Source: Mytilus trossulus (Eukaryota). From it: a stretch of 64,000 bases of DNA. Below the pieces are notes generated by a model. It was not told where the DNA came from. It did not search any database and saw only the letters and a list, made by a program, of their open reading frames with translations. This document shows positions 1 to 64,000 of this stretch, piece by piece. The translations under genes were made by a program, and so were the position numbers. How positions within the stretch are numbered: position 1 is the stretch's first letter; every line of letters begins with the position of its first letter. Where the stretch lies: positions 1,054,001-1,118,000 of the forward strand of contig NC_086386.1 in assembly GCF_036588685.1 (NCBI RefSeq), written 5' to 3'.

Positions 1-108
1 ATTTCACAGTAGCATGGGTTCGAATCCCGGCGAGGGAAGAACAAAACATTTGCGAAAGCAAATTTACAGATCTAACATTGTTGGGTTGATGTTTAGACGA
101 GTTGTATA
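1..108 (+). mobile_element. tRNA-derived SINE (5' truncated by the window edge)
   Basis: B box GGTTCGAATCC followed by a non-tRNA body. Confidence 0.55.
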
Positions 109-114
109 TATGTA

Positions 115-415
115 CCGATTATCAGGTTATCTGCATGTTGATATCGTAAAATATCAGCTGCGAGACATAATATGAAGCTTTTTGTCGAGTGAGCGTAGCG
201 AACGAGATCAAAAAGCCTTCATATAATGTCAAGCAGCTGATATTTTACAATATCAATATGCAGATAATTTTATAATCGATTTATCGGGCTATATTTGCGT
301 GTTTTCTTTAATTGTTTCACCAGCACACAAAAGGTTACTTGATAAGTTCGGGTCAACGTTATTAACGTCGGTTCACACATTATGACGTCGCTGATATGTC
401 CGGGTCAAAGTTATT
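115..415 (+). mobile_element. Long-hairpin element (partial)
   Basis: Foldback 116-280 with a GCGTAGC tip. Confidence 0.62.
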
Positions 416-1771
416 AAGGGCATACGATACAGTTTCGATCCTGTATTTAAAAGTTCATGAAAATCTGCATAAAGGCTATTTTTTACCTGATTAAATCAAA
501 TATGTAATGAAAAATATACCTTCATGTGCTACTTTTTGAGTAAAATGAGGTCGAAATTTTGTATATTTGCTCGAAATTGAGATTTGTAGCCGTAATTTCT
601 TTTTCGAAAGAAAGACATAACTTTTTTGTTATAAAAGATAAAAACAAATTATATTATTTTGTGCGCACAATTTATTTATGTTGTGCGCACAATATATTTT
701 GTTTTCTTTGAATGTCCCTAGCAGGGCTCCGTAGTAAGTGGTACCTAATCTTCATCGTATTAATATACATTTGATATGTATTTATATATAAACATACATG
801 TTATATTCATTCTCAATTTTATTATAGTCATACACAAGAAGAACATTCTGATCACATCCATTCTCTTTTGTGAATCTTTGGTATCATTGACTAAATGAAT
901 ACAATTGCCTTAACCACTTTTTATCAGTTTGGTGATTTTTTTCCTGAACAGATGTATTTGATGTGTCCGACATACTATGGTGAAATGACTTTACATGATA
1001 AATCATGTTTATATCAGAAAGTAAAAGAACCCATTAAAGGCATTGATGTGAAAAATACTCGTTACCTGAAAGGTTTCTTTCAGGAGAAGAAGTCCGATAC
1101 GGATGAAACTCAGGTTATCAAACCTAGAGGAGATATGTACACCCTATCCAAACAGCATGGGAGACGTAGAAGTACAGGAACTACCCAAATTAGTGTGAGC
1201 TGTACAAGATCTACAAAAATATCCCGCCTGCCCTAAAGGTGCATAGGGTCGACCACGATCCAGTACTAATGGTACAAATATCTACCGGAGTTACACTGAC
1301 GTGGTAGTAAGTACTTAAAGGTCACCATACGGCCTCCAACAATGAAAAAAACAACATTTGGTCGGCTATAAAATGCCCCGACCATAAACATTTGAAAATA
1401 TTCAAACAAAACTAACGGCCTTATTGATAACAAAAGAGTCTACGAAAATCCGACATGAACCATGAACAGCAACCACTATACTACATGTTCCTGGCTTTTG
1501 AATGGGCATTGTCACATAAACAAATGTAGTGGCCATAAACCAAACCCTTCCCAATGAACCCAACTTAGGACAACAAACGCAAGAAAAACTGTTAAATATC
1601 AGTTGCAATTTGCTTCCCTTAGAATGTTGGTACGGTGCACAATATTCACTTACATAAAAACAATGAACACAAAGCACCGAGATAAAAGTACTCGAGGTCA
1701 CTGAAAGCTATTTCAAAACTAGCGAAAATGTAAACGCACTAGGGGACATAGACATGGACGTCAAGTTGGTT

Positions 1772-2105
1772 ACTTATTCCCTATTCGTTACCTATTCCCT
1801 ATTTCCTATTCGTTATCTATTCCCTATTCCCTATTCGTTACCCATTCGTTACCTATTCCCTATTCCCTATTCGTTACCTATTCGTTACCTATTCCCTATT
1901 CCCTATTCGTTACCTATTCGTTACCTATTCCCTATTCCCTATTCGTTACCTATTCCCTATTCCCTATTCGTTACCTATTCGTTACCTATTCCCTATTCCC
2001 TATTCGTTACCTATTCGTAACTTATTCCCTATTCCCTATCGTTACATATTCCATATCGTTACCTATTCGTTACTTATTCCCTATTCCTTATTCGTTACTT
2101 ATTCG
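1772..2105 (+). repeat. Compound microsatellite of TTCGTTACCTA and TTCCCTA units
   Basis: Directly visible; produces the spurious ORF 1754..2020. Confidence 0.95.
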
Positions 2106-2364
2106 ATTTTTAATATCCTTCCCACTTTTTAATTGTTTATACTCTTATATCTGGTAATAGTTCTAAATTTGTTGAGGTAACATGATCTTTTTATGACCTA
2201 TTTATATGTGTTTGTGCTCAACCGATCCTTTTACTTTGTGTTCGATACTCATTTGTTCCTTATTTGATTTTTATACGTTCTACCTTTTAACTGCTTTATG
2301 TCCGTAAGTTTGAAGATGGATCTTGGTTCGAAGGGATGAAATCACCGTGTTAGCGCTTGTATAA

Positions 2365-2682
2365 AAAAGAAGATGTGGTATGATTGCCAATGAGACAACA
2401 CCCCACAATAGACCAAAATGACACAGAAATTGTCAACTATAGGTCACTGTACGGCCTTCAACAATGAGCATAGCCCAAACCGTGTAGTCACCTATAAAAG
2501 GCCCAGACATGACAATCTCAAAAAATTCAAACAACAAAACTAACGGCCGTATTTCATATACAAAAAAATAAACGGAAAACAATTATGTAACACAAAAACA
2601 AATAACTACTCAATTTCAGGCTCTTGTCTAGGGACAGGCACATACTAACATTATGTGGTGCGGTTAAACATGTTAGCAGGGT
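2365..2682 (+). mobile_element. Abundant unclassified interspersed repeat (also 1315-1540, 16140-16375, 43630-43940, 62300-62490)
   Basis: Shared gatgtggtatgattgccaatgagacaac...cggccttcaacaatgag. Confidence 0.6.
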
Positions 2683-2689
2683 GAACATT

Positions 2690-5560
2690 GTTTAATTCGT
2701 TCCATTACTCGCTTATAATACGTGTGTCATACGTTGCACCTTTTTAAACATGATTTTCAATTGTTTTGTTGTCTCTGGTGGTACATTTGGGTTCTTAGAG
2801 GTTATATAACTCTATAAGCGCATATATACCCGTTCCAGCTCTCGGATAATATCCTGTTAAATATTCGTTACTTATTCGCTTTTAATACGTTTGTTGTACG
2901 TTGCACCTTTTAGAAAAGGATTTTCAATAGTGTCCATGTCTCTGGTGGTAACAATGTGTTCTTAGAGATGAAATGACCCTATTAGCGCGCATGTACCCGT
3001 TCCAGCGCTCGATTATTACCCTGTTACCTTTTCGTTACCTATTCGTTATTTATTCACTTATAATACGTTTGTTGTACGTTAAACCTTTAAGAAAAGGATT
3101 TTCAATTGTGTTCATGTCTCTGGTGGTAACAATGTGTTCTTAGAGATGAAATGACCTATTAGCGCGTATGTATCCGGTCCAGCGCTTGGATAATAACCGG
3201 TTACTTATTCGTTCCTTATTCGCTTTAAATGGCAAGGTAAACGTTGTACCTTAAAATACATCGTTTTTTAATTGTGTTCATGTCTCTGGTGGTAACAATG
3301 TGTTCTTAGCGATGAAATGACCCAATAAGCGCGCATGTTCCCGTTCAAGCGCTCGGTTAATACCCTGTTACCTATCCGTTACCTATTCACTTATAATACG
3401 TTTGTTGTACATTGCACCTTCTAGAAAAAAGGATTTTCAATTGTGTCAATGACTATGGTGGTAACAATGTGTTCTAAGAAATGAAATGACCCTATTAGCG
3501 CGCATGTTCCCGTTCCAGCGCTCAGATAATATCCGGTTACTTATTCTTTACCTATTCACTTATAATACGTTTGTTGTACATTGCACCTTTTAGAAAAAAA
3601 GGATTTTCAATTACGTCCATGTCTCTGGTGGTAACAATGTGTTCTTAGAGATGAAATGACCCTAATAGCGTGCATGTATCCGTTCCAGCGCTTGGTAAAT
3701 ACCCTGTTACCTATATACAATTTTTTTCAGGTACAACGTTTTCCCTGCGTATTAAAAGCGAATAAGGAACGAATAAGTAACCGGGTATTATCCGAGCGGT
3801 GGAACGGGTACATACGCGCTAAAAGGGGTATTTTATCTATAAGAACACAATGTTACCACCAGAGATATGAACACAATTGAAAAATCCTTTTTCTAAAAGG
3901 TGCAACGTACAACAAACGTATTAAAAGCGAATAAGTAACGAATAGGTAACGAATACGTAACAGGGTATTAACCGAACGCTGAAACGGGTACATCAGCGCA
4001 AATAGGGTCTTTTCATCTCTAAGAACACAAATGGAAATCCTTTGCTAAAAGGTGCAACGTACAACAAACGTATTATAAGTGAAAATGTAACGAAAAGGTA
4101 ACGAATAGGTAACAGGGTATTAACCGATCGCTGGAATGGGTACATGCGCGCTTATATGGTCATTTCATCTCTAAGAACACATTGTTACCACCAGAGACAT
4201 GGACACAATTGAAAATCCTTTTCTAAAAGGTGCAACGTACAACACACGTATTATAAGTGAATAGGTAACGAATAGGTAACAAATTGGTAACAGGGTATTA
4301 ACCGAGCGCTGGAACGGGTACATGCGCGCTAATAGGGTCATTTCTTCTCTAAGAACACATTGTTACCACCAGAGACATGGACACAGTTGAAAATTCTTTT
4401 CTAAAAGTTGCAACGTACAACAAACGTATTATAAGTGAATAGGTAACGAATAGGTAACAAGGTATTAACCGAGCGCTGGAACAGGTGCATACGAGCTAAT
4501 AGGGTTATTTAAGAAATAATTCATGGGGGCTTGAATATATCGTGATTTTACCACGGGTTGGCCCTTTATGACAAATATTTTACCCTGAGCGATAGCGAGG
4601 GGTAAAATATCGGCATAAAGGGACAACCCGTGGTAAAATCTAGATATATTCAAGCCCCCATGAATTATTTCTATTCTAATAGGTCAAATACGGCAATTCT
4701 TTTGGATCGAAGCGCTCTAGGTGGAGGCAAATATTTTCCATTCCCATAAATAAACGCACTTTTAAATTGGCGTAAAAGAACGGAGCAAACTGAATTAGTG
4801 ACATGCTTAAACTATTTAAAATAACGTATATAGATAGTTTTAATTAATATAAATGATAATTTACTTATATGTCTTAAATATTTCAACAAATGTGGCTTAT
4901 AACACATTTTAGCATCGTTTGTTTACGTTTCCATGTTGTGATGATTTTCGGATTTAAAAGTGTGTATTTTTCCCGTAAAATGCTCATATTCTAACGTCAT
5001 CGTTTTATGACGTCGCGAAACTCATTCATAAAAAAGCATATGACGTGGGAGTACGATCGGAACAGCCCATGCAATATATTCAAATTTTACCACGGGTGTG
5101 TACTCAAAGCGTATGAAGGACGTCATGTTAGAATTCGTCTTTAAGAACACATTGTCACCACCATAACGATGGACACAATTAAAAATCCTTTTCTAAAAGG
5201 TGCAACGTACAACAAACGTATTATAAGTGAAAAGGTAACGAATAGGTAACGAATAAGTAACAGGGTATTAACCGAGCGCTGGAACGGGTACATGCGTGCT
5301 AATAGGGTCATTTCATCTCTAAGAACACATTGTTACCACCAGAGACATGGACAAAATTGAAAATCCTTTTCTAAAAGTTGCAACGTACAACAAACGTTTT
5401 ATAAGTGAATAGGTTACGAATAGGTAACAAATAGGTATCAGGATATTAACCGAGCGCTGGAACGGGTGCATACGAGTTAAGAACACATTGTTACCACCAG
5501 AACGATGGACACAATTGAAAATCCTTTTCTAAAAGGTGCAACGTACAACAAACGTATTAT
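2690..5560. repeat. ~166-179-bp satellite array: forward copies 2690-3715, inverted copies 3730-5560
   Basis: ctctggtggtaacaatgtgttcttag recurs about every 170 bp, then appears as the reverse complement. Confidence 0.92.
4510..5134 (+). mobile_element. Non-autonomous long-hairpin element inserted in a satellite monomer
   Basis: ~160-bp foldback at 4512-4672; arm core ttttaccacggg repeated at ~5085; the satellite resumes at 5135. Confidence 0.72.
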
Positions 5561-6638
5561 AGAGAATTCTCGATATCTGACTTTACTAACGTCAAACATA
5601 AAGTATACGTAAGAAATCAAAATTAAGACTATATTTGAGATTGAATTGTCTCCCTTTTTCCTAAATGCATTCAGCTATAATTTCGCCTTTATCTTCATAT
5701 GTTTTCTTTATCTAATTAGGATACTAGTATTTGAAGTAAAACAACATTAGTGGAAAACGTTTATTTTCAGTTAGGGAATCATGAATACATTGGACAAATA
5801 AACAATATTTTGTTGGTTGATACTGTACGTGTAAGTTTTTGTTTGATAGAAACAAACCGATCAAAAAACAGATACAGCCCAATGCCATTAATTGGCTGAA
5901 TTTTGCTTTATGATCTGGTGTGGTCTTTTTGAAATGTTTTCGTCTTTCATTTTTTTATAATTCGTCATCCCGGACTTTAATATCTCAGATCGTTAATCTA
6001 TGTCCTAGCTTAGACTATTTCTTACGAGTTATTTATTGTGAATTGTTGCAACCTTTTTTTTAAACTGATTTTTACCGACTGCTGTTGTATCGCTTTCTAA
6101 ACTTAGGAGATCATTTTGAGTCGGTAAACATGTTTGTCCACCGCCATAATTTATGCTCAGTCATATGCTACTCGGTGTTTGACTTTGTTGCTGCTTATAA
6201 TATTTGTGTTTGGTTCGCACATGTTTGCTTTCTCGTTTTAATTCCCTTTCCAAAAAAGAGATTTCGTCAGTGCACAATTAGTCGATCTTTAAGCTAACAT
6301 GCACGTCTTAAAACTTGAAAAAGCAGTTTTGTTTTTTTATTATTGATTTTGGTGACTTAAAATTATTGCCCATTAAATCGCAAGAAAAATAATCGTAATT
6401 AATGGAAGCAAAGGAAGTTATAAAGAGCTGATATTCAGTTTAGGATTCAATAACTGGAAACACTGCTATACATCTGTTATACTTTGTTTTAAATGTCAAG
6501 GGTTAATTATTAAGTCAAAGCATGATATAATTATTATAATATTATAATTGAAGTAAAAAATCTCAAAATACAAATATCATCTCACTTTGTTGACGATATT
6601 CACGATATTCACACCAAAATAGGTTGTATCTCTAATTT

Positions 6639-7133
6639 AAAGTTGTGTTTGACGTAAAGTTGTGTTTTGCGTATACTAGTAGTTAAAGTTGTGTTTGACG
6701 TAAAGTTGTGTTTTGCGTATACTAGTAGTTAAAGTTGTGTTTGACGTAAAGTTGTGTTTTGCGTATACTAGTAGTTAAAGTTGTGTTTTACGTAAAGTTG
6801 TGTTTTGCGTATACTAGTAGTTAAAGTTGTGTTTGACGTTTTTACGTAAAGTTGTGTTTTGCGTATACTAGTAGTTAAAGTTGTGTTTGACGTAAAGTTG
6901 TGTTTTGCGTATACTAGTAGTTAAAGTTGTGTTTTACGTAAAGTTGTGTTTTGCGTATACTAGTAGTTAAAGTTGTGTTTGACGTTTTTACGTAAAGTTG
7001 TGTTTTGCGTATACTAGTAGTTAAAGTTGTGTTTGACGTAAAGTTGTGTTTTGTGTATACTAGTAGTTAAAGTTGTGTTTTACGTAAAGTTGTGTTTTGC
7101 GTATACTAGTAGTTAAAGTTGTGTTTTGCGTAT
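6639..7133 (+). repeat. 46-bp minisatellite, ~10 copies
   Basis: Unit aagttgtgtttgacgtaaagttgtgttttgcgtatactagtagtta. Confidence 0.95.
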
Positions 7134-8036
7134 AGTTATTATTACTAGTATTTTGAAGGTTTGTTTTAACCCCGTCAGAAAGACATTATAGTCAAGTCAG
7201 AATCACCATGTGTAAAATTATAAAAAAATATCTATAGATAAATTTTAATGGTTGATACAAAACTTCACGCCAACATATACATGTGTCGAAGATAGTTCTT
7301 GTTTGTTTATTGTCGTCAGTACATAATTAAGGCAATCTGAAATTGAGCCCTGGGTCTGGACTAAAACTCAATAATGAAGGTCATACGGTAACCAATAGTT
7401 GCTTAAAATCAACATTACTCCCCCTTGTAGTTAGCTATCTGATTGTTTATATTGTTAGATATCGACCATTCATCTTTTGTGGTTAAACATAGGATTTTTA
7501 AACAGTTTTATTCTTTATGCTTCATATATACTTCATCAAATTGTCTGTACGAAATAAAATGCCCCTCCGCACCAAATTTTCAAACAAATAAAAAGATTGT
7601 GCGTTCCTTCTACGATGTCAAAATTACCGAAAGAAATAACTGCGACCTTAACAGTGCCAATTTCAAGCCTAGTTACCGGATTTTTTTTTATTGTAATGCT
7701 TTATCTACCAAAATATTGTTTTTAATCTTAGAAGTATCTATATTCCCTTTTTCATATTAAAAATTTGCCGATTTTGTTTCTTGTTTTACCGTCAAAGAAG
7801 TAGTTTTAGAGTCTGAGCTTATCACACTTTATTCACATTAGAGTCAGTTAAACGTTGATGTATATTTGGACCATTTATAATCAAAAAAAGAAAAACTAAG
7901 TGATCATGGTATGATAACATTATAATACTAAAACCAAAAGTTAGCATTTGCTATGATGAAAAGGGAAAGGCCATGTACGTTAAAAGTGATAAGTGTAATA
8001 TGTACATGGATGTTTATTCTAAATGTTTAGATGTTT

Positions 8037-8127
8037 AATAAAATATATAAACACTATAGAATCAAGGAATTGTAAATATCACTTATAAGTACAATTCCTT
8101 GATTCTATAGTGTTTATATATTTTATT
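8037..8127. repeat. Perfect 38-bp inverted repeat with a 15-nt spacer
   Basis: aataaaatatataaacactatagaatcaaggaattgta and its exact reverse complement. Confidence 0.85.
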
Positions 8128-8366
8128 CGATAACAAAAAGACAGAAATACAGTGTATTGATATGCATTGACAGATATACGCTGTAAGTGTGATATTTAAT
8201 TTATATCAACACTCGTGGTCTAGTGGTATCATGCATGAACTACAGACTTTTCTGACGAAAATACGCGCGAGTTAAAATTTAAAAAAAAAAATGCAATGGT
8301 GATCAGTGGATTCTTGAAAAATAACAATAGAACAATAGACTGACTTTATATAAACAAAATCAGTCA

Positions 8367-10357
8367 TTTTTTGTATCCCGCTACTAATAAGAAATTGTCA
8401 ATGACGTGTTAACTTCTTTTTTATGTGCGTTTGAGTAAAGACATGAAAGGCATTGACATTACTCTTTGTTGAAAGATATTTCAGATGAAAAATACGAATC
8501 CTTGTTTATTTACGATTAAAATGGCTTTTTTTTACAATCATTCAAACTTACTTTTAATAGACAATTCTTTTGTACCTTGTATGTATCTTTTATTTTCATT
8601 TTGAAGAGAAGAGATACGTAAATAGTTGAAGTAATTTGTGTCATGGTAGCAAAAGAGAGTAAAAAAGTAAAAAATCCTTCAGCCTAATCTTTATACTACC
8701 TGATTTTGAATCTTGTAGTTGTAGTGTATCTAGCACGAGGTTTTCGCAAATATTCTTTTCTAAAGCAAATAAATCGCGTAATTCTGTTTCGGTTGACCGA
8801 TTTTACAACCACATGTACATGCTTTAGTTCAACGAAGTACTTAGATATTGTCTTCAAATAATTTTAAGCTTTCTTATACCCCATATATTTCTGAAAATCA
8901 TTCATATTATAAATGTATTGGTTAACTTGGTTTATTTTTTCTGTACTAATTTTCATCATAAGTGATTTCTGTTTTGGTCAATTCATTTTATTTGTAAACA
9001 TTATATACTCTACACTATAAGTAGTTAGTTTGCTAAAACAATCATTCGTCTTTGAGAGTTTAAATGATCTTCACTTAGGCACAAATATTTGTAAAGCATT
9101 GCATATTTGTAACCAAATATCTTCTACATATTGCATAATTATTGTATTTCGTTAACGATAAATGAAAGTTCTAAAGTCATAAGACTCTAATGTAAAAAGA
9201 AGTTTTCAAATCTCAAGTCCGAGGGTAGTCTTTATTAATTTGTGTTTAGTAATACTATTACTTTTTGTCAATGTTTTATAAATAGTATAATCAATTTATG
9301 ACTTTTGAACATCGGTAAACTACTATTGCTTTTATTTATATTGCAAAACATCGATATTATCGTCATTTTATTAACAATTTTTAAATTCTATAGAACAAAA
9401 TCTCAAAGTTGTTTAAAATTATAAAGTTACTAATCAATCGTTCTATGTTGGGGTGTGAATATTTGAGGTTATAATCAGGTTATAATTAAGTGATTTTTGT
9501 GTCATATTTGTTGTCCTGTTCAGATTATAATTAGGTGATTTTTGTGTCCTATTTCAGGTTCTGTTCAGGTTATAATTGCGTGATTTTTGTGTCATTTTTG
9601 TGGTCCTGTTCATGTTATAATTAAGTGATTTTTGTGTCCTTTTTTAAGGTTCCGTTCATGTTATAATAAGTGATTTTTGTGTCATATTTGAGGTTCTGTT
9701 CAGGTTATAATTAAGTGATTTTTGTGTCGTATTTGTGGTTCTCTTCAGGTTATCATTAAATAATTTTTATGTCATATTTGAGGTTCTGTTCAGATTATAG
9801 TTAAGTGATTTTTGTGTCATATTTGAGGTCCTGTTCATGTTATAATTAGGTACAACAGATTAAATATTAACTGTACGTAGTTTAAAAGTAAATAGAAGAC
9901 GTCAAAAGGGAGCTACATGCAGTACTAATTTACTCATTGAAATAAACACATACAAGCGTCGCAGAGGCACGAAATGAATTTGTTAATCTAAAATAACATT
10001 GTGTTGTCAAAAAGATGGTACAATAGACTAGCGGTATATTAGAAAATAAACTGACAATGCCATAGCTTAAATTAAAAGACAAAAAGACAAAAAGACAAAC
10101 AGTCGAACAGACAAATAGACAAACAGTCGAACAGACAACTAATAGTACACAAAATACAACATAGAAAACTAAAGGCTGATCAACACAAACCCAACCAAAT
10201 CTTTGGGTGATCTCAGGTGCACCGGAAGGGTATGGAGATCCTGTTCCACATTTGACATCAGTGGTGTTGTTCGTGTAAGTACAAACCGGTTCAAAAGTTT
10301 AATTCGGAGGGTCACATAAAGGAAAAGGAGATGGGAGTGTAGTTACGACATTGAGAA
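8367..10357 (+). repeat. Segmental duplication block X (paralog at 45646-47560)
   Basis: Colinear diverged similarity over ~2 kb, including the shared 45-bp VNTR. Confidence 0.88.
9465..9850 (+). repeat. 45-bp minisatellite, ~8 copies (3 copies in the paralogous segment at 46935-47072)
   Basis: Unit caggttataattaagtgatttttgtgtcatatttgaggttctgtt. Confidence 0.92.
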
Positions 10358-10452
10358 CATATCTGCTATCATCTGTGAAAAGGATATTCTATAAAAAGGG
10401 TCGAAAGATACTAAAAAGTTCAAACTGATAGATAGAAAATAAACTGATAATA

Positions 10453-11000
10453 TAGTATCATAATACTCAGATTGTTTGAATCATAGAAAACTTGATAAAT
10501 TTACATATTTTCACTTTAAATATGGTGGTGTTACTGTTATTGTCAATTACTTTTGCTTGACCATCTCCTTCCTAATAATGCTGTACTTTCTCTCAAACAG
10601 AAAATAGCTTGACCATTTTCTATTGAAAAATGACTTAACCAACTCTTAATGGAAACCAGCTTGATCATACCCAAATGGAAGATAGCTTGAAAAATTTCCA
10701 TTTGAATTTTGAGGGGTTTTCTATCAAAAAATTTAATTAATTAGTTTTATTTCTCTTAACAAAATTTTGTTAATTGGGTCAGGCATTTACAAGAAAGAAC
10801 AATTTTATTCGATCTTACTAATATTCCTTTCAGAGAAACCAATGAAAAAGTGACTAGAAACAGCCTTCCTTCCATCATTTGTCCTTGCTGAACATTTGCT
10901 CTCCTACAAAACATATAACATTTATGTGTTGTCCCTGCCCCTATAATAGATGTGTGGTTTGCCTTTTCCACTCTTTTGCAACTTATCCCTGTTAATCCCC
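10453..11000 (-). pseudogene. Duplicated remnant of the gene 2 terminal exon end and 3' UTR (source 58774-59330)
   Basis: Encodes SGKGKPHI followed by a 1-nt deletion; 3' UTR sequence colinear with the source. Confidence 0.82.
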
Positions 11001-11092
11001 CTTAAATCATTCAGATTTAATTAAGTAAAAAAAAATCCAGAAATTTATAAACAAATTTGCTTGATAAGAAAATCAACGGATGTTTCTCATTA

Positions 11093-11098
11093 TTTATT
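11093..11098 (-). promoter_or_regulatory. Candidate polyadenylation signal AATAAA for cPLA2
   Basis: AATAAA about 115 nt downstream of the stop codon; AT-rich context limits certainty. Confidence 0.4.
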
Positions 11099-11210
11099 TT
11101 GCAAATACACATATACTTAGTGTTTTCATTTTCCGAGCGGATTAATGACAATAACTGGACACTTCATTTATGATTTTTTTTTACATTCATTCCTTTCACA
11201 GTCAGTTTAT

Positions 11211-11383
11211 TTAATTATTTTGCTTTCGGTGAATTGCTTCCGAAATGCAATCGACTATCTTCTTTTCGTTTTCTAGAACATTGTGTTGAACCAAGGAATT
11301 TAATTTATTGAATTCTTCTTCGGAATAGTTTAATCTCATTGTGTGATAATTGGAATGTATATCAAAATCATGTTTGCTATCAC
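11211..11383 (-). CDS. PLA2G4: cPLA2 terminal coding exon (GDSKHDFDI...LNYSEEEFNKLNSLVQHNVL...KQNN*)
   Basis: tttttttag acceptor, conserved C-terminal helix, TAA at 11213-11211. Confidence 0.92.
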
Positions 11384-14300
11384 CTAAAAAAAATCAATTT
11401 GTTTGATTAGATAAGATTGCATTTCAAATCAAACAAACTACATGTAATATTTACTTTGTTGTGCTAAGTCTTTAGTTTTCTATGTTGTGTCTTGTGTAAT
11501 ATTGTTTTTCTGTTTGTCTTTTTCTTTTTTTAGCCATGGCGTTGTCAGTTTACTTTCGATCTATGAGTTTGACTGTTCGCCCCTCTTCTATATGGTGATA
11601 ATAAAATGTAAGTTAACTGTTTTTCCATTAAAATGTTTAAGATAGATTAATTCGTGAAAAACCACCAGCCATATCGAGGAAATTAATCACTTGTCAAAGT
11701 CAAATCTTAACAGTAGTTTGTCACAAATAAGTCAGCCAGCATTTATCAATAAAATAAATATAATTATCTTTAAGTCAAGTTCAATACCAAAATATACAAT
11801 AATTGTATGGTAAAGATATAAAAAGAAATTACTTTACTAACCAAGTTTTCGAAACGATTTGTTTATCATGACAAAATGGACTATGATTGGCGAATCATCC
11901 TCTTTGAAGACGTATACTTCTTCATAATTTCCACCTTTGCATTTTTCCTTTATCGTATCTAGCTTTAAATTAGGGAAAGGAATACATCTTTTTCGTGCCC
12001 ATTCTTCCGCTTTTTCTAATTGCTTAAAAATGAAATACACCTTCACTTCACAATATAATTATCTTATTCATGAACATATTGATTCGACAGAAATATTTCT
12101 CATTCCTTGCATGTTGTTTTTCTGTATTGTGATTTGTATAATGGATGATGTTTACTCGCATGAATTTAGTTTAATCGTTTACCAATACTCATTGAGAGAC
12201 AGTAATGGAAAGAAAGCATCACACACACGATAGCTTGTTTCAATCATTTCTGGCTTTACATGTAAATCTACATGAAAATATCTGCATCATACATCATAAA
12301 ATGTGGTAACTCAAGATAGGTTGTGTGATATTAACGACACCAATGTTGGTACACAGTGACAACTAATTTGTTAATGCTTTAATAAGATGCGCAAACATTT
12401 TCTAATTATACTTAAAACACTGAATCGGTAGTCTTGATATATCAGTACATAATATACCGTTTTTTTACGAAGGCAACTCTTGCACGTCATAGTAAGAATT
12501 ATAAGTTGCTTTCATTAATCAGTAAATTTGGCACATACAGATGAATTAATTCTGGCCACATTTGTACTATACTATGATAAAAACATGCCAGTTCATAAAT
12601 CGGTAAATTTAGTTATTTATGAAGATTTGTAAAATAATTAGTACACAATTACTTCTTCAAAAACAGTTGTTATAAACAGGTGTATACGGGTCATAACACA
12701 TCCAAGTTAAAAAATATTGATAATCACTGCATAGCTCAATATCTTTTGAAACAAAATTGGTCAGCAAAAACAATAGTGAGAATTTAGGATTTTCTCTATT
12801 AATAGTGTGAACAATTATGATGCAACAATTCTTCGTACCCAACAGAGATAGTTGAATTTGTTTTTGTTAGAAATTTCTTTCCCTATAGTTCAATATCATG
12901 GAATGTATGGCAATACTATTGTTATCCCCAAGGAATTTTAACGGCCGCATGCATGAGCTGCATAACCGTTATTGAACTTGAGTCACAAATAACCACAGAT
13001 ACGTTACTATTTAAGTAGACATTCTTCCGTCATCTTTTACTCTTTTGTGACACAATTGATTGAATCTTAATACCAAATATGTCGTACCGTAACTAACACG
13101 GCGGGAGTCAAATGTGGAGCAGTATATATTTAATCTTTTTCAACCACCTGATATCGACGCCGATATTCGATTGTCATTTTCCTTGCTTCCTTTTAGTTTT
13201 TTTTTTATTTCATTTTTTTTGTGTTTTGCCGGACTCTTTTCAACTTATTTATGAAAATTGCGTTTCATGAAATTTCTTGCGTTAGCATAGCTTATACCAA
13301 AACATGTGAGAGTCAGAGGTGTATAAAAGTATAGAGATATACATATTTATTTCCAAAACGGACCTTGCTGAAATAGCCAAAGTAATAAAAGCTAATGATT
13401 TTTGAATTTCGAATTGTTATCATCATGCTAGTATGAACGTTATGTATCATAAACTATTTGAAAAACATACAAGTTCATTTACAAGTTAATTTCACGTTAA
13501 TCTGTTCTTTTCAATCAATTTCATTGTAACCTATATTTGGTTAATGTAATAACGGTTTAAGAATGTCCGTCTTTTTCAGTTGGTAATTATCTTATAGATG
13601 ATATTACAAGATACAATCATATTTTAAAACTTGCATTTTTTGCATGTAACTTTTGTGAACGGATGCAGCAGCTGATGCATTATCATCAATGAGGAAGGTT
13701 TAAGGGTTAGATTGGGGCAAATTACCATTGCTTTCTACCTTTTTACCTCATGAATAGATTACCTCAGCTGTATTTAGTAAAACTGTTAGGAATTGTAAGT
13801 CCCAAATACTCTTTAACTACGTTCTTTATTTGGCTTTTTTAATCTTTTTTGGATTCGAGCCTTACTGGTGAGTCTTTTGTAGACAAAACACACGTCTGCT
13901 GCAAATACAAACTTTCAATCCTGATAGCTATGATGATTATTCTAATAACGATTATGATACAACGATAATGGATGAGGTGTAGGATCAGGTTTTTTAATGA
14001 AAAGGACACTCTAGATTGTGTAAGACACGATTTCATCTAAGTGTAATACAAATAATATCTGCTTGAATAACAAATTATCAAAGCATACGAACTTGCAACA
14101 AAATCTCGCATTTATTTACTTTATAAAAGAAAAGAAAATTGCTAAATGGAGATGGGCTCCATTTACTTCAAATAATATACTATATTTACCCGAAACGGCC
14201 ATTCACTATCTGAACCACGGTAGCTGAAATCGAATGACAGAATGACATCCACTTTTCTTGAAGGATGCAGTACCGTTGGATATGGTGAATTGAATGCCAG

Positions 14301-17300
14301 ACCGGCGTCAACTAGCATCATGAAATCTTCTTTAAAGTCAATGAGGTCAGTTTTTGAATCTGAAATATAGAAATATGATAGAATTTATGCATGCGAATCT
14401 ATAGTTTATAGTTGTTGATGTGTTAATCTAAACTTATTTCAATACACATGGGCATGTTATCTTTTACGAAGGTTAAAAATTGAAGCAAGGACAAACAGAA
14501 ATATTAATCAACAATAATTGAATTAATCCAGCAAGGCTTGTTCAAGTAAAACCTATAATTTCGCCCGATAAAAAGAATTTGTTTATATCAATACCAAGCT
14601 ATTTATGTTGGAGTTCAGTGTTTCTGTTGTTTTCTCTTATAGTTAATCTTTTTTCGTTTGGTTGTAGTTCTGTAATATTATGTTGTCATTTCAATGTTAT
14701 ATTTAACTTTGCCATTAAAGTGCGAGGTTTGGCATGCCATAAAACCAGGTTCAACCCACCACTTTTATTCCCCTTTAAAAGTGTCCTGTACCAAGTCAGG
14801 AAGATGGCCATTGTTATATTATTGTTCGTTTCTGTGTGTGTTGCATTTTAACGTTGAGTCGTTTGTGTTTTCTCTTATTTTTGAGATAAGACGTGGCACG
14901 GTACTTGTCTATCCCAAATTCATGTATTTGGTTTTGATGTTATATTTTTTATTTCCGATGTGTTTTGTCTGATGCTTGGTCCGTTTCTGTGTGTGTTGCG
15001 TTTCGGTGTTGTGTCGTTGTTCTCCTCTTCCCTCGGTTTTGGTTAGTAACCCCGATTTAGTTTTTTGTCCATGGATTTATGAGTTTTGAACAGCGGTATA
15101 CTACCGTTGCCTTTATTTAAATTTGTAACCAGTTTTTTTATGGCTCAATCGAACTTTGACTTAAACATAGGTTTTTAATTTTGTTTTTGCTTTTAGTTAT
15201 ATTGTGATAAACTCTTGGCTAAATATAAAGAGAATACATCAAATGATAATCTAATATTAACAAAATCATTAATAAATGCCATAACATGCAAATGATTCCC
15301 TTCAAAAATGTGTTCTAAAGAACAGATAATACCAGAAAAATTTGACATTACGTTAAAAATGTAAAAAAAACCGGTAAAAGCAGACAAAGCACAACTGTCA
15401 CTGCCAGCAAATGAAGTAACAATTGCTAGATTTAATGTCATTAAAGGTTTAATCTTTATATATAAAACATAATAATATTTTTTGCTTCATTTGGATGTAA
15501 TAAATTACGTAAATACAAGTCTTTCGTATATATCTAGCATCGTTCAAGTAAAAGCACTATGAGAAGGCTTTTCTACCTCAGGCATAGATTTACCTTAGCT
15601 GTATTTGGCAAAACTTTTAGGAATTTTGGTCGTCAATGCTCTTTAACTTCGTACTTTATTTGGCCTTTTTAACTGTTTTGGATCCGAGCGTCACTGATGA
15701 GTCTTTTGTAGACGAAACGCGCGTCTGGCGTATCCTAAATTTAGTCCTGGTATCTATGATGAGTTTATTTAAAAGTCGGACGACATACTGATACTTTTTG
15801 ACACTGTTAATCAATTTGGAATTGCATAAATCCTATAGACATAAATTTCCAATAAATCCCAGTACAAAAAGATGTTTAAAAAAATTTAGGAACTTGAAAA
15901 ATAAACTTTTCTACATTTGATATAGGAAATCAAGGTGTCCCTTGAAAGTACGAGAATCATCTAAAGCTGTTTTCAGTAATAATAAGACTTAGAAGTGATG
16001 ACGGATATACAAACACAGTCATTGGTGTTGGGCACTATCTTTTAGTTTTACTCTTAAAATAATGTCAAACATTAATACTTTATAAGATAAGAATGTGCAG
16101 TTAACGTTAACATTGCCATATAATTGTTTTGGTAGATTATATAAAAAAAGAATATGTGGTTTGATTGCCAATGACACAACTTTTTACATGAGACCAGATG
16201 ACACAGACATTAACAGCTGTATGTTACCCTATGGCCTTCTTCAATTAAATAAGCTCGTACCGCATAGTCAGCTTAAAAAGATTCCGAAATGACAAATGTA
16301 AAACAATTCACAACAGAGAAACAAATCACATCCACTGAAAAACATGATCCTGACTTAGGAAAGGCACATACATACACTAGTATTGATTGTCCCTTTGGTA
16401 TATTTCGCATATTTCCTATTGTTGCTTGTCTGTTGTCGATGATGGAACATGACTCATATGTCTTAATTTATTTTATTGCTCAATTGATGTCTTCGTCATC
16501 TATCCCCTACATCCCATGTATACTTAAAGATAGAGTACAAACTATAAAACAAATCATACAATCTCCTCTCATAACATACAACCAATTATACATTTTGTCA
16601 AGAAAAAGCTTAAGAATTTTTCATGGTTGAGTTAAAATGTAAAGACAATCGATAATAAAATAACTTGTTTTCTAATATAAGGATTTACCTGGTCCATGGA
16701 AAAGTGGTTCATCCACTGATATTCCACGTAACCAATTAGGAACTTTTCCAACAAACTTTTTATCAAACTCGCTGAACATGGGCCGCATCATATCCTTGAC
16801 AGAACTGTATACTAATCTGTGTTTCATTTAAAAAAAACCATCATAGGATCTATTAGGGACAAAATGATACAAGCAAGGACATAGATACGCTTTTAGACCT
16901 CAGCTTATATTATTTATTTAAGGAAGGACTGTAATATTTTTTCTGTCTATGAAGAAATAACATAAGAATATGGTCACACTGAATAACCCGCGAATAGGCA
17001 GATAAAATATTACAGAAATTTTTTTGAATAATTCTAAATTCCATTTTAAACCGAAGTAAACCATTAAAAAACGTCACGGTCACATGACTAAATTTTGTCT
17101 ATGAGCCGATTAACAAACCGACGTCAGCCAATCAGAAGACACGTTACGTCCAAAATTAAATTATACATACATATATGAATGAAGTTAAGGTTTGTAATAA
17201 TACGACGCGTTATGTTTTTTTGTCAATATGTTTACGATTTTGTTAACGATGAAGGCTAAGTGAAATAACAGAGCCTTCATCGGTTAGTCGCTGTTAAATG

Positions 17301-20300
17301 TGGTAAGTAAGGATCATCCAACTTTTATAAGGTAAACTTGATGTGTATCTTATAAAAGAGAGCTAAAATCTGTCGATAACATTGCATATATTTCAAAGCA
17401 GAACGTCCAAAAATGATGATTTAAAAACTAATGCATACACCAATTGGACATGGTACAATATGTTGTCTATATGTCCGATTTTGTTAAGGTTAAAATTATT
17501 GCAACATTGGATATTTTTCTTTTTTCTTTTGTTTTAAATATATGTAAGTAGGAATTTAACTGATGAAAATGGTAGCTTTACATGCTGTCCCTAAAATATA
17601 GTATAATCTGTTAATACAATGTACTTATTTGTTAATACTATTGTTACAATACCTGCAAAGGTTCCATGGATTCTCTACAATAAAAAAAAGTTCTTTCAAG
17701 AATATGAAAAATTATTCCGTTTCAGACCTTTCTTATTTTTTTTATTTTTTTTCATTTTAACCTTTTTAAATGCATATCAATGTTATTTTAATCATAGTTT
17801 ATTTTTTTGTTTTTAAAAGTCTTTAACTTCATAATTTAATTAACTCAATTGTAACTGTTGAATCTTTTGTAGCGATGCATGGGTTAATTATTCATAAACT
17901 TATATCCTGGGATATGTGATAATGTTTTTTTTCAAATTAAGTATAATTTTAAGTCTTTTTTTTCTCGTATCGGTCTTTATAGTATTCCAAAGTTATGCAA
18001 ATTATTGACAACCAAAATAATTAAACGTTCTTTCCCGTCGATGAATTTGATAGGTCAATCATCAAATCATTTATTAAATAAATGCAGTAGTAGAATACTG
18101 CTATTCGAAAGTCCTAAATCGATTGAGAGAAAACAAAACCAGGTTACTAAATCTGAGGGAAACATTAAATATAAGAAGAAAACAACGAAACAACAGAAAC
18201 ACTAAAATGCAACAAGACAAAACGACAATGCACACACATAGAATGAACTATGAGACAGCAATTGCCATTTTCCTAACTTGGTACAGGCCACTTTAAGAAA
18301 AAAAAAGGTGGGTTGAACCTGGTTTTGTGGCATGCCAAAAATCCCGCTTTAATTATGTTGTCATTTCAATTTTATATTTAACATTGCCATTAAGGTGGGA
18401 GGTTTAGCATGCCACAAAACCAGGGTCAATCCACCATATTTTCCTTTGAAAAAGGTCCTGTACCAAGTCAGGAAGATGGCCATTGTTATATTATTGTTCG
18501 TTACTGTGTGTGTTACATTTTAAAGTTGCGTCGTATGTTTTCTCTTTTTTTTTAGTGTAAATTCACATTGCGATAAGACGTGTCACGGTACTTGTCTATC
18601 CCAAATTCATGTATTTGGTTTTGATGTTATATTTGTTATTCTCGTGGGATATTGTCTGATGCCTGGTCCGTGTCTGTGTGTGTTACATTTCAGTGTTGTG
18701 TCGTTGTTCTCCTCTTATATTTAATGCGTTTCCCTCGGTTTTAGTTTGTTACCCCGATTTTGTTTTTTGTCCATGGATTTATGAGTTTTGAACAGCGGTA
18801 TACTACTGTTGCCTTTATTTATGGCAATGTTAAATATAACATTAAAATTACAACATTACATGATAATACTACAATACGAATACATGAGAGAACATATAGG
18901 ACAGAGAAACACACAAATAATAGCTAACAGAAGGTACAGTAAAACCTGTATAAACCTACCGGCTACGGGACTATGAAAAAGGGCCGATTTGGACTGTGAG
19001 CCGGTTTATTCAGGTTTCCGTTTAATCGGAAGTTAATGACTTGTGACGTCCGACATTTTGCATGTAAAAATTCTCTCTGATTGTTAAATATATCTGATAA
19101 ATTAAAATACTTTCACTTCGTTTTTCATTGTTTGCATTTGCATCATAATGCTCGTGTTGTTTGGATTGTAAGACGAGAGTTTTGATTTACTTCCATGATC
19201 AATAATTTGAAATGTTGGAATGGCCGATTAAAAGGCCAGAATATTATCAATCGTAATTTCATCACTTTAATTATCAAGGTCATTTCTTTAGGGGTTCACA
19301 ACAGGGAACCCAGGATTTTGAAATCACGATGTGAATTTCTTACTTCGCGATTTTAATTTTTTTTATCCAAGTTAAAACGTATGTTCAATCAGAGATATAT
19401 TCGGTGTGTCTTTTCCTTTAATTGACACTTTTATAATGTTTTAATAAATAATACAGCTCACTACTGTACGATTGTAGGTTCACAGTTTTACACCTGACTA
19501 ATTGATTATCAATTATGTTTTGATTTCATATCGATCATTGAAATTAATTAGACAAAGCGGTTTGACAGGTAATAATTAATGTAATAAAGAGTATTGGGAC
19601 TTCATAATTAGACCGGAATTCGGAATACACAAGGTCCGGTTTACAAAGGGTATTTTTAACAAAGACTTTGCATGGAAAAAATATGGGACTTTCATTTTCG
19701 GCTGGCATGGACAGGAAACCGGTTTATTCAGGGTCCGGTTTAATCAAGTTTGACTGTACCAGGTTTAAAATATAATACGCCAGACGTACGTTTCGTCCAC
19801 ACAAGACTTACCAGTGACGCTCAGACGAAAAAAAATCGAAAGCCAAAACAAGTACAAAGTTGAAGAGCACTGATGATCAAAAGTTCAAAAAAGTTGTGCC
19901 CAATAAGACAGGGGTTATCTGCCTAGGATAAAAACATCCTTATTATTAAGAATAATTCATATTTTTACAAACAGTAAATATCATAGGAAAACATAACTAT
20001 ATGATAGATATACATGATAAAACTGAAGTGGTGACTAACTACACAATAAAAACAGATGCGTTACATAAAACAACCTGATCCAGCACGTGAAAAATACACA
20101 GCCGGGTTAATCAAAGCCTCAACGCAATCTTTTGAACATATCTTAAATGCCTGTAGTCACTTTCGATAAAAAATCATTTTAAAACTATTAACATTATGTC
20201 AGTCGATTGAGATCTGACAACAGTTAGCATACAGTTTCTGACTTCATATACCTATGTCATGCTGTCCTTCATGTTTTAAAACTCCGTTAATATTGTAAGA

Positions 20301-23300
20301 ATACGTAACTTACCTGCTTGCATAATATTTTCTGCTATTTTCGTCTCATTAACACACATTCCTAGGAAAAAATGCCTATTTGTAAATATTGAACTATAAT
20401 GTGCTATATATACTAAGATATATCAAAGAGTTATATGTAGATATAGGAAGATGTCGTATGAGTGCTATTGAGACAACTCTCCATCCAAGTCACAATTTAT
20501 AATAGTAAACCGTTATGGGTCAAGGTAAGACATGTTTTCAAATGATTATGCGTTTTCTGTTGCAGGTTTCCTTGACGATAACAATTAATATTTTTTTTTG
20601 TTGTGAATCAACGTATGTCAAGAACAATTTTAACTGAACTTTTGAAAGCCAGTCGCTAGGAGTGACAACAAGAGGCTCTCAAAAGCCGGAATGACTAACC
20701 TGTATTTCAGATGAGAATGATGGCGACCACGTTTGTCGGTGGATCAAAACATCGGATACAATATATAAAAAAGGTACTACCCTAAGGAACACTTAGTTAA
20801 AGTTTAAAGCTATTTGGCCCAGTAGTTTCAGAGTAGAAGATTTTTAAATAGTTAACGAAGACAGACAACGACCGACTCCAAGTGATGGCTTAAGCTCACA
20901 TGGGGCCATTTGGACCTTGGAGCAAAACGAGTAACTGGTATCTCAAAGAAAACTCGAATGCATTAAGGTAAACATATTCGTTAGCAGATTTTACCTTGAA
21001 ATAACCACCGATCCACTACATCCCATCCCCTTTGTTTTTGGTGAAGGTTTGTGTTGCGTATTCTTTTATTTTCTGTCTTGTGTTTTGTATACTTTTTTTC
21101 ATATTTTTCATTTTTTCTTTTTCGTTTTTATCATGATGTTTTCAGTTTCAACCTTGTATCCAATATATTCTGTCTGACCGTTAATGCTAATGCCTTCCAT
21201 GATCGATATATAATTATGATTAGAGATACACATGGTAGGGGTATATGGCCAATACCTTAACTTTTTTTTTCTAATAAATGTGTTATACATTCCATTAGGT
21301 GAGAAGGATATAAAAAAAGTGGCATAGTTAACATTTCAGCATTAAACTATTAATGAAAATTTTATCTTTATATGAAAATTGCAGATTGTGTGTATAATTT
21401 GATTTGGAAAACACGTCTTCTGATTGGCTAAACGTGTTTTGTCTATCAGCTCAAATCCATATTTTTTCATGTTTTGCTTAACAGGTTATTCAATGTGCAC
21501 CATTTGACTATTTATTCATAGACAGACAAAAAAATCTTATAGTCATTCCTTGAAGATTTTAAAATTTGGTGTGTTTCTGATAAAACAAAAACAGACTTTG
21601 TCCACAGCAGTTTTAATCTTACTTTCTTTTTAGCACACATTGTTAGAAGAAATGGATTAAATAATGTTAATATAGAAACGCTTAAACCTGAGCTGATGAT
21701 ATCCTCAGAAACTGACAATTAATAACAAGAAAATCTTTTGAATTTGAGATACTTTAATAGTAGTATGTGATTTAATTTTGCAATACACTAACAAGTGTAT
21801 TTTGATTTGAAATCAGAAATTTATAAATTATCCAATTTGTGGAATATTAGATAACTATGGGATAAAAAAAAAACCTTCTGTTTGTGAGATAAAGTCTCTA
21901 TTGTATATCATACTATTACCTATAGCTACTTAATTGAGTCATTGTTCATATAAATATCGTGAGTATTTCGTGTTTATAACTTTTCACTAGAATCTCATAT
22001 TCCTTATTTTTTCTATTTTTGTTTTATTTTTTTGGCGTTTGTAAGTTTTGATTCTATGTGCTTGCATGATTTACCTGCTGGTCTTAAATTTCTTAGAACT
22101 GCATACCCACTCCCACACATTCCTATGTAAAACAAATGCCGTATTATAAATATACACTTTACAGACTAAATTCTATTTGGTTACAATGTGCTGAACTCTC
22201 TTTGAATCGTTTGTTATTAGACGGCTTTGGTTGTTTTTGAAGTTTTTGAAGACAATAATGAAATGATGCACATTTTTATAAAAACAGTTGCCTATATATT
22301 AGTTGCATGTGCTTAAATTAATGTCCAATCAGATTTCTTTTCTTGGCTTCTTTTAATGTTATGCTCCCAATTATCATATATCAAACAAAATCTTATCATT
22401 ACATCATATAACCCTGCAACTTTTCTGCATCTTTGTCGCGTACATGTTGTACATATACTATTTCATGAAATTAGACGCTAAAAATCATTTCTTTTTTTAA
22501 TATGAATCATATGTATAGACCTAACAGTTCTCCTAAGACTGGAGAAAAGTGTTGATTTTTTTATTTCGATTAAAGTGAACATTCACTGAAAATTGAAACA
22601 TGGGTTACGCAACCAGTGCTAAAAGAAGATCAACATTCTTTAAATCCTTCTTCCGTTACCCACAGTCAAAAGATTTAACCCTTACCCTGATTTATATTTA
22701 ACCAATGGTTATATTATATTGAGAGATGAACAACTCGAATACTATACGGCATAAGTTTTGCTCAAATCGAACGGTGTTTAATATCATTGATAGACAGATG
22801 TCTCATTGACCATCTGATTATATTTCGTATTCATACGATGACTTTATCATGTAGCAGGTACCATTTAAAAAATGTATTGTCTTTTCTTCGCCTTCCTCCA
22901 TAGCAAATCCTCCATAAAATGTATCACCGAATTTCTCCATGTCAATAGCAGCGCCATATTTCGGGATGAATACCTCATATGGTGAAAATTCAATCCATTC
23001 TGCAATATTCAAAATGATTAAAAAATATATTGTTGAATATTGATTACACAATATATATTATAGATTTAATGAAAAATTCAAAACCTCACATCAGACTACT
23101 TCTGAGGCCATGTTCACACCAAACGTCGCATACTGTCAAAATGTTTTAAATTAGTTTCATGTAATAAACAGTGGTTTCACATAAAATAAGTTCTCATCTG
23201 TGCATCGGTTTAATAACCTGTAAATGAGAATCTAATAAGTTTAATTAGAGTGGTTATTGAGACTGATGCTGCGCTAGTATCGATGTTAAGCATTGTAGAA

Positions 23301-26300
23301 ATTGCACATCTAAATGTCCTTGAAGTTTCTGCTATTATCTTTGTTTTCTATCCCATGTCTTGAAATCCGTTTCATCTTTTCAAACTTTCATATTCATACA
23401 TTTGGTAAAGCCTAATAATTAAACATAAGAAATTATATTGTTCAATGCAGCATGATTATAAACCCTTTTTGAATTTGCCGATAAACTTATTTCAAAACGC
23501 GGAACTTGGTTGTTGATCATTCACGCGCAGAACAAACTGCTGAACTTGTTTGTTGACTGAACAATATCGTGATATCCATTTGTTTGATAAGTAACTTTTC
23601 AGATAATTCGGTATTTTTGTGATTTTACTTTTAATTGTATATTAACTATAATAACTCACTAATTGTATATTACTATGTGTTTTCTTATGTCACAGTGTAT
23701 TCTGAATGCACCAACTTTTAAAGAAATTTGTTTTAATTGAAACTCATTGATATATTTCTCTAGTGATCTCTTTATACGTGCTTGTGCTATAGTTATGATG
23801 ATTCTAATGATAATATCTTAGCTTTACTGTAGAAGACTTATTTTCTCGAGTTGTGTGTTTTTGCAAGAAAACGCTCATCGTTAAAATGTATAACTCAGAT
23901 CTACTCGTCTGGGAACAAAACAACAACATAAGAAAATAGCGACACTATGTCGACTCAAAATAGGACAGAATGGGTTTAACAAGAAAAAAAGTATCATCGA
24001 AAATATTGTGTAACAGTACTAGTATTTTAATAGTTGCACATAATACCGGTTCATTTTGATCGTATCATTTCAATCACTTACGACAGGAATCACATGACTT
24101 AACCATGTTGTACATGAATTTAACCATGACACTAATGAACCAAACCATGACACCGAATTTTCTGTAATCTTAAATTGTGTGTAAGTGTAGGTTTATGTGG
24201 GAATAGTTGATTGCGGATTTATACAATAACGAAATATGGAATGTAACAGACATTAAATAAATAACTCTACTTTATGCATTAGAAACGAACAACAACTTAT
24301 AAGTTTTGACATACGCAAGCATTAGTGTGTGTCACATTATAACTATATGATGAAAACGTCAATGTTCTAACAAATAAGCAATAAACAAAGATACTTAACA
24401 GCTTGCATTGATATTCAGAGGTTCCTTTAGCGAAACATCAGAATGTTTATATTGTGTCATTGATTGTCAATAAAACCTCTTAACACAACAATGTCTAACT
24501 TAACCAAACTATGACAAAATCACTGTGCTAAACGCCCCTCGACATGACGACCTTACTACCCTTGGTAATATGCAATGGAAAATAAAACTAATTATGCAGA
24601 ATATACAATTTCGTCAAGTCAATCCCCTGGTTAATTCGACGATTAACATACGTTATACTCCTATATTTAATAGTTATACTATATTGGACAGTTGTAAACA
24701 ACTAGATACTAGTGTAATAGAGAATGCCTGTAAAGCTAAAGCAGAAAATTGTAAACAAATGTAATGTGAAACTCTCTTTGAATCGTTTGTTATTAGACGG
24801 CTTTGGCTGTTTTTAAAGTCAATTTGTGTTAAATACACACATAGTGTTGATCACTCTCTGACGTGTATTATACTCCTATATTTAACAAGTATACTATATA
24901 GGACAGTTGTAAACAACTAGATACTAGTGCAATAGAGAATTTGTTAATGCTAAAGAAAAGCCCCCTTTGCAATTCCGATAAATGGACGATATATGAAATT
25001 TAATAGCGAAAAAAATGTTATCTAGTTCATAACATGGCAGTATGTGTGTGAATACGTTTCCAAGTGAATAATTTATATTAATTTGTTGGTTTTGTACTTA
25101 TTCATCTTGGCATTGTATTAGTAAGCTATGGTAAATGTTAAAGGTAAAGCTTGCTATAAAACCAGGTTTATTCTACTTTGTCTTCTTACGAAAATGCCTG
25201 TTCTGAGACAGTTACATGACAGTTGTTGTTCTTTCATTTGGTTTGTATGAACTTTTGATTTTGACATTAGATTAGGGACTTTCAATTTTGAATTTTCCTA
25301 GGTATTTTTGTCATATTACTTTTTACCATGATAATCTTCAATTGATTTCTCTTCACGAACATGCAGAGCAGCTATCAACGGTAAAGGCATGGAACCGTTT
25401 TTCAGTTTTTTTGCCTGTTCACTCCAAGGGACATTCTGTTAATAAATATGTCTTTATCAATATGTGATAATTGTTTAATCGCAATACTTGTCTATTATAC
25501 ACTTTTACATGATACATCTCATATTTATAACATACGGATAAATAAAACAGAAAGGCGTGTTTTCTAAATTGCATACAGTATATTGTATACAGAATATCGG
25601 TTATGTTCCTTACGTCGTAATTACAATCCCTGTCACTTTTCATGAATGTGACCTACTGATTTAGACTATTTACCGGGTTTGTATTTAAATGAGCAACACG
25701 ACGGATGCCACATTTGGAGCAGAATTTGTTCACTCTTCTGGAGCACCTGAGATTATCCCCAGTTTTTGGTGGGGTTTGTGTTGCTTAGTCTTTAGTTTTA
25801 ATTTCTATGTTGTATCTTGTGTACTATAATGTGTCTGTTTGTCTTTTTTTCATTTTTAACCATTCCGTTGTCAGTTTATTTACGATCTACTAGTTTGACT
25901 GTCTCTCTGGTATCTTTCGCCTCTCTTTTGAATAATTCTTGACCCAAAATTAACACGAAGAAACAACAATGAATAAATGACGAAAAACAAAAGACTCAGA
26001 AGTATTGAAATGCGGTATTATTACCAACGAGACAGCTATTAACGAGAGACAAATCGCAATTTGGCGAGTAAAAAAATACCGCGAATTAAGATCATAGCGA
26101 CTATATAAAACTATGATCTTTCCTTTTCTGATGGCATCAAACAAATTTGAAAATCGAGAAATTATATTGCCGCCAAATTTGCTGGTAAGGGCTAAAGGAG
26201 AAATGAAATAGCCGCGAGAATGAGTTGGTTTAGGGTTTATCAAAAAGTTTTCAAAAGTCAAAGAATATCTCAATAGAGTTGGCTTTAATAAGATTGTATC

Positions 26301-29300
26301 ACTGTGTTTGTCCTTTTAAGAATTTGTGTTTGATTGAAAGCAAATTATCAAAATACCGATATCTTATGATACCTCGTTGTTTCAAGTCAACATGATGATT
26401 TTTATTGTTGGTCTTTGGTGCTCTTAAGCTGTTCTTTAAATAACGTATAACTTATATGTTGTGTTGTTGACAGTTATAGAGAGAAAGTCCAAGCTTACCT
26501 TTTGAAGAAGAAAAGAACTAATAATATATCCAAATGGATCTGCAACAGTTATATTCTTATTTTTGAAATGAAGTACCCAGTTTGTATAATACTTCCAAGT
26601 ATACCATGCATACAAAAACACATTTGAACGAATTTTTGGCACTACTTCCCGAAGTTTTGTATTTAATTCTGCTGCGTTTGACCGTTTACAAGAATACAAA
26701 GACATAAGATACCTGTATAAAAGAATAATATTTGCATTAAATGAGCAAATGTACAATTGCATTTTAAAGATAAAAATGTTTGCTTCATTCCAATTGTGAT
26801 GCTTCTCCTTGAGTAAACCAATTTATTATAACAACCTGCAATATTTTTATTTGATCTTTCATCTTTTCCTGGTCGTATTTGAAAATATGAAACGAAAGAA
26901 AGAACCTTTTTTAAACTTTCCTTTGGCAACAAATGTCGCAAAGCCATCAAATTGGACAATATATTTCCTCACAAATATAATATGTCACAGAACATAACAA
27001 CAGATAATAGTCCTTAGGATTTGCAGAATGGACATACTGCAACATTCGTAATTGTGTTTGTTTTTCTTGGAACAATTGGATTGTGCTAACAAAAGATTCA
27101 TTCATTATTAAATTAGATTTTCGCACATCAATATGATTAAAAAATTAATGGGTATTGTTTACCCTTTCATTAAGGAGTAATGTCTTGCTTTTTTTACAAA
27201 AAATAATAAACCCTCGTGATTTTATTACAAAAGTGTGAAAATCTCAATTAACGAACTTTTACCTCATTTTTTTTAATCGCACCATTTTTCGACTCTACAA
27301 CCCGGCAAAAATTAAAGACTTATCATTTCTCTAAACAAAAAATCCATATTTAGTAGGTTCATTCAAGTTGATTATATGTTGGCTTGGTCACTCCACAATG
27401 TACATTTCTTTTTTATTTGAAGAAAAAGGATTTTATTTGGGTATGTATGACTAAGAAAAGCACCATATTTTAAACCGAATTATTATATTAATGTTAGTAT
27501 TTTACAATTTAACATAATACATTATATAAATAACATCAATACAAATAGTATCATTCATTTTTTTGTGTATGTGTGTCTGTTTACAAATAGGGAAAAATAA
27601 CGGATCTACCGTTTTGTGATTATATTAAGCGTGTTTACTTTTATTGTCAGTTAATTATGAAAGTGTACTCTAAATAACTGCACTAATGAAGTGTACAATT
27701 CTCTGGGGCATTTTCCCTGAGAAAATTGCCTTCTGATTAAAGATTAAAGAGCAAAGATTAAACAAAACAAAACATTTAGAATTTTACAAGTTTTCATACA
27801 TTTTCTTATGGTACACATTTATAGAATAAACAGAAGCAATGGGGGTATGGATGTAGGTAAAAAAAATATCTATTTATTATATACCTGGCATTTGAGGGAT
27901 TTTTTTTCTCAAGAAATTTTTTTTGGCGGAGAAACACGATACATATAGAATTTACAATAAAAAGTAAGTGTTTAATGTTGAATGGTCAGACTTTGAATGC
28001 TTATACAGAGAGTTTTATTTTTATAAAAAAAAATCGAATCTCTAAAAGGGGATTTACAAAACATTGTGTTGCTTTTAAGATGAAAAAAATATCAAGATAT
28101 ATAAGTATCAAATTTTACCCGAAGCAGGAGAAAAACAAATTATCAACTCGGTCCTCACAAACTATGCCATTTTTTTTACATTTAGTTTATAAAAAAAAAG
28201 TGAACTCTTAATAAGGTTTAAATATTACAATGGGAAAGGCTAATTGTGTAAGGTCACTCGAAAGTGTGAATATGTTCTTAATTGGTCAGACAATACTTGG
28301 TCATGTTACATGAAGATTTGAGCCCTTTGTTTCTTTTTTGTTTGAAACAAATGTGCCTTATATATGGAGAAAACTATAACTGTTATCAAGGTGTTTATAT
28401 CAGAATATTCTCTATCTGCTTTTTTATGGCCAGTTATTATGTTTTCTATTTTAAGAATGTGACTATCTTTTTGCAGATAAAGTAGTAGCTTATATAATAT
28501 TATTATAAGGGCATGTAATAATTTTTTTTTATAGTTGTCAATTTCTTTGCAAAAGTTACAAGAATTGTTTTCTTATAATTTCCACTGAATTAGCAATTCA
28601 TTCCATGGAAGGATGAAGGGAAGTAATTCCCATTAAAACATTTTAAATTTGTTGTTTTCTATGCAATTAAATATGAACTTACGAGTGCTTTTAAATTTTA
28701 TATTTAAATTTTCTTCAAAATTCTTTCCCACTTCAGAAAATCTAGAGGTTTTTCGTGTTTATGACGGGCAAATCGTATTGAATATATTTCTTTATTACTC
28801 ATTTACGGATAAATATTATAATTGAGTAGTATTTGTAGATTTTTTGTATTTTTTATATTTACTTTTATTTTAAATGAGTTTTCTTGCTTTAAAATATTAT
28901 GCCAATGTTTTGAAATGGCTTTCTTCATATAAGGATAATTCTCGAATCCAATCACGTCTATCTTTTATTTTAATTAATATTTTATTTCTAACATTTATTT
29001 TGGAGCTGTCCGATGGTTGCCAGTCTCTGGCATGCCCTTAACATCTGGATTTTGGAAATGACAAATATTGAACTGCCTTTGAATATTATGGTTTTTGGTG
29101 GGGTTCGTGTTGTTTATTCTTTAGTTTTCTATGTTGTGTCATGTGTACTATTGTTTTTCTGTTTGTCTTTTTCATTTGTAGCCATGGCGTTGTCAGTTTG
29201 TATTAGATTTATGAGTTTGACTGTCCCTTTGGTATCTTTCGTCCCTCTTTTATGATTATTTTATTTGGTATCTACGAAAATGTTAAATTGAATTTTGTTA

Positions 29301-32300
29301 AAAATAAGATTATTCTACTTTCAAAATACTATATTTACCGAACAAAACTACAAGAAGTTTTGCCAAATTTAAATTCTTTACAAAACTTTTTTTAAGGAAC
29401 ACTTAGAAAAATACATTTCATTTAAAATAAATAATTTGTTTATTAAAGTGTCACATATTGATTGCAATAAAATAATTCATACACAATATACATCCATAAT
29501 AAAACAACCAATATCCAGCCAAAAACTGACTTACGAGACACTGTTATAAGATATTTATTCATTTTCAACCTATTATTGCACCATCAAATATATTAAATTG
29601 TTGTTTTATTAATTTGAATACTTCCTTTGTGTGAAAATGCCATTCTGTACACCTTTGTTCATGCATACATGGTGTGCTAGTCTATTTGTTACAATAAAGA
29701 AATTTCATTAGAAAATAAACCCCAATATTGTCTGATATGTAACCTCTTTCATCAAGTATGCCTTTTACGTACAAAATATAATGTTCCATCCATTTAGTAA
29801 ACACTAAGTATTTCCCTTTTGTTCTGTATGTTATTATTGCCCCATAAATTCTGCATTCTTATGTGAAAACGTTTGTTGGGTCTTTGTCTGTCCTCCCTTT
29901 ACAATAATCCAAGTTTTAATGATTTGCTGATAGAACTCAGAAAGGGATTCACATATTTTTTCTCTAACATTTTCACATTTTTAATTTGAAATATCAAGAG
30001 ATTTTTACCAAATTCGTTTAAGGAAACTTGGGTATGATTGACCAATTATCACCAGAATTGTGTTAATCCAGCGTAATTTAAGTGCTTTGAGATACAAGTT
30101 TATATCGATCATTTTTGACCCACCTTCTAAGTAGTCTTTTCAAAGGGTTGCGCATTTAATTTTATCTATTTTCCCATTTCATATAGAATTAAATACTAGA
30201 GTTTTAAACTTTTGTATTATTTCCCTTGGGATGTACATGTTTGATGCAAAATAGGTTTGATTTGGAAGAATTAATAATTTTACTACTATTACTATACCTA
30301 TTAATGATGACCAACTTGTTATGGCGTCCGTAACATTTAAGAGGGGATGATTTCGACCTCACCATATGGAACTCTTGGTTTAAAAGCTTCATTAAGAGCA
30401 GCAATCCTTTCTCAAGTAAACACAAGCGCGGGAATATCGAAACAATTTGTAGATGGGGCAATATGCGCAATTGTTATTCCATAGGCCGTAATGGTAACGT
30501 TTTCTTCTGTTGCTCAGCCCATATCGTAAAGTATATGTATGATGGCTTGTTTCGAAGCTGAGACATTTTTACATATGTGGTTAAATTTTCGGGGTACGAA
30601 GTGTGATTCATTTTTCCGTAATTTAGCAAACCCCGAGTATCCTTTTACGATGTCGCTCCTCATGGTAAAAAATCCCAATTTTAACACAATAAGTTCTTTG
30701 AAATTTTAATACTTTGAACACGTTTCATAGCTCCATGGTTTTTACACATTTATTCTGTGTTCCCTTATTTTCTAAATTAACACTAATGGTTCAGCTCAGT
30801 TATTTGTTTATCATAGAAATGTGTCAAATATCACTACACAGAGATTTTTTGTTTACACGTGACTTTTGTGTTCCTCATTTCAAGGCGCATTAGGGGTATT
30901 GTCCCAGATATATACTCCATATGCTGGAATGTTGCTACATAGAAATGGAAAGTTCACAATTAGGAAGCTGAACTCCTGTCTTTTGACATAATGTTTTGTT
31001 TCTAACCAACCCTCGTTGTCAATTTCTAGATATAAGTCAAGATATGAAGCAGACTAAACTGTTGTTGCATCCCTAATCCCTAGTGCAATGGGATAGATGC
31101 ATTTAACATAGTCATCAAAAGATCTTTAGAATTTTTATGTATTCACTTCTGATTCACGCCACCTTTAACATGGGCAGTTGCACAATAACTTTGAAGCCCG
31201 GGTTTGATTGCTGATACAATAGATGTGAATCATTTAGAAAGAGGTTTCGCGGAGCACTTGCAAGACAAAGCAATATACCGTTGTTTGTAAGGACACTTGT
31301 GTAGTTTATGCATCCAATTCATCCTAAACAAATGCCAAAGTACATACAATTTTATACTATTTCATCTTGCAAAAGTATAAAACATTTAACCACTCTACAC
31401 TTTACACAAGCATTACCCATTTTGAACTAAAAGACAAGTTGAAAGAATTGTTGTTGCATTGTTTCATAAAAAAAGAATTGCCAACGTAAATACAAGTATT
31501 TTGTTTTAGGGAGGGATAAATTCTACATTGTAAAACCCGCTCTGATTTGAACAAAACATTCTCTGAAACTGACAATTCCAAGATGCTAGATTTCTTGATT
31601 GACAACATATTTGTTACGTTTGAAAGACTTGTTTTTCAATAGACTGTCGGCATTCCCATGGGAACCAATTGTGTACCTCTTCTTGACGACTTGTTTATTT
31701 ATTCCTTTGAAGCTGACGTCATACAGGAACTTCTTAAGCCGAAAGAAAAGAAATTATCAATATCCTTTCCTTTCTTATACGTTCCGCTAAATAGATGATG
31801 TTCTCTAACTATATGATTCAAAATTTTGTGACTATGTTGAACGCATCTATCCCATCGAACTAGAAATAAAGGATATAACAGATACAGTAAAATCTGCCTC
31901 ATATCTTGACTTATATCTAGAAATTGACAATGAGGGTCGATTTAAAACTAAGCTTTACGACAAAAACGTGATTTCAGCTTCACATTTATGAACTTCTTTG
32001 TAGCAATATTCCAGCAGAGCCTGCATACGGAGTATATATCTACTAACTCCCGAGCTTGTATTTCTTATCTTCATTTCCTTGATAGAGGGTTGCTGCTCAG
32101 AAGGAAGCTATTAAACCAAGAATTCTAAATGGTGAAGTTGAAATCATTCCTTCGAAAAAAAAAAAAGTCACACAAATTCAAAATTCAAAATTCATAAGAT
32201 CAACATCAGTGATTTAAGATAATTATACGTTAGCAAGTACCAAAACAAAAGTTTTAGACACCCTTACTCTAATTTTTTGATACGTCTCTTGATCAAGTAG

Positions 32301-35300
32301 TTATTACCATACAAAAAAAACTAAGTTAAACAGAATTTACACATACCATGCAGATCCAGATAAGCCAGCGGTGTACATTGTAGAATCTAAAATTCCTCTT
32401 TCCTTAAGTGCAGTCATAGCGGCAGACATTCCAATCACAGCACGCAAACCACCACCAGATCCAATGATTGCAATGTTTGGGGTCTGAATTTGTGAATACA
32501 TTTTAAGGGCATAAAGACTTATACAATTCTAGTAATGAGACAAATAGACTTAAATAAAACACTGCTTAATCAATAAAATTGACTATATCTGAACACAAAA
32601 GTGATTCTTATGTCTGCTACAAACATTTTCATTACAACTAAAACAAGAATGTGTCCAAAATACACGGATTACCCACTCGCATAATCTTTTTCCATTCCAT
32701 GTTCAATGGACCGTGAAATTGGATAAAAAATCTAATTTGGCATTAAATTAAAAAGATCATATCAAAAGGTACATGTGTACTAAGTTTCAAGTTGATTGGA
32801 CTTCAGCTTCATCACAAACTAATAAAATTGTGAATGGAAATGGGAAATGTATCAAAGAGACAACAACCCGACCATAGAAAAAACAGGTCTTCAATGTAAC
32901 GAGAAATTCCTGCACCCGAAAGCGTCCTTCAGCTGGCCCATAAACAAGTATATACTAGTTCAGTGATAATAAACCCCATACTAGTTTCCAAATTGTACAC
33001 AAGAAACTAAAATTATACCATGACCAAAAACTTTAACCTGAAGCGGGACGAACGGACGGACGGACGAACGGACGAACCGGCAGACGGACGCACAGACCAT
33101 AAAACATAATTCACTTCTACTATCGTAGGTGCGACATACAAACAGACAAACAATAGAACACATGACACAACATATGAAACAAAAGAATTAGCAACACGAA
33201 CCCCACCAAAAAATAAGAGTGATGTTAGGTGCTCTGGATAGGTAAGCAGATCCTGCTCCACATGTGGCACCCATCGTGTTGCTTATGTTATAACAAATCC
33301 AGTAAATAGTCAAATTCGGAAGGTCACATTCATGAAAGGGAAGGGGATTGTAGTTACACCGTGAGGAACATATCTGATAAAAGAGGGGCTAAAGATACCA
33401 AAGGAACAGTCAAACTCATAAATTTTAAATAAACTGACAACACCATGGCTAAAAATGAAACAGACAAATAATAGTACACAGGAAACAACATAGAAAACTA
33501 AAGACTGAGTAAGACTAACCCCAAAAAAAACTGGGTGCTCCGGAAGTGCAAGAAGATATTACACCTTATGATGCACTCGTCGTGTTGCTCATTTGATAAC
33601 AAATCGGGAAAATTGTCTAATTTGGTTGGTCTTATTCATGAAAAAGGAAAGCGACGTAAAAGACAAGATAAAAACTGTTTTGTATGTGTCTTGAAAATAT
33701 TGTTTGAATTGACATAGAATTAAAATTAAAAAAAACATACGAAATAGTTCTAATAATTTTCTTTTTTTTTTTCTTTAATGACTGAATCGGGATACGAATG
33801 GCAGATTATGAATTCATAGCAGGAGAGGCTGATCATGTCATCGCAATCGGTCACTCTCCTTTACGTAAATCAGTCCGTTTGGGTTTGCATCATGTTTTTG
33901 TTTTTTTCTAGATTTATATACGAGAATTGAACAACGACAAACAACGGTATTTACATTTCATTTTGCATTATTGTATGAATGATATTTGATAATAAGACTT
34001 ACATCTTTTTCCTCTGAAAGATTGTGGAGCCCAAATCGTCTCTTCAAATTGATAAACACTCGTTCCCTCCTTTTTTCTATAAATATTTCCTCTTTACGAC
34101 ATAACTGGTTAATATTTCTAAATTTGACATCTGTATGCCTATTGATGACATTCGAACGACATATTTAAAACAAAATGAAATAATGAAAATAAAATTCCTT
34201 GATATACCATTATGTTTTTATCTATTTAATTGTGTATATGTTTGTGGAAATGTTTTCAGTGTGACACATTCACAGCATTTTATGACAATATTTATAAGCT
34301 CAAGTAAGACACATAAATGCAAGTCAAAATCAATTTTTATATTTGATGTAACAAACGTAACCAAATTGTACCCTTGTACATTTATGAGCATTTTTAGGTT
34401 TTACGTTCTGTCGATGCATGTACTTGTCACGAATTTTCGATTGTGACAAGGGAACGTCACCATCTAAAAATTAGTAATTAACAATATAAAATGGAACGTC
34501 ACCTCTTTTATCTTCAATTTTATATTTGTTTGGTTTTTCAACTATTTTGATCTGAACATCACTGTTGAGTCTTATGTAGACGATACGCGTATCTAGCATA
34601 TCAAAATTATAAGCCTGGTACCTTTAATAACTATTATCGTTAATTTTTGTAATAAAGCATCGCGGTAATGGATTAGATATCAAGCTTCAGGAATTTGCAT
34701 TATTCATTGTTAACATAAGCTTTATTAAGATTTAGTTTATTGGTGAGTATAGCCATTTACAGTAGATTCTGAAGTTGTATTTCATTTTGTGCTGTAACAT
34801 CACTGTTCAAAGTTCTGGAGGTAGGTGAACGCTCACAAACATGTTTTTATCCGCTGAATTATTTGTGTGCCTATCTTTGAATCGTTGTCTTTAATTGAGG
34901 GGTTGTTGACTGTCGCTGTCTGTTATAACGTTGTTTTGTGAATTGTTTTACAAATTTATTAGGCCTGTGGTTTTTACGTTTTAAATTGTTTAACATTTTG
35001 TCAGGATGTTTACAAAACTTTGAATTTATCGAAAAACTAAGGATTGTTTTTATCCCAGACATAGATTACCTTAGCGGTATTTGGCACAACTTTTTGGAAT
35101 TTGGATCCTCAATGCTCTTCAAATTTGTACTAGTTAGGCTTTATAAATATTTTGATATGAGCGTCACTGATGAGTCTTATGTAGACGAAACGCGCGTCTG
35201 GCGTACTAAATTATAATCCTGGTACCTTTGATAACTATTTACACCACTAGGTCGGTGGCACTGCTGGTGGACGTCCCCGAGAGTATCACCAGCCCAGTAG

Positions 35301-38300
35301 TCAACACTTCGGTGTTGACATGAATATCAATAATGTGTTCATTTTTATAAATTTCCTGTTTACAAAACTTTGAATTTTTCGAAAAACTAAGGATTTTCTT
35401 ATCCCAGGCATAGATTACCGTAGCAGTATTTGGCACATTTTTTTGGAATTTTGGATCCTCCATGCTCTTCAATTTGTACTAGTTTGGCTTTATAAATATT
35501 TTGATATGAGCGTCACTGATGAGTCTTATGTAGACGAAACGCGCGTCTGGCGTACTAAATTATAATCCTGGTACCTTTGATAACTATTTTATACTTGAAT
35601 ATACATTATGCAGTTTTTCACGAAGTTTATGTCCGAACAGTGACATGAAGTTGTCTAGATCAACGTTGATTTCATTCCATTAGATATTTGTCTGGTTTGT
35701 AATCATACAACATCGTCTTATTCTATTTGATATAATCATCACAATCGTCAGAAGCCATACTCCCAAATGCTGTGAAGGGACAGCCGAAAATTCAAAACGG
35801 GGATCTAATCAGATGTGTAGTCCGACGCGCTAATGCGCCTACCAGTACACTACGGCACTCCTTTGTTTAAGTTTAAAAAAAACACATGTATTTTGTAGTC
35901 GTCAAGTCTCCTTAATATTATACCATTTAATACTTACGGGTTGCTAATAACATCAAATTCTATTTTGGCCTAAAACGACAAGTTTGTTTTGATTATTTCA
36001 TACTACAAAAGAGTAAACGATATTTTATCATCCATCTTATATCCATTATTTTGATTAAGTGACCTTGATTTGTCCTTTGTCCATCGGTTAACGAGATTTG
36101 AACATCCACTAACCGTCTTTTCTAATCGACATAAAACAACAGCTTTAAATTGTTGTCAATACCATCTTTTATTAGGGAGCTCCCGTGGCGACTATTCTGT
36201 GTATGTCGTAGATCACTCGCCAAGTTAAATTGACCCCGGTTAGATTAGCTAGATTTTCCTGGGGGTTTTTTCTGCTGAAAGCAGATGATTCTCACCGGAT
36301 ATTCCGGTTTTAATGGTCATCCGAGGTCACTAAGAATTGTGTGGGAAAAAAACTTCAAACATTCCAATAGCTCTTTTCATTTAACATTTATGTACAATAT
36401 TGTCTTTGACATTTGCATAAACAAGGCAGCTTGAATCGATATTAAAATCATTGGTGTGAAAAAAACCAAGATCAAAAAAATACTGAACTCAGAGGAAAAT
36501 TTAAAATGGAAAGTTCCTACTCAAATGGCAAAATAAAAAAAAAAAGCTCAAACACATCAAACCTATCGATAGTAACTTTCATATTTCTGACTTCGTACAG
36601 GCATGTTCTTATGTGGAAAAAGTAGATTTAATCTAGTTTTAATCTTTAATCTAGTTAGATCCCTCTCACTTTTATGACATTCGCATTAAATATCATTATA
36701 TTGACAACGACGTGTGAACATAACAAACAGACATAATAGGTAAAAATGTCACATATAGGGATAAAGCAATCAACATTGTGTTATGTTCTAAATCACTATT
36801 AAAACAAACAAATATGTTACAAAGAAGCACAAAAAGGCACAGAAAAGGCACAGAAGCAAAAATCTACAATTATATGTGATACTAAAACAATTACACTTAA
36901 GCTTAATTTCATTCTTTGCTGTAATTTTTTATTCAAAATCGCATTGCCATGTTAATGTTTATACCCTTCGAGGTCCTTAATTGGAACAAAATATATTTTT
37001 TTTTCTTATTCTTCTATTTCATATGCACTTTGGTACAAATACAAATTAAGACATTCATAACTTTGCAGCTTACATGGCTAAAGTTTACGTCGAACGCCGG
37101 CTCAGTTAATTTCTCTAGGCTGATAGATTTCAGTTCGTCTCTTGTTTGAAAATCTGTTTTGTCAAATGAAAGTAAACGTATATCTGGAAACCAAAAGAAA
37201 AGTTGTATGAAAAAGATTGAACTAGATTTAAAAATTGCAATAATATAGATCATGCAATTATTTTCAAACTTAAATTCCAGCTCTCCTTGCACAATTCAAG
37301 AAGATTTACTTTGTTTGCAACAGATTAAGAAGTGAATTTTACTGATTTTGAACGTACTTTTTTAGTTTGAGGCTTTGGTACACCGTATGCATTTAAACTC
37401 GATAAGGTGGAAAAAGACAGACCCAATAAAAAACAACACATATAAAGGCTAAAAATACAATTCACGCAATACTAATTTTATTAAAGTGAATATCATTAAC
37501 TAAACCTCGAACTGTAAAGATTCTCAGGAGGTAACGATATATTCCGTTTCACAACCTTCTCCTGTAATTTTAAAGGATTTCCTGTGTAAAATATATATGT
37601 TTGTCAATCGCTGAAGACTATTAAAACCCATCAAAGATACCAGCCATATCATTCAATACAAGAGCACGATTTGTCTGCAGAAGAATCGATAATGGTCTTA
37701 TCAGCATAACAGTTAAAAGACCAAATCTGGATCATTCATTGTAAGACAAAACTCAAGCACTGCCAAAAACGGTTGGAAAACCATTTACCTTTGGTTGATG
37801 TCATAATTGTTTTTGAATATTTCATATTTGAATGTCTTAAAAGCTGTAAAAAGGTGAAATTATTTTATATATATTAGGTAAACACCAAAGTCCTGCCTAT
37901 TACACAGGTGTTATCCATTAAATGAAAAATTTACCAGTAGTGGCAACATCCTAAGTGTTTTCGAACCTTACCGTAAACCTGATCAAAACCCTACCATAAG
38001 TCTTATAATTCAAATGCGCCATACGCACGTTTCAAGTCATCGGTATGCTGGAATTTCAGTTGTAAATTTTAAAAAACAAGTACATACTAGTCCTTACAGG
38101 GGCAAAAATGTAACCATTCAGTTAACCGTTAAATTCCCGTGACAAAACGTTAGTAAGGTTTCGCTGCGAAAAAAATGTGATTTATACTTTAAGCGAGTCG
38201 CATATTAAATGTGAAAAGAGAGACAAATTGAGTAAAAACGGGCATTTTTAGTTTATTTCTTACCTGTAAATACTTTAACCTTGTAAAATACACATTTTTT

Positions 38301-41300
38301 TATTTTTAAAAATTCATCCGAGCTATTTGGTCTTTTATAACATTTAATTATAACCGCGTTTCTGGATTTGCCTTTATCAGGGTCAACTTAAACCAAAATT
38401 ATTGAAATTTAAGGTCGTGTTACCTCTGAAAAAAGAATGAGCTGCATTCGATAAGATGAAAAACATACCGAACATTAGTTCATCCAATTTTTTTAATTCT
38501 TTTTTTTCGACAATAAATCTAAATGTTTCATTCCAGGCAGTTGGTGATATTGAAGAACCTTCATCCATAAAGGTAGTAAACATGTGTTGATTTACTAGAA
38601 GTCGATTTTTCTGAAGTCCAATATGAGCCAAAACTATGAAAAAAAAAATGATGTCATTTCGTCATTCAATACAAAATTCGACATAACAAAATTGTTTTTG
38701 TTAATGCTGACAACAATATCCCTGTGGCTTATTTTTTGTTTTGTTTGTTTTCTGAAGAATGTTTTCACTGAGATTTTTTTAAATAAAAAGATATTGCTTT
38801 TATTGTGTTTGATGTTGTAAATAGTTATCAAAGGTACCAGGATTATAATTACTGTTGTTTTACATTTCCAATTTCATCCAAACAAGGATGCAGAGTTCAT
38901 GTAGACAGTTGTTCAAAAATATAAAATCCTTCTTTATGTTTACATTGACCGCTCGTATCTGTGGCCTTTTGCTACTTGTGTTCTTAAGACTTTGAATTAA
39001 AAAGAGTTCACATAAGAAGATTACATTCATAACTGTAATATAATTCAAATTCAATTCAATTTACTTACCGACACCCCATGTTCGAAAGTCATTTTTTACT
39101 GTGATGTCAAACTTCACGAAAGCAAACGGAGAGCTTAGCTGAAGAAAAAAATCCATTATTGCAACATTAATATAGCCAAGTTCTATTTCAAAAAATTTCC
39201 ATATAGATAGTAGGAACACGTTTCATTTTGAAATAGTTCACATTTAAAAATAAAAACACTTTATATTGTCCTTCAATGATTCTCAAAAGGATTTGTTTTA
39301 AACATAACACAATTGGGATGTAATTCTGCAATGTATTAATAGTTCAATTGGAAACTTATTAACTCTGAAATAATAGATATTGTAAAACATTTAAACAATG
39401 TACCAACTAAAGTGTATACAGATTTCAGCAAATAAACTTACTTTATAATATTGGTATTTACTCTCCGACCTAAAAATTTATACAAAAAAAGTATTACGTT
39501 TTATATAAAGCACAATGATAACGGCAATAACTACTTTTATCTGAATTGGATGAAAAAATTATTAAAGATGCTGATATTTTTGGTTTACAGCACGCACATT
39601 TCATCAACATAACATATATCAGTTGCGCACGAATGAAAACATTTGAATCTCATACAAGATGCAAGAGCATTAAATAAAACAAATTTAAAGCTATTTTTAG
39701 CAAAACATATCTTAGGCTGAACATTCCCTGTGGTTATAAAACCGTATTCGTTCGAACAATTATTTTTCTTTTTTAACATTCATAAATTCTTTATTGCACT
39801 CTTTGCTGTTTTAACAAATTACTTAATGTACAGCATTCCATCAAGTATCCCTGTTACATACAATTATAACTGATATCCAGGGAGAATATACAGTAAAACT
39901 TAACTTATCTTATACATAGCCATTTAATACATTTCTATTTTCTATTATTACTTAAATAATACATAATATCATATAAAATCTTATCGAAGTATTTAATGAT
40001 GTTACAGACATTGTGTCGTGAAGTTTACGGAGAAAAATCCGTTATCGGTTTTTTAATAGAATTTTGAAACATGAAAATATGAATGAGACACAGCATGCTT
40101 ACTGTCTTTCGAACAATTTTTCAACTTATCATATCTATCATATCGAACTATTTACAGAACATGAACATTAGCTTCTTAAACCCCATCAATGACACCCAAA
40201 TCAAACCATTTTGAAGGTAAAATCATATAGTTTCACGAACATGGATAGTATTTGATGAGGAAACCTTTTAGTTGAATATATCCTTATTTTTTTATTTTTT
40301 TATAACATCAAATGTGTGATTTCGGAGGGCGTTTTTATATGCATTCCCATGAGAACCAATTGTGGAATTGTTTTTGGCGACTTGTTCCTTTATTTTCGTA
40401 TTCAAAATGGCGGAACGAAATAAATGGGGACATATACAAAAGGAAAAACATGACAAATATACCACGTAATGAATATCCAAATATAAATTAGTATTTCATA
40501 TCATAGAACAATATATCTAACTAAATCACGGACAAGCTACGCAAGGACGGTAAACAATAAAATATTTGGAAATAAGTGAGACATGGATTGCAATTTCAAA
40601 AGTTTTCACAAATGAATAATCCGTAACTCTATGGTCTATACATTCTCTAAAAATTTCACAAGGACCATTAATAAAGGCAACAGTAGTATACCGCTGTTCG
40701 AAATTCATAAATCGATAGAGAAAAAACAAATGCAGGTTACAAACTAAAACTGAGGAAAACGCATCAAATATAAGAGAACTACGGCACAACAGAAACACAA
40801 CATTAAAATGTAACACACACAGAAACGTTGTGCAGCCATGGTCGGGCTAGTTATGTGCCAACACATCTTATTATACCCATGACTTTTTGTGGAGCTCATT
40901 CTGCTCTGTCTTTATCCCTGTATGCAGATTTCGTTGTTTTCCATCTTGTTTTTTGCTATGATTCTCCCTTTCGACCTTTTTTCCCAATTTTTTATAGTAG
41001 GTTATGAAACATGTTTATAATTGCTTGGGAAAACACTTTCCATTTGAACATACAATATTTAAGTATTAGCCGCTTATTAAGCGTTATAACCACACATTTG
41101 AATTAGTTCAGTTTTCTTTTTTATTTTCGTATTTTTATCTACAACGTTTAAGTTTCCCAATTATATTCCTTCTGATTTTCTCTCTACAACTCTGAGCTAG
41201 GAGAATATGGTTTTGGAATATAAGAAGTCCTAAGAAGTAAGATTTTTCACTCGTACCCGTTTCAATCCATTGCAATCATTAATTTGTTTGATTTCTCTTT

Positions 41301-44110
41301 TCAATGCCCTTTTTTCTTTCAATCAGGTTATTATTTGGTTGTATTCCCATATGAAATAACTGTACATGTGATTAGTATAATCTCAAGATAATAGTAGAAT
41401 TAACAATTGTTGGAGTGTGAAATATTCTTCGGATGTTTTGGATAAATTACGTGCTGGTGATATTCAATTTGACAGTTTTTACTTTTCAATTCTCTTACAT
41501 TACACTTCCACACACTTTTATCAAACAAAATGTCTCAACAAAGTGTAACGACAGGTTGTAGGTATGTGCACGAAATTTGCCACTGTAATAGCAGACTTTT
41601 TCTTGTACTGTTGCTAATCACAGTTTATAGTCAAACTCATTAAAAATCCGCCAATATAACATAATGATTCATTAACATTTTCCGTTATCTTGATGAAATA
41701 TTTTCGTTAAATAATCAAGAATTTTATAAACATACTGCCGAAATTTACACAATGGAATTGACTTAAAATAATCAGATATTAACGGTAATTATTATTTCTA
41801 GATTAAGATATTTGAGTTTTACACGGGAAATACACAGGTCTACCATTTACGACAAAAGAGACAATTTGTTCGTTCACTATAGTAATATTTAGACAATATA
41901 CGTATAGTGTCTTGAAATATGAAATTTATTTGTATGAGGCTTAAAAACGGGAAAATGCGAGGTTCTACCGAGCATTTTCCCGTTTCGTGCCGAATACAAA
42001 TAATTTTCATATTTCAAGACACTATACGTATATTGTCTTTATACTGAAATCGAAAAAAAAAATGAAAAATGAAAAAAACATGTAACAAAAATTGTTAAAA
42101 AAAGTGTTTGGAATTTCCCTCTTGGGGTACCATTTTGGGGTATTTCCCTATGAGCGTAGTCCAGGTGGTAAGACATTGGCGTATTACGGAATTAGAAAGG
42201 GAAAATGAACTTAATTAATAGCATTTGATAAACATGATATATAAATAACCAATTTGAAGACATAAAAGTTTTAATTCAAAAAAGTTTGACCATTGTTACT
42301 TTACGTTGTCATGGTCGTGACGTGATGTTGTTGATGAAATACAATAAGGAGGCGGGGCTTATAGGTCAATTGGGGTCATTGACGTATAAAGCTAACGTTT
42401 ATACGTATAGCTTTATCTGTACAGTAAAATAGCTGATTGCAGTATAAAAACCTTTTTCTGAGTTGCATATTTGTCTTTATGTAATATAGATTTTTATCAA
42501 TAAAAAAACTTCAAAGATGTACTTTAAAATATGATATTTTTTAAAACAAAAAGAAAAACCGAAAACTCTAGAAACAATTAGTAATATTAAAAGAAATGAT
42601 GTTTATGGAAAGCTCCAAAAAGAAATATATAATGAAATCCTACATGAGACCGCTTAAATGAGGATGAGACCCCTCTGATCTTTCAATGTTTATAAAATTA
42701 AACGAAATCATAGACTCTAAAATTGAGAAAGGAAATGTGTCAAAGCGATAACCACCCGACCATAGAGCAGACAACAGCCGAAGGCTACCAATGGGTCTTC
42801 AATATAGCGAGAATATATATAAAGGTTATATAAGAAGGAATAATGTCATCGTCGATATCTACGAAGGGCTTAGATTGCCACTTTTCAGCTGAAATTTGTC
42901 AACAATTAAGGAAAAGGGGCATATGGCAATGGTGAGAGCCCCTGATCTCTCACTCTTTCTAATAGTATGCAGACATTTAGTTTATAGGTAGATACAAACG
43001 TGACTCAAAGGAATGCGGTATACTTCCTGTTCCACGTTTACGGAGCGCCACAAGTGCCAGTTGGATATTCATATTACATAAAGACAAATATGCAACTTGA
43101 AAAGGGGTTTACGACAGCTTGAAGAGGTCATTAACCGATTTCCTACGTATCTTCTCATTCCTCTTTCAGACTATGAAAATCATGATTTTAATGCTGTCAA
43201 GTTATTTTTTATGGTTTTCAACTAAATTTTGAAAATCGAGTATCGAATAACGAACCGGCTGCTAACTTCACATACATTATAAAGAATTGTTTTTTAAGTT
43301 TGGTTGTAGACTTAGAAACTTATTTCAAACGGGGTAGCACATCCTTATTTTTACCGAGATGTTATTTACCGTGCCTGAAAATTTAGAAACGATCCTGATA
43401 AACCTATCGATCTTTTAAATATATCTTTTCTAATAAGTTACCAGTTCAACACTAAGGATATTGTTTTATTGGTATTAATTTTTATTTTGTCATCAGTATA
43501 TTAAATGCAAACTGAATGTTACTGTTATACACATTCAGTGTCGTTTTGATGTTTGGATGTACAAGTATCCAGCCACGTCTACTCTGTATTTTTGTAAGAT
43601 ATATTTCTATTTTTATCCATCTGATTAGTTAAGTCTTGTTCAACTGATTTTATAGTTTGTTCTTATGTTGTACTGACACACCACTGTCCCAAGTCAGGAG
43701 CCTGTAATTCAGTGGTTATCGTTTGTTGCTGTGAAATATATTTGTTTCGTGGATTTACTTTGTACACATATAAGGCCGTTAGTTCTCTCGTTTGAATTAC
43801 TTTTACATTTTGGGGTTAGTAACAGTTTACTATGAGGTATGGGCTTGTCTCATTGTTGAAGGCTGACGAGAGAGTTTTAGGTGTAATTGCTGTGTCATTC
43901 GGTTTCATGTTGGGAGTGTTCTCATTTGTAATCATACCATATATTCTGGTGGTTCATATTCATCTAATGGTTTGTTCTATTAATTTTGGCTTATTTCAAT
44001 TTAATAGTTACAAAGAAGGCTTTGAAATTGAAATTTCGAATCTGAAATAACTTTTTCACATCCGTAGAGTTCTATATTATATTATATACGCACCTTTCAT
44101 TTCCCAGCAT
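11211..44110 (-). CDS. PLA2G4: Cytosolic phospholipase A2 (group IV, cPLA2alpha-like), whole gene. Coding exons: 44110-44094, 39469-39442, 39138-39069, 38633-38469, 37183-37074, 35969-35938, 34138-34003, 32483-32347, 26712-26499, 25435-25327, 22999-22862, 22122-22075, 20361-20314, 17674-17653, 16816-16689, 14359-14190, 12022-11842, 11383-11211
   Basis: Manually spliced: all junctions GT-AG with compatible phases, 1926 nt = 641 aa plus stop. Motifs: WNETFRF (C2), GSGGGLR, GLSGSAW (catalytic Ser), EWIEFSPYE, LVDAGLAFNSPYP (catalytic Asp), ILSFDFS. The first two exons and the small linker exons are less certain. Confidence 0.93.
11842..12022 (-). CDS. PLA2G4: cPLA2 exon (QLEKAEEWARKRCIPFP...SPIIVHFVMINKSFRKL)
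   Basis: Conserved AE.W.....PFP and P.I.HFV..N..FR. Confidence 0.94.
13735..13935 (+). mobile_element. Degenerate retrozyme-family copy
   Basis: Homologous to 15568-15770 with a broken core (CTGGTGAG...CAAAAC). Confidence 0.6.
14190..14359 (-). CDS. PLA2G4: cPLA2 catalytic Asp exon (LVDAGLAFNSPYPTVLHPSRKVDVILSFDFS)
   Basis: Hallmark VD[SA]GL.FN.PYP...R.VD.I.SFDFS. Confidence 0.97.
15568..15770 (+). mobile_element. Retrozyme-family monomer fragment
   Basis: ggcatagattaccttagc...hammerhead...cctggtatctatgatgag, shared with the 35 kb and 47.8 kb copies. Confidence 0.75.
15688..15731 (+). ncRNA. Type I hammerhead ribozyme, intact core
   Basis: Stem I GCGUCA/UGGCGU, CUGAUGA, stem II GUCU-UUUGU-AGAC, GAAA, palindromic stem III ACGCGCGU, cleavage after GUC (15725). 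Confidence 0.85.
16689..16816 (-). CDS. PLA2G4: cPLA2 exon (RLVYSSVKDM...VGKVPNWLRGISV...GP)
   Basis: Corresponds to the cPLA2 'GKVHNFM.G' motif. Confidence 0.87.
17653..17674 (-). CDS. PLA2G4: cPLA2 22-nt microexon (ENPWNLC-R)
   Basis: ttttattgtag|...AG|gtattg; needed to convert phase 1 to 2. Confidence 0.7.
18085..18934. mobile_element. Nested pair of the same interspersed repeat family in opposite orientations (inner copy ~18351-18820)
   Basis: Outer copy split at cccgctttaa|...|atggcaatg; other family copies at 14670-15118 and 40670-40825. Confidence 0.7.
18937..19756. mobile_element. Tc1/mariner-pogo type MITE
   Basis: TA target duplication; TIRs CAGTAAAACCTGTATAAACC / GGTTTAATCAAGTTTGACTG; repeated ccggtttattcagg subterminal motif; splits the host motif aaggTAccagg. 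Confidence 0.8.
19757..20060 (-). mobile_element. Retrozyme-family copy with mutated hammerhead core (CUGGUAA)
   Basis: Reverse complement of the family; core substitutions. Confidence 0.7.
20314..20361 (-). CDS. PLA2G4: cPLA2 duplicated 48-nt exon (GMCVNETKIAENIMQA)
   Basis: Same length, phase and ends as exon 22075-22122; strong tttcctag / gtaagt sites. Confidence 0.7.
20667..20926 (+). mobile_element. Short HINE-like element
   Basis: Similar to the ends of 53702-54362. Confidence 0.55.
21688..21711 (-). CDS. Possible optional 24-nt cPLA2 microexon (VSEDIISS), not included in the 641-aa model
   Basis: Pyrimidine tract + tcag acceptor, CAG|gtttaa donor, symmetric phase 1. Confidence 0.35.
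22075..22122 (-). CDS. PLA2G4: cPLA2 48-nt exon (GMCGSGYAVLRNLRPA)
   Basis: Corresponds to the cPLA2 'G.WGSAF' motif; phase 1-1. Confidence 0.85.
22862..22999 (-). CDS. PLA2G4: cPLA2 exon (EWIEFSPYEVFIPKYGA...TIHFLNG)
   Basis: Conserved W.EFSPYE....KYG motif. Confidence 0.95.
25327..25435 (-). CDS. PLA2G4: cPLA2 exon (NVPWSEQAKKLKNGSMPLPLIAALHVREEK...)
   Basis: PLPL...LHV motif; canonical splice sites. Confidence 0.92.
25600..25930 (+). mobile_element. Penelope-derived 3' terminal repeat family (also 10030-10450, 11455-11590, 29090-29253, 33140-33660, 47240-47560)
   Basis: Shared gcaacacgacgg.tgccacat.tggagcag...ggtggggtt...ggtatctttcg. Confidence 0.6.
26499..26712 (-). CDS. PLA2G4: cPLA2 exon (WYLMSLYS...VADPFGYIISSFLLQK)
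   Basis: tatacag|G...AAG|gtaagc; lies within ORF 26436..26762. Confidence 0.92.
29480..30230 (-). mobile_element. L1/Tx1-clade LINE 3' ORF2 fragment (degenerate)
   Basis: Minus strand reads ...GKIDKIK.ATL.KDYLEGGSKMIDINLYLKALKLRWIN...NPF, typical of the Tx1 post-RT region. Confidence 0.65.
30880..31135 (-). mobile_element. Penelope-like RT fragment, inverted relative to 31395-32160
   Basis: Reverse complement encodes ASYLDLYLEIDNEG and IVNFPFLCSNIPA. Confidence 0.7.
31395..32160 (+). mobile_element. Penelope-like element RT fragment (pseudogenised)
   Basis: Frameshifted GIPMGTNC.PLL..LF, FR.IDDVL, YP.ELEIKD, SYLDLYLEID, KLYDK, NIPA.PAYGVY. Confidence 0.82.
32347..32483 (-). CDS. PLA2G4: cPLA2 catalytic exon (TPNIAIIGSGGGLRAV...YTAGLSGSAW)
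   Basis: Oxyanion GGG-R and nucleophile GLSGS motifs. Confidence 0.97.
32641..33140 (+). mobile_element. HINE-like element interrupted by another repeat (32821-33013)
   Basis: aacaagaatgtgtcc start, (GGAC/GAAC)n microsatellite, ctactatcgtag terminal hairpin. Confidence 0.6.
34003..34138 (-). CDS. PLA2G4: cPLA2 exon (HTDVKFRNINQLCRKEEIFIEKRRERVF...SEEKD)
   Basis: Matches the cPLA2 'LRF..LC..EK.F...R' helix; caatag|...|gtaagt. Confidence 0.9.
35161..35204 (+). ncRNA. Type I hammerhead ribozyme, first of a tandem pair
   Basis: gcgtca-ctgatga-gtct(tatgt)agac-gaaa-cgcgcgtc^tggcgt. Confidence 0.87.
35510..35553 (+). ncRNA. Type I hammerhead ribozyme, second of the tandem pair
   Basis: Identical core 349 nt downstream of the first. 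Confidence 0.87.
35938..35969 (-). CDS. PLA2G4: cPLA2 short exon (AKIEFDVISNP)
   Basis: gttttag|...CC|gtaagt; supplies the needed phase 0 to 2 bridge. Confidence 0.78.
37074..37183 (-). CDS. PLA2G4: cPLA2 C2-domain exon (DIRLLSFDKT...FDVNFSH)
   Basis: tttccag|...CAT|gtaagc, phase 1 to 0. Confidence 0.82.
38469..38633 (-). CDS. PLA2G4: cPLA2 C2-domain exon (VLAHIG...PTAWNETFRFIV...ELMF)
   Basis: C2 motif WNETF; tttcatag|...G|gtatgt. Confidence 0.88.
39069..39138 (-). CDS. PLA2G4: cPLA2 C2-domain exon (LSSPFAFVKFDITVKNDFRTWGV)
   Basis: ttcttcag|...G|gtaagt; beta-strand pattern of a C2 N-terminus. Confidence 0.8.
39442..39469 (-). CDS. PLA2G4: cPLA2 exon (SESKYQYYK)
   Basis: tttttag|G...AAA|gtaagt, phase 2 to 0. 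Confidence 0.7.
41889..42448 (+). mobile_element. Non-autonomous long-hairpin element inserted into a Penelope fragment
   Basis: Foldback 41891-42038; arm core tatacgtatag repeated at ~42400; a deleted inverted copy lies at 49684-49950. Confidence 0.72.
44094..44110 (-). CDS. PLA2G4: cPLA2 putative first coding exon (MLGNE-R)
   Basis: ATG CTG GGA AAT GAA AG|gtgcgt; the phase-2 donor fits the next exon. Acceptor ttacag at 44128 implies an upstream non-coding exon. Confidence 0.5.
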
Positions 44111-44393
44111 GTTTAACGAATGTCTCACTGTAATTGATAAGTAAATTAAATATATACAAGAGCAACAGTTAATTTCTTTGAGCATTTTTTTTTATCATAT
44201 ACTTTTTGATATGGTCGTATTGTGTGCAGTAAACAAAACAAAAAAAATAGATTGGTTGAAATATGTTATTACCACCTACTTTGGTACTTTATAGTATGCT
44301 ACGTCTAAGGTATGATTCTACACTTAATGTCCTTTCAATCATATTATATTGTTATTGACAATTAGTTTTTTTTCTGTCAATTTTATGGATTTT

Positions 44394-44764
44394 AAGACTT
44401 ACCCCTTCCTATATTTTAGTTGTAAAGACTTACCCCTTCCTATATTATAGTTGTAAAGACTTACCCCTTCCTATATTATAGTTGTAAAGACTTACCCCTT
44501 CCTATATTTTAGTTGTAAAGACTTATCCCTTCCTATGTTATAGTTGTAAAGACTTATCCCTTCCTGTATTATAGTTGTAAAGACTTACCCCTTCCTGTAT
44601 TATAGTTGTAAAGACTTACCCCTTCCTGTATTATAGTTGTAAAGACTTACCCCTTCCTGTATTATAGTTGTAAAGACTTACCCCTTCCTTTTTATAGTTG
44701 TAAAGACTTACCCCTTCCTGTATTATAGTTGTAAAGACTTACCCCTTCCTATATTTTAGTTGTA
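44394..44764 (+). repeat. 31-bp minisatellite, 12 copies
   Basis: Unit aagacttaccccttcct(a/g)tatt(a/t)tagttgta. Confidence 0.95.
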
Positions 44765-44949
44765 AACAACTTTGTATAGAATGGAAATTGATCTTTGTTA
44801 ATCCAATGAAATAAGTGTTCATTTGGAGAACATTAGGTACAGTGTTAATATTCTATTCATGAGTTTTGATATTTAAACTTTACGGGTGCCTTCATATTCA
44901 CCAATAGAAACTACAATTGACTAATTTTGTTTAGTTTAAACATATCTAT

Positions 44950-45278
44950 TTATAGTGGATTGGGAAACAAGTTATTGGATTTTATATTAATCCCTTTTTA
45001 TTTTGCCGGTGCAATTGCTGCCTTGTAGCGGCATTAGCCTACTCTTTTTCCGAAATCTACAAGGGTGTCTTTTACGTCCAAGATATATGGCTCAATCTGA
45101 TCACGGGTCAGCCATTTATCGTCCCCTTCCGACGGAACATTATTGTTTCGTTAATACCATACTCGCAAATGGTGTCAAGTGGGAGCCGAAAATTCAGTCC
45201 CTGAAATGTTCATCTGGGAACGGGAATCGAACCAGGAACATTTGTGTTAGTAGAACAATGCACTAAACACTACACCAC
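44950..45278 (-). mobile_element. tRNA-derived SINE, probably Meta-domain type
   Basis: A box GTGGTGTAGTG and B box GGTTCGATTCC; central tccgtcggaaggggacgataaa...acgtaaaagacaccc resembles the Meta domain. Confidence 0.62.
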
Positions 45279-45645
45279 ACAAAATGTTTTGTAATCAAAA
45301 GATTCCAATTTTGATATAGAATTCATCAATATAAAAAGCTTTTAAGGGGACTTAGCTTCAAAACATTTAACGGAAAGTGCCAAAAAAATACATTATGGTC
45401 TTATTGTGTTAAAATAAGTATTTCCATGTGAAATTTGTATTCTTTTGGCCCGATTGATAATCAATCAAAAATTTATGGCCAATTGCAACCCCTCGTGAAC
45501 CTTCTCCTGTGAGATTAATAAGCTATGTGCAATATACATTTGATATTTCTTTTGTTATTATGTTTGTACCCTTACATGTATAAGTGCTATTGCTATCAAT
45601 TATAAAATACTTTTAATTCCTTTTATGGTACCAAAATAAGTCTAT

Positions 45646-47560
45646 TTTTGAATCCCGCTATTATTAAGAAATTGTTGTCAATGAAGTGTTAACTTCTTGT
45701 TTATGTGCGTTTGAGTATAGACATGAACATTTTGGCGTTGACATTACTCTTTGTTGAAAGATATTTCAGATGAAAAATACAATTATTGTTAATTTGCGAT
45801 AAAAACGGGGTTTTTTGTTACCTTGCATGAAGAGAAGCGATACGTTAATAGTTTACCTCTTAAATAAATAAAGTAATTTGTGTCATGGAAGCAAAATTGA
45901 GTCACAAAGTAAGAAATCCTTCAGCATAAACTATAAAATACTAGTTTAATTATAAAATACAGAATACATCTTCATTGAGCTCTATTTCTTAAAAAAAATA
46001 TCAATATTTGACCACTTTTCTTTTATTTTTATTGCTTTAATGGTCGAGCACATACTCATAGAGATCACTTCAGCATAATCTTCATAGTACTTGTTTTTCC
46101 ATCTTGTGGTTGTAGTGTATCTAGCACGAGGTTTTAAAAATATGCATATCCTGTAGCATTTGAAATTTAACATGCAGTAAAAAACTTTAATTTGTAAAAC
46201 AAAATAGTCTCTTCCCAAGCAAATAAATCGCATAGTTCTGTTTCGGTTGACCGAGTTTACAACTACATGTACCAGCTTTAGAACAATGAATTGATATTTT
46301 GATTGAAAAAAACTACTGGGTGGGTTATTCGTTTTTGGTGTCTAAAATGATTCAGCTTAGCTTTGTTTATACCCCAAATATTGCTGAAAATCATTCATGA
46401 TATAAATGTATTGTTTTCGTGGGTAACTTGTTTTTTCTGTACTAATTTTTATTGTAAGTGATTTATGTTTTGGTAAATTCATTTTATTTTTAAACATTAT
46501 ATACTCTTCAATATAAGAAGTTTGATAATATATAATCATTCGTCTTTGAGAGTTGAAATGATCTTCACTGGGGCACAATTATTTGTAAAGCATTAAATAT
46601 TTGTAACAAAATATCTTCTTCAAATTGCATAATTATTGTATTTCTTAACAATAAATTAAAATTCTATAGTCATAAGACGTTATTGTAAAAAGAAGTCCAA
46701 GGGTAGTCTTTATTAATTTGTTTTTAGTTACACTATTACTTTTTGTCAATGTTTTATATATTGTAGAATCGATTAATGAATTTTGAACATCGGTAAACTA
46801 CCTTTGCTTTTATTTATAGTGCATAACATCATTATTATAGTCATTTTCAATTAACAATTTTTAAATTCTATAAAACTAGATCTCAAAATTGTTAAAAATT
46901 AAAGTGAATCGTTCTATGTTTGGGAATTTTTGGAGGTGATTTTTGTGTAATATTTGAGGTTCTGTTCAGGTTATAATTAAGTGATTTTTGTGTCATATTT
47001 GAGGTTCTGTTCAGGTTATAATTAAGTGATTTTTGTGTCATATTTGAGGTTCTGTTCAGGTTATAATTAAGTGCGACAGATTAAAAATTGACAGTACGTA
47101 AATTGAAGGTAAGTAGAAGATGACAAAAGAGAGCGAGATGCATTAATAATTAATTTACTCATTGAAATAAACATATACAGGCGTCGCAGAGGCACGAAAT
47201 GAATTTGTGAATCTAAAATAACATTGTGTTGTCAAAATGGTGGTGAAATAAACTAAAGGTATATTCGAAAATGAACTAACAATGCCATAGTTTAAATGAA
47301 AAGCCCAACAGACAAATAGGTAAACAGACGAACAGACAATCAATAGTACACAAAATACAACATAAAAAAAACTAAAGGCTGATAAACAAAACAAATCCAG
47401 CCAACACTTTGGATGATCTCATTTGCACCGGGAGAGTACACGGATCCTGTTCCACATTTGACACTAGTCGTGTTGCTCATGTAAGTACATCCCCGTTTAT
47501 AAGTTTTCGGAAGGTCACATATAGGAAAAAGGGATGGGAGTGTAGTAACGGCATTGAAAC
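45646..47560 (+). repeat. Segmental duplication block X'
   Basis: Direct-orientation paralog of 8367-10357. Confidence 0.88.
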
Positions 47561-47814
47561 GTAGAAAACTGAAGATGAAGCAACAGGAACCCCACTAAAA
47601 CGGGTATATATACTACAGCTGTGCTATTAGAGCAACCAAATTGCATTGACTGTATATTCATATGTAATCACCTTGTTTATGACGTTGACAATGCATTTCC
47701 GTAGAGTTTTATTTATGACGTCAATAAAACATACAGGTTCGCGGCAATTTTACGTTGTCAAATCACAATTAAAATAGAACGGTTTGAACCCTAAATACTT
47801 CATTTAGAACATTT

Positions 47815-48032
47815 ATAAAATATCGAAAAACTAAGGATTTTCTTGTCCCAGGCATAGATTACCTTAGCCGTATTTGGCACAACTTTTTGGAATTTTGGAT
47901 CCTCAATGCTCTTTAACTTCGTACTTGTTTGGCTTCATAAATATTTTGATTTGAGCGTCACTGATGAGTCTTATGTAGACGAAACGCGCGTCTGGCGTAC
48001 TAAATTATAATCCTGGTACCTTTGATAACTAT
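47815..48032 (+). mobile_element. Retrozyme-family monomer fragment
   Basis: Near-identical to 35380-35588. Confidence 0.78.
47955..47998 (+). ncRNA. Type I hammerhead ribozyme, intact core
   Basis: Same core as the 35161 copy. Confidence 0.85.
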
Positions 48033-48047
48033 ATATAAGAGTTGCAA

Positions 48048-48210
48048 TATATAAAGAATAACCATACATTGTCTCAAAATATCAATCTGTTATTTGTACT
48101 CGGCTCGAAACAGGTAGAAATGCTCGGCACAGCCTCGCTTTCTACCTGTTTCTAAGCCTTGTACAAATGACATTGATATTTCGAGACAATGTATGGTTAT
48201 TCTATATATA
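48048..48210 (-). repeat. Long imperfect palindrome of the hairpin-element class
   Basis: Arms agaataaccatacattgtctc...gagacaatgtatggttattct. Confidence 0.7.
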
Positions 48211-48211
48211 T

Positions 48212-48810
48212 CGGATAGCATCTGTGTAACAAATATTCCATAATGGTTATACAACTCGTGATGGCGTCTGTAAAATTTATGAAGGGAAGATTTCACTTTA
48301 CCATTTGGAAATAATGGTTTAATAGCTTACTTGCAACAACCCTCTATCATGGAAATCATGATTAGAAATACAAGCCCTGGAGTATCGTATCAACTTGAAA
48401 ACACATACTCTGTATAAAGGCGCTGCTAGAATGTTGCTTCATAAAACTGAAAAGTTAACAAGTAGGAAGCTTCGATCATCTCTTTTGTCGTCAAGTTTTG
48501 ATTTCAATCAATCTTCAATTTCATTTCTTAATGCAAGTCAAGATATGAGGCAGACATAGCTGTATCTGTTGTATCCTTGATATCAATTTCGAGAGGAAAG
48601 AAAAGTTCATCATAATCGTTCCAAAGTTGAATTATTATGTAAGAAAACATCATCTATATAGCTGAACGTTAAGTTTAAGGATATTGCTAACTTCCAATTT
48701 ATATCCTTATAATTCCTGTATGAAGTCAGCTCATTTGAGTTGAGAATCAAGTCGGAAAAAAGGGGCCGATTTTTTGTTGAAAACATGTCCCAAAACGTAA
48801 CAAACTAACG
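48212..48810 (-). mobile_element. Penelope-like RT fragment
   Basis: KSSLHKFYRRHHELY and SASYLDL-type segments on the minus strand. Confidence 0.7.
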
Positions 48811-49647
48811 TTTTGTTATCGATATCAGAAAAGAAGAAACATTATCTGAGCATGACAATATATACACAAAAAATATAGTTATGGCAATCTTCAAATTACT
48901 GCTTATTGAGGTTAATTCTCATTATGACTTTGTTTTTAAATATTCGCCTAGCGGATCTAGATCAAATGTTGCTCCACTCGTTGATAGTATGTGAAAGATT
49001 CTAATGAGTTTAATTTAGGTTTTTTTTAGGTGAGCGATTTAGACTTTTTGTTTAGTTTATTGAGCTTGCTGTGCACTTGAACTTCATCTTTGAATCAGTG
49101 TGTCCATTTATGTTGACTGTTATGTTGCTTTCATTGGTTCGGTCTTTATCTCTTATGAGTCATACCCTAAACATAGCATACTGTTCGTCACGAGAAATTA
49201 TCCATGTGCAGTCATGTAATAATACATATTGGTTGACAGATTCTTGTCACTTGTGCGCGTGATTGTTTCATTTACTGCATTCTCTTAGGGTTATCTTTAT
49301 GATTTTCATTCAGGGAACTTTCTATTGTCGTTCAGCTCATGACAGACCTTGGAAAATATCTGTTTTATTTATTGTGAAAATTAAAATCACAAAAATACTG
49401 AACTCAAAGGAAAATCTAATCGGAAAGTCCATAATCACATGGCAAAATCAAATGACAAAACACATCAAATTCGAAGGGAAAAAGACTGTCATATTCCTAA
49501 CTTGGTACATGTATTTTCAAATGTAGAAAATGGTGGATTAAACCTAGTTTTAAAGCGCTTAACCTCTCACTTTGATGACAGTCTCATCAAATTTCGTTAT
49601 ATTTACAATGATGCGTAAACTAAACAGACATAATTAATAAAATAGTC

Positions 49648-50105
49648 GAATAAACTCATCATAGATACCGGGACTAATTTTGTTTATACTGCAATCATCT
49701 ATTTTACTATACAGATAAAGCTATACGTATAAACGTAAGCTTTGTACGTCAATGGGCTCAACTAACCTTTAAGCCCCGCCTACTTACCGGAACTACTGTA
49801 TTTCATCAACAACGTCACGTCACAACCATGACAACGTGTAGTAACAATGGTCAAACTTTCATGAATTTATCTTGTTATGCATTTCCCCCGTTTCTAAGCC
49901 TCATAAAAAAATAAATTTCATATTTTAAGACACTATACGTATATTGTCTAAATATACGCCAGACGCGCGTTTCGACTACAAAAGACTTATTAGTGAAGCT
50001 CGAACCCAAAAAAGTTGAAAAAGCCAAATAAGGTACGAAGTTGAAGAGCATTAAGGACCAAAATTCATAAACATTTTGCCAAATACAGCTAAGATAATCT
50101 AGATA
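49648..50105 (-). mobile_element. Degenerate retrozyme-family copy interrupted by a hairpin-element remnant (49684-49950)
   Basis: Host sequence split at ...aattttgt|...|atatacgccagacgcgcgtttcg. Confidence 0.65.
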
Positions 50106-50479
50106 GAAAAGACTTAGCAAAATCTCATTGTGATAATAACAGTTCAACAAGACCAAATGGTTCTCAAAACATCAGAGATCAAACATCAAGACCCAGTTGT
50201 ACAATACCTGAGAAACAATATATTGCTGTACCACAACAGACTCTGTCTTACTATTTATCAGGTCAAAATATAGTGCATATTCCTATAAACAATAGAAATA
50301 CTATCGCTCAAATATGCCACCAACAATATCCCAAAGAACAAACTCCAACTACGAAAGAACATTCAATCCACCAATTAATCAAAATTCAAACTGGAATGGT
50401 GGTAGTAATATAGAAGGAAATATGTCAAGTAGAACACACCATATAGAACAAAAAAATAGTTCGGACTATTTTTTTATAC

Positions 50480-53430
50480 CCGAGAGGCATCTAACTAAAC
50501 CCAACATAGATAACGCTACTACTCTAAACTGCAAGAACATCAAAACCCGCACTACTGCAGTTAACTAATTATTGGAGAAGAATGACATAATTCTCATTCA
50601 AGAACATTGGTTGTTTCAATTTCAAATACATTTAATTAACGAAATAGGCACTAATCTGAATTTTGAAGGTAAAGCAGTTGATAAGTACAATCACATACAT
50701 CCAGTCCAAGTACCCAGGAGATATGGGGGAGTTGCAGTTATTTGGAAAAAAGAAATTGACCATCTCGTAAAAGCTACTGACGACGGAGGCGAGCGTACAA
50801 TGTGTAGAATTTTTAGACAACATATCAAAGCCATTACTAATTGTTTCAATATATATGCCGACACAAGGTTGCCATGATTTGGATGAATTTAAAGAGTGTA
50901 TTGATCAGCTTTTTGAAATTATGCAAAAATACACAAGAAGTCATGATATTTTGATTTGAGATGACTTAAATAAAGATTTAACTAAAAAACAACAAAAACT
51001 GAATATCTTCTTCAATTTATTAAAGACTTTAATTTACAAGTCTGTTTCAATGGATCCACATATATAAAACCTAAGGGACAAGAATGCAGTGAAATTGATT
51101 AATGTATGTACAGTTATGGAACAGATAAGAACTTTCCTGAAAAGACCGTCATTAAAACCCTACACTCAAATGTATCTGACCATTACCCAATAGTTGTTTC
51201 ATGTAAAACAAATCTACAAAAAAGACGAAATCAAAACGCCAGTCCAACTAGACCAAAAATCAAATGGGACAAGATAGATAAAGAGAATATAAGAACTTAG
51301 TTGATTAGAAGCTTGAAAACTTGAATATGCAGACAAAAAGTTCACCGAATAACAACAAGGAAATAGAAACATCACTTACCACAATTAGTAACATCCTAGA
51401 TAATTGTGCACGCAAATGTCAACCAACGAAGCAGAAAATAAGAAAAATGAGAAATTTACAAATTTGGAACCAAGAGATATCCACAGCATATAAAGAAATG
51501 AAAATCACAAACTTACAATGGTATGAACATGATGAAGCGGGAAAACCATCAACCAATCTTAATACTTTAACTAAAAAAAAGGAGAATAAGCAAAATTTTC
51601 GCAGGGTATATAGAACAGAATTAGCGATGAAAAATTCACAACTTAAGGAAAAAATAATGAGAACTTAAGACACCAAAATATGCTTATAAACAAACAGAGA
51701 AAATCATTACGTGGTTATATTCAAGATCTGCATGTAGATGGTGAAATTTTAACTGGAAAAGACCAGGCTGAATAAAAAGTTAGTCAGTCGTTTGCTTGTA
51801 AATTTTGAGAAAAAAAATTGTAATAGCACCAGTCTGACTAGAGCCAGTCCTGACTATCAACTTGCGTTTACGGACGCAAGTGGATATATGGGGCTGTCTT
51901 TAATCATACTTTAACTGGACCTGAATTGTTTTCAATTTTATTTTTACCGAATTTTTCTCGTGTATTTCTCAATCTACGTTAACTTTCTCAGGTCTCGTTC
52001 CGAATTTGCTGTCTGTCCCGTGTAGATTTGGTCTATAGGATTATAAAGCTAGCACTTTATTTTATAAATGATTCAGAAACTATATCGGATTCACTCTCTA
52101 CAGCCCAATGAATTTCAGAGACTGTTTATTCTTGGAACACTGTTTATTTAGAGAAAGTTTTTCGGCAAAATCACAAAGTTAAACCACTTTTTTACATTCC
52201 ATACTAACAAACTATTTTCTGTATCGGTTTCAAAGTCTGATTGTACAATGTATTGTTCTTTTTCGCCTAGTTCTATTCGAATTCTCATCCAGATGATAAT
52301 CTTGTTTCCATTTTGCCCGAGCTGTGTTTTGACGACTATTTTTACACGAATTAATAGTTGTACAATTCCGGTTTTTTTACGCATCATCCTACGTTTCTAT
52401 AGGATAGATATCTACGTTCAAAAGAAAATTTCATGGGGATACGGCGTGCATCATGAATAAATATTTATTGCAACAATAAACCAAGAATAAAATAAAGTGA
52501 CAAAACTCAATCTTTTATGCATAAGAACATGTATAGATAAATCGTGCAGATGTTAAAAATATTCAAGAAACAGAATATTTAAAAGTAAAGTAATACATTT
52601 TTAAAGATTAACAATGGGCAGAAGAATTGCCGGAAAACGGTAAAGTAATCTATGTCTATAAGTTAACAGTTACATGTTGCATCAAAACTCTCGGTACTCT
52701 GCATCTAGAAAAAGTTTCCGTTAAAATTGTCACATAGTTACCAAAAGATTTTTTTTAAATTTAAAATCACTTTATGATTTCAGAATCTGCTGCATTGGTG
52801 TATACATGTGTGAACGTCAGGAACGATATCTCGTGGCGTAACGTCATTCGGTATCGTGTTACCTTAACTGTCGAAAATTTTATATATGCAGGGGATAACC
52901 TCATAGATTCTTTAAATCAAATTCTAGATGACATTTTCAAAAAAGGATTAATTCCAGATCTGCTTAAAACAGGACTTCTCTCTCCTGTATTTAAAAACAA
53001 GGGATCAATTTTAGAAATAAAGAATTATCGTGGCATAACATTTCTCCCAGTTTTCTGTAAAATCATCGAATCTATCCTGAAATCAAAAATTCGGCCAATA
53101 AGTTTACCCATTCAATGTACTTTACAAAGAGGTTTCACACAGAAATCATCTCCATTAAATGCGTCATTCATCTAAGAAGAGGTAAATAGAGAATCAATAG
53201 ATTTGGGAAAACTCATGATAATAGTATAATTAGACGCTAAGTCAGCCTTTGACGTTGTGGTTCATCAAAATTTAATGCGTAATTTATATCATCTTGGAAT
53301 ACAAGACAGACATTGGAATCTCATCAACAATCTCCATAAACATGCTTCATCTGTAATAAAACTTAATGGAAAAATGTCAAATGAATTTATCATTTCACAT
53401 GGAGTGCGTCATGGTGGTATTCTCTGCGCA
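50480..53430 (+). mobile_element. Degenerate LINE ORF2 (AP endonuclease + reverse transcriptase), interrupted at ~51765-52875 and truncated before YADD
   Basis: APE motifs TLNC.N, DIILIQEHWL, YGGVA, SDHYPI; RT motifs P.FK.KG, NYRGIT, QRGF, LDAKSAFD, GVR.GGIL; many stops and frameshifts. Confidence 0.9.
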
Positions 53431-53701
53431 AATATGAGTTTTAAAATAACGATTAAATAAATATAATTCGAATGAAATTATTTTCTTCTGAATTGTCTGC
53501 CCATAGGTGGCGTTTTTAGGTTATGTGTTTTATCTGATTTGGCGGTTAAATCATTCGACACGACAGGGTCCACTCGATCGGTCACGTTTATTTTTTAATA
53601 CTACGGTTTTCATAGATTTTGTATCATGCATTAAGAGGTTATTTTGCTTTACATGTGAGGGTTCACTGAATGAGCTATAATGAGTAAAATATAACATTCA
53701 T

Positions 53702-54362
53702 AACTAGAGACTCTAAAGAGCCTGTGTCGCTCACCTTGGTATATGTGAATTAAACAAAGGAAGCAGACAGTTCATGACAAAATTGTGTTAAGGTGATTTT
53801 GATGTGTTTGTACATCTTACTTTACTGAACATTCTTGCTGCTTAGGGGGTCAATTTTGGTCATTTTGACTTATTTTTGAGTCTTAAATTGCTGTACATTA
53901 TTGCTGTTTACAGTTTATCTCTATCTATAATAATATTCAAGATAATAACCAAAAACAGCAAAATGTCCTTAAAATTACCAATTGAGAAGTCTGCAACCTA
54001 ACAACGAGTTGTCCGATTCATCTAAAAATTTCAGGGCAGATAGATGTTGACCAGATAAACAATTTTACCCCTTGTCAGATTTGCTCTAAATGCTCTGGTT
54101 TTCGCGTTATAAGCCAAAAACTGCATTTTACCCCTATGTTCTATTTTTAGCCATGGCGGCCATCTTGGTTGGTTGGCCGGGTCAAAAAACACATTTTTTA
54201 AACTAGATACATCAATGATGATTGTGGTCAAGTTTGGTTTAATTTGGACAAGTAGTTTCAGAGAAGAAGATTTTTGTAAAAGTTAACGACGCCGGACGAC
54301 GGCCGCCGGATGCCAAGTGATGAGAAAAGCTCACTTGGCCTTTTAGGACAGGTGAGCTAAAA
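53702..54362 (+). mobile_element. Helentron-associated non-autonomous element (HINE / pearl-like)
   Basis: Subterminal IR gctcacct / aggtgagc, GACG-type microsatellite, terminal palindrome, A-rich flanks. Confidence 0.68.
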
Positions 54363-54720
54363 AGGGAAGGGGATTTAAGTTACGACGTAGCAAACATATC
54401 CAATATCATCTGTGAAACAGTTGTTCTGTAATGGTCAACCAACTCATGATAGAAAATACAAGCGCGGGAATATCGTATCATTTGGGAGATATACTCCATA
54501 TGCAGGTGCTGCTGGCATGCTGCTTTAAGGAAATGGAAAGTTCAGAATGGGGAAGCTGAAATCATCTCGTTTGTACTAAAGTTTTGTTTTTAACCGACCA
54601 ATATTGTCAATTTCTAGATATAAGTCAAGATATGAGGCAGACTTAACTGTATCTGTCGTATCCTTTATCTCTAGTTCGATGGCACAAATTTTGAATTATT
54701 TAGTGAGAGAACATCACAAA
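54363..54720 (-). mobile_element. Penelope-like RT fragment
   Basis: SASYLDLYLEID, DFSFPILNFPF, PAAPAYGVY on the minus strand. Confidence 0.72.
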
Positions 54721-54987
54721 CTGTACTAATTTATAAACTAATACATGGAAAATTAACAAGTATCAAAGTCAATAGAACATGACTAAGTGAAGGCGAGACA
54801 TAATAAACTATACATTATGGAATAAACAGTTAATGCTACTTGGAATGTATCAAGGCTCTACGACTTGAAGTTGCTGGGGGGAAATGCAACAGAACTTTGT
54901 AACAGACAGACAGACGATTGCATTGGGTTCCGACTAGTTTTAATGCGACAGTCATATACAAGTTAGATGTTTAGTTGGCTATAAAAC

Positions 54988-55248
54988 TAGGCTTAATCCA
55001 CCACTGTTATTTTACTTTGTTTTCCCCTTTGGAGTTTAGGTATTTAAAACATTTAATTCAACACAAAGACGCTGCCCCAGTTCCCAGAGAGCAACATATG
55101 TGTCTCCTTCCCAAAGACTAGGTTTAATCCACCACTCTATGTTTTACTTTTTTCTCCCTCTTTGGAGTTTAGGTATTAACATTTAATTCAACACAAAGAC
55201 GCTGCCTCAGTTCCCAGAGAGCAACATATGTGTCTCCTTCCCAAAGAC
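54988..55248 (+). repeat. ~130-bp tandem duplication
   Basis: ctagg..taatccaccact...tctccttcccaaagac occurs twice. Confidence 0.85.
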
Positions 55249-58200
55249 AAAATTTATATAACAAACAAATAGTATCATTTTAATTTATTTATTTCATCCT
55301 TAATATAACAATGGCACATAAATATTTAATTATGGACGGTTTAAATGTATACTCATTTGTATAGGGACAATGTTGCAGCATATAGATAAATCTAGAAAAG
55401 ACATATTTTTCAAGGTTATAGTCTCTTGACTGTACATAGAAACTTAAAGTTGTACTAATAGTCAAAACTATCAGATTTACTGTCATACAAATAGAGATTA
55501 CCATAATATACATAGAGAATCAGATCAACAAACATAAATGATAATACATGGAAAATGCTAAAAAAATATTAGAGTTGTCAAAGTGTAAGAAAGAGTAAAC
55601 AGATGTTTCAAGGTTTAAAGTGATATGTGTAACTGAGTAAAAAACATAAAATTATAGGAAAAAGTACTTGTAGAAATGTATTACTAAAATCTCATATGAA
55701 ACAGAATCAGAACCTGAGTTAAATTCATTCAAGAATAATATTTTTTTCAGATTAATCTCCTTTTAAATAAGTTGTAAAATGCTATATCACTAAGTTCTAA
55801 GTCTTAAGATAATATTAAAGCAATGGATCCTTTTAACTGAGGTAGAATCACATACATATAAATTATAATACTGAAAGTTCCCAAAACTGAGTATACTGTG
55901 TGTAAATATAATGCTTGTTACCAATGTTAAGTTAGAGTCTTTTAGAAGCATATGTCCATATATGAATCATGAATCTTTGAAACATAAGATTAACCGTAAA
56001 TTAACATGTAAATGAAGATGTGGGTTATTGTTTTAATTAGACAGTATCCCAAGGATGACATCTTGAGAGCAACATACCGTCTGCAACAAGGCAGGTGGCT
56101 TAACAATATGTCAAGCTCAACAGTCCATAACTTAAAAGAAACAATAAATGACTTGCATTACATATTAATATATTTCCAGGAATGACCTTGAAATCAATTA
56201 GATCTTGTATGCAGTGAACTGTTTCAAAACATATTGTATCACTTTTCCTCATCATCAGATGACCTTAAATAAGTTTAAAGTTGGTCAGCTATAGTGAAAA
56301 TATTATTTGATTTGGGACTATTAATATGTCAAACATGATTCATATATGGAGTGAATCTTCAAAATGATGCTGCTTAAAGTTTGTCCCTAAGTTTGGTTTA
56401 AAAAATTACAAACATTTAAATTATGATCTAGTCTATTAGAATGTGGAAACTTATAAAACAATAAAATTCATGGCCATTTTACAAATAAATAAAAGCAACA
56501 ACTTGATATGATAAAACAAAATATAAAATGTATAAATTCTATATCACATATGTCTATTAGGTACTATTATCAAAACACTTCTATATGTTGTATAGATATC
56601 ACAAGATACAATTTAAAGCAGCAATAATGAAATAAAATGAACACAATTCATATATCTGTATCAATTATCTGCATACATGATGGTCCAACATAATAACTGG
56701 GTAAGGTCAAAACAGTCACAATAATAGTCATGTCACAGAAAATCATTTCACCATATGGAGCTGGGTTAAGTCAAAACAGTGATGATCTGTCATAATAACT
56801 GTCTAAGGTCAAAATAGTCATAATGATGGTCAAATCATCACCCAATGTGGGGATAATTTCAACTTTTATAATGTACCTGTTTATCAAAATGGCCACAATT
56901 TGGTTCTTAAATAGATCAATTTCAATAGCCACAAATTGATGATATATTAAAACAATTTCTTTAAAACGAACATCATTGGATTTAAAAACAAGCACAGCTT
57001 GGAGATGCTGTCGTTCAACGTTGATAAAATGGACCTAAAGGCTTCAAAACCCTGGCCATATCCTAGGATCAACATATTCCAAATTTTCCATTGTTAGAAT
57101 AATGAAACTCCACTACTACATTATGAAATCAATTTTTTATCAAGAGGAGAGATGATTTTGGCTTTGAGCACTTCATAACATTATCACTAATTCTACAGAT
57201 AGCTCAACATAAATAGCACTTTCATTATTTAAATAACTCTCTTTTAATAATCTTAAATAAAATGTCTCCACTTCTTCTAATCTTTGTTTAGGAGATTTTG
57301 CGACTAAAAAAAAGATAAAATAAGATATTTTATAAGTATAAGATCACTTGAAGTTTCATTCTTTGGAGATACATGTACTTTTATTTAAATCATGAAGTGG
57401 TTATGCTCTTAAGATAACAAAAAGAAAAGAATACGGTGTATAAGTTTATGACACTAAATCACATCTCACATATCCAGAAATCTACGCCCCTTTGCTTTTT
57501 TGAATATTATACTAAAGAAATCGGATACGGGTCACGGAAATTACATTAAAGTGATAGGGAATTTTTAAAAAATGTCTGTTATTATTTTAATTTAAGTGAT
57601 AGACAGGTTGCCGGGGCAGAAAATGAATATACACAACAATATTCACCATTTAAACGAAACATAATGACTGCTGTTGCAAAAATACAGGTTCCTGAGCTAT
57701 TCTAATAATCGAAGCGAGGGGCCTTTAACATTGCAGTGTAAAATACAGTCTAAAATGGCTGAAACGTTAAATTTGCAAAATTCGTGTTGAAAATTGGCTT
57801 ACAAGGTCTTTACAAAAACAGGTTGCCGGTGTGAAATTTGAAACTTGAATTTCCAAAGAATAAGCAAGTCCAAACTTGTATGTATAGTCGTTGAACTTTA
57901 GGTTCCCACGTAAAATTAAAATGTCACTATTTCAAGAGAAATAAACTCACGAAAGCATTGAAAATTCACTAAATTCGCGTTCATTGTTTTGATTTTGACC
58001 GCCTGACAACTTTACGGAAATATCAGTGATTGTAAATAAGGACTCTGTGACGGGCAACTTATGATATCCGTGTTTCAAAGATTTTAATGATATCAAGCCT
58101 ATCAAGCCAGTCAAGTTCAAACTTCTATCACGTGGTACAATTCTCATTTACATATTATGAATATTAACTAGCAAAACCACTACTCATTTCTGGCTATGAT

Positions 58201-59256
58201 GGGCAAGAGAACAACATTATAATTGTTTTTCTCCATCTCACAGTCACAATCAGGTTTTGATCAGAGAGCAAAAACAACCACTTCACTGTAATGTAACGAC
58301 AGCCTCTACATTGATACATTAGTTCAAGTGGTAGTCATGACATCAGGTATGCAGACAATTGTAGACATCATATTTCAAATTTCAATCAAATGTTTGATAC
58401 AAATCAAAATTGAATGTAGTAAAATAAATACTAGTATATAAAAGTATTGATATGTATATAAAAGTGTATACCAGATGTGTTCTGTTTTGTTACATATTTA
58501 TGTAGGGATCCCAATTCCCTACATTCTTTTGTAATCTGTATCAAGCCACTTGATTTGACAATATTATTACAATATACTTTGGTAATATATAATTAATTAT
58601 AGAAATGATATTCTCCCTCCAAACATCAGTCTAGGATCACTTCAATACTATCATACAGTAAAGGCTGTTACAAGTCCAAAAACTGAAGGTCATAAAAAGA
58701 GGCAAATATTTCTCATTTTTTGTTAAAACTTTGATTCTTTCTTTTATAATCTCAATATAAGTTGTTTGTAATAAAGTATCATAATACTTAAGATTGTTTG
58801 AATCATATTCCTAATGGAAAATAACTTGACCATCTCTCATTGGAAGACAGCTTGACCATCTCTTAATGGAAGATAGATCTTGACCATCCCCAACCCGAAG
58901 ATAGCTTGACCATCTCCAAATGGAAACCAGCTTGATCATATCCAAATGAAAGATAGCTTGAAAATTTTCCATAAGAATTTTGTGAGGTTTTATATTGAAA
59001 ATTTGAATCAGGTTGTTTTATTTCTCTTAAAATTTTGTAAATTGGGTCAGGCTTTAACAAGAACAATTTTATTGGATCTTACTAATATTTCTTTCAGTGA
59101 ACCAATGAAAAGGTGACGTTATTCCCTTCAGTGACCCAATGAAAAGGTGACTTTATTCCCTTCAGTGAACCAATGAAAAGGTGACTTGAAACAGCCTTTC
59201 TTCCATCATTTGTCCTTGCTGAACATTCACTCTCCTACAAAACATATGATGAACAT

Positions 59257-62200
59257 TTATGTGTTGTCCCTGCCCCTATAATCGATGTGTGGTTTGCCCT
59301 TTCCACTTTTTAAAGGTCTTAATTCCCCTGGTTCTCGTGGTGAGTAATAGTCCTGATTATCGTCTAACACAGACCCAGGCCTAGATAACCAACCAGGTCT
59401 AAGGTCCACCCCTGTAAGGCGTGTGTCTGATTCAGATTTATTGTGATGCCAAACTTGGTCCATCCCTGTCAATGTTGATTGATGGGTATTTAGATGTAGT
59501 AGATGAACTCCAGATGATTTTTGTAATGGTTGTAATCGAGGATTCTGTAAGTATAAGAATAATTCATTATAAATATTATCATTGGTGGTTGACTTTTAGT
59601 AAATTTATACCAATATTAAAACAGTAATTATCAATTCGCCTTTCAGAATTTAATGCATCCTGGGTAATATTTTCAAAAGCGTACACCAAAGCGTTTTGAT
59701 TGGTTTAAAACGTTATAAACAATGGAAATTCAACCAATGACGTAACGTTATTTTAACTTTGGGGTACGAACAATGAAATTACCCATGATGCTTTAGATTC
59801 TGAAACGGCCAATTAAGACACTACATCAAGAAAAATGGTCAGTCACTTCTTGATGTGCACACCAACATTTTAGCTCCTCTAAACCTGTTATGGATACTCA
59901 AACACACATTAGATTTGAAAAGCCCCCTCATGTTCCAACTCATCACTTTCAAAACTGCTGACTAATATGAAATCAATCTGATCAAAAGTACTGAAGAAAT
60001 TTGTGACAAAATGTGTTTAGTTCCTTCAACATATTGAAAAATTAAAAACAATTCAATATGAATTCATACTGTCCTTTAGGACTGTAAAATCTCAGAAAGT
60101 TTTCAAGTAAATATTTGTTTGATGGCTTGACATAAAGTGTATGCAATATAGCCCCCACTTCTAGTACTGAAATATCTTTCAATCTGAACAAGACTTTTAT
60201 CAATTTTTGTTAGCATCTAATGTAAAATGTTTGATATAAACATTTTTACAAATCAAGAATGCCAGTAAAATTATGAAGAATACTAGAATTCTAATTTTAA
60301 AATAATATCTTTTTAAAATTAAATAGATAATCAGAATTTGTTTGTGTCCTCATATATAAGGTTTATCACTATGAGCCTTAATCCTCACCTTATCTATTGG
60401 TGTCTTTGTTCGTTTCCGTAGTGATATTTGTTTGCCGTATTTACTTTCATACATATCCTTAGACATGTAATCTCTATTTTGTAGAGGTTCTCTGGCAGAT
60501 ATCTGAGCCTCACATGAATCCTCATCCATCTGCTCAAAATCTATCCGACTTGTTGTCCGTGACGGATTAAAGCGACTGGTTGGAGTTACTCTTCCCATGT
60601 TATCATTGGCTAGTATCTGTAAAATCAAAACACATATACAGTCTACAGAAAGCTAGAGAATTGTTTTATGTTCTCGTAACCTATCTCCTTCTCCTTTAAC
60701 TAGTAAAGCCAAGGGGGGGAAATCTTCCCAAACATTAAGAAACAGTGACTTTCCTTAATAACAAACTCATTTGAACACTATCAGTTCTAATGCACAAAAC
60801 CAAATTCAATGCACATGTTCATTTCAAAGTATAAAATTCAGATTTATATAAACTTCAGAATCATTTATCTCCATTTTTACTCCAGACACTATATGTTTCT
60901 TAAATAATATTTTCTGAAGCGTTACTGAAGAGAAAGCAGTTGTCAAATGCTCATCTGATATGGTAAAGTGACATCTTAAAGATTATAGACCATCAAATGA
61001 AAATATGGGACACAAAGTTCTCCCAATAATTACTTCTGGTATGTTTAGGTCAAGAAAGCTAAAGAGGCCTGTCACAGACAACAAGATAACTTTACAATTA
61101 CAAGAATTGCTGATACATCCTAAGATTTAAATTGTGATGAATTTCACAAAAATACTTAAAATCATAAAGATTCCAGTAAAATTTATAATCAATTTTTATC
61201 TAGGATTTTTTGTAAAAAGATCCCCCGTGTTTATCTTGTTATTTTTTATACTTCCTTTTCTAAGTCTTGAGCATTCAGTTTTTATTTGTGTTAGTCGGTT
61301 AAAGAGCTCACCAGAGCTCATGTTTTTCTTGTTATTATGTATATCTATGCCGACTCTAAATAAAATTTACTTACTTACTTACTTACTTGTGTTTTTAGTC
61401 GTTGCATTATTTTATTCAGAAGTGTTTGTTGTAGAAAGAGGGAAAATAAATACCTGTAAAAATTTCTTTTTCTTTTTTTTCTTTGCGAGTTGATGCATGA
61501 CAGAACCTGACTGTAGTTCTGTGTTCTCAATAGGTCGCCTAAAAATAAACATTGGTAAATAGTTGACAATGTAAAATTTGCCTTTCTGTCATGATATTAA
61601 ATTAGCTATGCTATTTACCTGTGTGATTAATTGTTTTTTGCGAGCCTGTAACTTTTGTCACATACATGAGACATAGCCTCATTGTCATCAGCATCAGCCT
61701 CGGCATCCACAAATATTCACTCTGTCGTTAAAGTCTTTTTTAAATTCTAATAACTTTCTTAAACTATCCTGGATTTCTACCAAACTTGGATAGAAGCTTG
61801 TTTATGATCATAAGATAGTATCCAGAAGTAAATTTATTGAAAAAAAAATATAAAAAAATCTGTATATTACTTTTAAATGGACTTTTTTCTGCCAGTAAAC
61901 AGTTTTTTAAATTTTGATTACTTTCTTAAACAATCCTGGATTTGAACTAATCTTGGACAGATGCTTGTTTTTGATCAAAAACTAGAATCTGGAAGGAAAT
62001 TTTGTAAAAATATATATTTCCTATTTTTCCATATATTACTTATAAAATGACTTAGTTTTTCTTCCAGTTAACATTACACACAGTCTGCAGTTAAAGTTTT
62101 TAAAACATTATTTAGATTCATAAACTATCCTGGATTTTTACCAATATTACACAGAAGCTACTTACAATCACAAGATAGTATCCAGAGGAAAATGTTTGAT

Positions 62201-62651
62201 AACTTTTTCCCCATTTTTGTTGACCCTGCAACTAACAGGAATTTAAGTATAGACATAGGGTTCTGTGGAACCCTCAATATTTTTTATATAGATTATAGAC
62301 GATTGGTTTTCCTGTTTCAATGGTTTAACTTTAGTCATTTTTTGGGGCCCTTTATAGATTGCTGTTCATCCTGAGCCAAGGCCCATGTTGAAGGTCGTAC
62401 ATTGACCTATAATGGTTTACTTTTTACAAATTGTGACTTGGATGGATAGTTGTCTCATTGACACTCATACCACCCCATCTCCTTATATCTATATGTAAGT
62501 TGTGTTAATATCTACCATGAAGTCTCTTGCCCATACGGTCTATTATTATAGGTAGTCTGTGATGTCACTGGTTCAGGGTTCAGGTTCATGTACTTGGTAT
62601 GTGCTCTAGCTTGAACTGCCTGATTGGTTGGTTCTCGGTGGAAACCAATAT
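59257..62651 (-). CDS. 3' part of a second spliced gene (exons 62651-62516, 61538-61454, 60616-60389, 59544-59257), encoding a low-complexity C-terminal tail with a poly-Lys NLS-like tract; 5' exons presumably beyond the window
   Basis: Four exons join in frame with GT-AG sites: DIGFHREP...ETSW|RPIEN...LAKKKKKKKFLQ|ILANDN...TPIDK|NPRLQPLQKS...RGRDNT*. Confidence 0.8.
59634..59814. mobile_element. ~180-bp foldback MITE in an intron of gene 2
   Basis: Imperfect ~60-bp TIRs aattcgcctttcagaatttaatgcatc... / ...gatgctttagattctgaaacggccaatt. Confidence 0.65.
61633..62285 (-). mobile_element. HINE-like element with internal tandem units
   Basis: T-rich flanks, gggttctgtggaaccc palindrome, repeated ctatcctggattt...aagatagtatccaga units. 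Confidence 0.5.
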
Positions 62652-63789
62652 CTAGAACAAACAATAAACTCTTATGAAGCCTTATAAAAACTAGGAGAAA
62701 CATACGGAACATATCTGTGTATTACATACTAGCAATATATATATATATCAAAATTACAAGTTGTATATGACTATCATAATATGAAATTCAACAGCAACAA
62801 AATATTATCAATTGGTAAACCCTGTGTTACACTTATGTATCATCTAATCTAGTATAAATCATGCAGTAAAGCTTGATGGGGCCTCCCTTATTATGTAATG
62901 GGTGAAAAGCTGATGCAATAGGTTACTTTTTTTTCAAATTTCATAATTTATATGAAAAGGGCCATGAAATTTGAAATAAATTCTAAATCTGTGAAAAGGG
63001 TGGCATGTCTGATGTCAAATCTTCTCACCCCTCCCACAAAAAAGATCAAAGTTTGCCCCTTTTTACCCCTATATTTAAGCCAAAATTAAATAGGGATAAT
63101 ATAAACTCCTGCAAAGATTTCAGTAATCTGATTTCTTGCTTAAGAATAACATTTGTCCTATAAAGTACATGCATATATAATATATCTGGATATTCTTTCT
63201 ACAGTTGTACAACTAATTACTTTAATGAATATTTACTAATTAACATATAGCATGGGAAATACAGTTTGTCTGTCAATGTTCTAAACTGATAAGTATGGAT
63301 GCTATACAAAAACATAACATAAATAGTGTAAAATAGTATTGATCTCTCATTGATATATTGTACAGCATTAGATCCTCATATTCTGTTTACAGTATTATAA
63401 ATCAATATGGTTTTAAATGTTAGTTCTTGTATTTCCAGAAACATCATAGTTATAAAAGGTTATCTATCATAGAAAAACAATATTTATGTAATTCCTTTAA
63501 TGCAGGGAGTAATAAATGGTCACTCCTAATTCTACAAAGCTTCTATCAATATGTGGTGCAGGATAACAGAGTCTGGCCATGTCAAAGTATTTCTTATCTA
63601 CTAAAGCAAAGCATCAACATCAAGGTTGGAGAGTGCATCATACAGTAAATATATAATTAGACTACTACATTTTATTGTAATCACTTAAAATTTCTCTTCT
63701 AGTACTGACTGTAGGTAAATAGCTTAAAGATCTAACTGGAAATAAAGAAAACAAAAATCTACAAATTAATTGTTGTTGTTTGAACGCTT

Positions 63790-64000
63790 ACATTAAAGTA
63801 ACCTTTCAAATCAGAAAATTGAACTCTGACATACAAAGTAACCTTTAACATCAGAGGATTGACCTTTTACATTACACTTAGCCTTGAACATCAGAAAATT
63901 GAACTCTGACATACAAAGTAACCTTTAACATTAGAGGATTGACCTTTTACATTACACTTAGCCTTGAACATCAGAAAATTGAACTCTGACATACAAAGTA
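63790..64000 (+). repeat. 80-bp tandem repeat made of two related 40-bp subunits; runs off the window
   Basis: tcagaaaattgaactctgac at 63811, 63891 and 63971. Confidence 0.9.

Follow-up and report, generated by a model that had tools for sequence, protein, structure and literature searches.

A hairpin with tandem G.A pairs opens a CryptonA-type transposon of Mytilus trossulus and may fold one strand for recombination

Why should a mussel genome carry a long hairpin whose tip sets GA against GA? The hairpin lies near the start of the stretch of Mytilus trossulus DNA analyzed here (the window, 64,000 nucleotides of contig NC_086386.1), and an earlier note had proposed that it was selected to fold as single-stranded DNA. 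Its tip (185-207, plus strand) reads TC-GA-GT-GA-GC-GTA-GC-GA-AC-GA-GA, letter for letter as that note had given it. The loop, G195 to A197 (GTA), is closed by G193:C199 and C194:G198, and two tandem GA/GA loops set GA 191-192 against GA 200-201 and GA 187-188 against GA 204-205. The central seven bases form a mini-hairpin of the GCGNAGC type, a motif treated in the accessible text of PMC13037366, and all four GA steps of the tip stand in the pyrimidine-GA-purine context for which sheared pairs of tandem GA are described in the accessible text of PMC10085684. A third two-by-two purine loop, GA at 162-163 (plus strand) opposite AA at 231-232, is GA/GA in two sister families, W2 and A, that are introduced below.

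The long imperfect hairpin that carries this tip proved real, with a stem of about 75 bp (116-278, plus strand). Folded as DNA, it reaches -51.3 kcal/mol (z -10.8) on the plus strand and -51.9 kcal/mol (z -11.7) on the minus strand, and 0 of 200 shuffles equaled its stability on either strand. Nearest-neighbor energies support the hairpin but do not discriminate between the strands; the tip closes on the plus strand only. The extent that had been given for the structure, 116 to 280, needs amendment: the element to which it belongs starts at 112, and a linked segment (281-287) lies just beyond 280.

Comparison of its copies indicates that the hairpin forms the 5' terminus of a non-autonomous DNA transposon, 405 bp long and of the CryptonA type, which we call family W. 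The window copy (112-417, plus strand) comprises the 5' 313 of the 405 bp and matches L002, a full copy, with 94% identity across 315 columns. Full copies measure 402-406 bp as a rule, a few being internally deleted, and they start with GTACCGA and end with CCGATAA. A first-look genome search with the hairpin stretch gave 1167 candidates, 40 of them scored, and exact matches to a two-part pattern number 233; W is thus dispersed through the 1.3-Gb genome in at least 233 copies. On its left, the window copy adjoins a separate dispersed repeat (1-111, with matches at other loci), the tail of which supplies the putatively target-derived left repeat ATAT (108-111, plus strand; ATAW in the left-flank consensus of unbiased copies). 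On its right, it is truncated by an unrelated repeat (418-650, plus strand, with matches at four other places, five loci in all) that is inserted after TTAA (414-417) and that also follows TTAA in all three other loci where its start aligns. The copy thus lacks its last ~90 bp, including the CCGATAA end, and no remainder was found within the window. Elsewhere (L064 and L070), W copies are inserted into a W2 copy and, reversed, into another W copy. The likeness to parvovirus termini that had been drawn from the hairpin was rejected on anatomy, as the hairpin stands at the start of an integrated element and provides no 3' end for priming.

Which enzyme might act on such an element? A search for the DUF3504 domain (PF12012) yielded 150 scored matches of 341 candidates, and we examined 100 regions of 8-10 kb around recombinase hits. 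Among them is family A, represented by four copies of 3885 bp (L095-L098) that are 98.4-99.7% alike. Its terminal hairpin is 80% identical to that of the window over 121 bp and has the same tip; it starts with GTAC and ends with GATAA, and the first four bases and the 3'-end motif are common to W and A. The single large open reading frame of family A (637 amino acids) is a DUF3504 protein (PF12012, E 8e-25) in which inspection reveals the motifs R-K-H-R-H-Y (GLRG, KTRQG, HSAR, GH, LLSY) with the catalytic R-H-R-Y residues intact; R177 is invariant, and R315 and H338 nearly invariant, in A1. A structural model built from a 35-row alignment (pLDDT 86; single-sequence prediction gave 35) has a Cre-like fold (TM 0.65/0.75), whereas the integron integrase 2a3v scores TM 0.47/0.55 in what is a comparison of the overall fold only, and so the modeled recombinase appears nearer to Cre than to the integron integrase. 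The closest named protein is from Mytilus galloprovincialis (96%). In the structural comparison of this model (ma5bdfd7f0fb1), the first match was a domesticated relative, human QRICH1 as part of the Zincore complex (9hjt), and Cre came next. 

Because W shares its tip, first four bases, and 3'-end motif with the DUF3504-encoding family A, we file W, on the strength of DUF3504, as a putative non-autonomous member of the CryptonA type. Like CryptonA elements, W has neither a target-site duplication nor terminal inverted repeats. A search with the family A protein and inspection of 20 regions turned up no closer autonomous parent, and A is best regarded as a relative that differs from W within its ends. 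A full W copy near a recombinase gene (L092) falls outside the part that this region has in common with its relatives; we took it to be a neighboring insertion. The second short family, W2 (551 candidates), has the same tip as W, so that positions 185-207 are identical across W, W2, and A. The two GA/GA loops of the tip are preserved in 52 and 51 of 54 copies.

Tandem G.A pairs form in RNA too. One rival reading is that the hairpin acts as RNA, as a microRNA or siRNA precursor or in an RNA intermediate. We give this reading almost no credence. The matches to plant microRNA hairpins in Rfam stay below threshold (46 bits, with the cut-off at 99), and the sequence is present in contigs from RNA runs; yet none of the 67 small-RNA reads on the element (33 and 34 from two runs, of each of which ~12-13% was read) fell on the hairpin, family A has a recombinase and no other open reading frame of reverse-transcriptase size, and mini-hairpins of this sort lose much of their stability when made of RNA, according to the accessible text of PMC13037366. 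A microRNA precursor was rejected, as neither run stacked reads on a hairpin arm. The small-RNA reads on the body of the element (L002:1691-1913) are mostly antisense, with main piles of 30-31 nt, the size of piRNAs.

If the G.A pairs matter in DNA, they should keep to one strand, and the earlier note had suggested that copies be compared for just such a bias, with compensatory changes in the stems. We assembled 23 hairpins and oriented them independently of their GA content. For 19 of them the orientation came from the boundaries of the element or from kinship with a family whose boundaries are known; for the other four, all single copies, it came from their position relative to the recombinase gene. 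GA/GA was found on the hairpin-first strand in 22 of the 23, although the stems differ and carry compensatory Watson-Crick changes, and TC/TC in none. A script counted 29 GA/GA loops in 18 of the hairpins and no TC/TC; four more (C, D, s120, and s195) have GA/GA by eye in the unaligned tip, and the hairpin of family M has only a loop of the GCGAAGC type. The pairs between the GA loops vary (GC, GGC, CCC, GAC, CGC, and AGGGC), and the apical loops comprise 14 GNA, four GNNA, and five of other kinds. Mismatches of the G.T kind also outnumber A.C across hairpins (27 to 11, p 0.007, from related families that are not independent); in the terminal helices the count is only 7 to 2 (p 0.09), and within four families the variants that copies share give no such excess (12 to 8, p 0.25). 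Families N and P were picked for their GA tips before their orientation was known, and N at first seemed an exception.

In two sets of 40 regions around recombinase hits, 31 and 18 regions contain hairpins with GA tips; of the regions without one (9 of 40 and 22 of 40), some are truncated copies. Because such hairpins also occur in the background (four in the 64-kb window), their presence as such is not strong evidence, and only their placement at the boundaries of elements is. Further long hairpins with GA/GA tips lie in the window at 41891-42038 (plus strand), which resembles the hairpin adjoining the recombinase gene in L178, and at 48047-48211 (minus strand). The window also holds a complete 625-bp copy of the non-autonomous family D (4510-5134, plus strand), with the tip GA-GC-GATA-GC-GA and a 3' end complementary to its post-hairpin segment, inside an array of ~170-bp repeats (~2700-5560). 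Other tandem arrays lie at 1741-2105, 6602-7183, 9459-9869, and 44287-44812 (periods of 11/14, 17/46, 45, and 31 bp). Short internal GA/GA hairpins on the strand opposite the terminal one were seen downstream of the recombinase gene in families G (L093/L184) and K (L102/L177) and upstream of it in L218.

The second regularity concerns the other end of the element. The last seven bases of W, CCGATAA, are the complement of TTATCGG (281-287, plus strand), which stands directly past the hairpin and is predicted to pair with that end across a circle junction. The two sequences change together: W2 has ACGATAA with TTATCGT and A has ATGATAA with TTATCAT, W2 thus bridging the 3' motifs of the other two. 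A 3' end complementary to the post-hairpin segment, over 7-24 bp, is present in 13 of the 14 families for which both ends are defined, whereas non-cognate pairs of end and segment match over a median of 3 bp, with 14 of 182 reaching 7. In all 13 fitting families, moreover, the partner strand at the junction is exactly two bases shorter, leaving two extra bases on the cut strand; in W these would be the first two bases of the element, GT (112-113, plus strand), in the predicted fold. Family M misfits the rule by script (a run of 3; two copies and an ambiguity in a run of T). The starts of W, W2, N, and P (25-30 copies each) and of A and B are secure; for C, D, E, G, and L, each start is supported by one to three full-ended copies. 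Families K, J, and H1/H3/H4 fit after the fact and stand outside the count of 14.

For N and P, the post-hairpin segment served to predict an end that had yet to be located. The predicted end was then found in both, with 24 bp in N and with 9 bp in P, there at ~1.33 kb in 27 of 30 copies. The sequences suggest that a circle formed by joining the two ends would fold over the junction so created. Natural tandem copies provide such junctions (L020, L304, and L100), and in folding calculations the predicted structure spans them, with standard energies equal on both strands. Head-to-tail arrays with exact end-to-start junctions occur for autonomous (family B, period 3661 bp) as well as non-autonomous elements (L048-L051, L100, L125, L304/L305, and L020), and the junction of the ~2.8-kb repeats in L125 is of another kind and looks inverted. 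An exact search for the head-to-tail junction of W gave no matches, the sole tandem seen (L020) having a diverged second copy, and comparison with contigs (X10 and X15) showed no end-to-start joint, although contigs are unable to show absence.

Where does the element insert, and which strand does it bring? Left flanks were counted without the first 30 loci, which were biased by the query, and with reverse-arm matches filtered out. The target consensus is ATAW|N6 WTAT, without duplication; among 30 W copies chosen by position, A, T, and A stand 24, 27, and 24 times at -4 to -2, and T, A, and T stand 24, 19, and 16 times of 27 at +8 to +10. The target is therefore a dyad, ATA-N8-TAT, with insertion one base inside the spacer; the same dyad recurs in W2 and N and is weaker in P. 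Its geometry is that of the Cre cut in loxP, and a central region of 6-8 bp is general for the recombinase family. This two-sided dyad bears on a further candidate, a non-autonomous Helitron or Helentron or another HUH rolling-circle element. The absence of duplication, a target that looks one-sided at first sight, and the tandem copies would suit such an element, but an element that encodes only a recombinase has this hairpin tip, these first bases, and this 3' motif in common with W, and the end motifs familiar from Helitrons are absent; we hold this identity to be very improbable.

The ends of the copies point to the inheritance of one strand. Of 49 copies, 48 have ATAA at the right end; a left 4-mer identical to the right one is seen in only 5 of 26, which suggests that the right ATAA comes from the donor and the left ATAW from the target. 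A match of three or more bases between left end and right start was seen in 4 of 26 W copies and has no fixed length. Were both strands inherited, a mismatched overlap would yield many target-derived starts; yet the first seven bases are exact in 204 of 233 W copies, and in smaller samples are kept in 24 of 26 (W), 24 of 25 (W2), 28 of 29 (N), and 29 of 30 (P). The strand inherited at the first bases is the one that bears GA/GA. At +1 and +2 the target shows no clear preference for the folded partner strand.

These observations have to be weighed against the published account (accessible text of PMC13565253 and PMC3212892), the Goodwin model, in which an ordinary duplex circle recombines by way of short, near-identical direct repeats (4-6 bp) at both ends, and inverted repeats bind protein and stay unfolded throughout. 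There is indeed an imperfect 4-bp direct repeat, ATAW/ATAA (the one identical in 5 of 26 copies), in the duplex junction of W, GATAA and TTATC flank 7 bp as inverted copies, the enzyme resembles Cre, and an inverted binding site would likewise covary with the end. Clean excision of CryptonF and integration of a synthetic Starship circle also fit a plain circle (10.1101/2022.05.23.493040; 10.64898/2026.09.21.753150; accessible text of both). The duplex circle leaves unexplained, however, why GA/GA keeps to one strand, why the offset is fixed at two bases, and why end complements extend to 24 bp; the target dyad is centered 3-4 bp to the right of the repeat rather than on it; and there are no copies with target-derived cores. 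We consider it unlikely.

We instead favor, as the probable course of events, a single-strand exchange on the folded top strand that is resolved by replication; the hairpin would likely serve to fold one strand of the element into a substrate for a Crypton tyrosine recombinase. The top strand would leave as a circle or be extruded as a cruciform arm. The GNA loop and the sheared G.A pairs would nucleate and stiffen the fold, on the top strand only. The joined ends would then pair with the internal complement, creating a recombination site with two extra bases beside the junction, and a Cre-like recombinase from an autonomous relative would cut after ATAW and exchange that strand only with a double-stranded ATAW|N6 WTAT target. 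Replication or repair would resolve the junction into an insertion without duplication, with a left ATAW from the target and a right ATAA from the donor. By analogy with the unpaired spacer of attC, the two-base excess may block a second exchange. It had been claimed that the tip is stable only in folded single-stranded DNA; its restriction to one strand stands, but a cruciform arm would offer the same structure, and the folding itself is deduced.

Recombination is likely to take place where the hairpin begins, ~75 nt from the tip, and so the tip probably nucleates or protects the fold. It might, on the other hand, be a priming or SSB-resistant signal for the second strand of the circle, with subsequent duplex insertion and strand-biased exchange as in bacterial SE elements. 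Mini-hairpins of the types GCGNAGC and GCGNNAGC occur at the priming sites of phages G4 and St-1 and at ssiA and bind SSB poorly (accessible text of PMC13037366), the tips of I and H2 (GC-GTTA-GC) and L (CC-GAA-GG) fit those motifs, and SE elements circularize one strand with tyrosine recombinases (accessible text of PMC9345347). Such a signal does not account for the end complement or the two-base offset, and the 5 of 23 tips with non-GNA loops still keep GA/GA. As a replacement for the folded-strand explanation we find it quite improbable; the two can coexist.

How does the mussel element compare with what is known? The Crypton superfamily is known; the end structure described here and the mechanism that it implies appear to be new with respect to the literature covered. 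The accessible text of PMC3212892 (Kojima and Jurka 2011), on CryptonA, and of PMC5753468, on the Eulor5/6 relics, describes elements that resemble the mussel ones in having a DUF3504 recombinase as the sole gene, no target duplication, and more non-autonomous than autonomous copies. According to the accessible text of the 2011 study, animal Cryptons had no terminal repeats, and "hairpin" does not occur there, nor in that of PMC13465315; the mussel ends, in contrast, resolve into a 5' hairpin, an internal complement of the 3' end, and an ATAW|N6 WTAT target. A 2026 review states that the Crypton mechanism had not been demonstrated experimentally and assumes a double-stranded circle (accessible text of PMC13565253). 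The design is not described in the accessible text of the Crypton literature covered (including PMC3212892, PMC13465315, PMC13565253, PMC5753468, PMC4455052, and PMC9345347). CryptonF and the Starships are likewise eukaryotic tyrosine-recombinase transposons with a short repeat shared by donor and target and a circle proposed or detected (accessible text of 10.1101/2022.05.23.493040 and 10.64898/2026.09.21.753150); CryptonF has near-identical repeats and excises cleanly, whereas the mussel repeat is imperfect and one-strand inheritance is indicated, and "hairpin" does not occur in the accessible text of the Starship preprint.

The ends thus offer a different and fully specified model for Cryptons, with substrates on the scale of oligonucleotides and an enzyme that is intact by sequence. 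If it is true, folded-strand recombination extends beyond bacteria, a gain in copy number without excision is explained, and a simple rule locates both ends of elements that were held to have no terminal structure. An integrase that resembles Cre, consists of one protein, and accepts a loose target of 14 bp could find use as a tool as well. We lean, somewhat less firmly than on the exchange itself, toward viewing animal CryptonA transposons as self-mobilizing elements in the manner of integron cassettes, which would make theirs the first eukaryotic tyrosine recombinase to act on a folded single strand, at a site that exists only when the ends join, with a two-base bulge that blocks the second exchange and with G.A pairs and GNA loops that select the strand.

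The likeness to substrates of tyrosine recombinases (attC and the attP of CTXphi) drawn in the earlier note was apt, as the element belongs among the recombinase-encoding Cryptons and its junction is predicted to fold in the manner of attP. In integron attC, acted on by IntI, one arm of an imperfect hairpin contains the crossover and pairs there with an inverted copy inside the site; unpaired bases differ between the strands, and one strand is used (accessible text of PMC2727003). The predicted fold of the mussel junction would have the same features. The window element is not itself an attC site: it has neither R boxes (RYYYAAC/GTTRRRY) nor a cassette array by intI, its ends are GTAC and ATAA, and its copies are dispersed in an animal genome. 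The systems differ further in that attC is bacterial, whereas the mussel family carries its own recombinase, nearer to Cre than to IntI in the model, and uses many AT-rich targets instead of attI; the excess bases of the predicted mussel junction, unlike those of attC, lie at the crossover; and the terminal structure of attC is variable and plays no role in strand choice (accessible text of PMC2727003), whereas the mussel tip is conserved. Nor is it an attP(+) of CTXphi, as arms for XerC/XerD and a dif target are absent and the target in this animal genome is ATAW|N6 WTAT. Nevertheless, attP(+) with XerCD (accessible text of PMC3089051) and attC both exemplify a folded strand that undergoes one strand exchange into a duplex target, as we propose for the mussel element. 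CTXphi is a phage that borrows host recombinases for one dif site, whereas the mussel transposon would employ an enzyme that transposons encode, a loose target, and a site assembled only on the joining of its ends.

What the first reader, a model, noticed from the sequence alone, without database searches (positions are those of the whole stretch)
4510..5134. Shared architecture across sequence-unrelated hairpin elements: a possible ssDNA-fold mobile-element class
This element has [long hairpin with CT-GA-GC(GATA)GC-GA-GG tip][short IR attcta]...[second copy of the arm core ttttaccacggg][short IR tagaat], with no obvious TSD. The same layout occurs at 41889-42448 (core tatacgtatag; IR atactgaaatc/gattgcagtat) and in deleted form at 8037-8205, 16925-17165 and 21380-21560. 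At least four families share structure but not sequence, which suggests a common mobilising enzyme. A Crypton/DIRS-type tyrosine recombinase or an HUH nuclease is my inference; no such ORF is in the window. These may already be catalogued as non-autonomous Cryptons, but I do not know of the G.A-tip code being described.
Basis: partly seen in the sequence, partly recalled or inferred. Interest (0 to 1): 0.78.

Follow-up and report, generated by a model that had tools for sequence, protein, structure and literature searches.

The report
Hairpin-ended miniature Crypton transposons
These roughly 600-base repeats are most likely stripped-down copies of tyrosine-recombinase (Crypton) jumping genes of a bivalve, and they share an unusual long-hairpin end that may show how this poorly understood transposon class recombines.

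Summary
The layout is real at 4510-5134 (fam1) and 41890-42447 (fam2). Each has a ~160-nt terminal hairpin with tandem G.A mismatches at the tip, a short inverted repeat split between the hairpin foot and the far end, and a third copy of an arm segment near the far end. Both are young, high-copy families (2108 and 1209 first-look candidates; the 40 scored copies are 96-99% identical). They insert without target duplication and share the left target motif W-T-A-N-T.

I first read them as Helentron (HLE2) derivatives. The one Helentron 3' end I examined has a short palindrome and different termini. The hairpin / inverted repeat / core-copy layout instead recurs in elements whose only long ORF is a DUF3504 tyrosine recombinase: L087 (2.5 kb, 5 intact copies), L082 (3.6 kb) and, with the whole palindrome at one end, L089 (3.9 kb, exact empty site). 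A third window hairpin (116-278) is 79% identical to L089's.

Best reading: non-autonomous Cryptons (confidence 0.78). The direct partner of fam1/fam2 was not found. The three "deleted forms" are not confirmed as the same class. Papers I read report no terminal repeats in animal Cryptons, so this is a new variant of a known kind.

The parts
4505..4509 (+). Left target motif of the fam1 insertion (TTATT here; consensus W-T-A-N-T). It is host DNA.
   Evidence: 30 copies: T at -4 in 23/30, A at -3 in 23/30, T at -1 in 30/30. Fam2 shows ATANT in 11/11 copies.
4510..5134 (+). fam1: a 625-bp non-autonomous element, TAAGAAAT...GTTAGAAT. One T at either junction cannot be assigned to element or host.
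   Evidence: 2108 candidates; 39 of the 40 scored are other full-length copies at 96-97% identity. Ends. No target duplication.
4512..4672 (+). Terminal hairpin: arms 4512-4586 and 4598-4672, tip 4587-4597, with tandem G.A/A.G mismatches.
4673..4679 (+). Short inverted repeat a (ATTCTAA) at the foot of the hairpin.
   Evidence: It pairs with 5128-5134.
5073..5097 (+). Third copy of the arm core. It is direct to 4534-4558 and inverted to 4626-4650.
   Evidence: D2 84%, I2 88%.
5128..5134 (+). Short inverted repeat b (TTAGAAT), which is the far end of the element.
   Evidence: conserved in 29-30 of 30 copies.
5135..5142 (+). Right target DNA: six variable bases followed by T.
   Evidence: T at +7 in 28/30 copies.
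41890..42447 (+). fam2: a 558-bp non-autonomous element, TAGACAAT...GCAGTATAA, with the same layout as fam1.
   Evidence: 1209 candidates; 40 scored (the window's own copy and 39 others, these at 97-99% identity). Ends.
41886..42043 (+). fam2 hairpin (69-nt arms, 84% complementary). The tip carries two G.A/A.G pairs.
42039..42051 (+). fam2 inverted repeat a (TTATACTGAAATC).
   Evidence: It is complementary to 42435-42447 in 12 of 13 positions.
42400..42410 (+). fam2 far-end copy of the arm core (TATACGTATAG, the same as 41897-41907).
42435..42447 (+). fam2 inverted repeat b (GATTGCAGTATAA), the far end of the element.
   Evidence: 11/11 copies.
112..416 (+). el0: a small element related to the recombinase-encoding family L089. 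The hairpin is at 116-278. The left end at 112 (GTAC) is supported; the right end near 416 is only inferred.
   Evidence: (79% over 121 nt, E 3e-21).
48047..48211 (-). A long hairpin whose G.A mismatches lie on the minus strand. Its element and polarity are unresolved. It sits between a retrozyme copy and an abundant 530-bp repeat.
47985..48015 (+). Paralogous empty site for fam1 copy L002, inside a retrozyme-like repeat. Two more lie at 35190-35225 and 35540-35575.
16905..17165 (+). An older high-copy family with a short left-end hairpin (16919-16991). The stretch 21380-21560 is the same family on the minus strand. Its class is not established.
7900..8273 (+). An older repeat that contains the AT-rich hairpin 8026-8138 internally. 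There is no G.A tip, and it is not shown to belong to this class.

Best explanation
Fam1 (4510-5134) and fam2 (41890-42447), and probably the small element at 112-416, are non-autonomous, MITE-like derivatives of Crypton-type DNA transposons. They would be moved in trans by a DUF3504-type tyrosine recombinase encoded elsewhere in the genome.

Shown: the same hairpin / inverted repeat / core-copy layout bounds recombinase-only elements that insert precisely, without target duplication, and that spawn internal-deletion derivatives.

Inferred mechanism: the element leaves or copies itself as a circle in which the far end abuts the hairpin end. The far-end short repeat then completes the foot of one long imperfect palindrome. 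The recombinase binds the repeated arm-core motifs and exchanges strands at the small unpaired spacer between the outer stem (7-14 bp) and the long inner stem. Integration therefore splits the palindrome asymmetrically, which produces the integrated layout.

The tandem G.A mismatches lie on the same strand relative to element polarity in every family where I could fix polarity. This suggests that one strand folds, as a hairpin or an extruded cruciform, and is the strand read by the enzyme. That would resemble integron attC sites.
For: (1) Three recombinase elements have a long terminal hairpin.
- L087 family: 2484 bp, 507-aa ORF with DUF3504 plus a weak Phage_integrase match, and 5 intact copies at 99-100% protein identity. 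It has a left-end hairpin with 68-nt arms and tip GGT-GA-GGGC(GAAA)GCCC-GA-ACC. TTGTGTGGTTATGC just after the hairpin is the reverse complement of the far end GCATAACCACACAA. An arm-core copy, ACATGGTTATTTAG, lies about 60 nt from that end. There is no target duplication.
- L082 family: 3.64 kb, with the same layout, tandem units sharing one junction, and a solitary copy.
- L089 family: 3881 bp, 637-aa recombinase ORF, and an exact empty site with no duplication. Here the whole extended palindrome lies at one end.

(2) Both ORFs keep the R...HxxR...H...Y positions (read by eye).

(3) The window hairpin at 116-278 is homologous to L089's. The tip is identical over 36 nt, and 10 of 62 stem pairs show changes on both sides across 11 relatives.

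(4) Internal-deletion derivatives of L087 keep both ends (for example 1682-2319 joined to 3920-4144).

(5) In 7 oriented hairpins the mismatches are G.A/A.G 21 times and C.T/T.C once.

(6) Fam1 and fam2 share the left target W-T-A-N-T and similar left termini: TTAAGAAAT and TTAGACAAT, compared with TTAAGTTAT in L082 and TATAAGTTAT in L087.

(7) A 2026 preprint reports Crypton-A among the most active transposons in an oyster (10.64898/2026.02.10.705023, passages).
Against: No recombinase-encoding element with the fam1 or fam2 termini was found. Blastn of the window against the recombinase-gene regions I fetched gave no hit to either family. Those regions were 6 loci sampled on both sides of the gene, 17 upstream-only stretches and 9 further stretches.

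Only 3 of the 6 loci sampled on both sides have a long hairpin, and 0 of the 17 upstream-only stretches do. Many Cryptons here therefore lack the structure or carry it elsewhere.

The layout also resembles HLE2: short terminal repeats plus an end stem-loop and no target duplication.

The hairpin at 48047-48211 has its G.A pairs on the strand opposite to that expected from its apparent position.

Nearest-neighbour energies do not consistently favour the G.A strand. No circle junction was seen among the joints that read laying listed; 139 more were not shown.
Confidence: 0.78

Rival explanations
1. They are non-autonomous Helentron/Helitron2 (HLE2, HINE-like) rolling-circle elements. On this reading the short inverted repeats are the subterminal repeats, the long hairpin is an oversized terminal palindrome, and a Rep/Hel(/endonuclease) protein moves them.
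For: HLE2 elements have 11-18-nt terminal repeats, a stem-loop after the right repeat, no target duplication and T-rich targets (PMC11417382 and PMC4067079, passages). A reversed form with a 5' stem-loop exists. FoHeli elements insert after TNAT (PMC5148889).

The genome holds at least 115 Rep matches, many of them in open frames of 2000-3100 aa that carry DUF6570 plus Helitron_like_N.
Against: The only Helentron 3' end examined (L061) has the subterminal repeat GGAAAGACC plus a 6-8-bp palindrome, as does its 1.8-kb HINE. The long-hairpin layout bounds recombinase-only elements with exact empty sites. Fam1 has T at +1 in only 14/30 copies, so it does not insert at T^T. The palindromes here are about 150 nt, against 5-10 bp reported for HINEs.
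Confidence: 0.1
2. They are moved by an enzyme class not yet linked to such ends in animals, for example a small HUH Y1 nuclease of the IS200/IS605 or Replitron type. The hairpins beside recombinase genes would then be a coincidence or a shared host-factor site.
For: Several features are hallmarks of HUH transposons: one-strand-biased hairpins, insertion 3' of a short motif (WTANT), no target duplication and asymmetric ends (general knowledge; PMC10288648 passages).
Against: Replitrons have short direct terminal repeats and are reported from plants, algae and protists. No such gene was sought or seen here. The recombinase elements have their exact boundaries at these structures.
Confidence: 0.06
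3. They are ordinary DDE-type foldback or MITE elements.
For: They are short, AT-rich, high-copy and contain long inverted repeats.
Against: Two independent sets of empty sites show no target duplication. The ends are asymmetric: a hairpin at one end only and a 7-13-nt repeat at the other.
Confidence: 0.02

Closest known systems
Crypton-A DNA transposons and their non-autonomous derivatives (Kojima & Jurka 2011, PMC3212892)
   Same: The only gene is a DUF3504-type tyrosine recombinase and there is no reverse transcriptase. Insertion is precise, without target duplication. Non-autonomous derivatives far outnumber the autonomous copies.
   Different: That paper reports no terminal repeats, direct or inverted, in animal Cryptons and does not mention hairpins (passages). 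A curation guide calls Cryptons generally low-copy. The elements here have a 140-190-nt terminal palindrome with G.A-mismatch tips, a split short inverted repeat and a far-end core copy, and the derived families have more than 1000-2000 copies.
Integron attC sites recombined by IntI (recalled knowledge, not from a call)
   Same: Both are imperfect palindromes whose asymmetries sit on one strand. In both, the crossover lies near the foot of the stem, so the integrated unit carries most of the palindrome at one end and a few bases of it at the other. Both depend on a tyrosine recombinase.
   Different: attC sites are bacterial and 57-141 nt long, and their strand choice depends on extrahelical bases, not on G.A pairs. 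Single-strand recombination is untested here.
Helentron/Helitron2 (HLE2) and HINE/DINE-1 elements
   Same: They have short terminal or subterminal inverted repeats plus a stem-loop at one end, no target duplication, T-rich targets and tandem arrays, and they are abundant in bivalves.
   Different: They are moved by Rep/Hel, their palindrome is 5-20 bp, and they insert at T^T. The Helentron end examined here differs.
DIRS1-type retrotransposons (internal complementary region)
   Same: They are tyrosine-recombinase elements in which internal sequence is complementary to the joined ends (background passage).
   Different: DIRS elements encode RT/RNase H and replicate through RNA. No RT ORF is present in L087 or L089.

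Membership tests
Crypton (non-autonomous derivative) | An autonomous partner encoding a tyrosine recombinase shares the termini | tested here: inconclusive
   For fam1 and fam2, no partner was found in any fetched recombinase-gene region. For the element at 112-416, the hairpin end is 79% identical to recombinase element L089 and starts at the same GTAC. The same layout occurs in L087 and L082.
Crypton (non-autonomous derivative) | No target-site duplication and no classical terminal inverted repeats; precise site-specific-type insertion | tested here: met
   Empty sites for fam1 are, and for L089. At most one shared T (fam1) or TTAA (L082) lies at the joints.
Crypton (autonomous elements L087, L089) | Tyrosine-recombinase domain with the catalytic R-H-R-Y positions, and no reverse transcriptase | tested here: met
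   Pfam gives DUF3504 (38-88 bits) plus a sub-threshold Phage_integrase match. RG, HSxR and GHK...Y are conserved between the two proteins (read by eye). The recombinase ORF is the only ORF of 100 aa or more that lies wholly inside element L087; in L089 a 129-aa ORF on the other strand overlaps its start. Catalysis is untested.
Helentron/Helitron2 (HLE2) non-autonomous element | Insertion between T and T | tested here: not met
   Fam1 has T at -1 in 30/30 copies, but the base at +1 is T 14, A 8, G 6, C 2. The wider motif is WTANT^N6T.
Helentron/Helitron2 (HLE2) non-autonomous element | Termini shared with a Rep/Hel-encoding element | tested here: inconclusive
   One Helentron 3' end (L061) was examined and differs. 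More than 100 other Rep loci were not examined at their ends.
Helentron/Helitron2 (HLE2) non-autonomous element | Subterminal repeats of 11-18 nt plus a short palindrome after the right repeat | tested here: inconclusive
   The topology matches. The inverted repeat is 7 nt in fam1, 13 nt in fam2 and 14 nt in L087. The palindrome is 140-190 nt, against 5-10 bp reported.
DDE foldback/MITE | Target-site duplication and symmetric terminal inverted repeats | tested here: not met
Replitron | Short direct terminal repeats; Y1 Rep gene | tested here: not met
   The ends are inverted, not direct. Replitrons are reported from plants, algae and protists. A Rep-Y1 gene was not searched for.

The most novel reading that the evidence does not exclude
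A lineage of animal Cryptons recombines through a folded, one-strand-specific DNA hairpin, a eukaryotic counterpart of integron attC. The tandem sheared G.A pairs and GNA/GAA mini-loops at the tip would mark which strand folds. The crossover would sit at an unpaired spacer near the stem foot. This simple cis-signal would have allowed several unrelated miniature families to reach thousands of copies in bivalve genomes.
Probability: 0.3. Interest if true: 0.8.

Novelty: new variant of a known kind. Interest (0 to 1): 0.6.

Why it matters
Cryptons are the least understood order of eukaryotic DNA transposons. Their ends are described as featureless apart from a few bases of direct repeat, no recombination site has been defined, and no transposition assay exists that I know of.

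A defined, compact cis-architecture would turn this into a testable system. The pieces are a hairpin, a split inverted repeat and a repeated core motif. They are shared by intact recombinase-encoding copies (5 copies at 99-100% protein identity) and by families with thousands of copies. The system could be tested with a mini-element plus the recombinase, using folded or duplex substrates and G.A-to-Watson-Crick mutants.

There is also a practical point for annotation. These high-copy bivalve repeats can look like Helentron derivatives or foldback MITEs, and may be misclassified.

Tried and rejected
1. Helentron/HLE2 was my first reading (stated, odds about 70%). I searched Rep, typed the proteins, fetched the 3' side of one Helentron and read the HLE2 literature. 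I dropped it to 0.1 once the Helentron end proved different and recombinase elements with the layout were found.

2. Replitrons were rejected. They have direct terminal repeats and are not reported from animals.

3. The search for the fam1/fam2 partner failed. Own-genome DNA searches score only about 40 candidates and are saturated by the short copies. I sampled recombinase loci blindly: 6 loci on both sides of the gene, 17 upstream stretches and 9 more stretches. None had a fam1 or fam2 hit.

Reads show a sibling family that shares the hairpin up to 4692 and then diverges (103 reads).

4. Strand preference by nearest-neighbour energy gave no consistent difference between the strands. Mismatch counts do show a bias.

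5. Circle or tandem junction reads: none appeared among the 15 joints listed, and 139 were not shown. This gives no conclusion.

6. The family of the hairpin at 48047 is unresolved. The search was swamped by the neighbouring 530-bp repeat.

7. Literature on Crypton hairpins: five searches found no description. Additional file 1 of PMC3212892, which lists Crypton termini, and the HELIANO supplementary figures could bear on the novelty claim. Repbase and Dfam were not available.
Full report
WHAT IS THERE

The window is AT-rich eukaryotic DNA (about 32% GC) from a 1.3-Gb assembly. Earlier notes of this scan call it a mussel; I did not verify that.

At 4510-5134 lies a 625-bp insertion inside a 178-bp satellite. 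It has the following parts.
- A terminal hairpin with 75-nt arms, 87% complementary. The DNA-parameter energy is -74.8 kcal/mol and z is -22.6 against shuffles.
- A tip that folds as CT-GA-GC(GATA)GC-GA-GG, with tandem G.A/A.G mismatches.
- A 7-nt inverted repeat split between the hairpin foot (ATTCTAA, 4673-4679) and the far end (TTAGAAT, 5128-5134).
- A third copy of a 25-nt arm segment at 5073-5097.

The element at 41890-42447 has the same plan with unrelated sequence.

BOTH ARE YOUNG, HIGH-COPY FAMILIES

Fam1 gave 2108 first-look candidates. Forty were scored: the window's own copy and 39 other full-length copies at 96-97% identity. Fam2 gave 1209 candidates, and the 39 other scored copies were 97-99% identical.

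Thirty aligned fam1 copies fix the ends as T-TAAGAAAT...GTTAGAAT. Reads from a 2026 WGS run and contigs from three other organism labels pile up exactly between 4509/4510 and 5134/5135. The family is therefore shared by several related taxa (runs from at least five organism labels hold it).

INSERTION MAKES NO TARGET DUPLICATION

Neighbouring satellite monomers read TCATTTC, where the filled monomer reads TTATT[T...element...T]TCG. The T run is three long in 8 of the 10 monomers read there, and four long in 2. Reads and contigs skip exactly 625 nt.

Fam1 copy L002 sits in a retrozyme-like repeat. Three empty paralogues of that repeat in this window read ggcgtac-T-aaatta.

The target is not random. 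For fam1 it is W-T-A-N-T^N6-T, with T at -4 in 23/30, A at -3 in 23/30, T at -1 in 30/30 and T at +7 in 28/30. For fam2 the left target is A-T-A-N-T in 11/11 copies. Two families of unrelated sequence that share a target and similar left termini point to the same or closely related enzymes.

FIRST HYPOTHESIS, ABANDONED

The plan (short terminal repeats, an end stem-loop, no duplication, T-rich targets) matches published Helentron/Helitron2 (HLE2) and HINE architecture (PMC11417382, PMC4067079, PMC7492417, PMC5148889; passages).

The genome has at least 115 Rep matches. Many lie in open frames of 2000-3100 aa with DUF6570 plus Helitron_like_N.

However, the one Helentron 3' end I fetched (L061) ends with GGAAAGACC and a 6-8-bp palindrome. 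The 1.8-kb tandem HINE beside it uses the same short signals. Replitrons do not fit either.

THE TURN

Earlier notes of this scan disagreed: three called such hairpins Crypton ends and one called them Helentron-like. I tested this directly.

A DUF3504 search found 341 candidates. Six loci were sampled on both sides of the gene, and three have a long hairpin.

L087 family. The element is 2484 bp. Its only long ORF is a 507-aa protein with DUF3504 and a weak Phage_integrase match. Five copies are 99-100% identical at protein level.
- It begins with a hairpin of 68-nt arms whose tip is GGT-GA-GGGC(GAAA)GCCC-GA-ACC.
- The 14 nt just after the hairpin, TTGTGTGGTTATGC, are the reverse complement of the far end GCATAACCACACAA.
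- A copy of the arm segment ACATGGTTATTTAG lies about 60 nt from that end.
- The flanks show no duplication.

Internal-deletion derivatives that keep both ends also exist.

L082 family. The element is 3.64 kb with the same plan. In tandem units the far end abuts the hairpin and the two share one TTAA. A solitary copy confirms the ends.

L089 family. The element is 3881 bp with a 637-aa recombinase ORF. An exact empty site at a paralogous locus shows no duplication. Here the hairpin lies on the 3' side of the gene and the whole extended palindrome is at one end.

Both proteins keep RG, HSxR and GHK...Y (read by eye).

The window hairpin at 116-278 is 79% identical to L089's (E 3e-21) and starts at the same GTAC. 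Across 11 relatives the tip is nearly invariant, while 10 of 62 stem pairs show changes on both sides.

Two further recombinase families have 110-147-nt palindromes within about 1 kb of the ORF (L125-L127). I did not map their ends.

COUNTER-EVIDENCE

No fetched recombinase locus carries fam1 or fam2 sequence, so their partner is unidentified. None of 17 upstream-only stretches has a long hairpin, and L083, L084 and L088 have none.

The hairpin at 48047-48211 has its G.A pairs on the opposite strand, and its element could not be defined.

THE G.A 'CODE'

In seven hairpins oriented with the hairpin at the element's left end, symmetric mismatches are G.A/A.G 21 times and C.T/T.C once. One of the seven (L127) was oriented by analogy only. 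YGAR motifs number 4-7 on that strand and 0-3 on the complement.

In the five families whose polarity is fixed independently, all tandem mismatches are G.A. This is suggestive, not proof: about 0.03 one-sided if each family counts once. Thermodynamic parameters do not reproduce a strand preference.

MECHANISM (INFERRED)

If the ends are joined, as they are in the L082 tandem, the far-end repeat pairs with the repeat at the hairpin foot. This gives an outer stem of 7-14 bp. A small unpaired spacer separates it from the long inner stem: TA/TTA in fam1, T/TT in fam2, TATAA opposite ATTT in L087. The integrated ends correspond to a cut exactly between the outer stem and the spacer on the G.A strand.

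Three copies of the arm core flank this point and are candidate protein-binding sites.

This is the logic of a tyrosine-recombinase site placed at the foot of a structured palindrome. It resembles integron attC (recalled knowledge). Whether the substrate is single-stranded, a cruciform or plain duplex is untested.

THE OTHER LOCI IN THE FINDING

The hairpin at 8026-8138 lacks G.A pairs and lies inside an older repeat that extends beyond the stated bounds. The stretches 16905-17165 and 21380-21560 are one older family in opposite orientations, with only a short left hairpin. I cannot assign them.

KNOWN OR NEW

Non-autonomous Cryptons have been known since 2011. That paper states that animal Cryptons show no terminal repeats, and it does not mention hairpins (PMC3212892, passages). 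A 2022 curation guide gives a short direct repeat as the only feature and calls them low-copy (PMC8969392). [quoted passage not shown] A 2026 preprint finds Crypton-A among the most active elements in an oyster.

Five full-text searches found no description of Crypton hairpin ends. Supplements, Repbase and Dfam were not available to me.

VERDICT

This is a new structural variant of a known kind. Interest is 0.6.

Noticed in passing
window 48047-48211: A long hairpin with tip GC-GA-GGC(TGT)GCC-GA-GC, read on the minus strand. It is wedged between a retrozyme-like repeat and a 530-bp repeat with 7146 candidates. The G.A strand is opposite to the rule seen in the other families. It may be a solo hairpin or the end of a broken element.
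   Followed up: partly
G000 Rep loci listed (for example C7:50119764 and 50142652; C6:16293592 and 16315204; C4:39692807, 39712614 and 39741769): There are dozens of apparently intact Helentron-type ORFs of 2800-3100 aa. Several lie in pairs or triplets spaced 20-29 kb apart, which suggests tandem arrays of very large, recently active Helentrons.
   Followed up: no
L061:900-2890: Directly after the Helentron 3' end lies a 1.8-kb HINE-like unit (2577 candidates, tandem elsewhere). It has 5' AGGTCTTTCC hairpins, an (ATT)n microsatellite, and a 3' GGAAAGACC followed by a caattg...caattg palindrome.
   Followed up: partly
L087:1681/4144 compared with empty sites L112 and L113: This otherwise intact Crypton copy lacks the last 21 nt of its far end. 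The target lacks about 14-16 nt compared with five paralogous empty sites. Either the insertion was imprecise or a later deletion spanned the joint.
   Followed up: partly
window 2695-3714 (minus orientation) and 3869-5471 (plus orientation): The 167-178-bp satellite that hosts fam1 occurs as two arrays in opposite orientation. They are separated by a 25/36-nt CCTATTC-type repeat at 1775-2104.
   Followed up: no
window 35100-35590, 47852-48037 and other places (one search hits to L106): Hammerhead-retrozyme-like repeats occur at least nine times in the window. They are a target of fam1 insertion elsewhere (copy L002).
   Followed up: partly
L082:3477-3698; window 2359-2581, 16120-16321, 43745-43947, 62280-62494: A separate 222-bp repeat with 4386 candidates is inserted in the L082 Crypton and is present several times in the window.
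   Followed up: no
window 4990-5125, 42300-42390, 380-400, 17070-17150, 19040-19055: TGACGT/ACGTCA (CRE-like) motifs recur in the far-end halves of the hairpin elements and in the 16905-17165 family. Their significance is unknown.
   Followed up: no
window 4658-4692 (loose ends): Reads reveal sibling families. About 103 reads share fam1 up to 4692 and then continue with a different, consistent sequence. About 294 reads share fam1 from 4658 onward but have a different sequence before it. Either could lead to the autonomous partner.
   Followed up: no
window 18300-18442: A 143-nt palindrome (54-nt arms, 83% complementary) without a G.A tip. It looks like a MITE.
   Followed up: no
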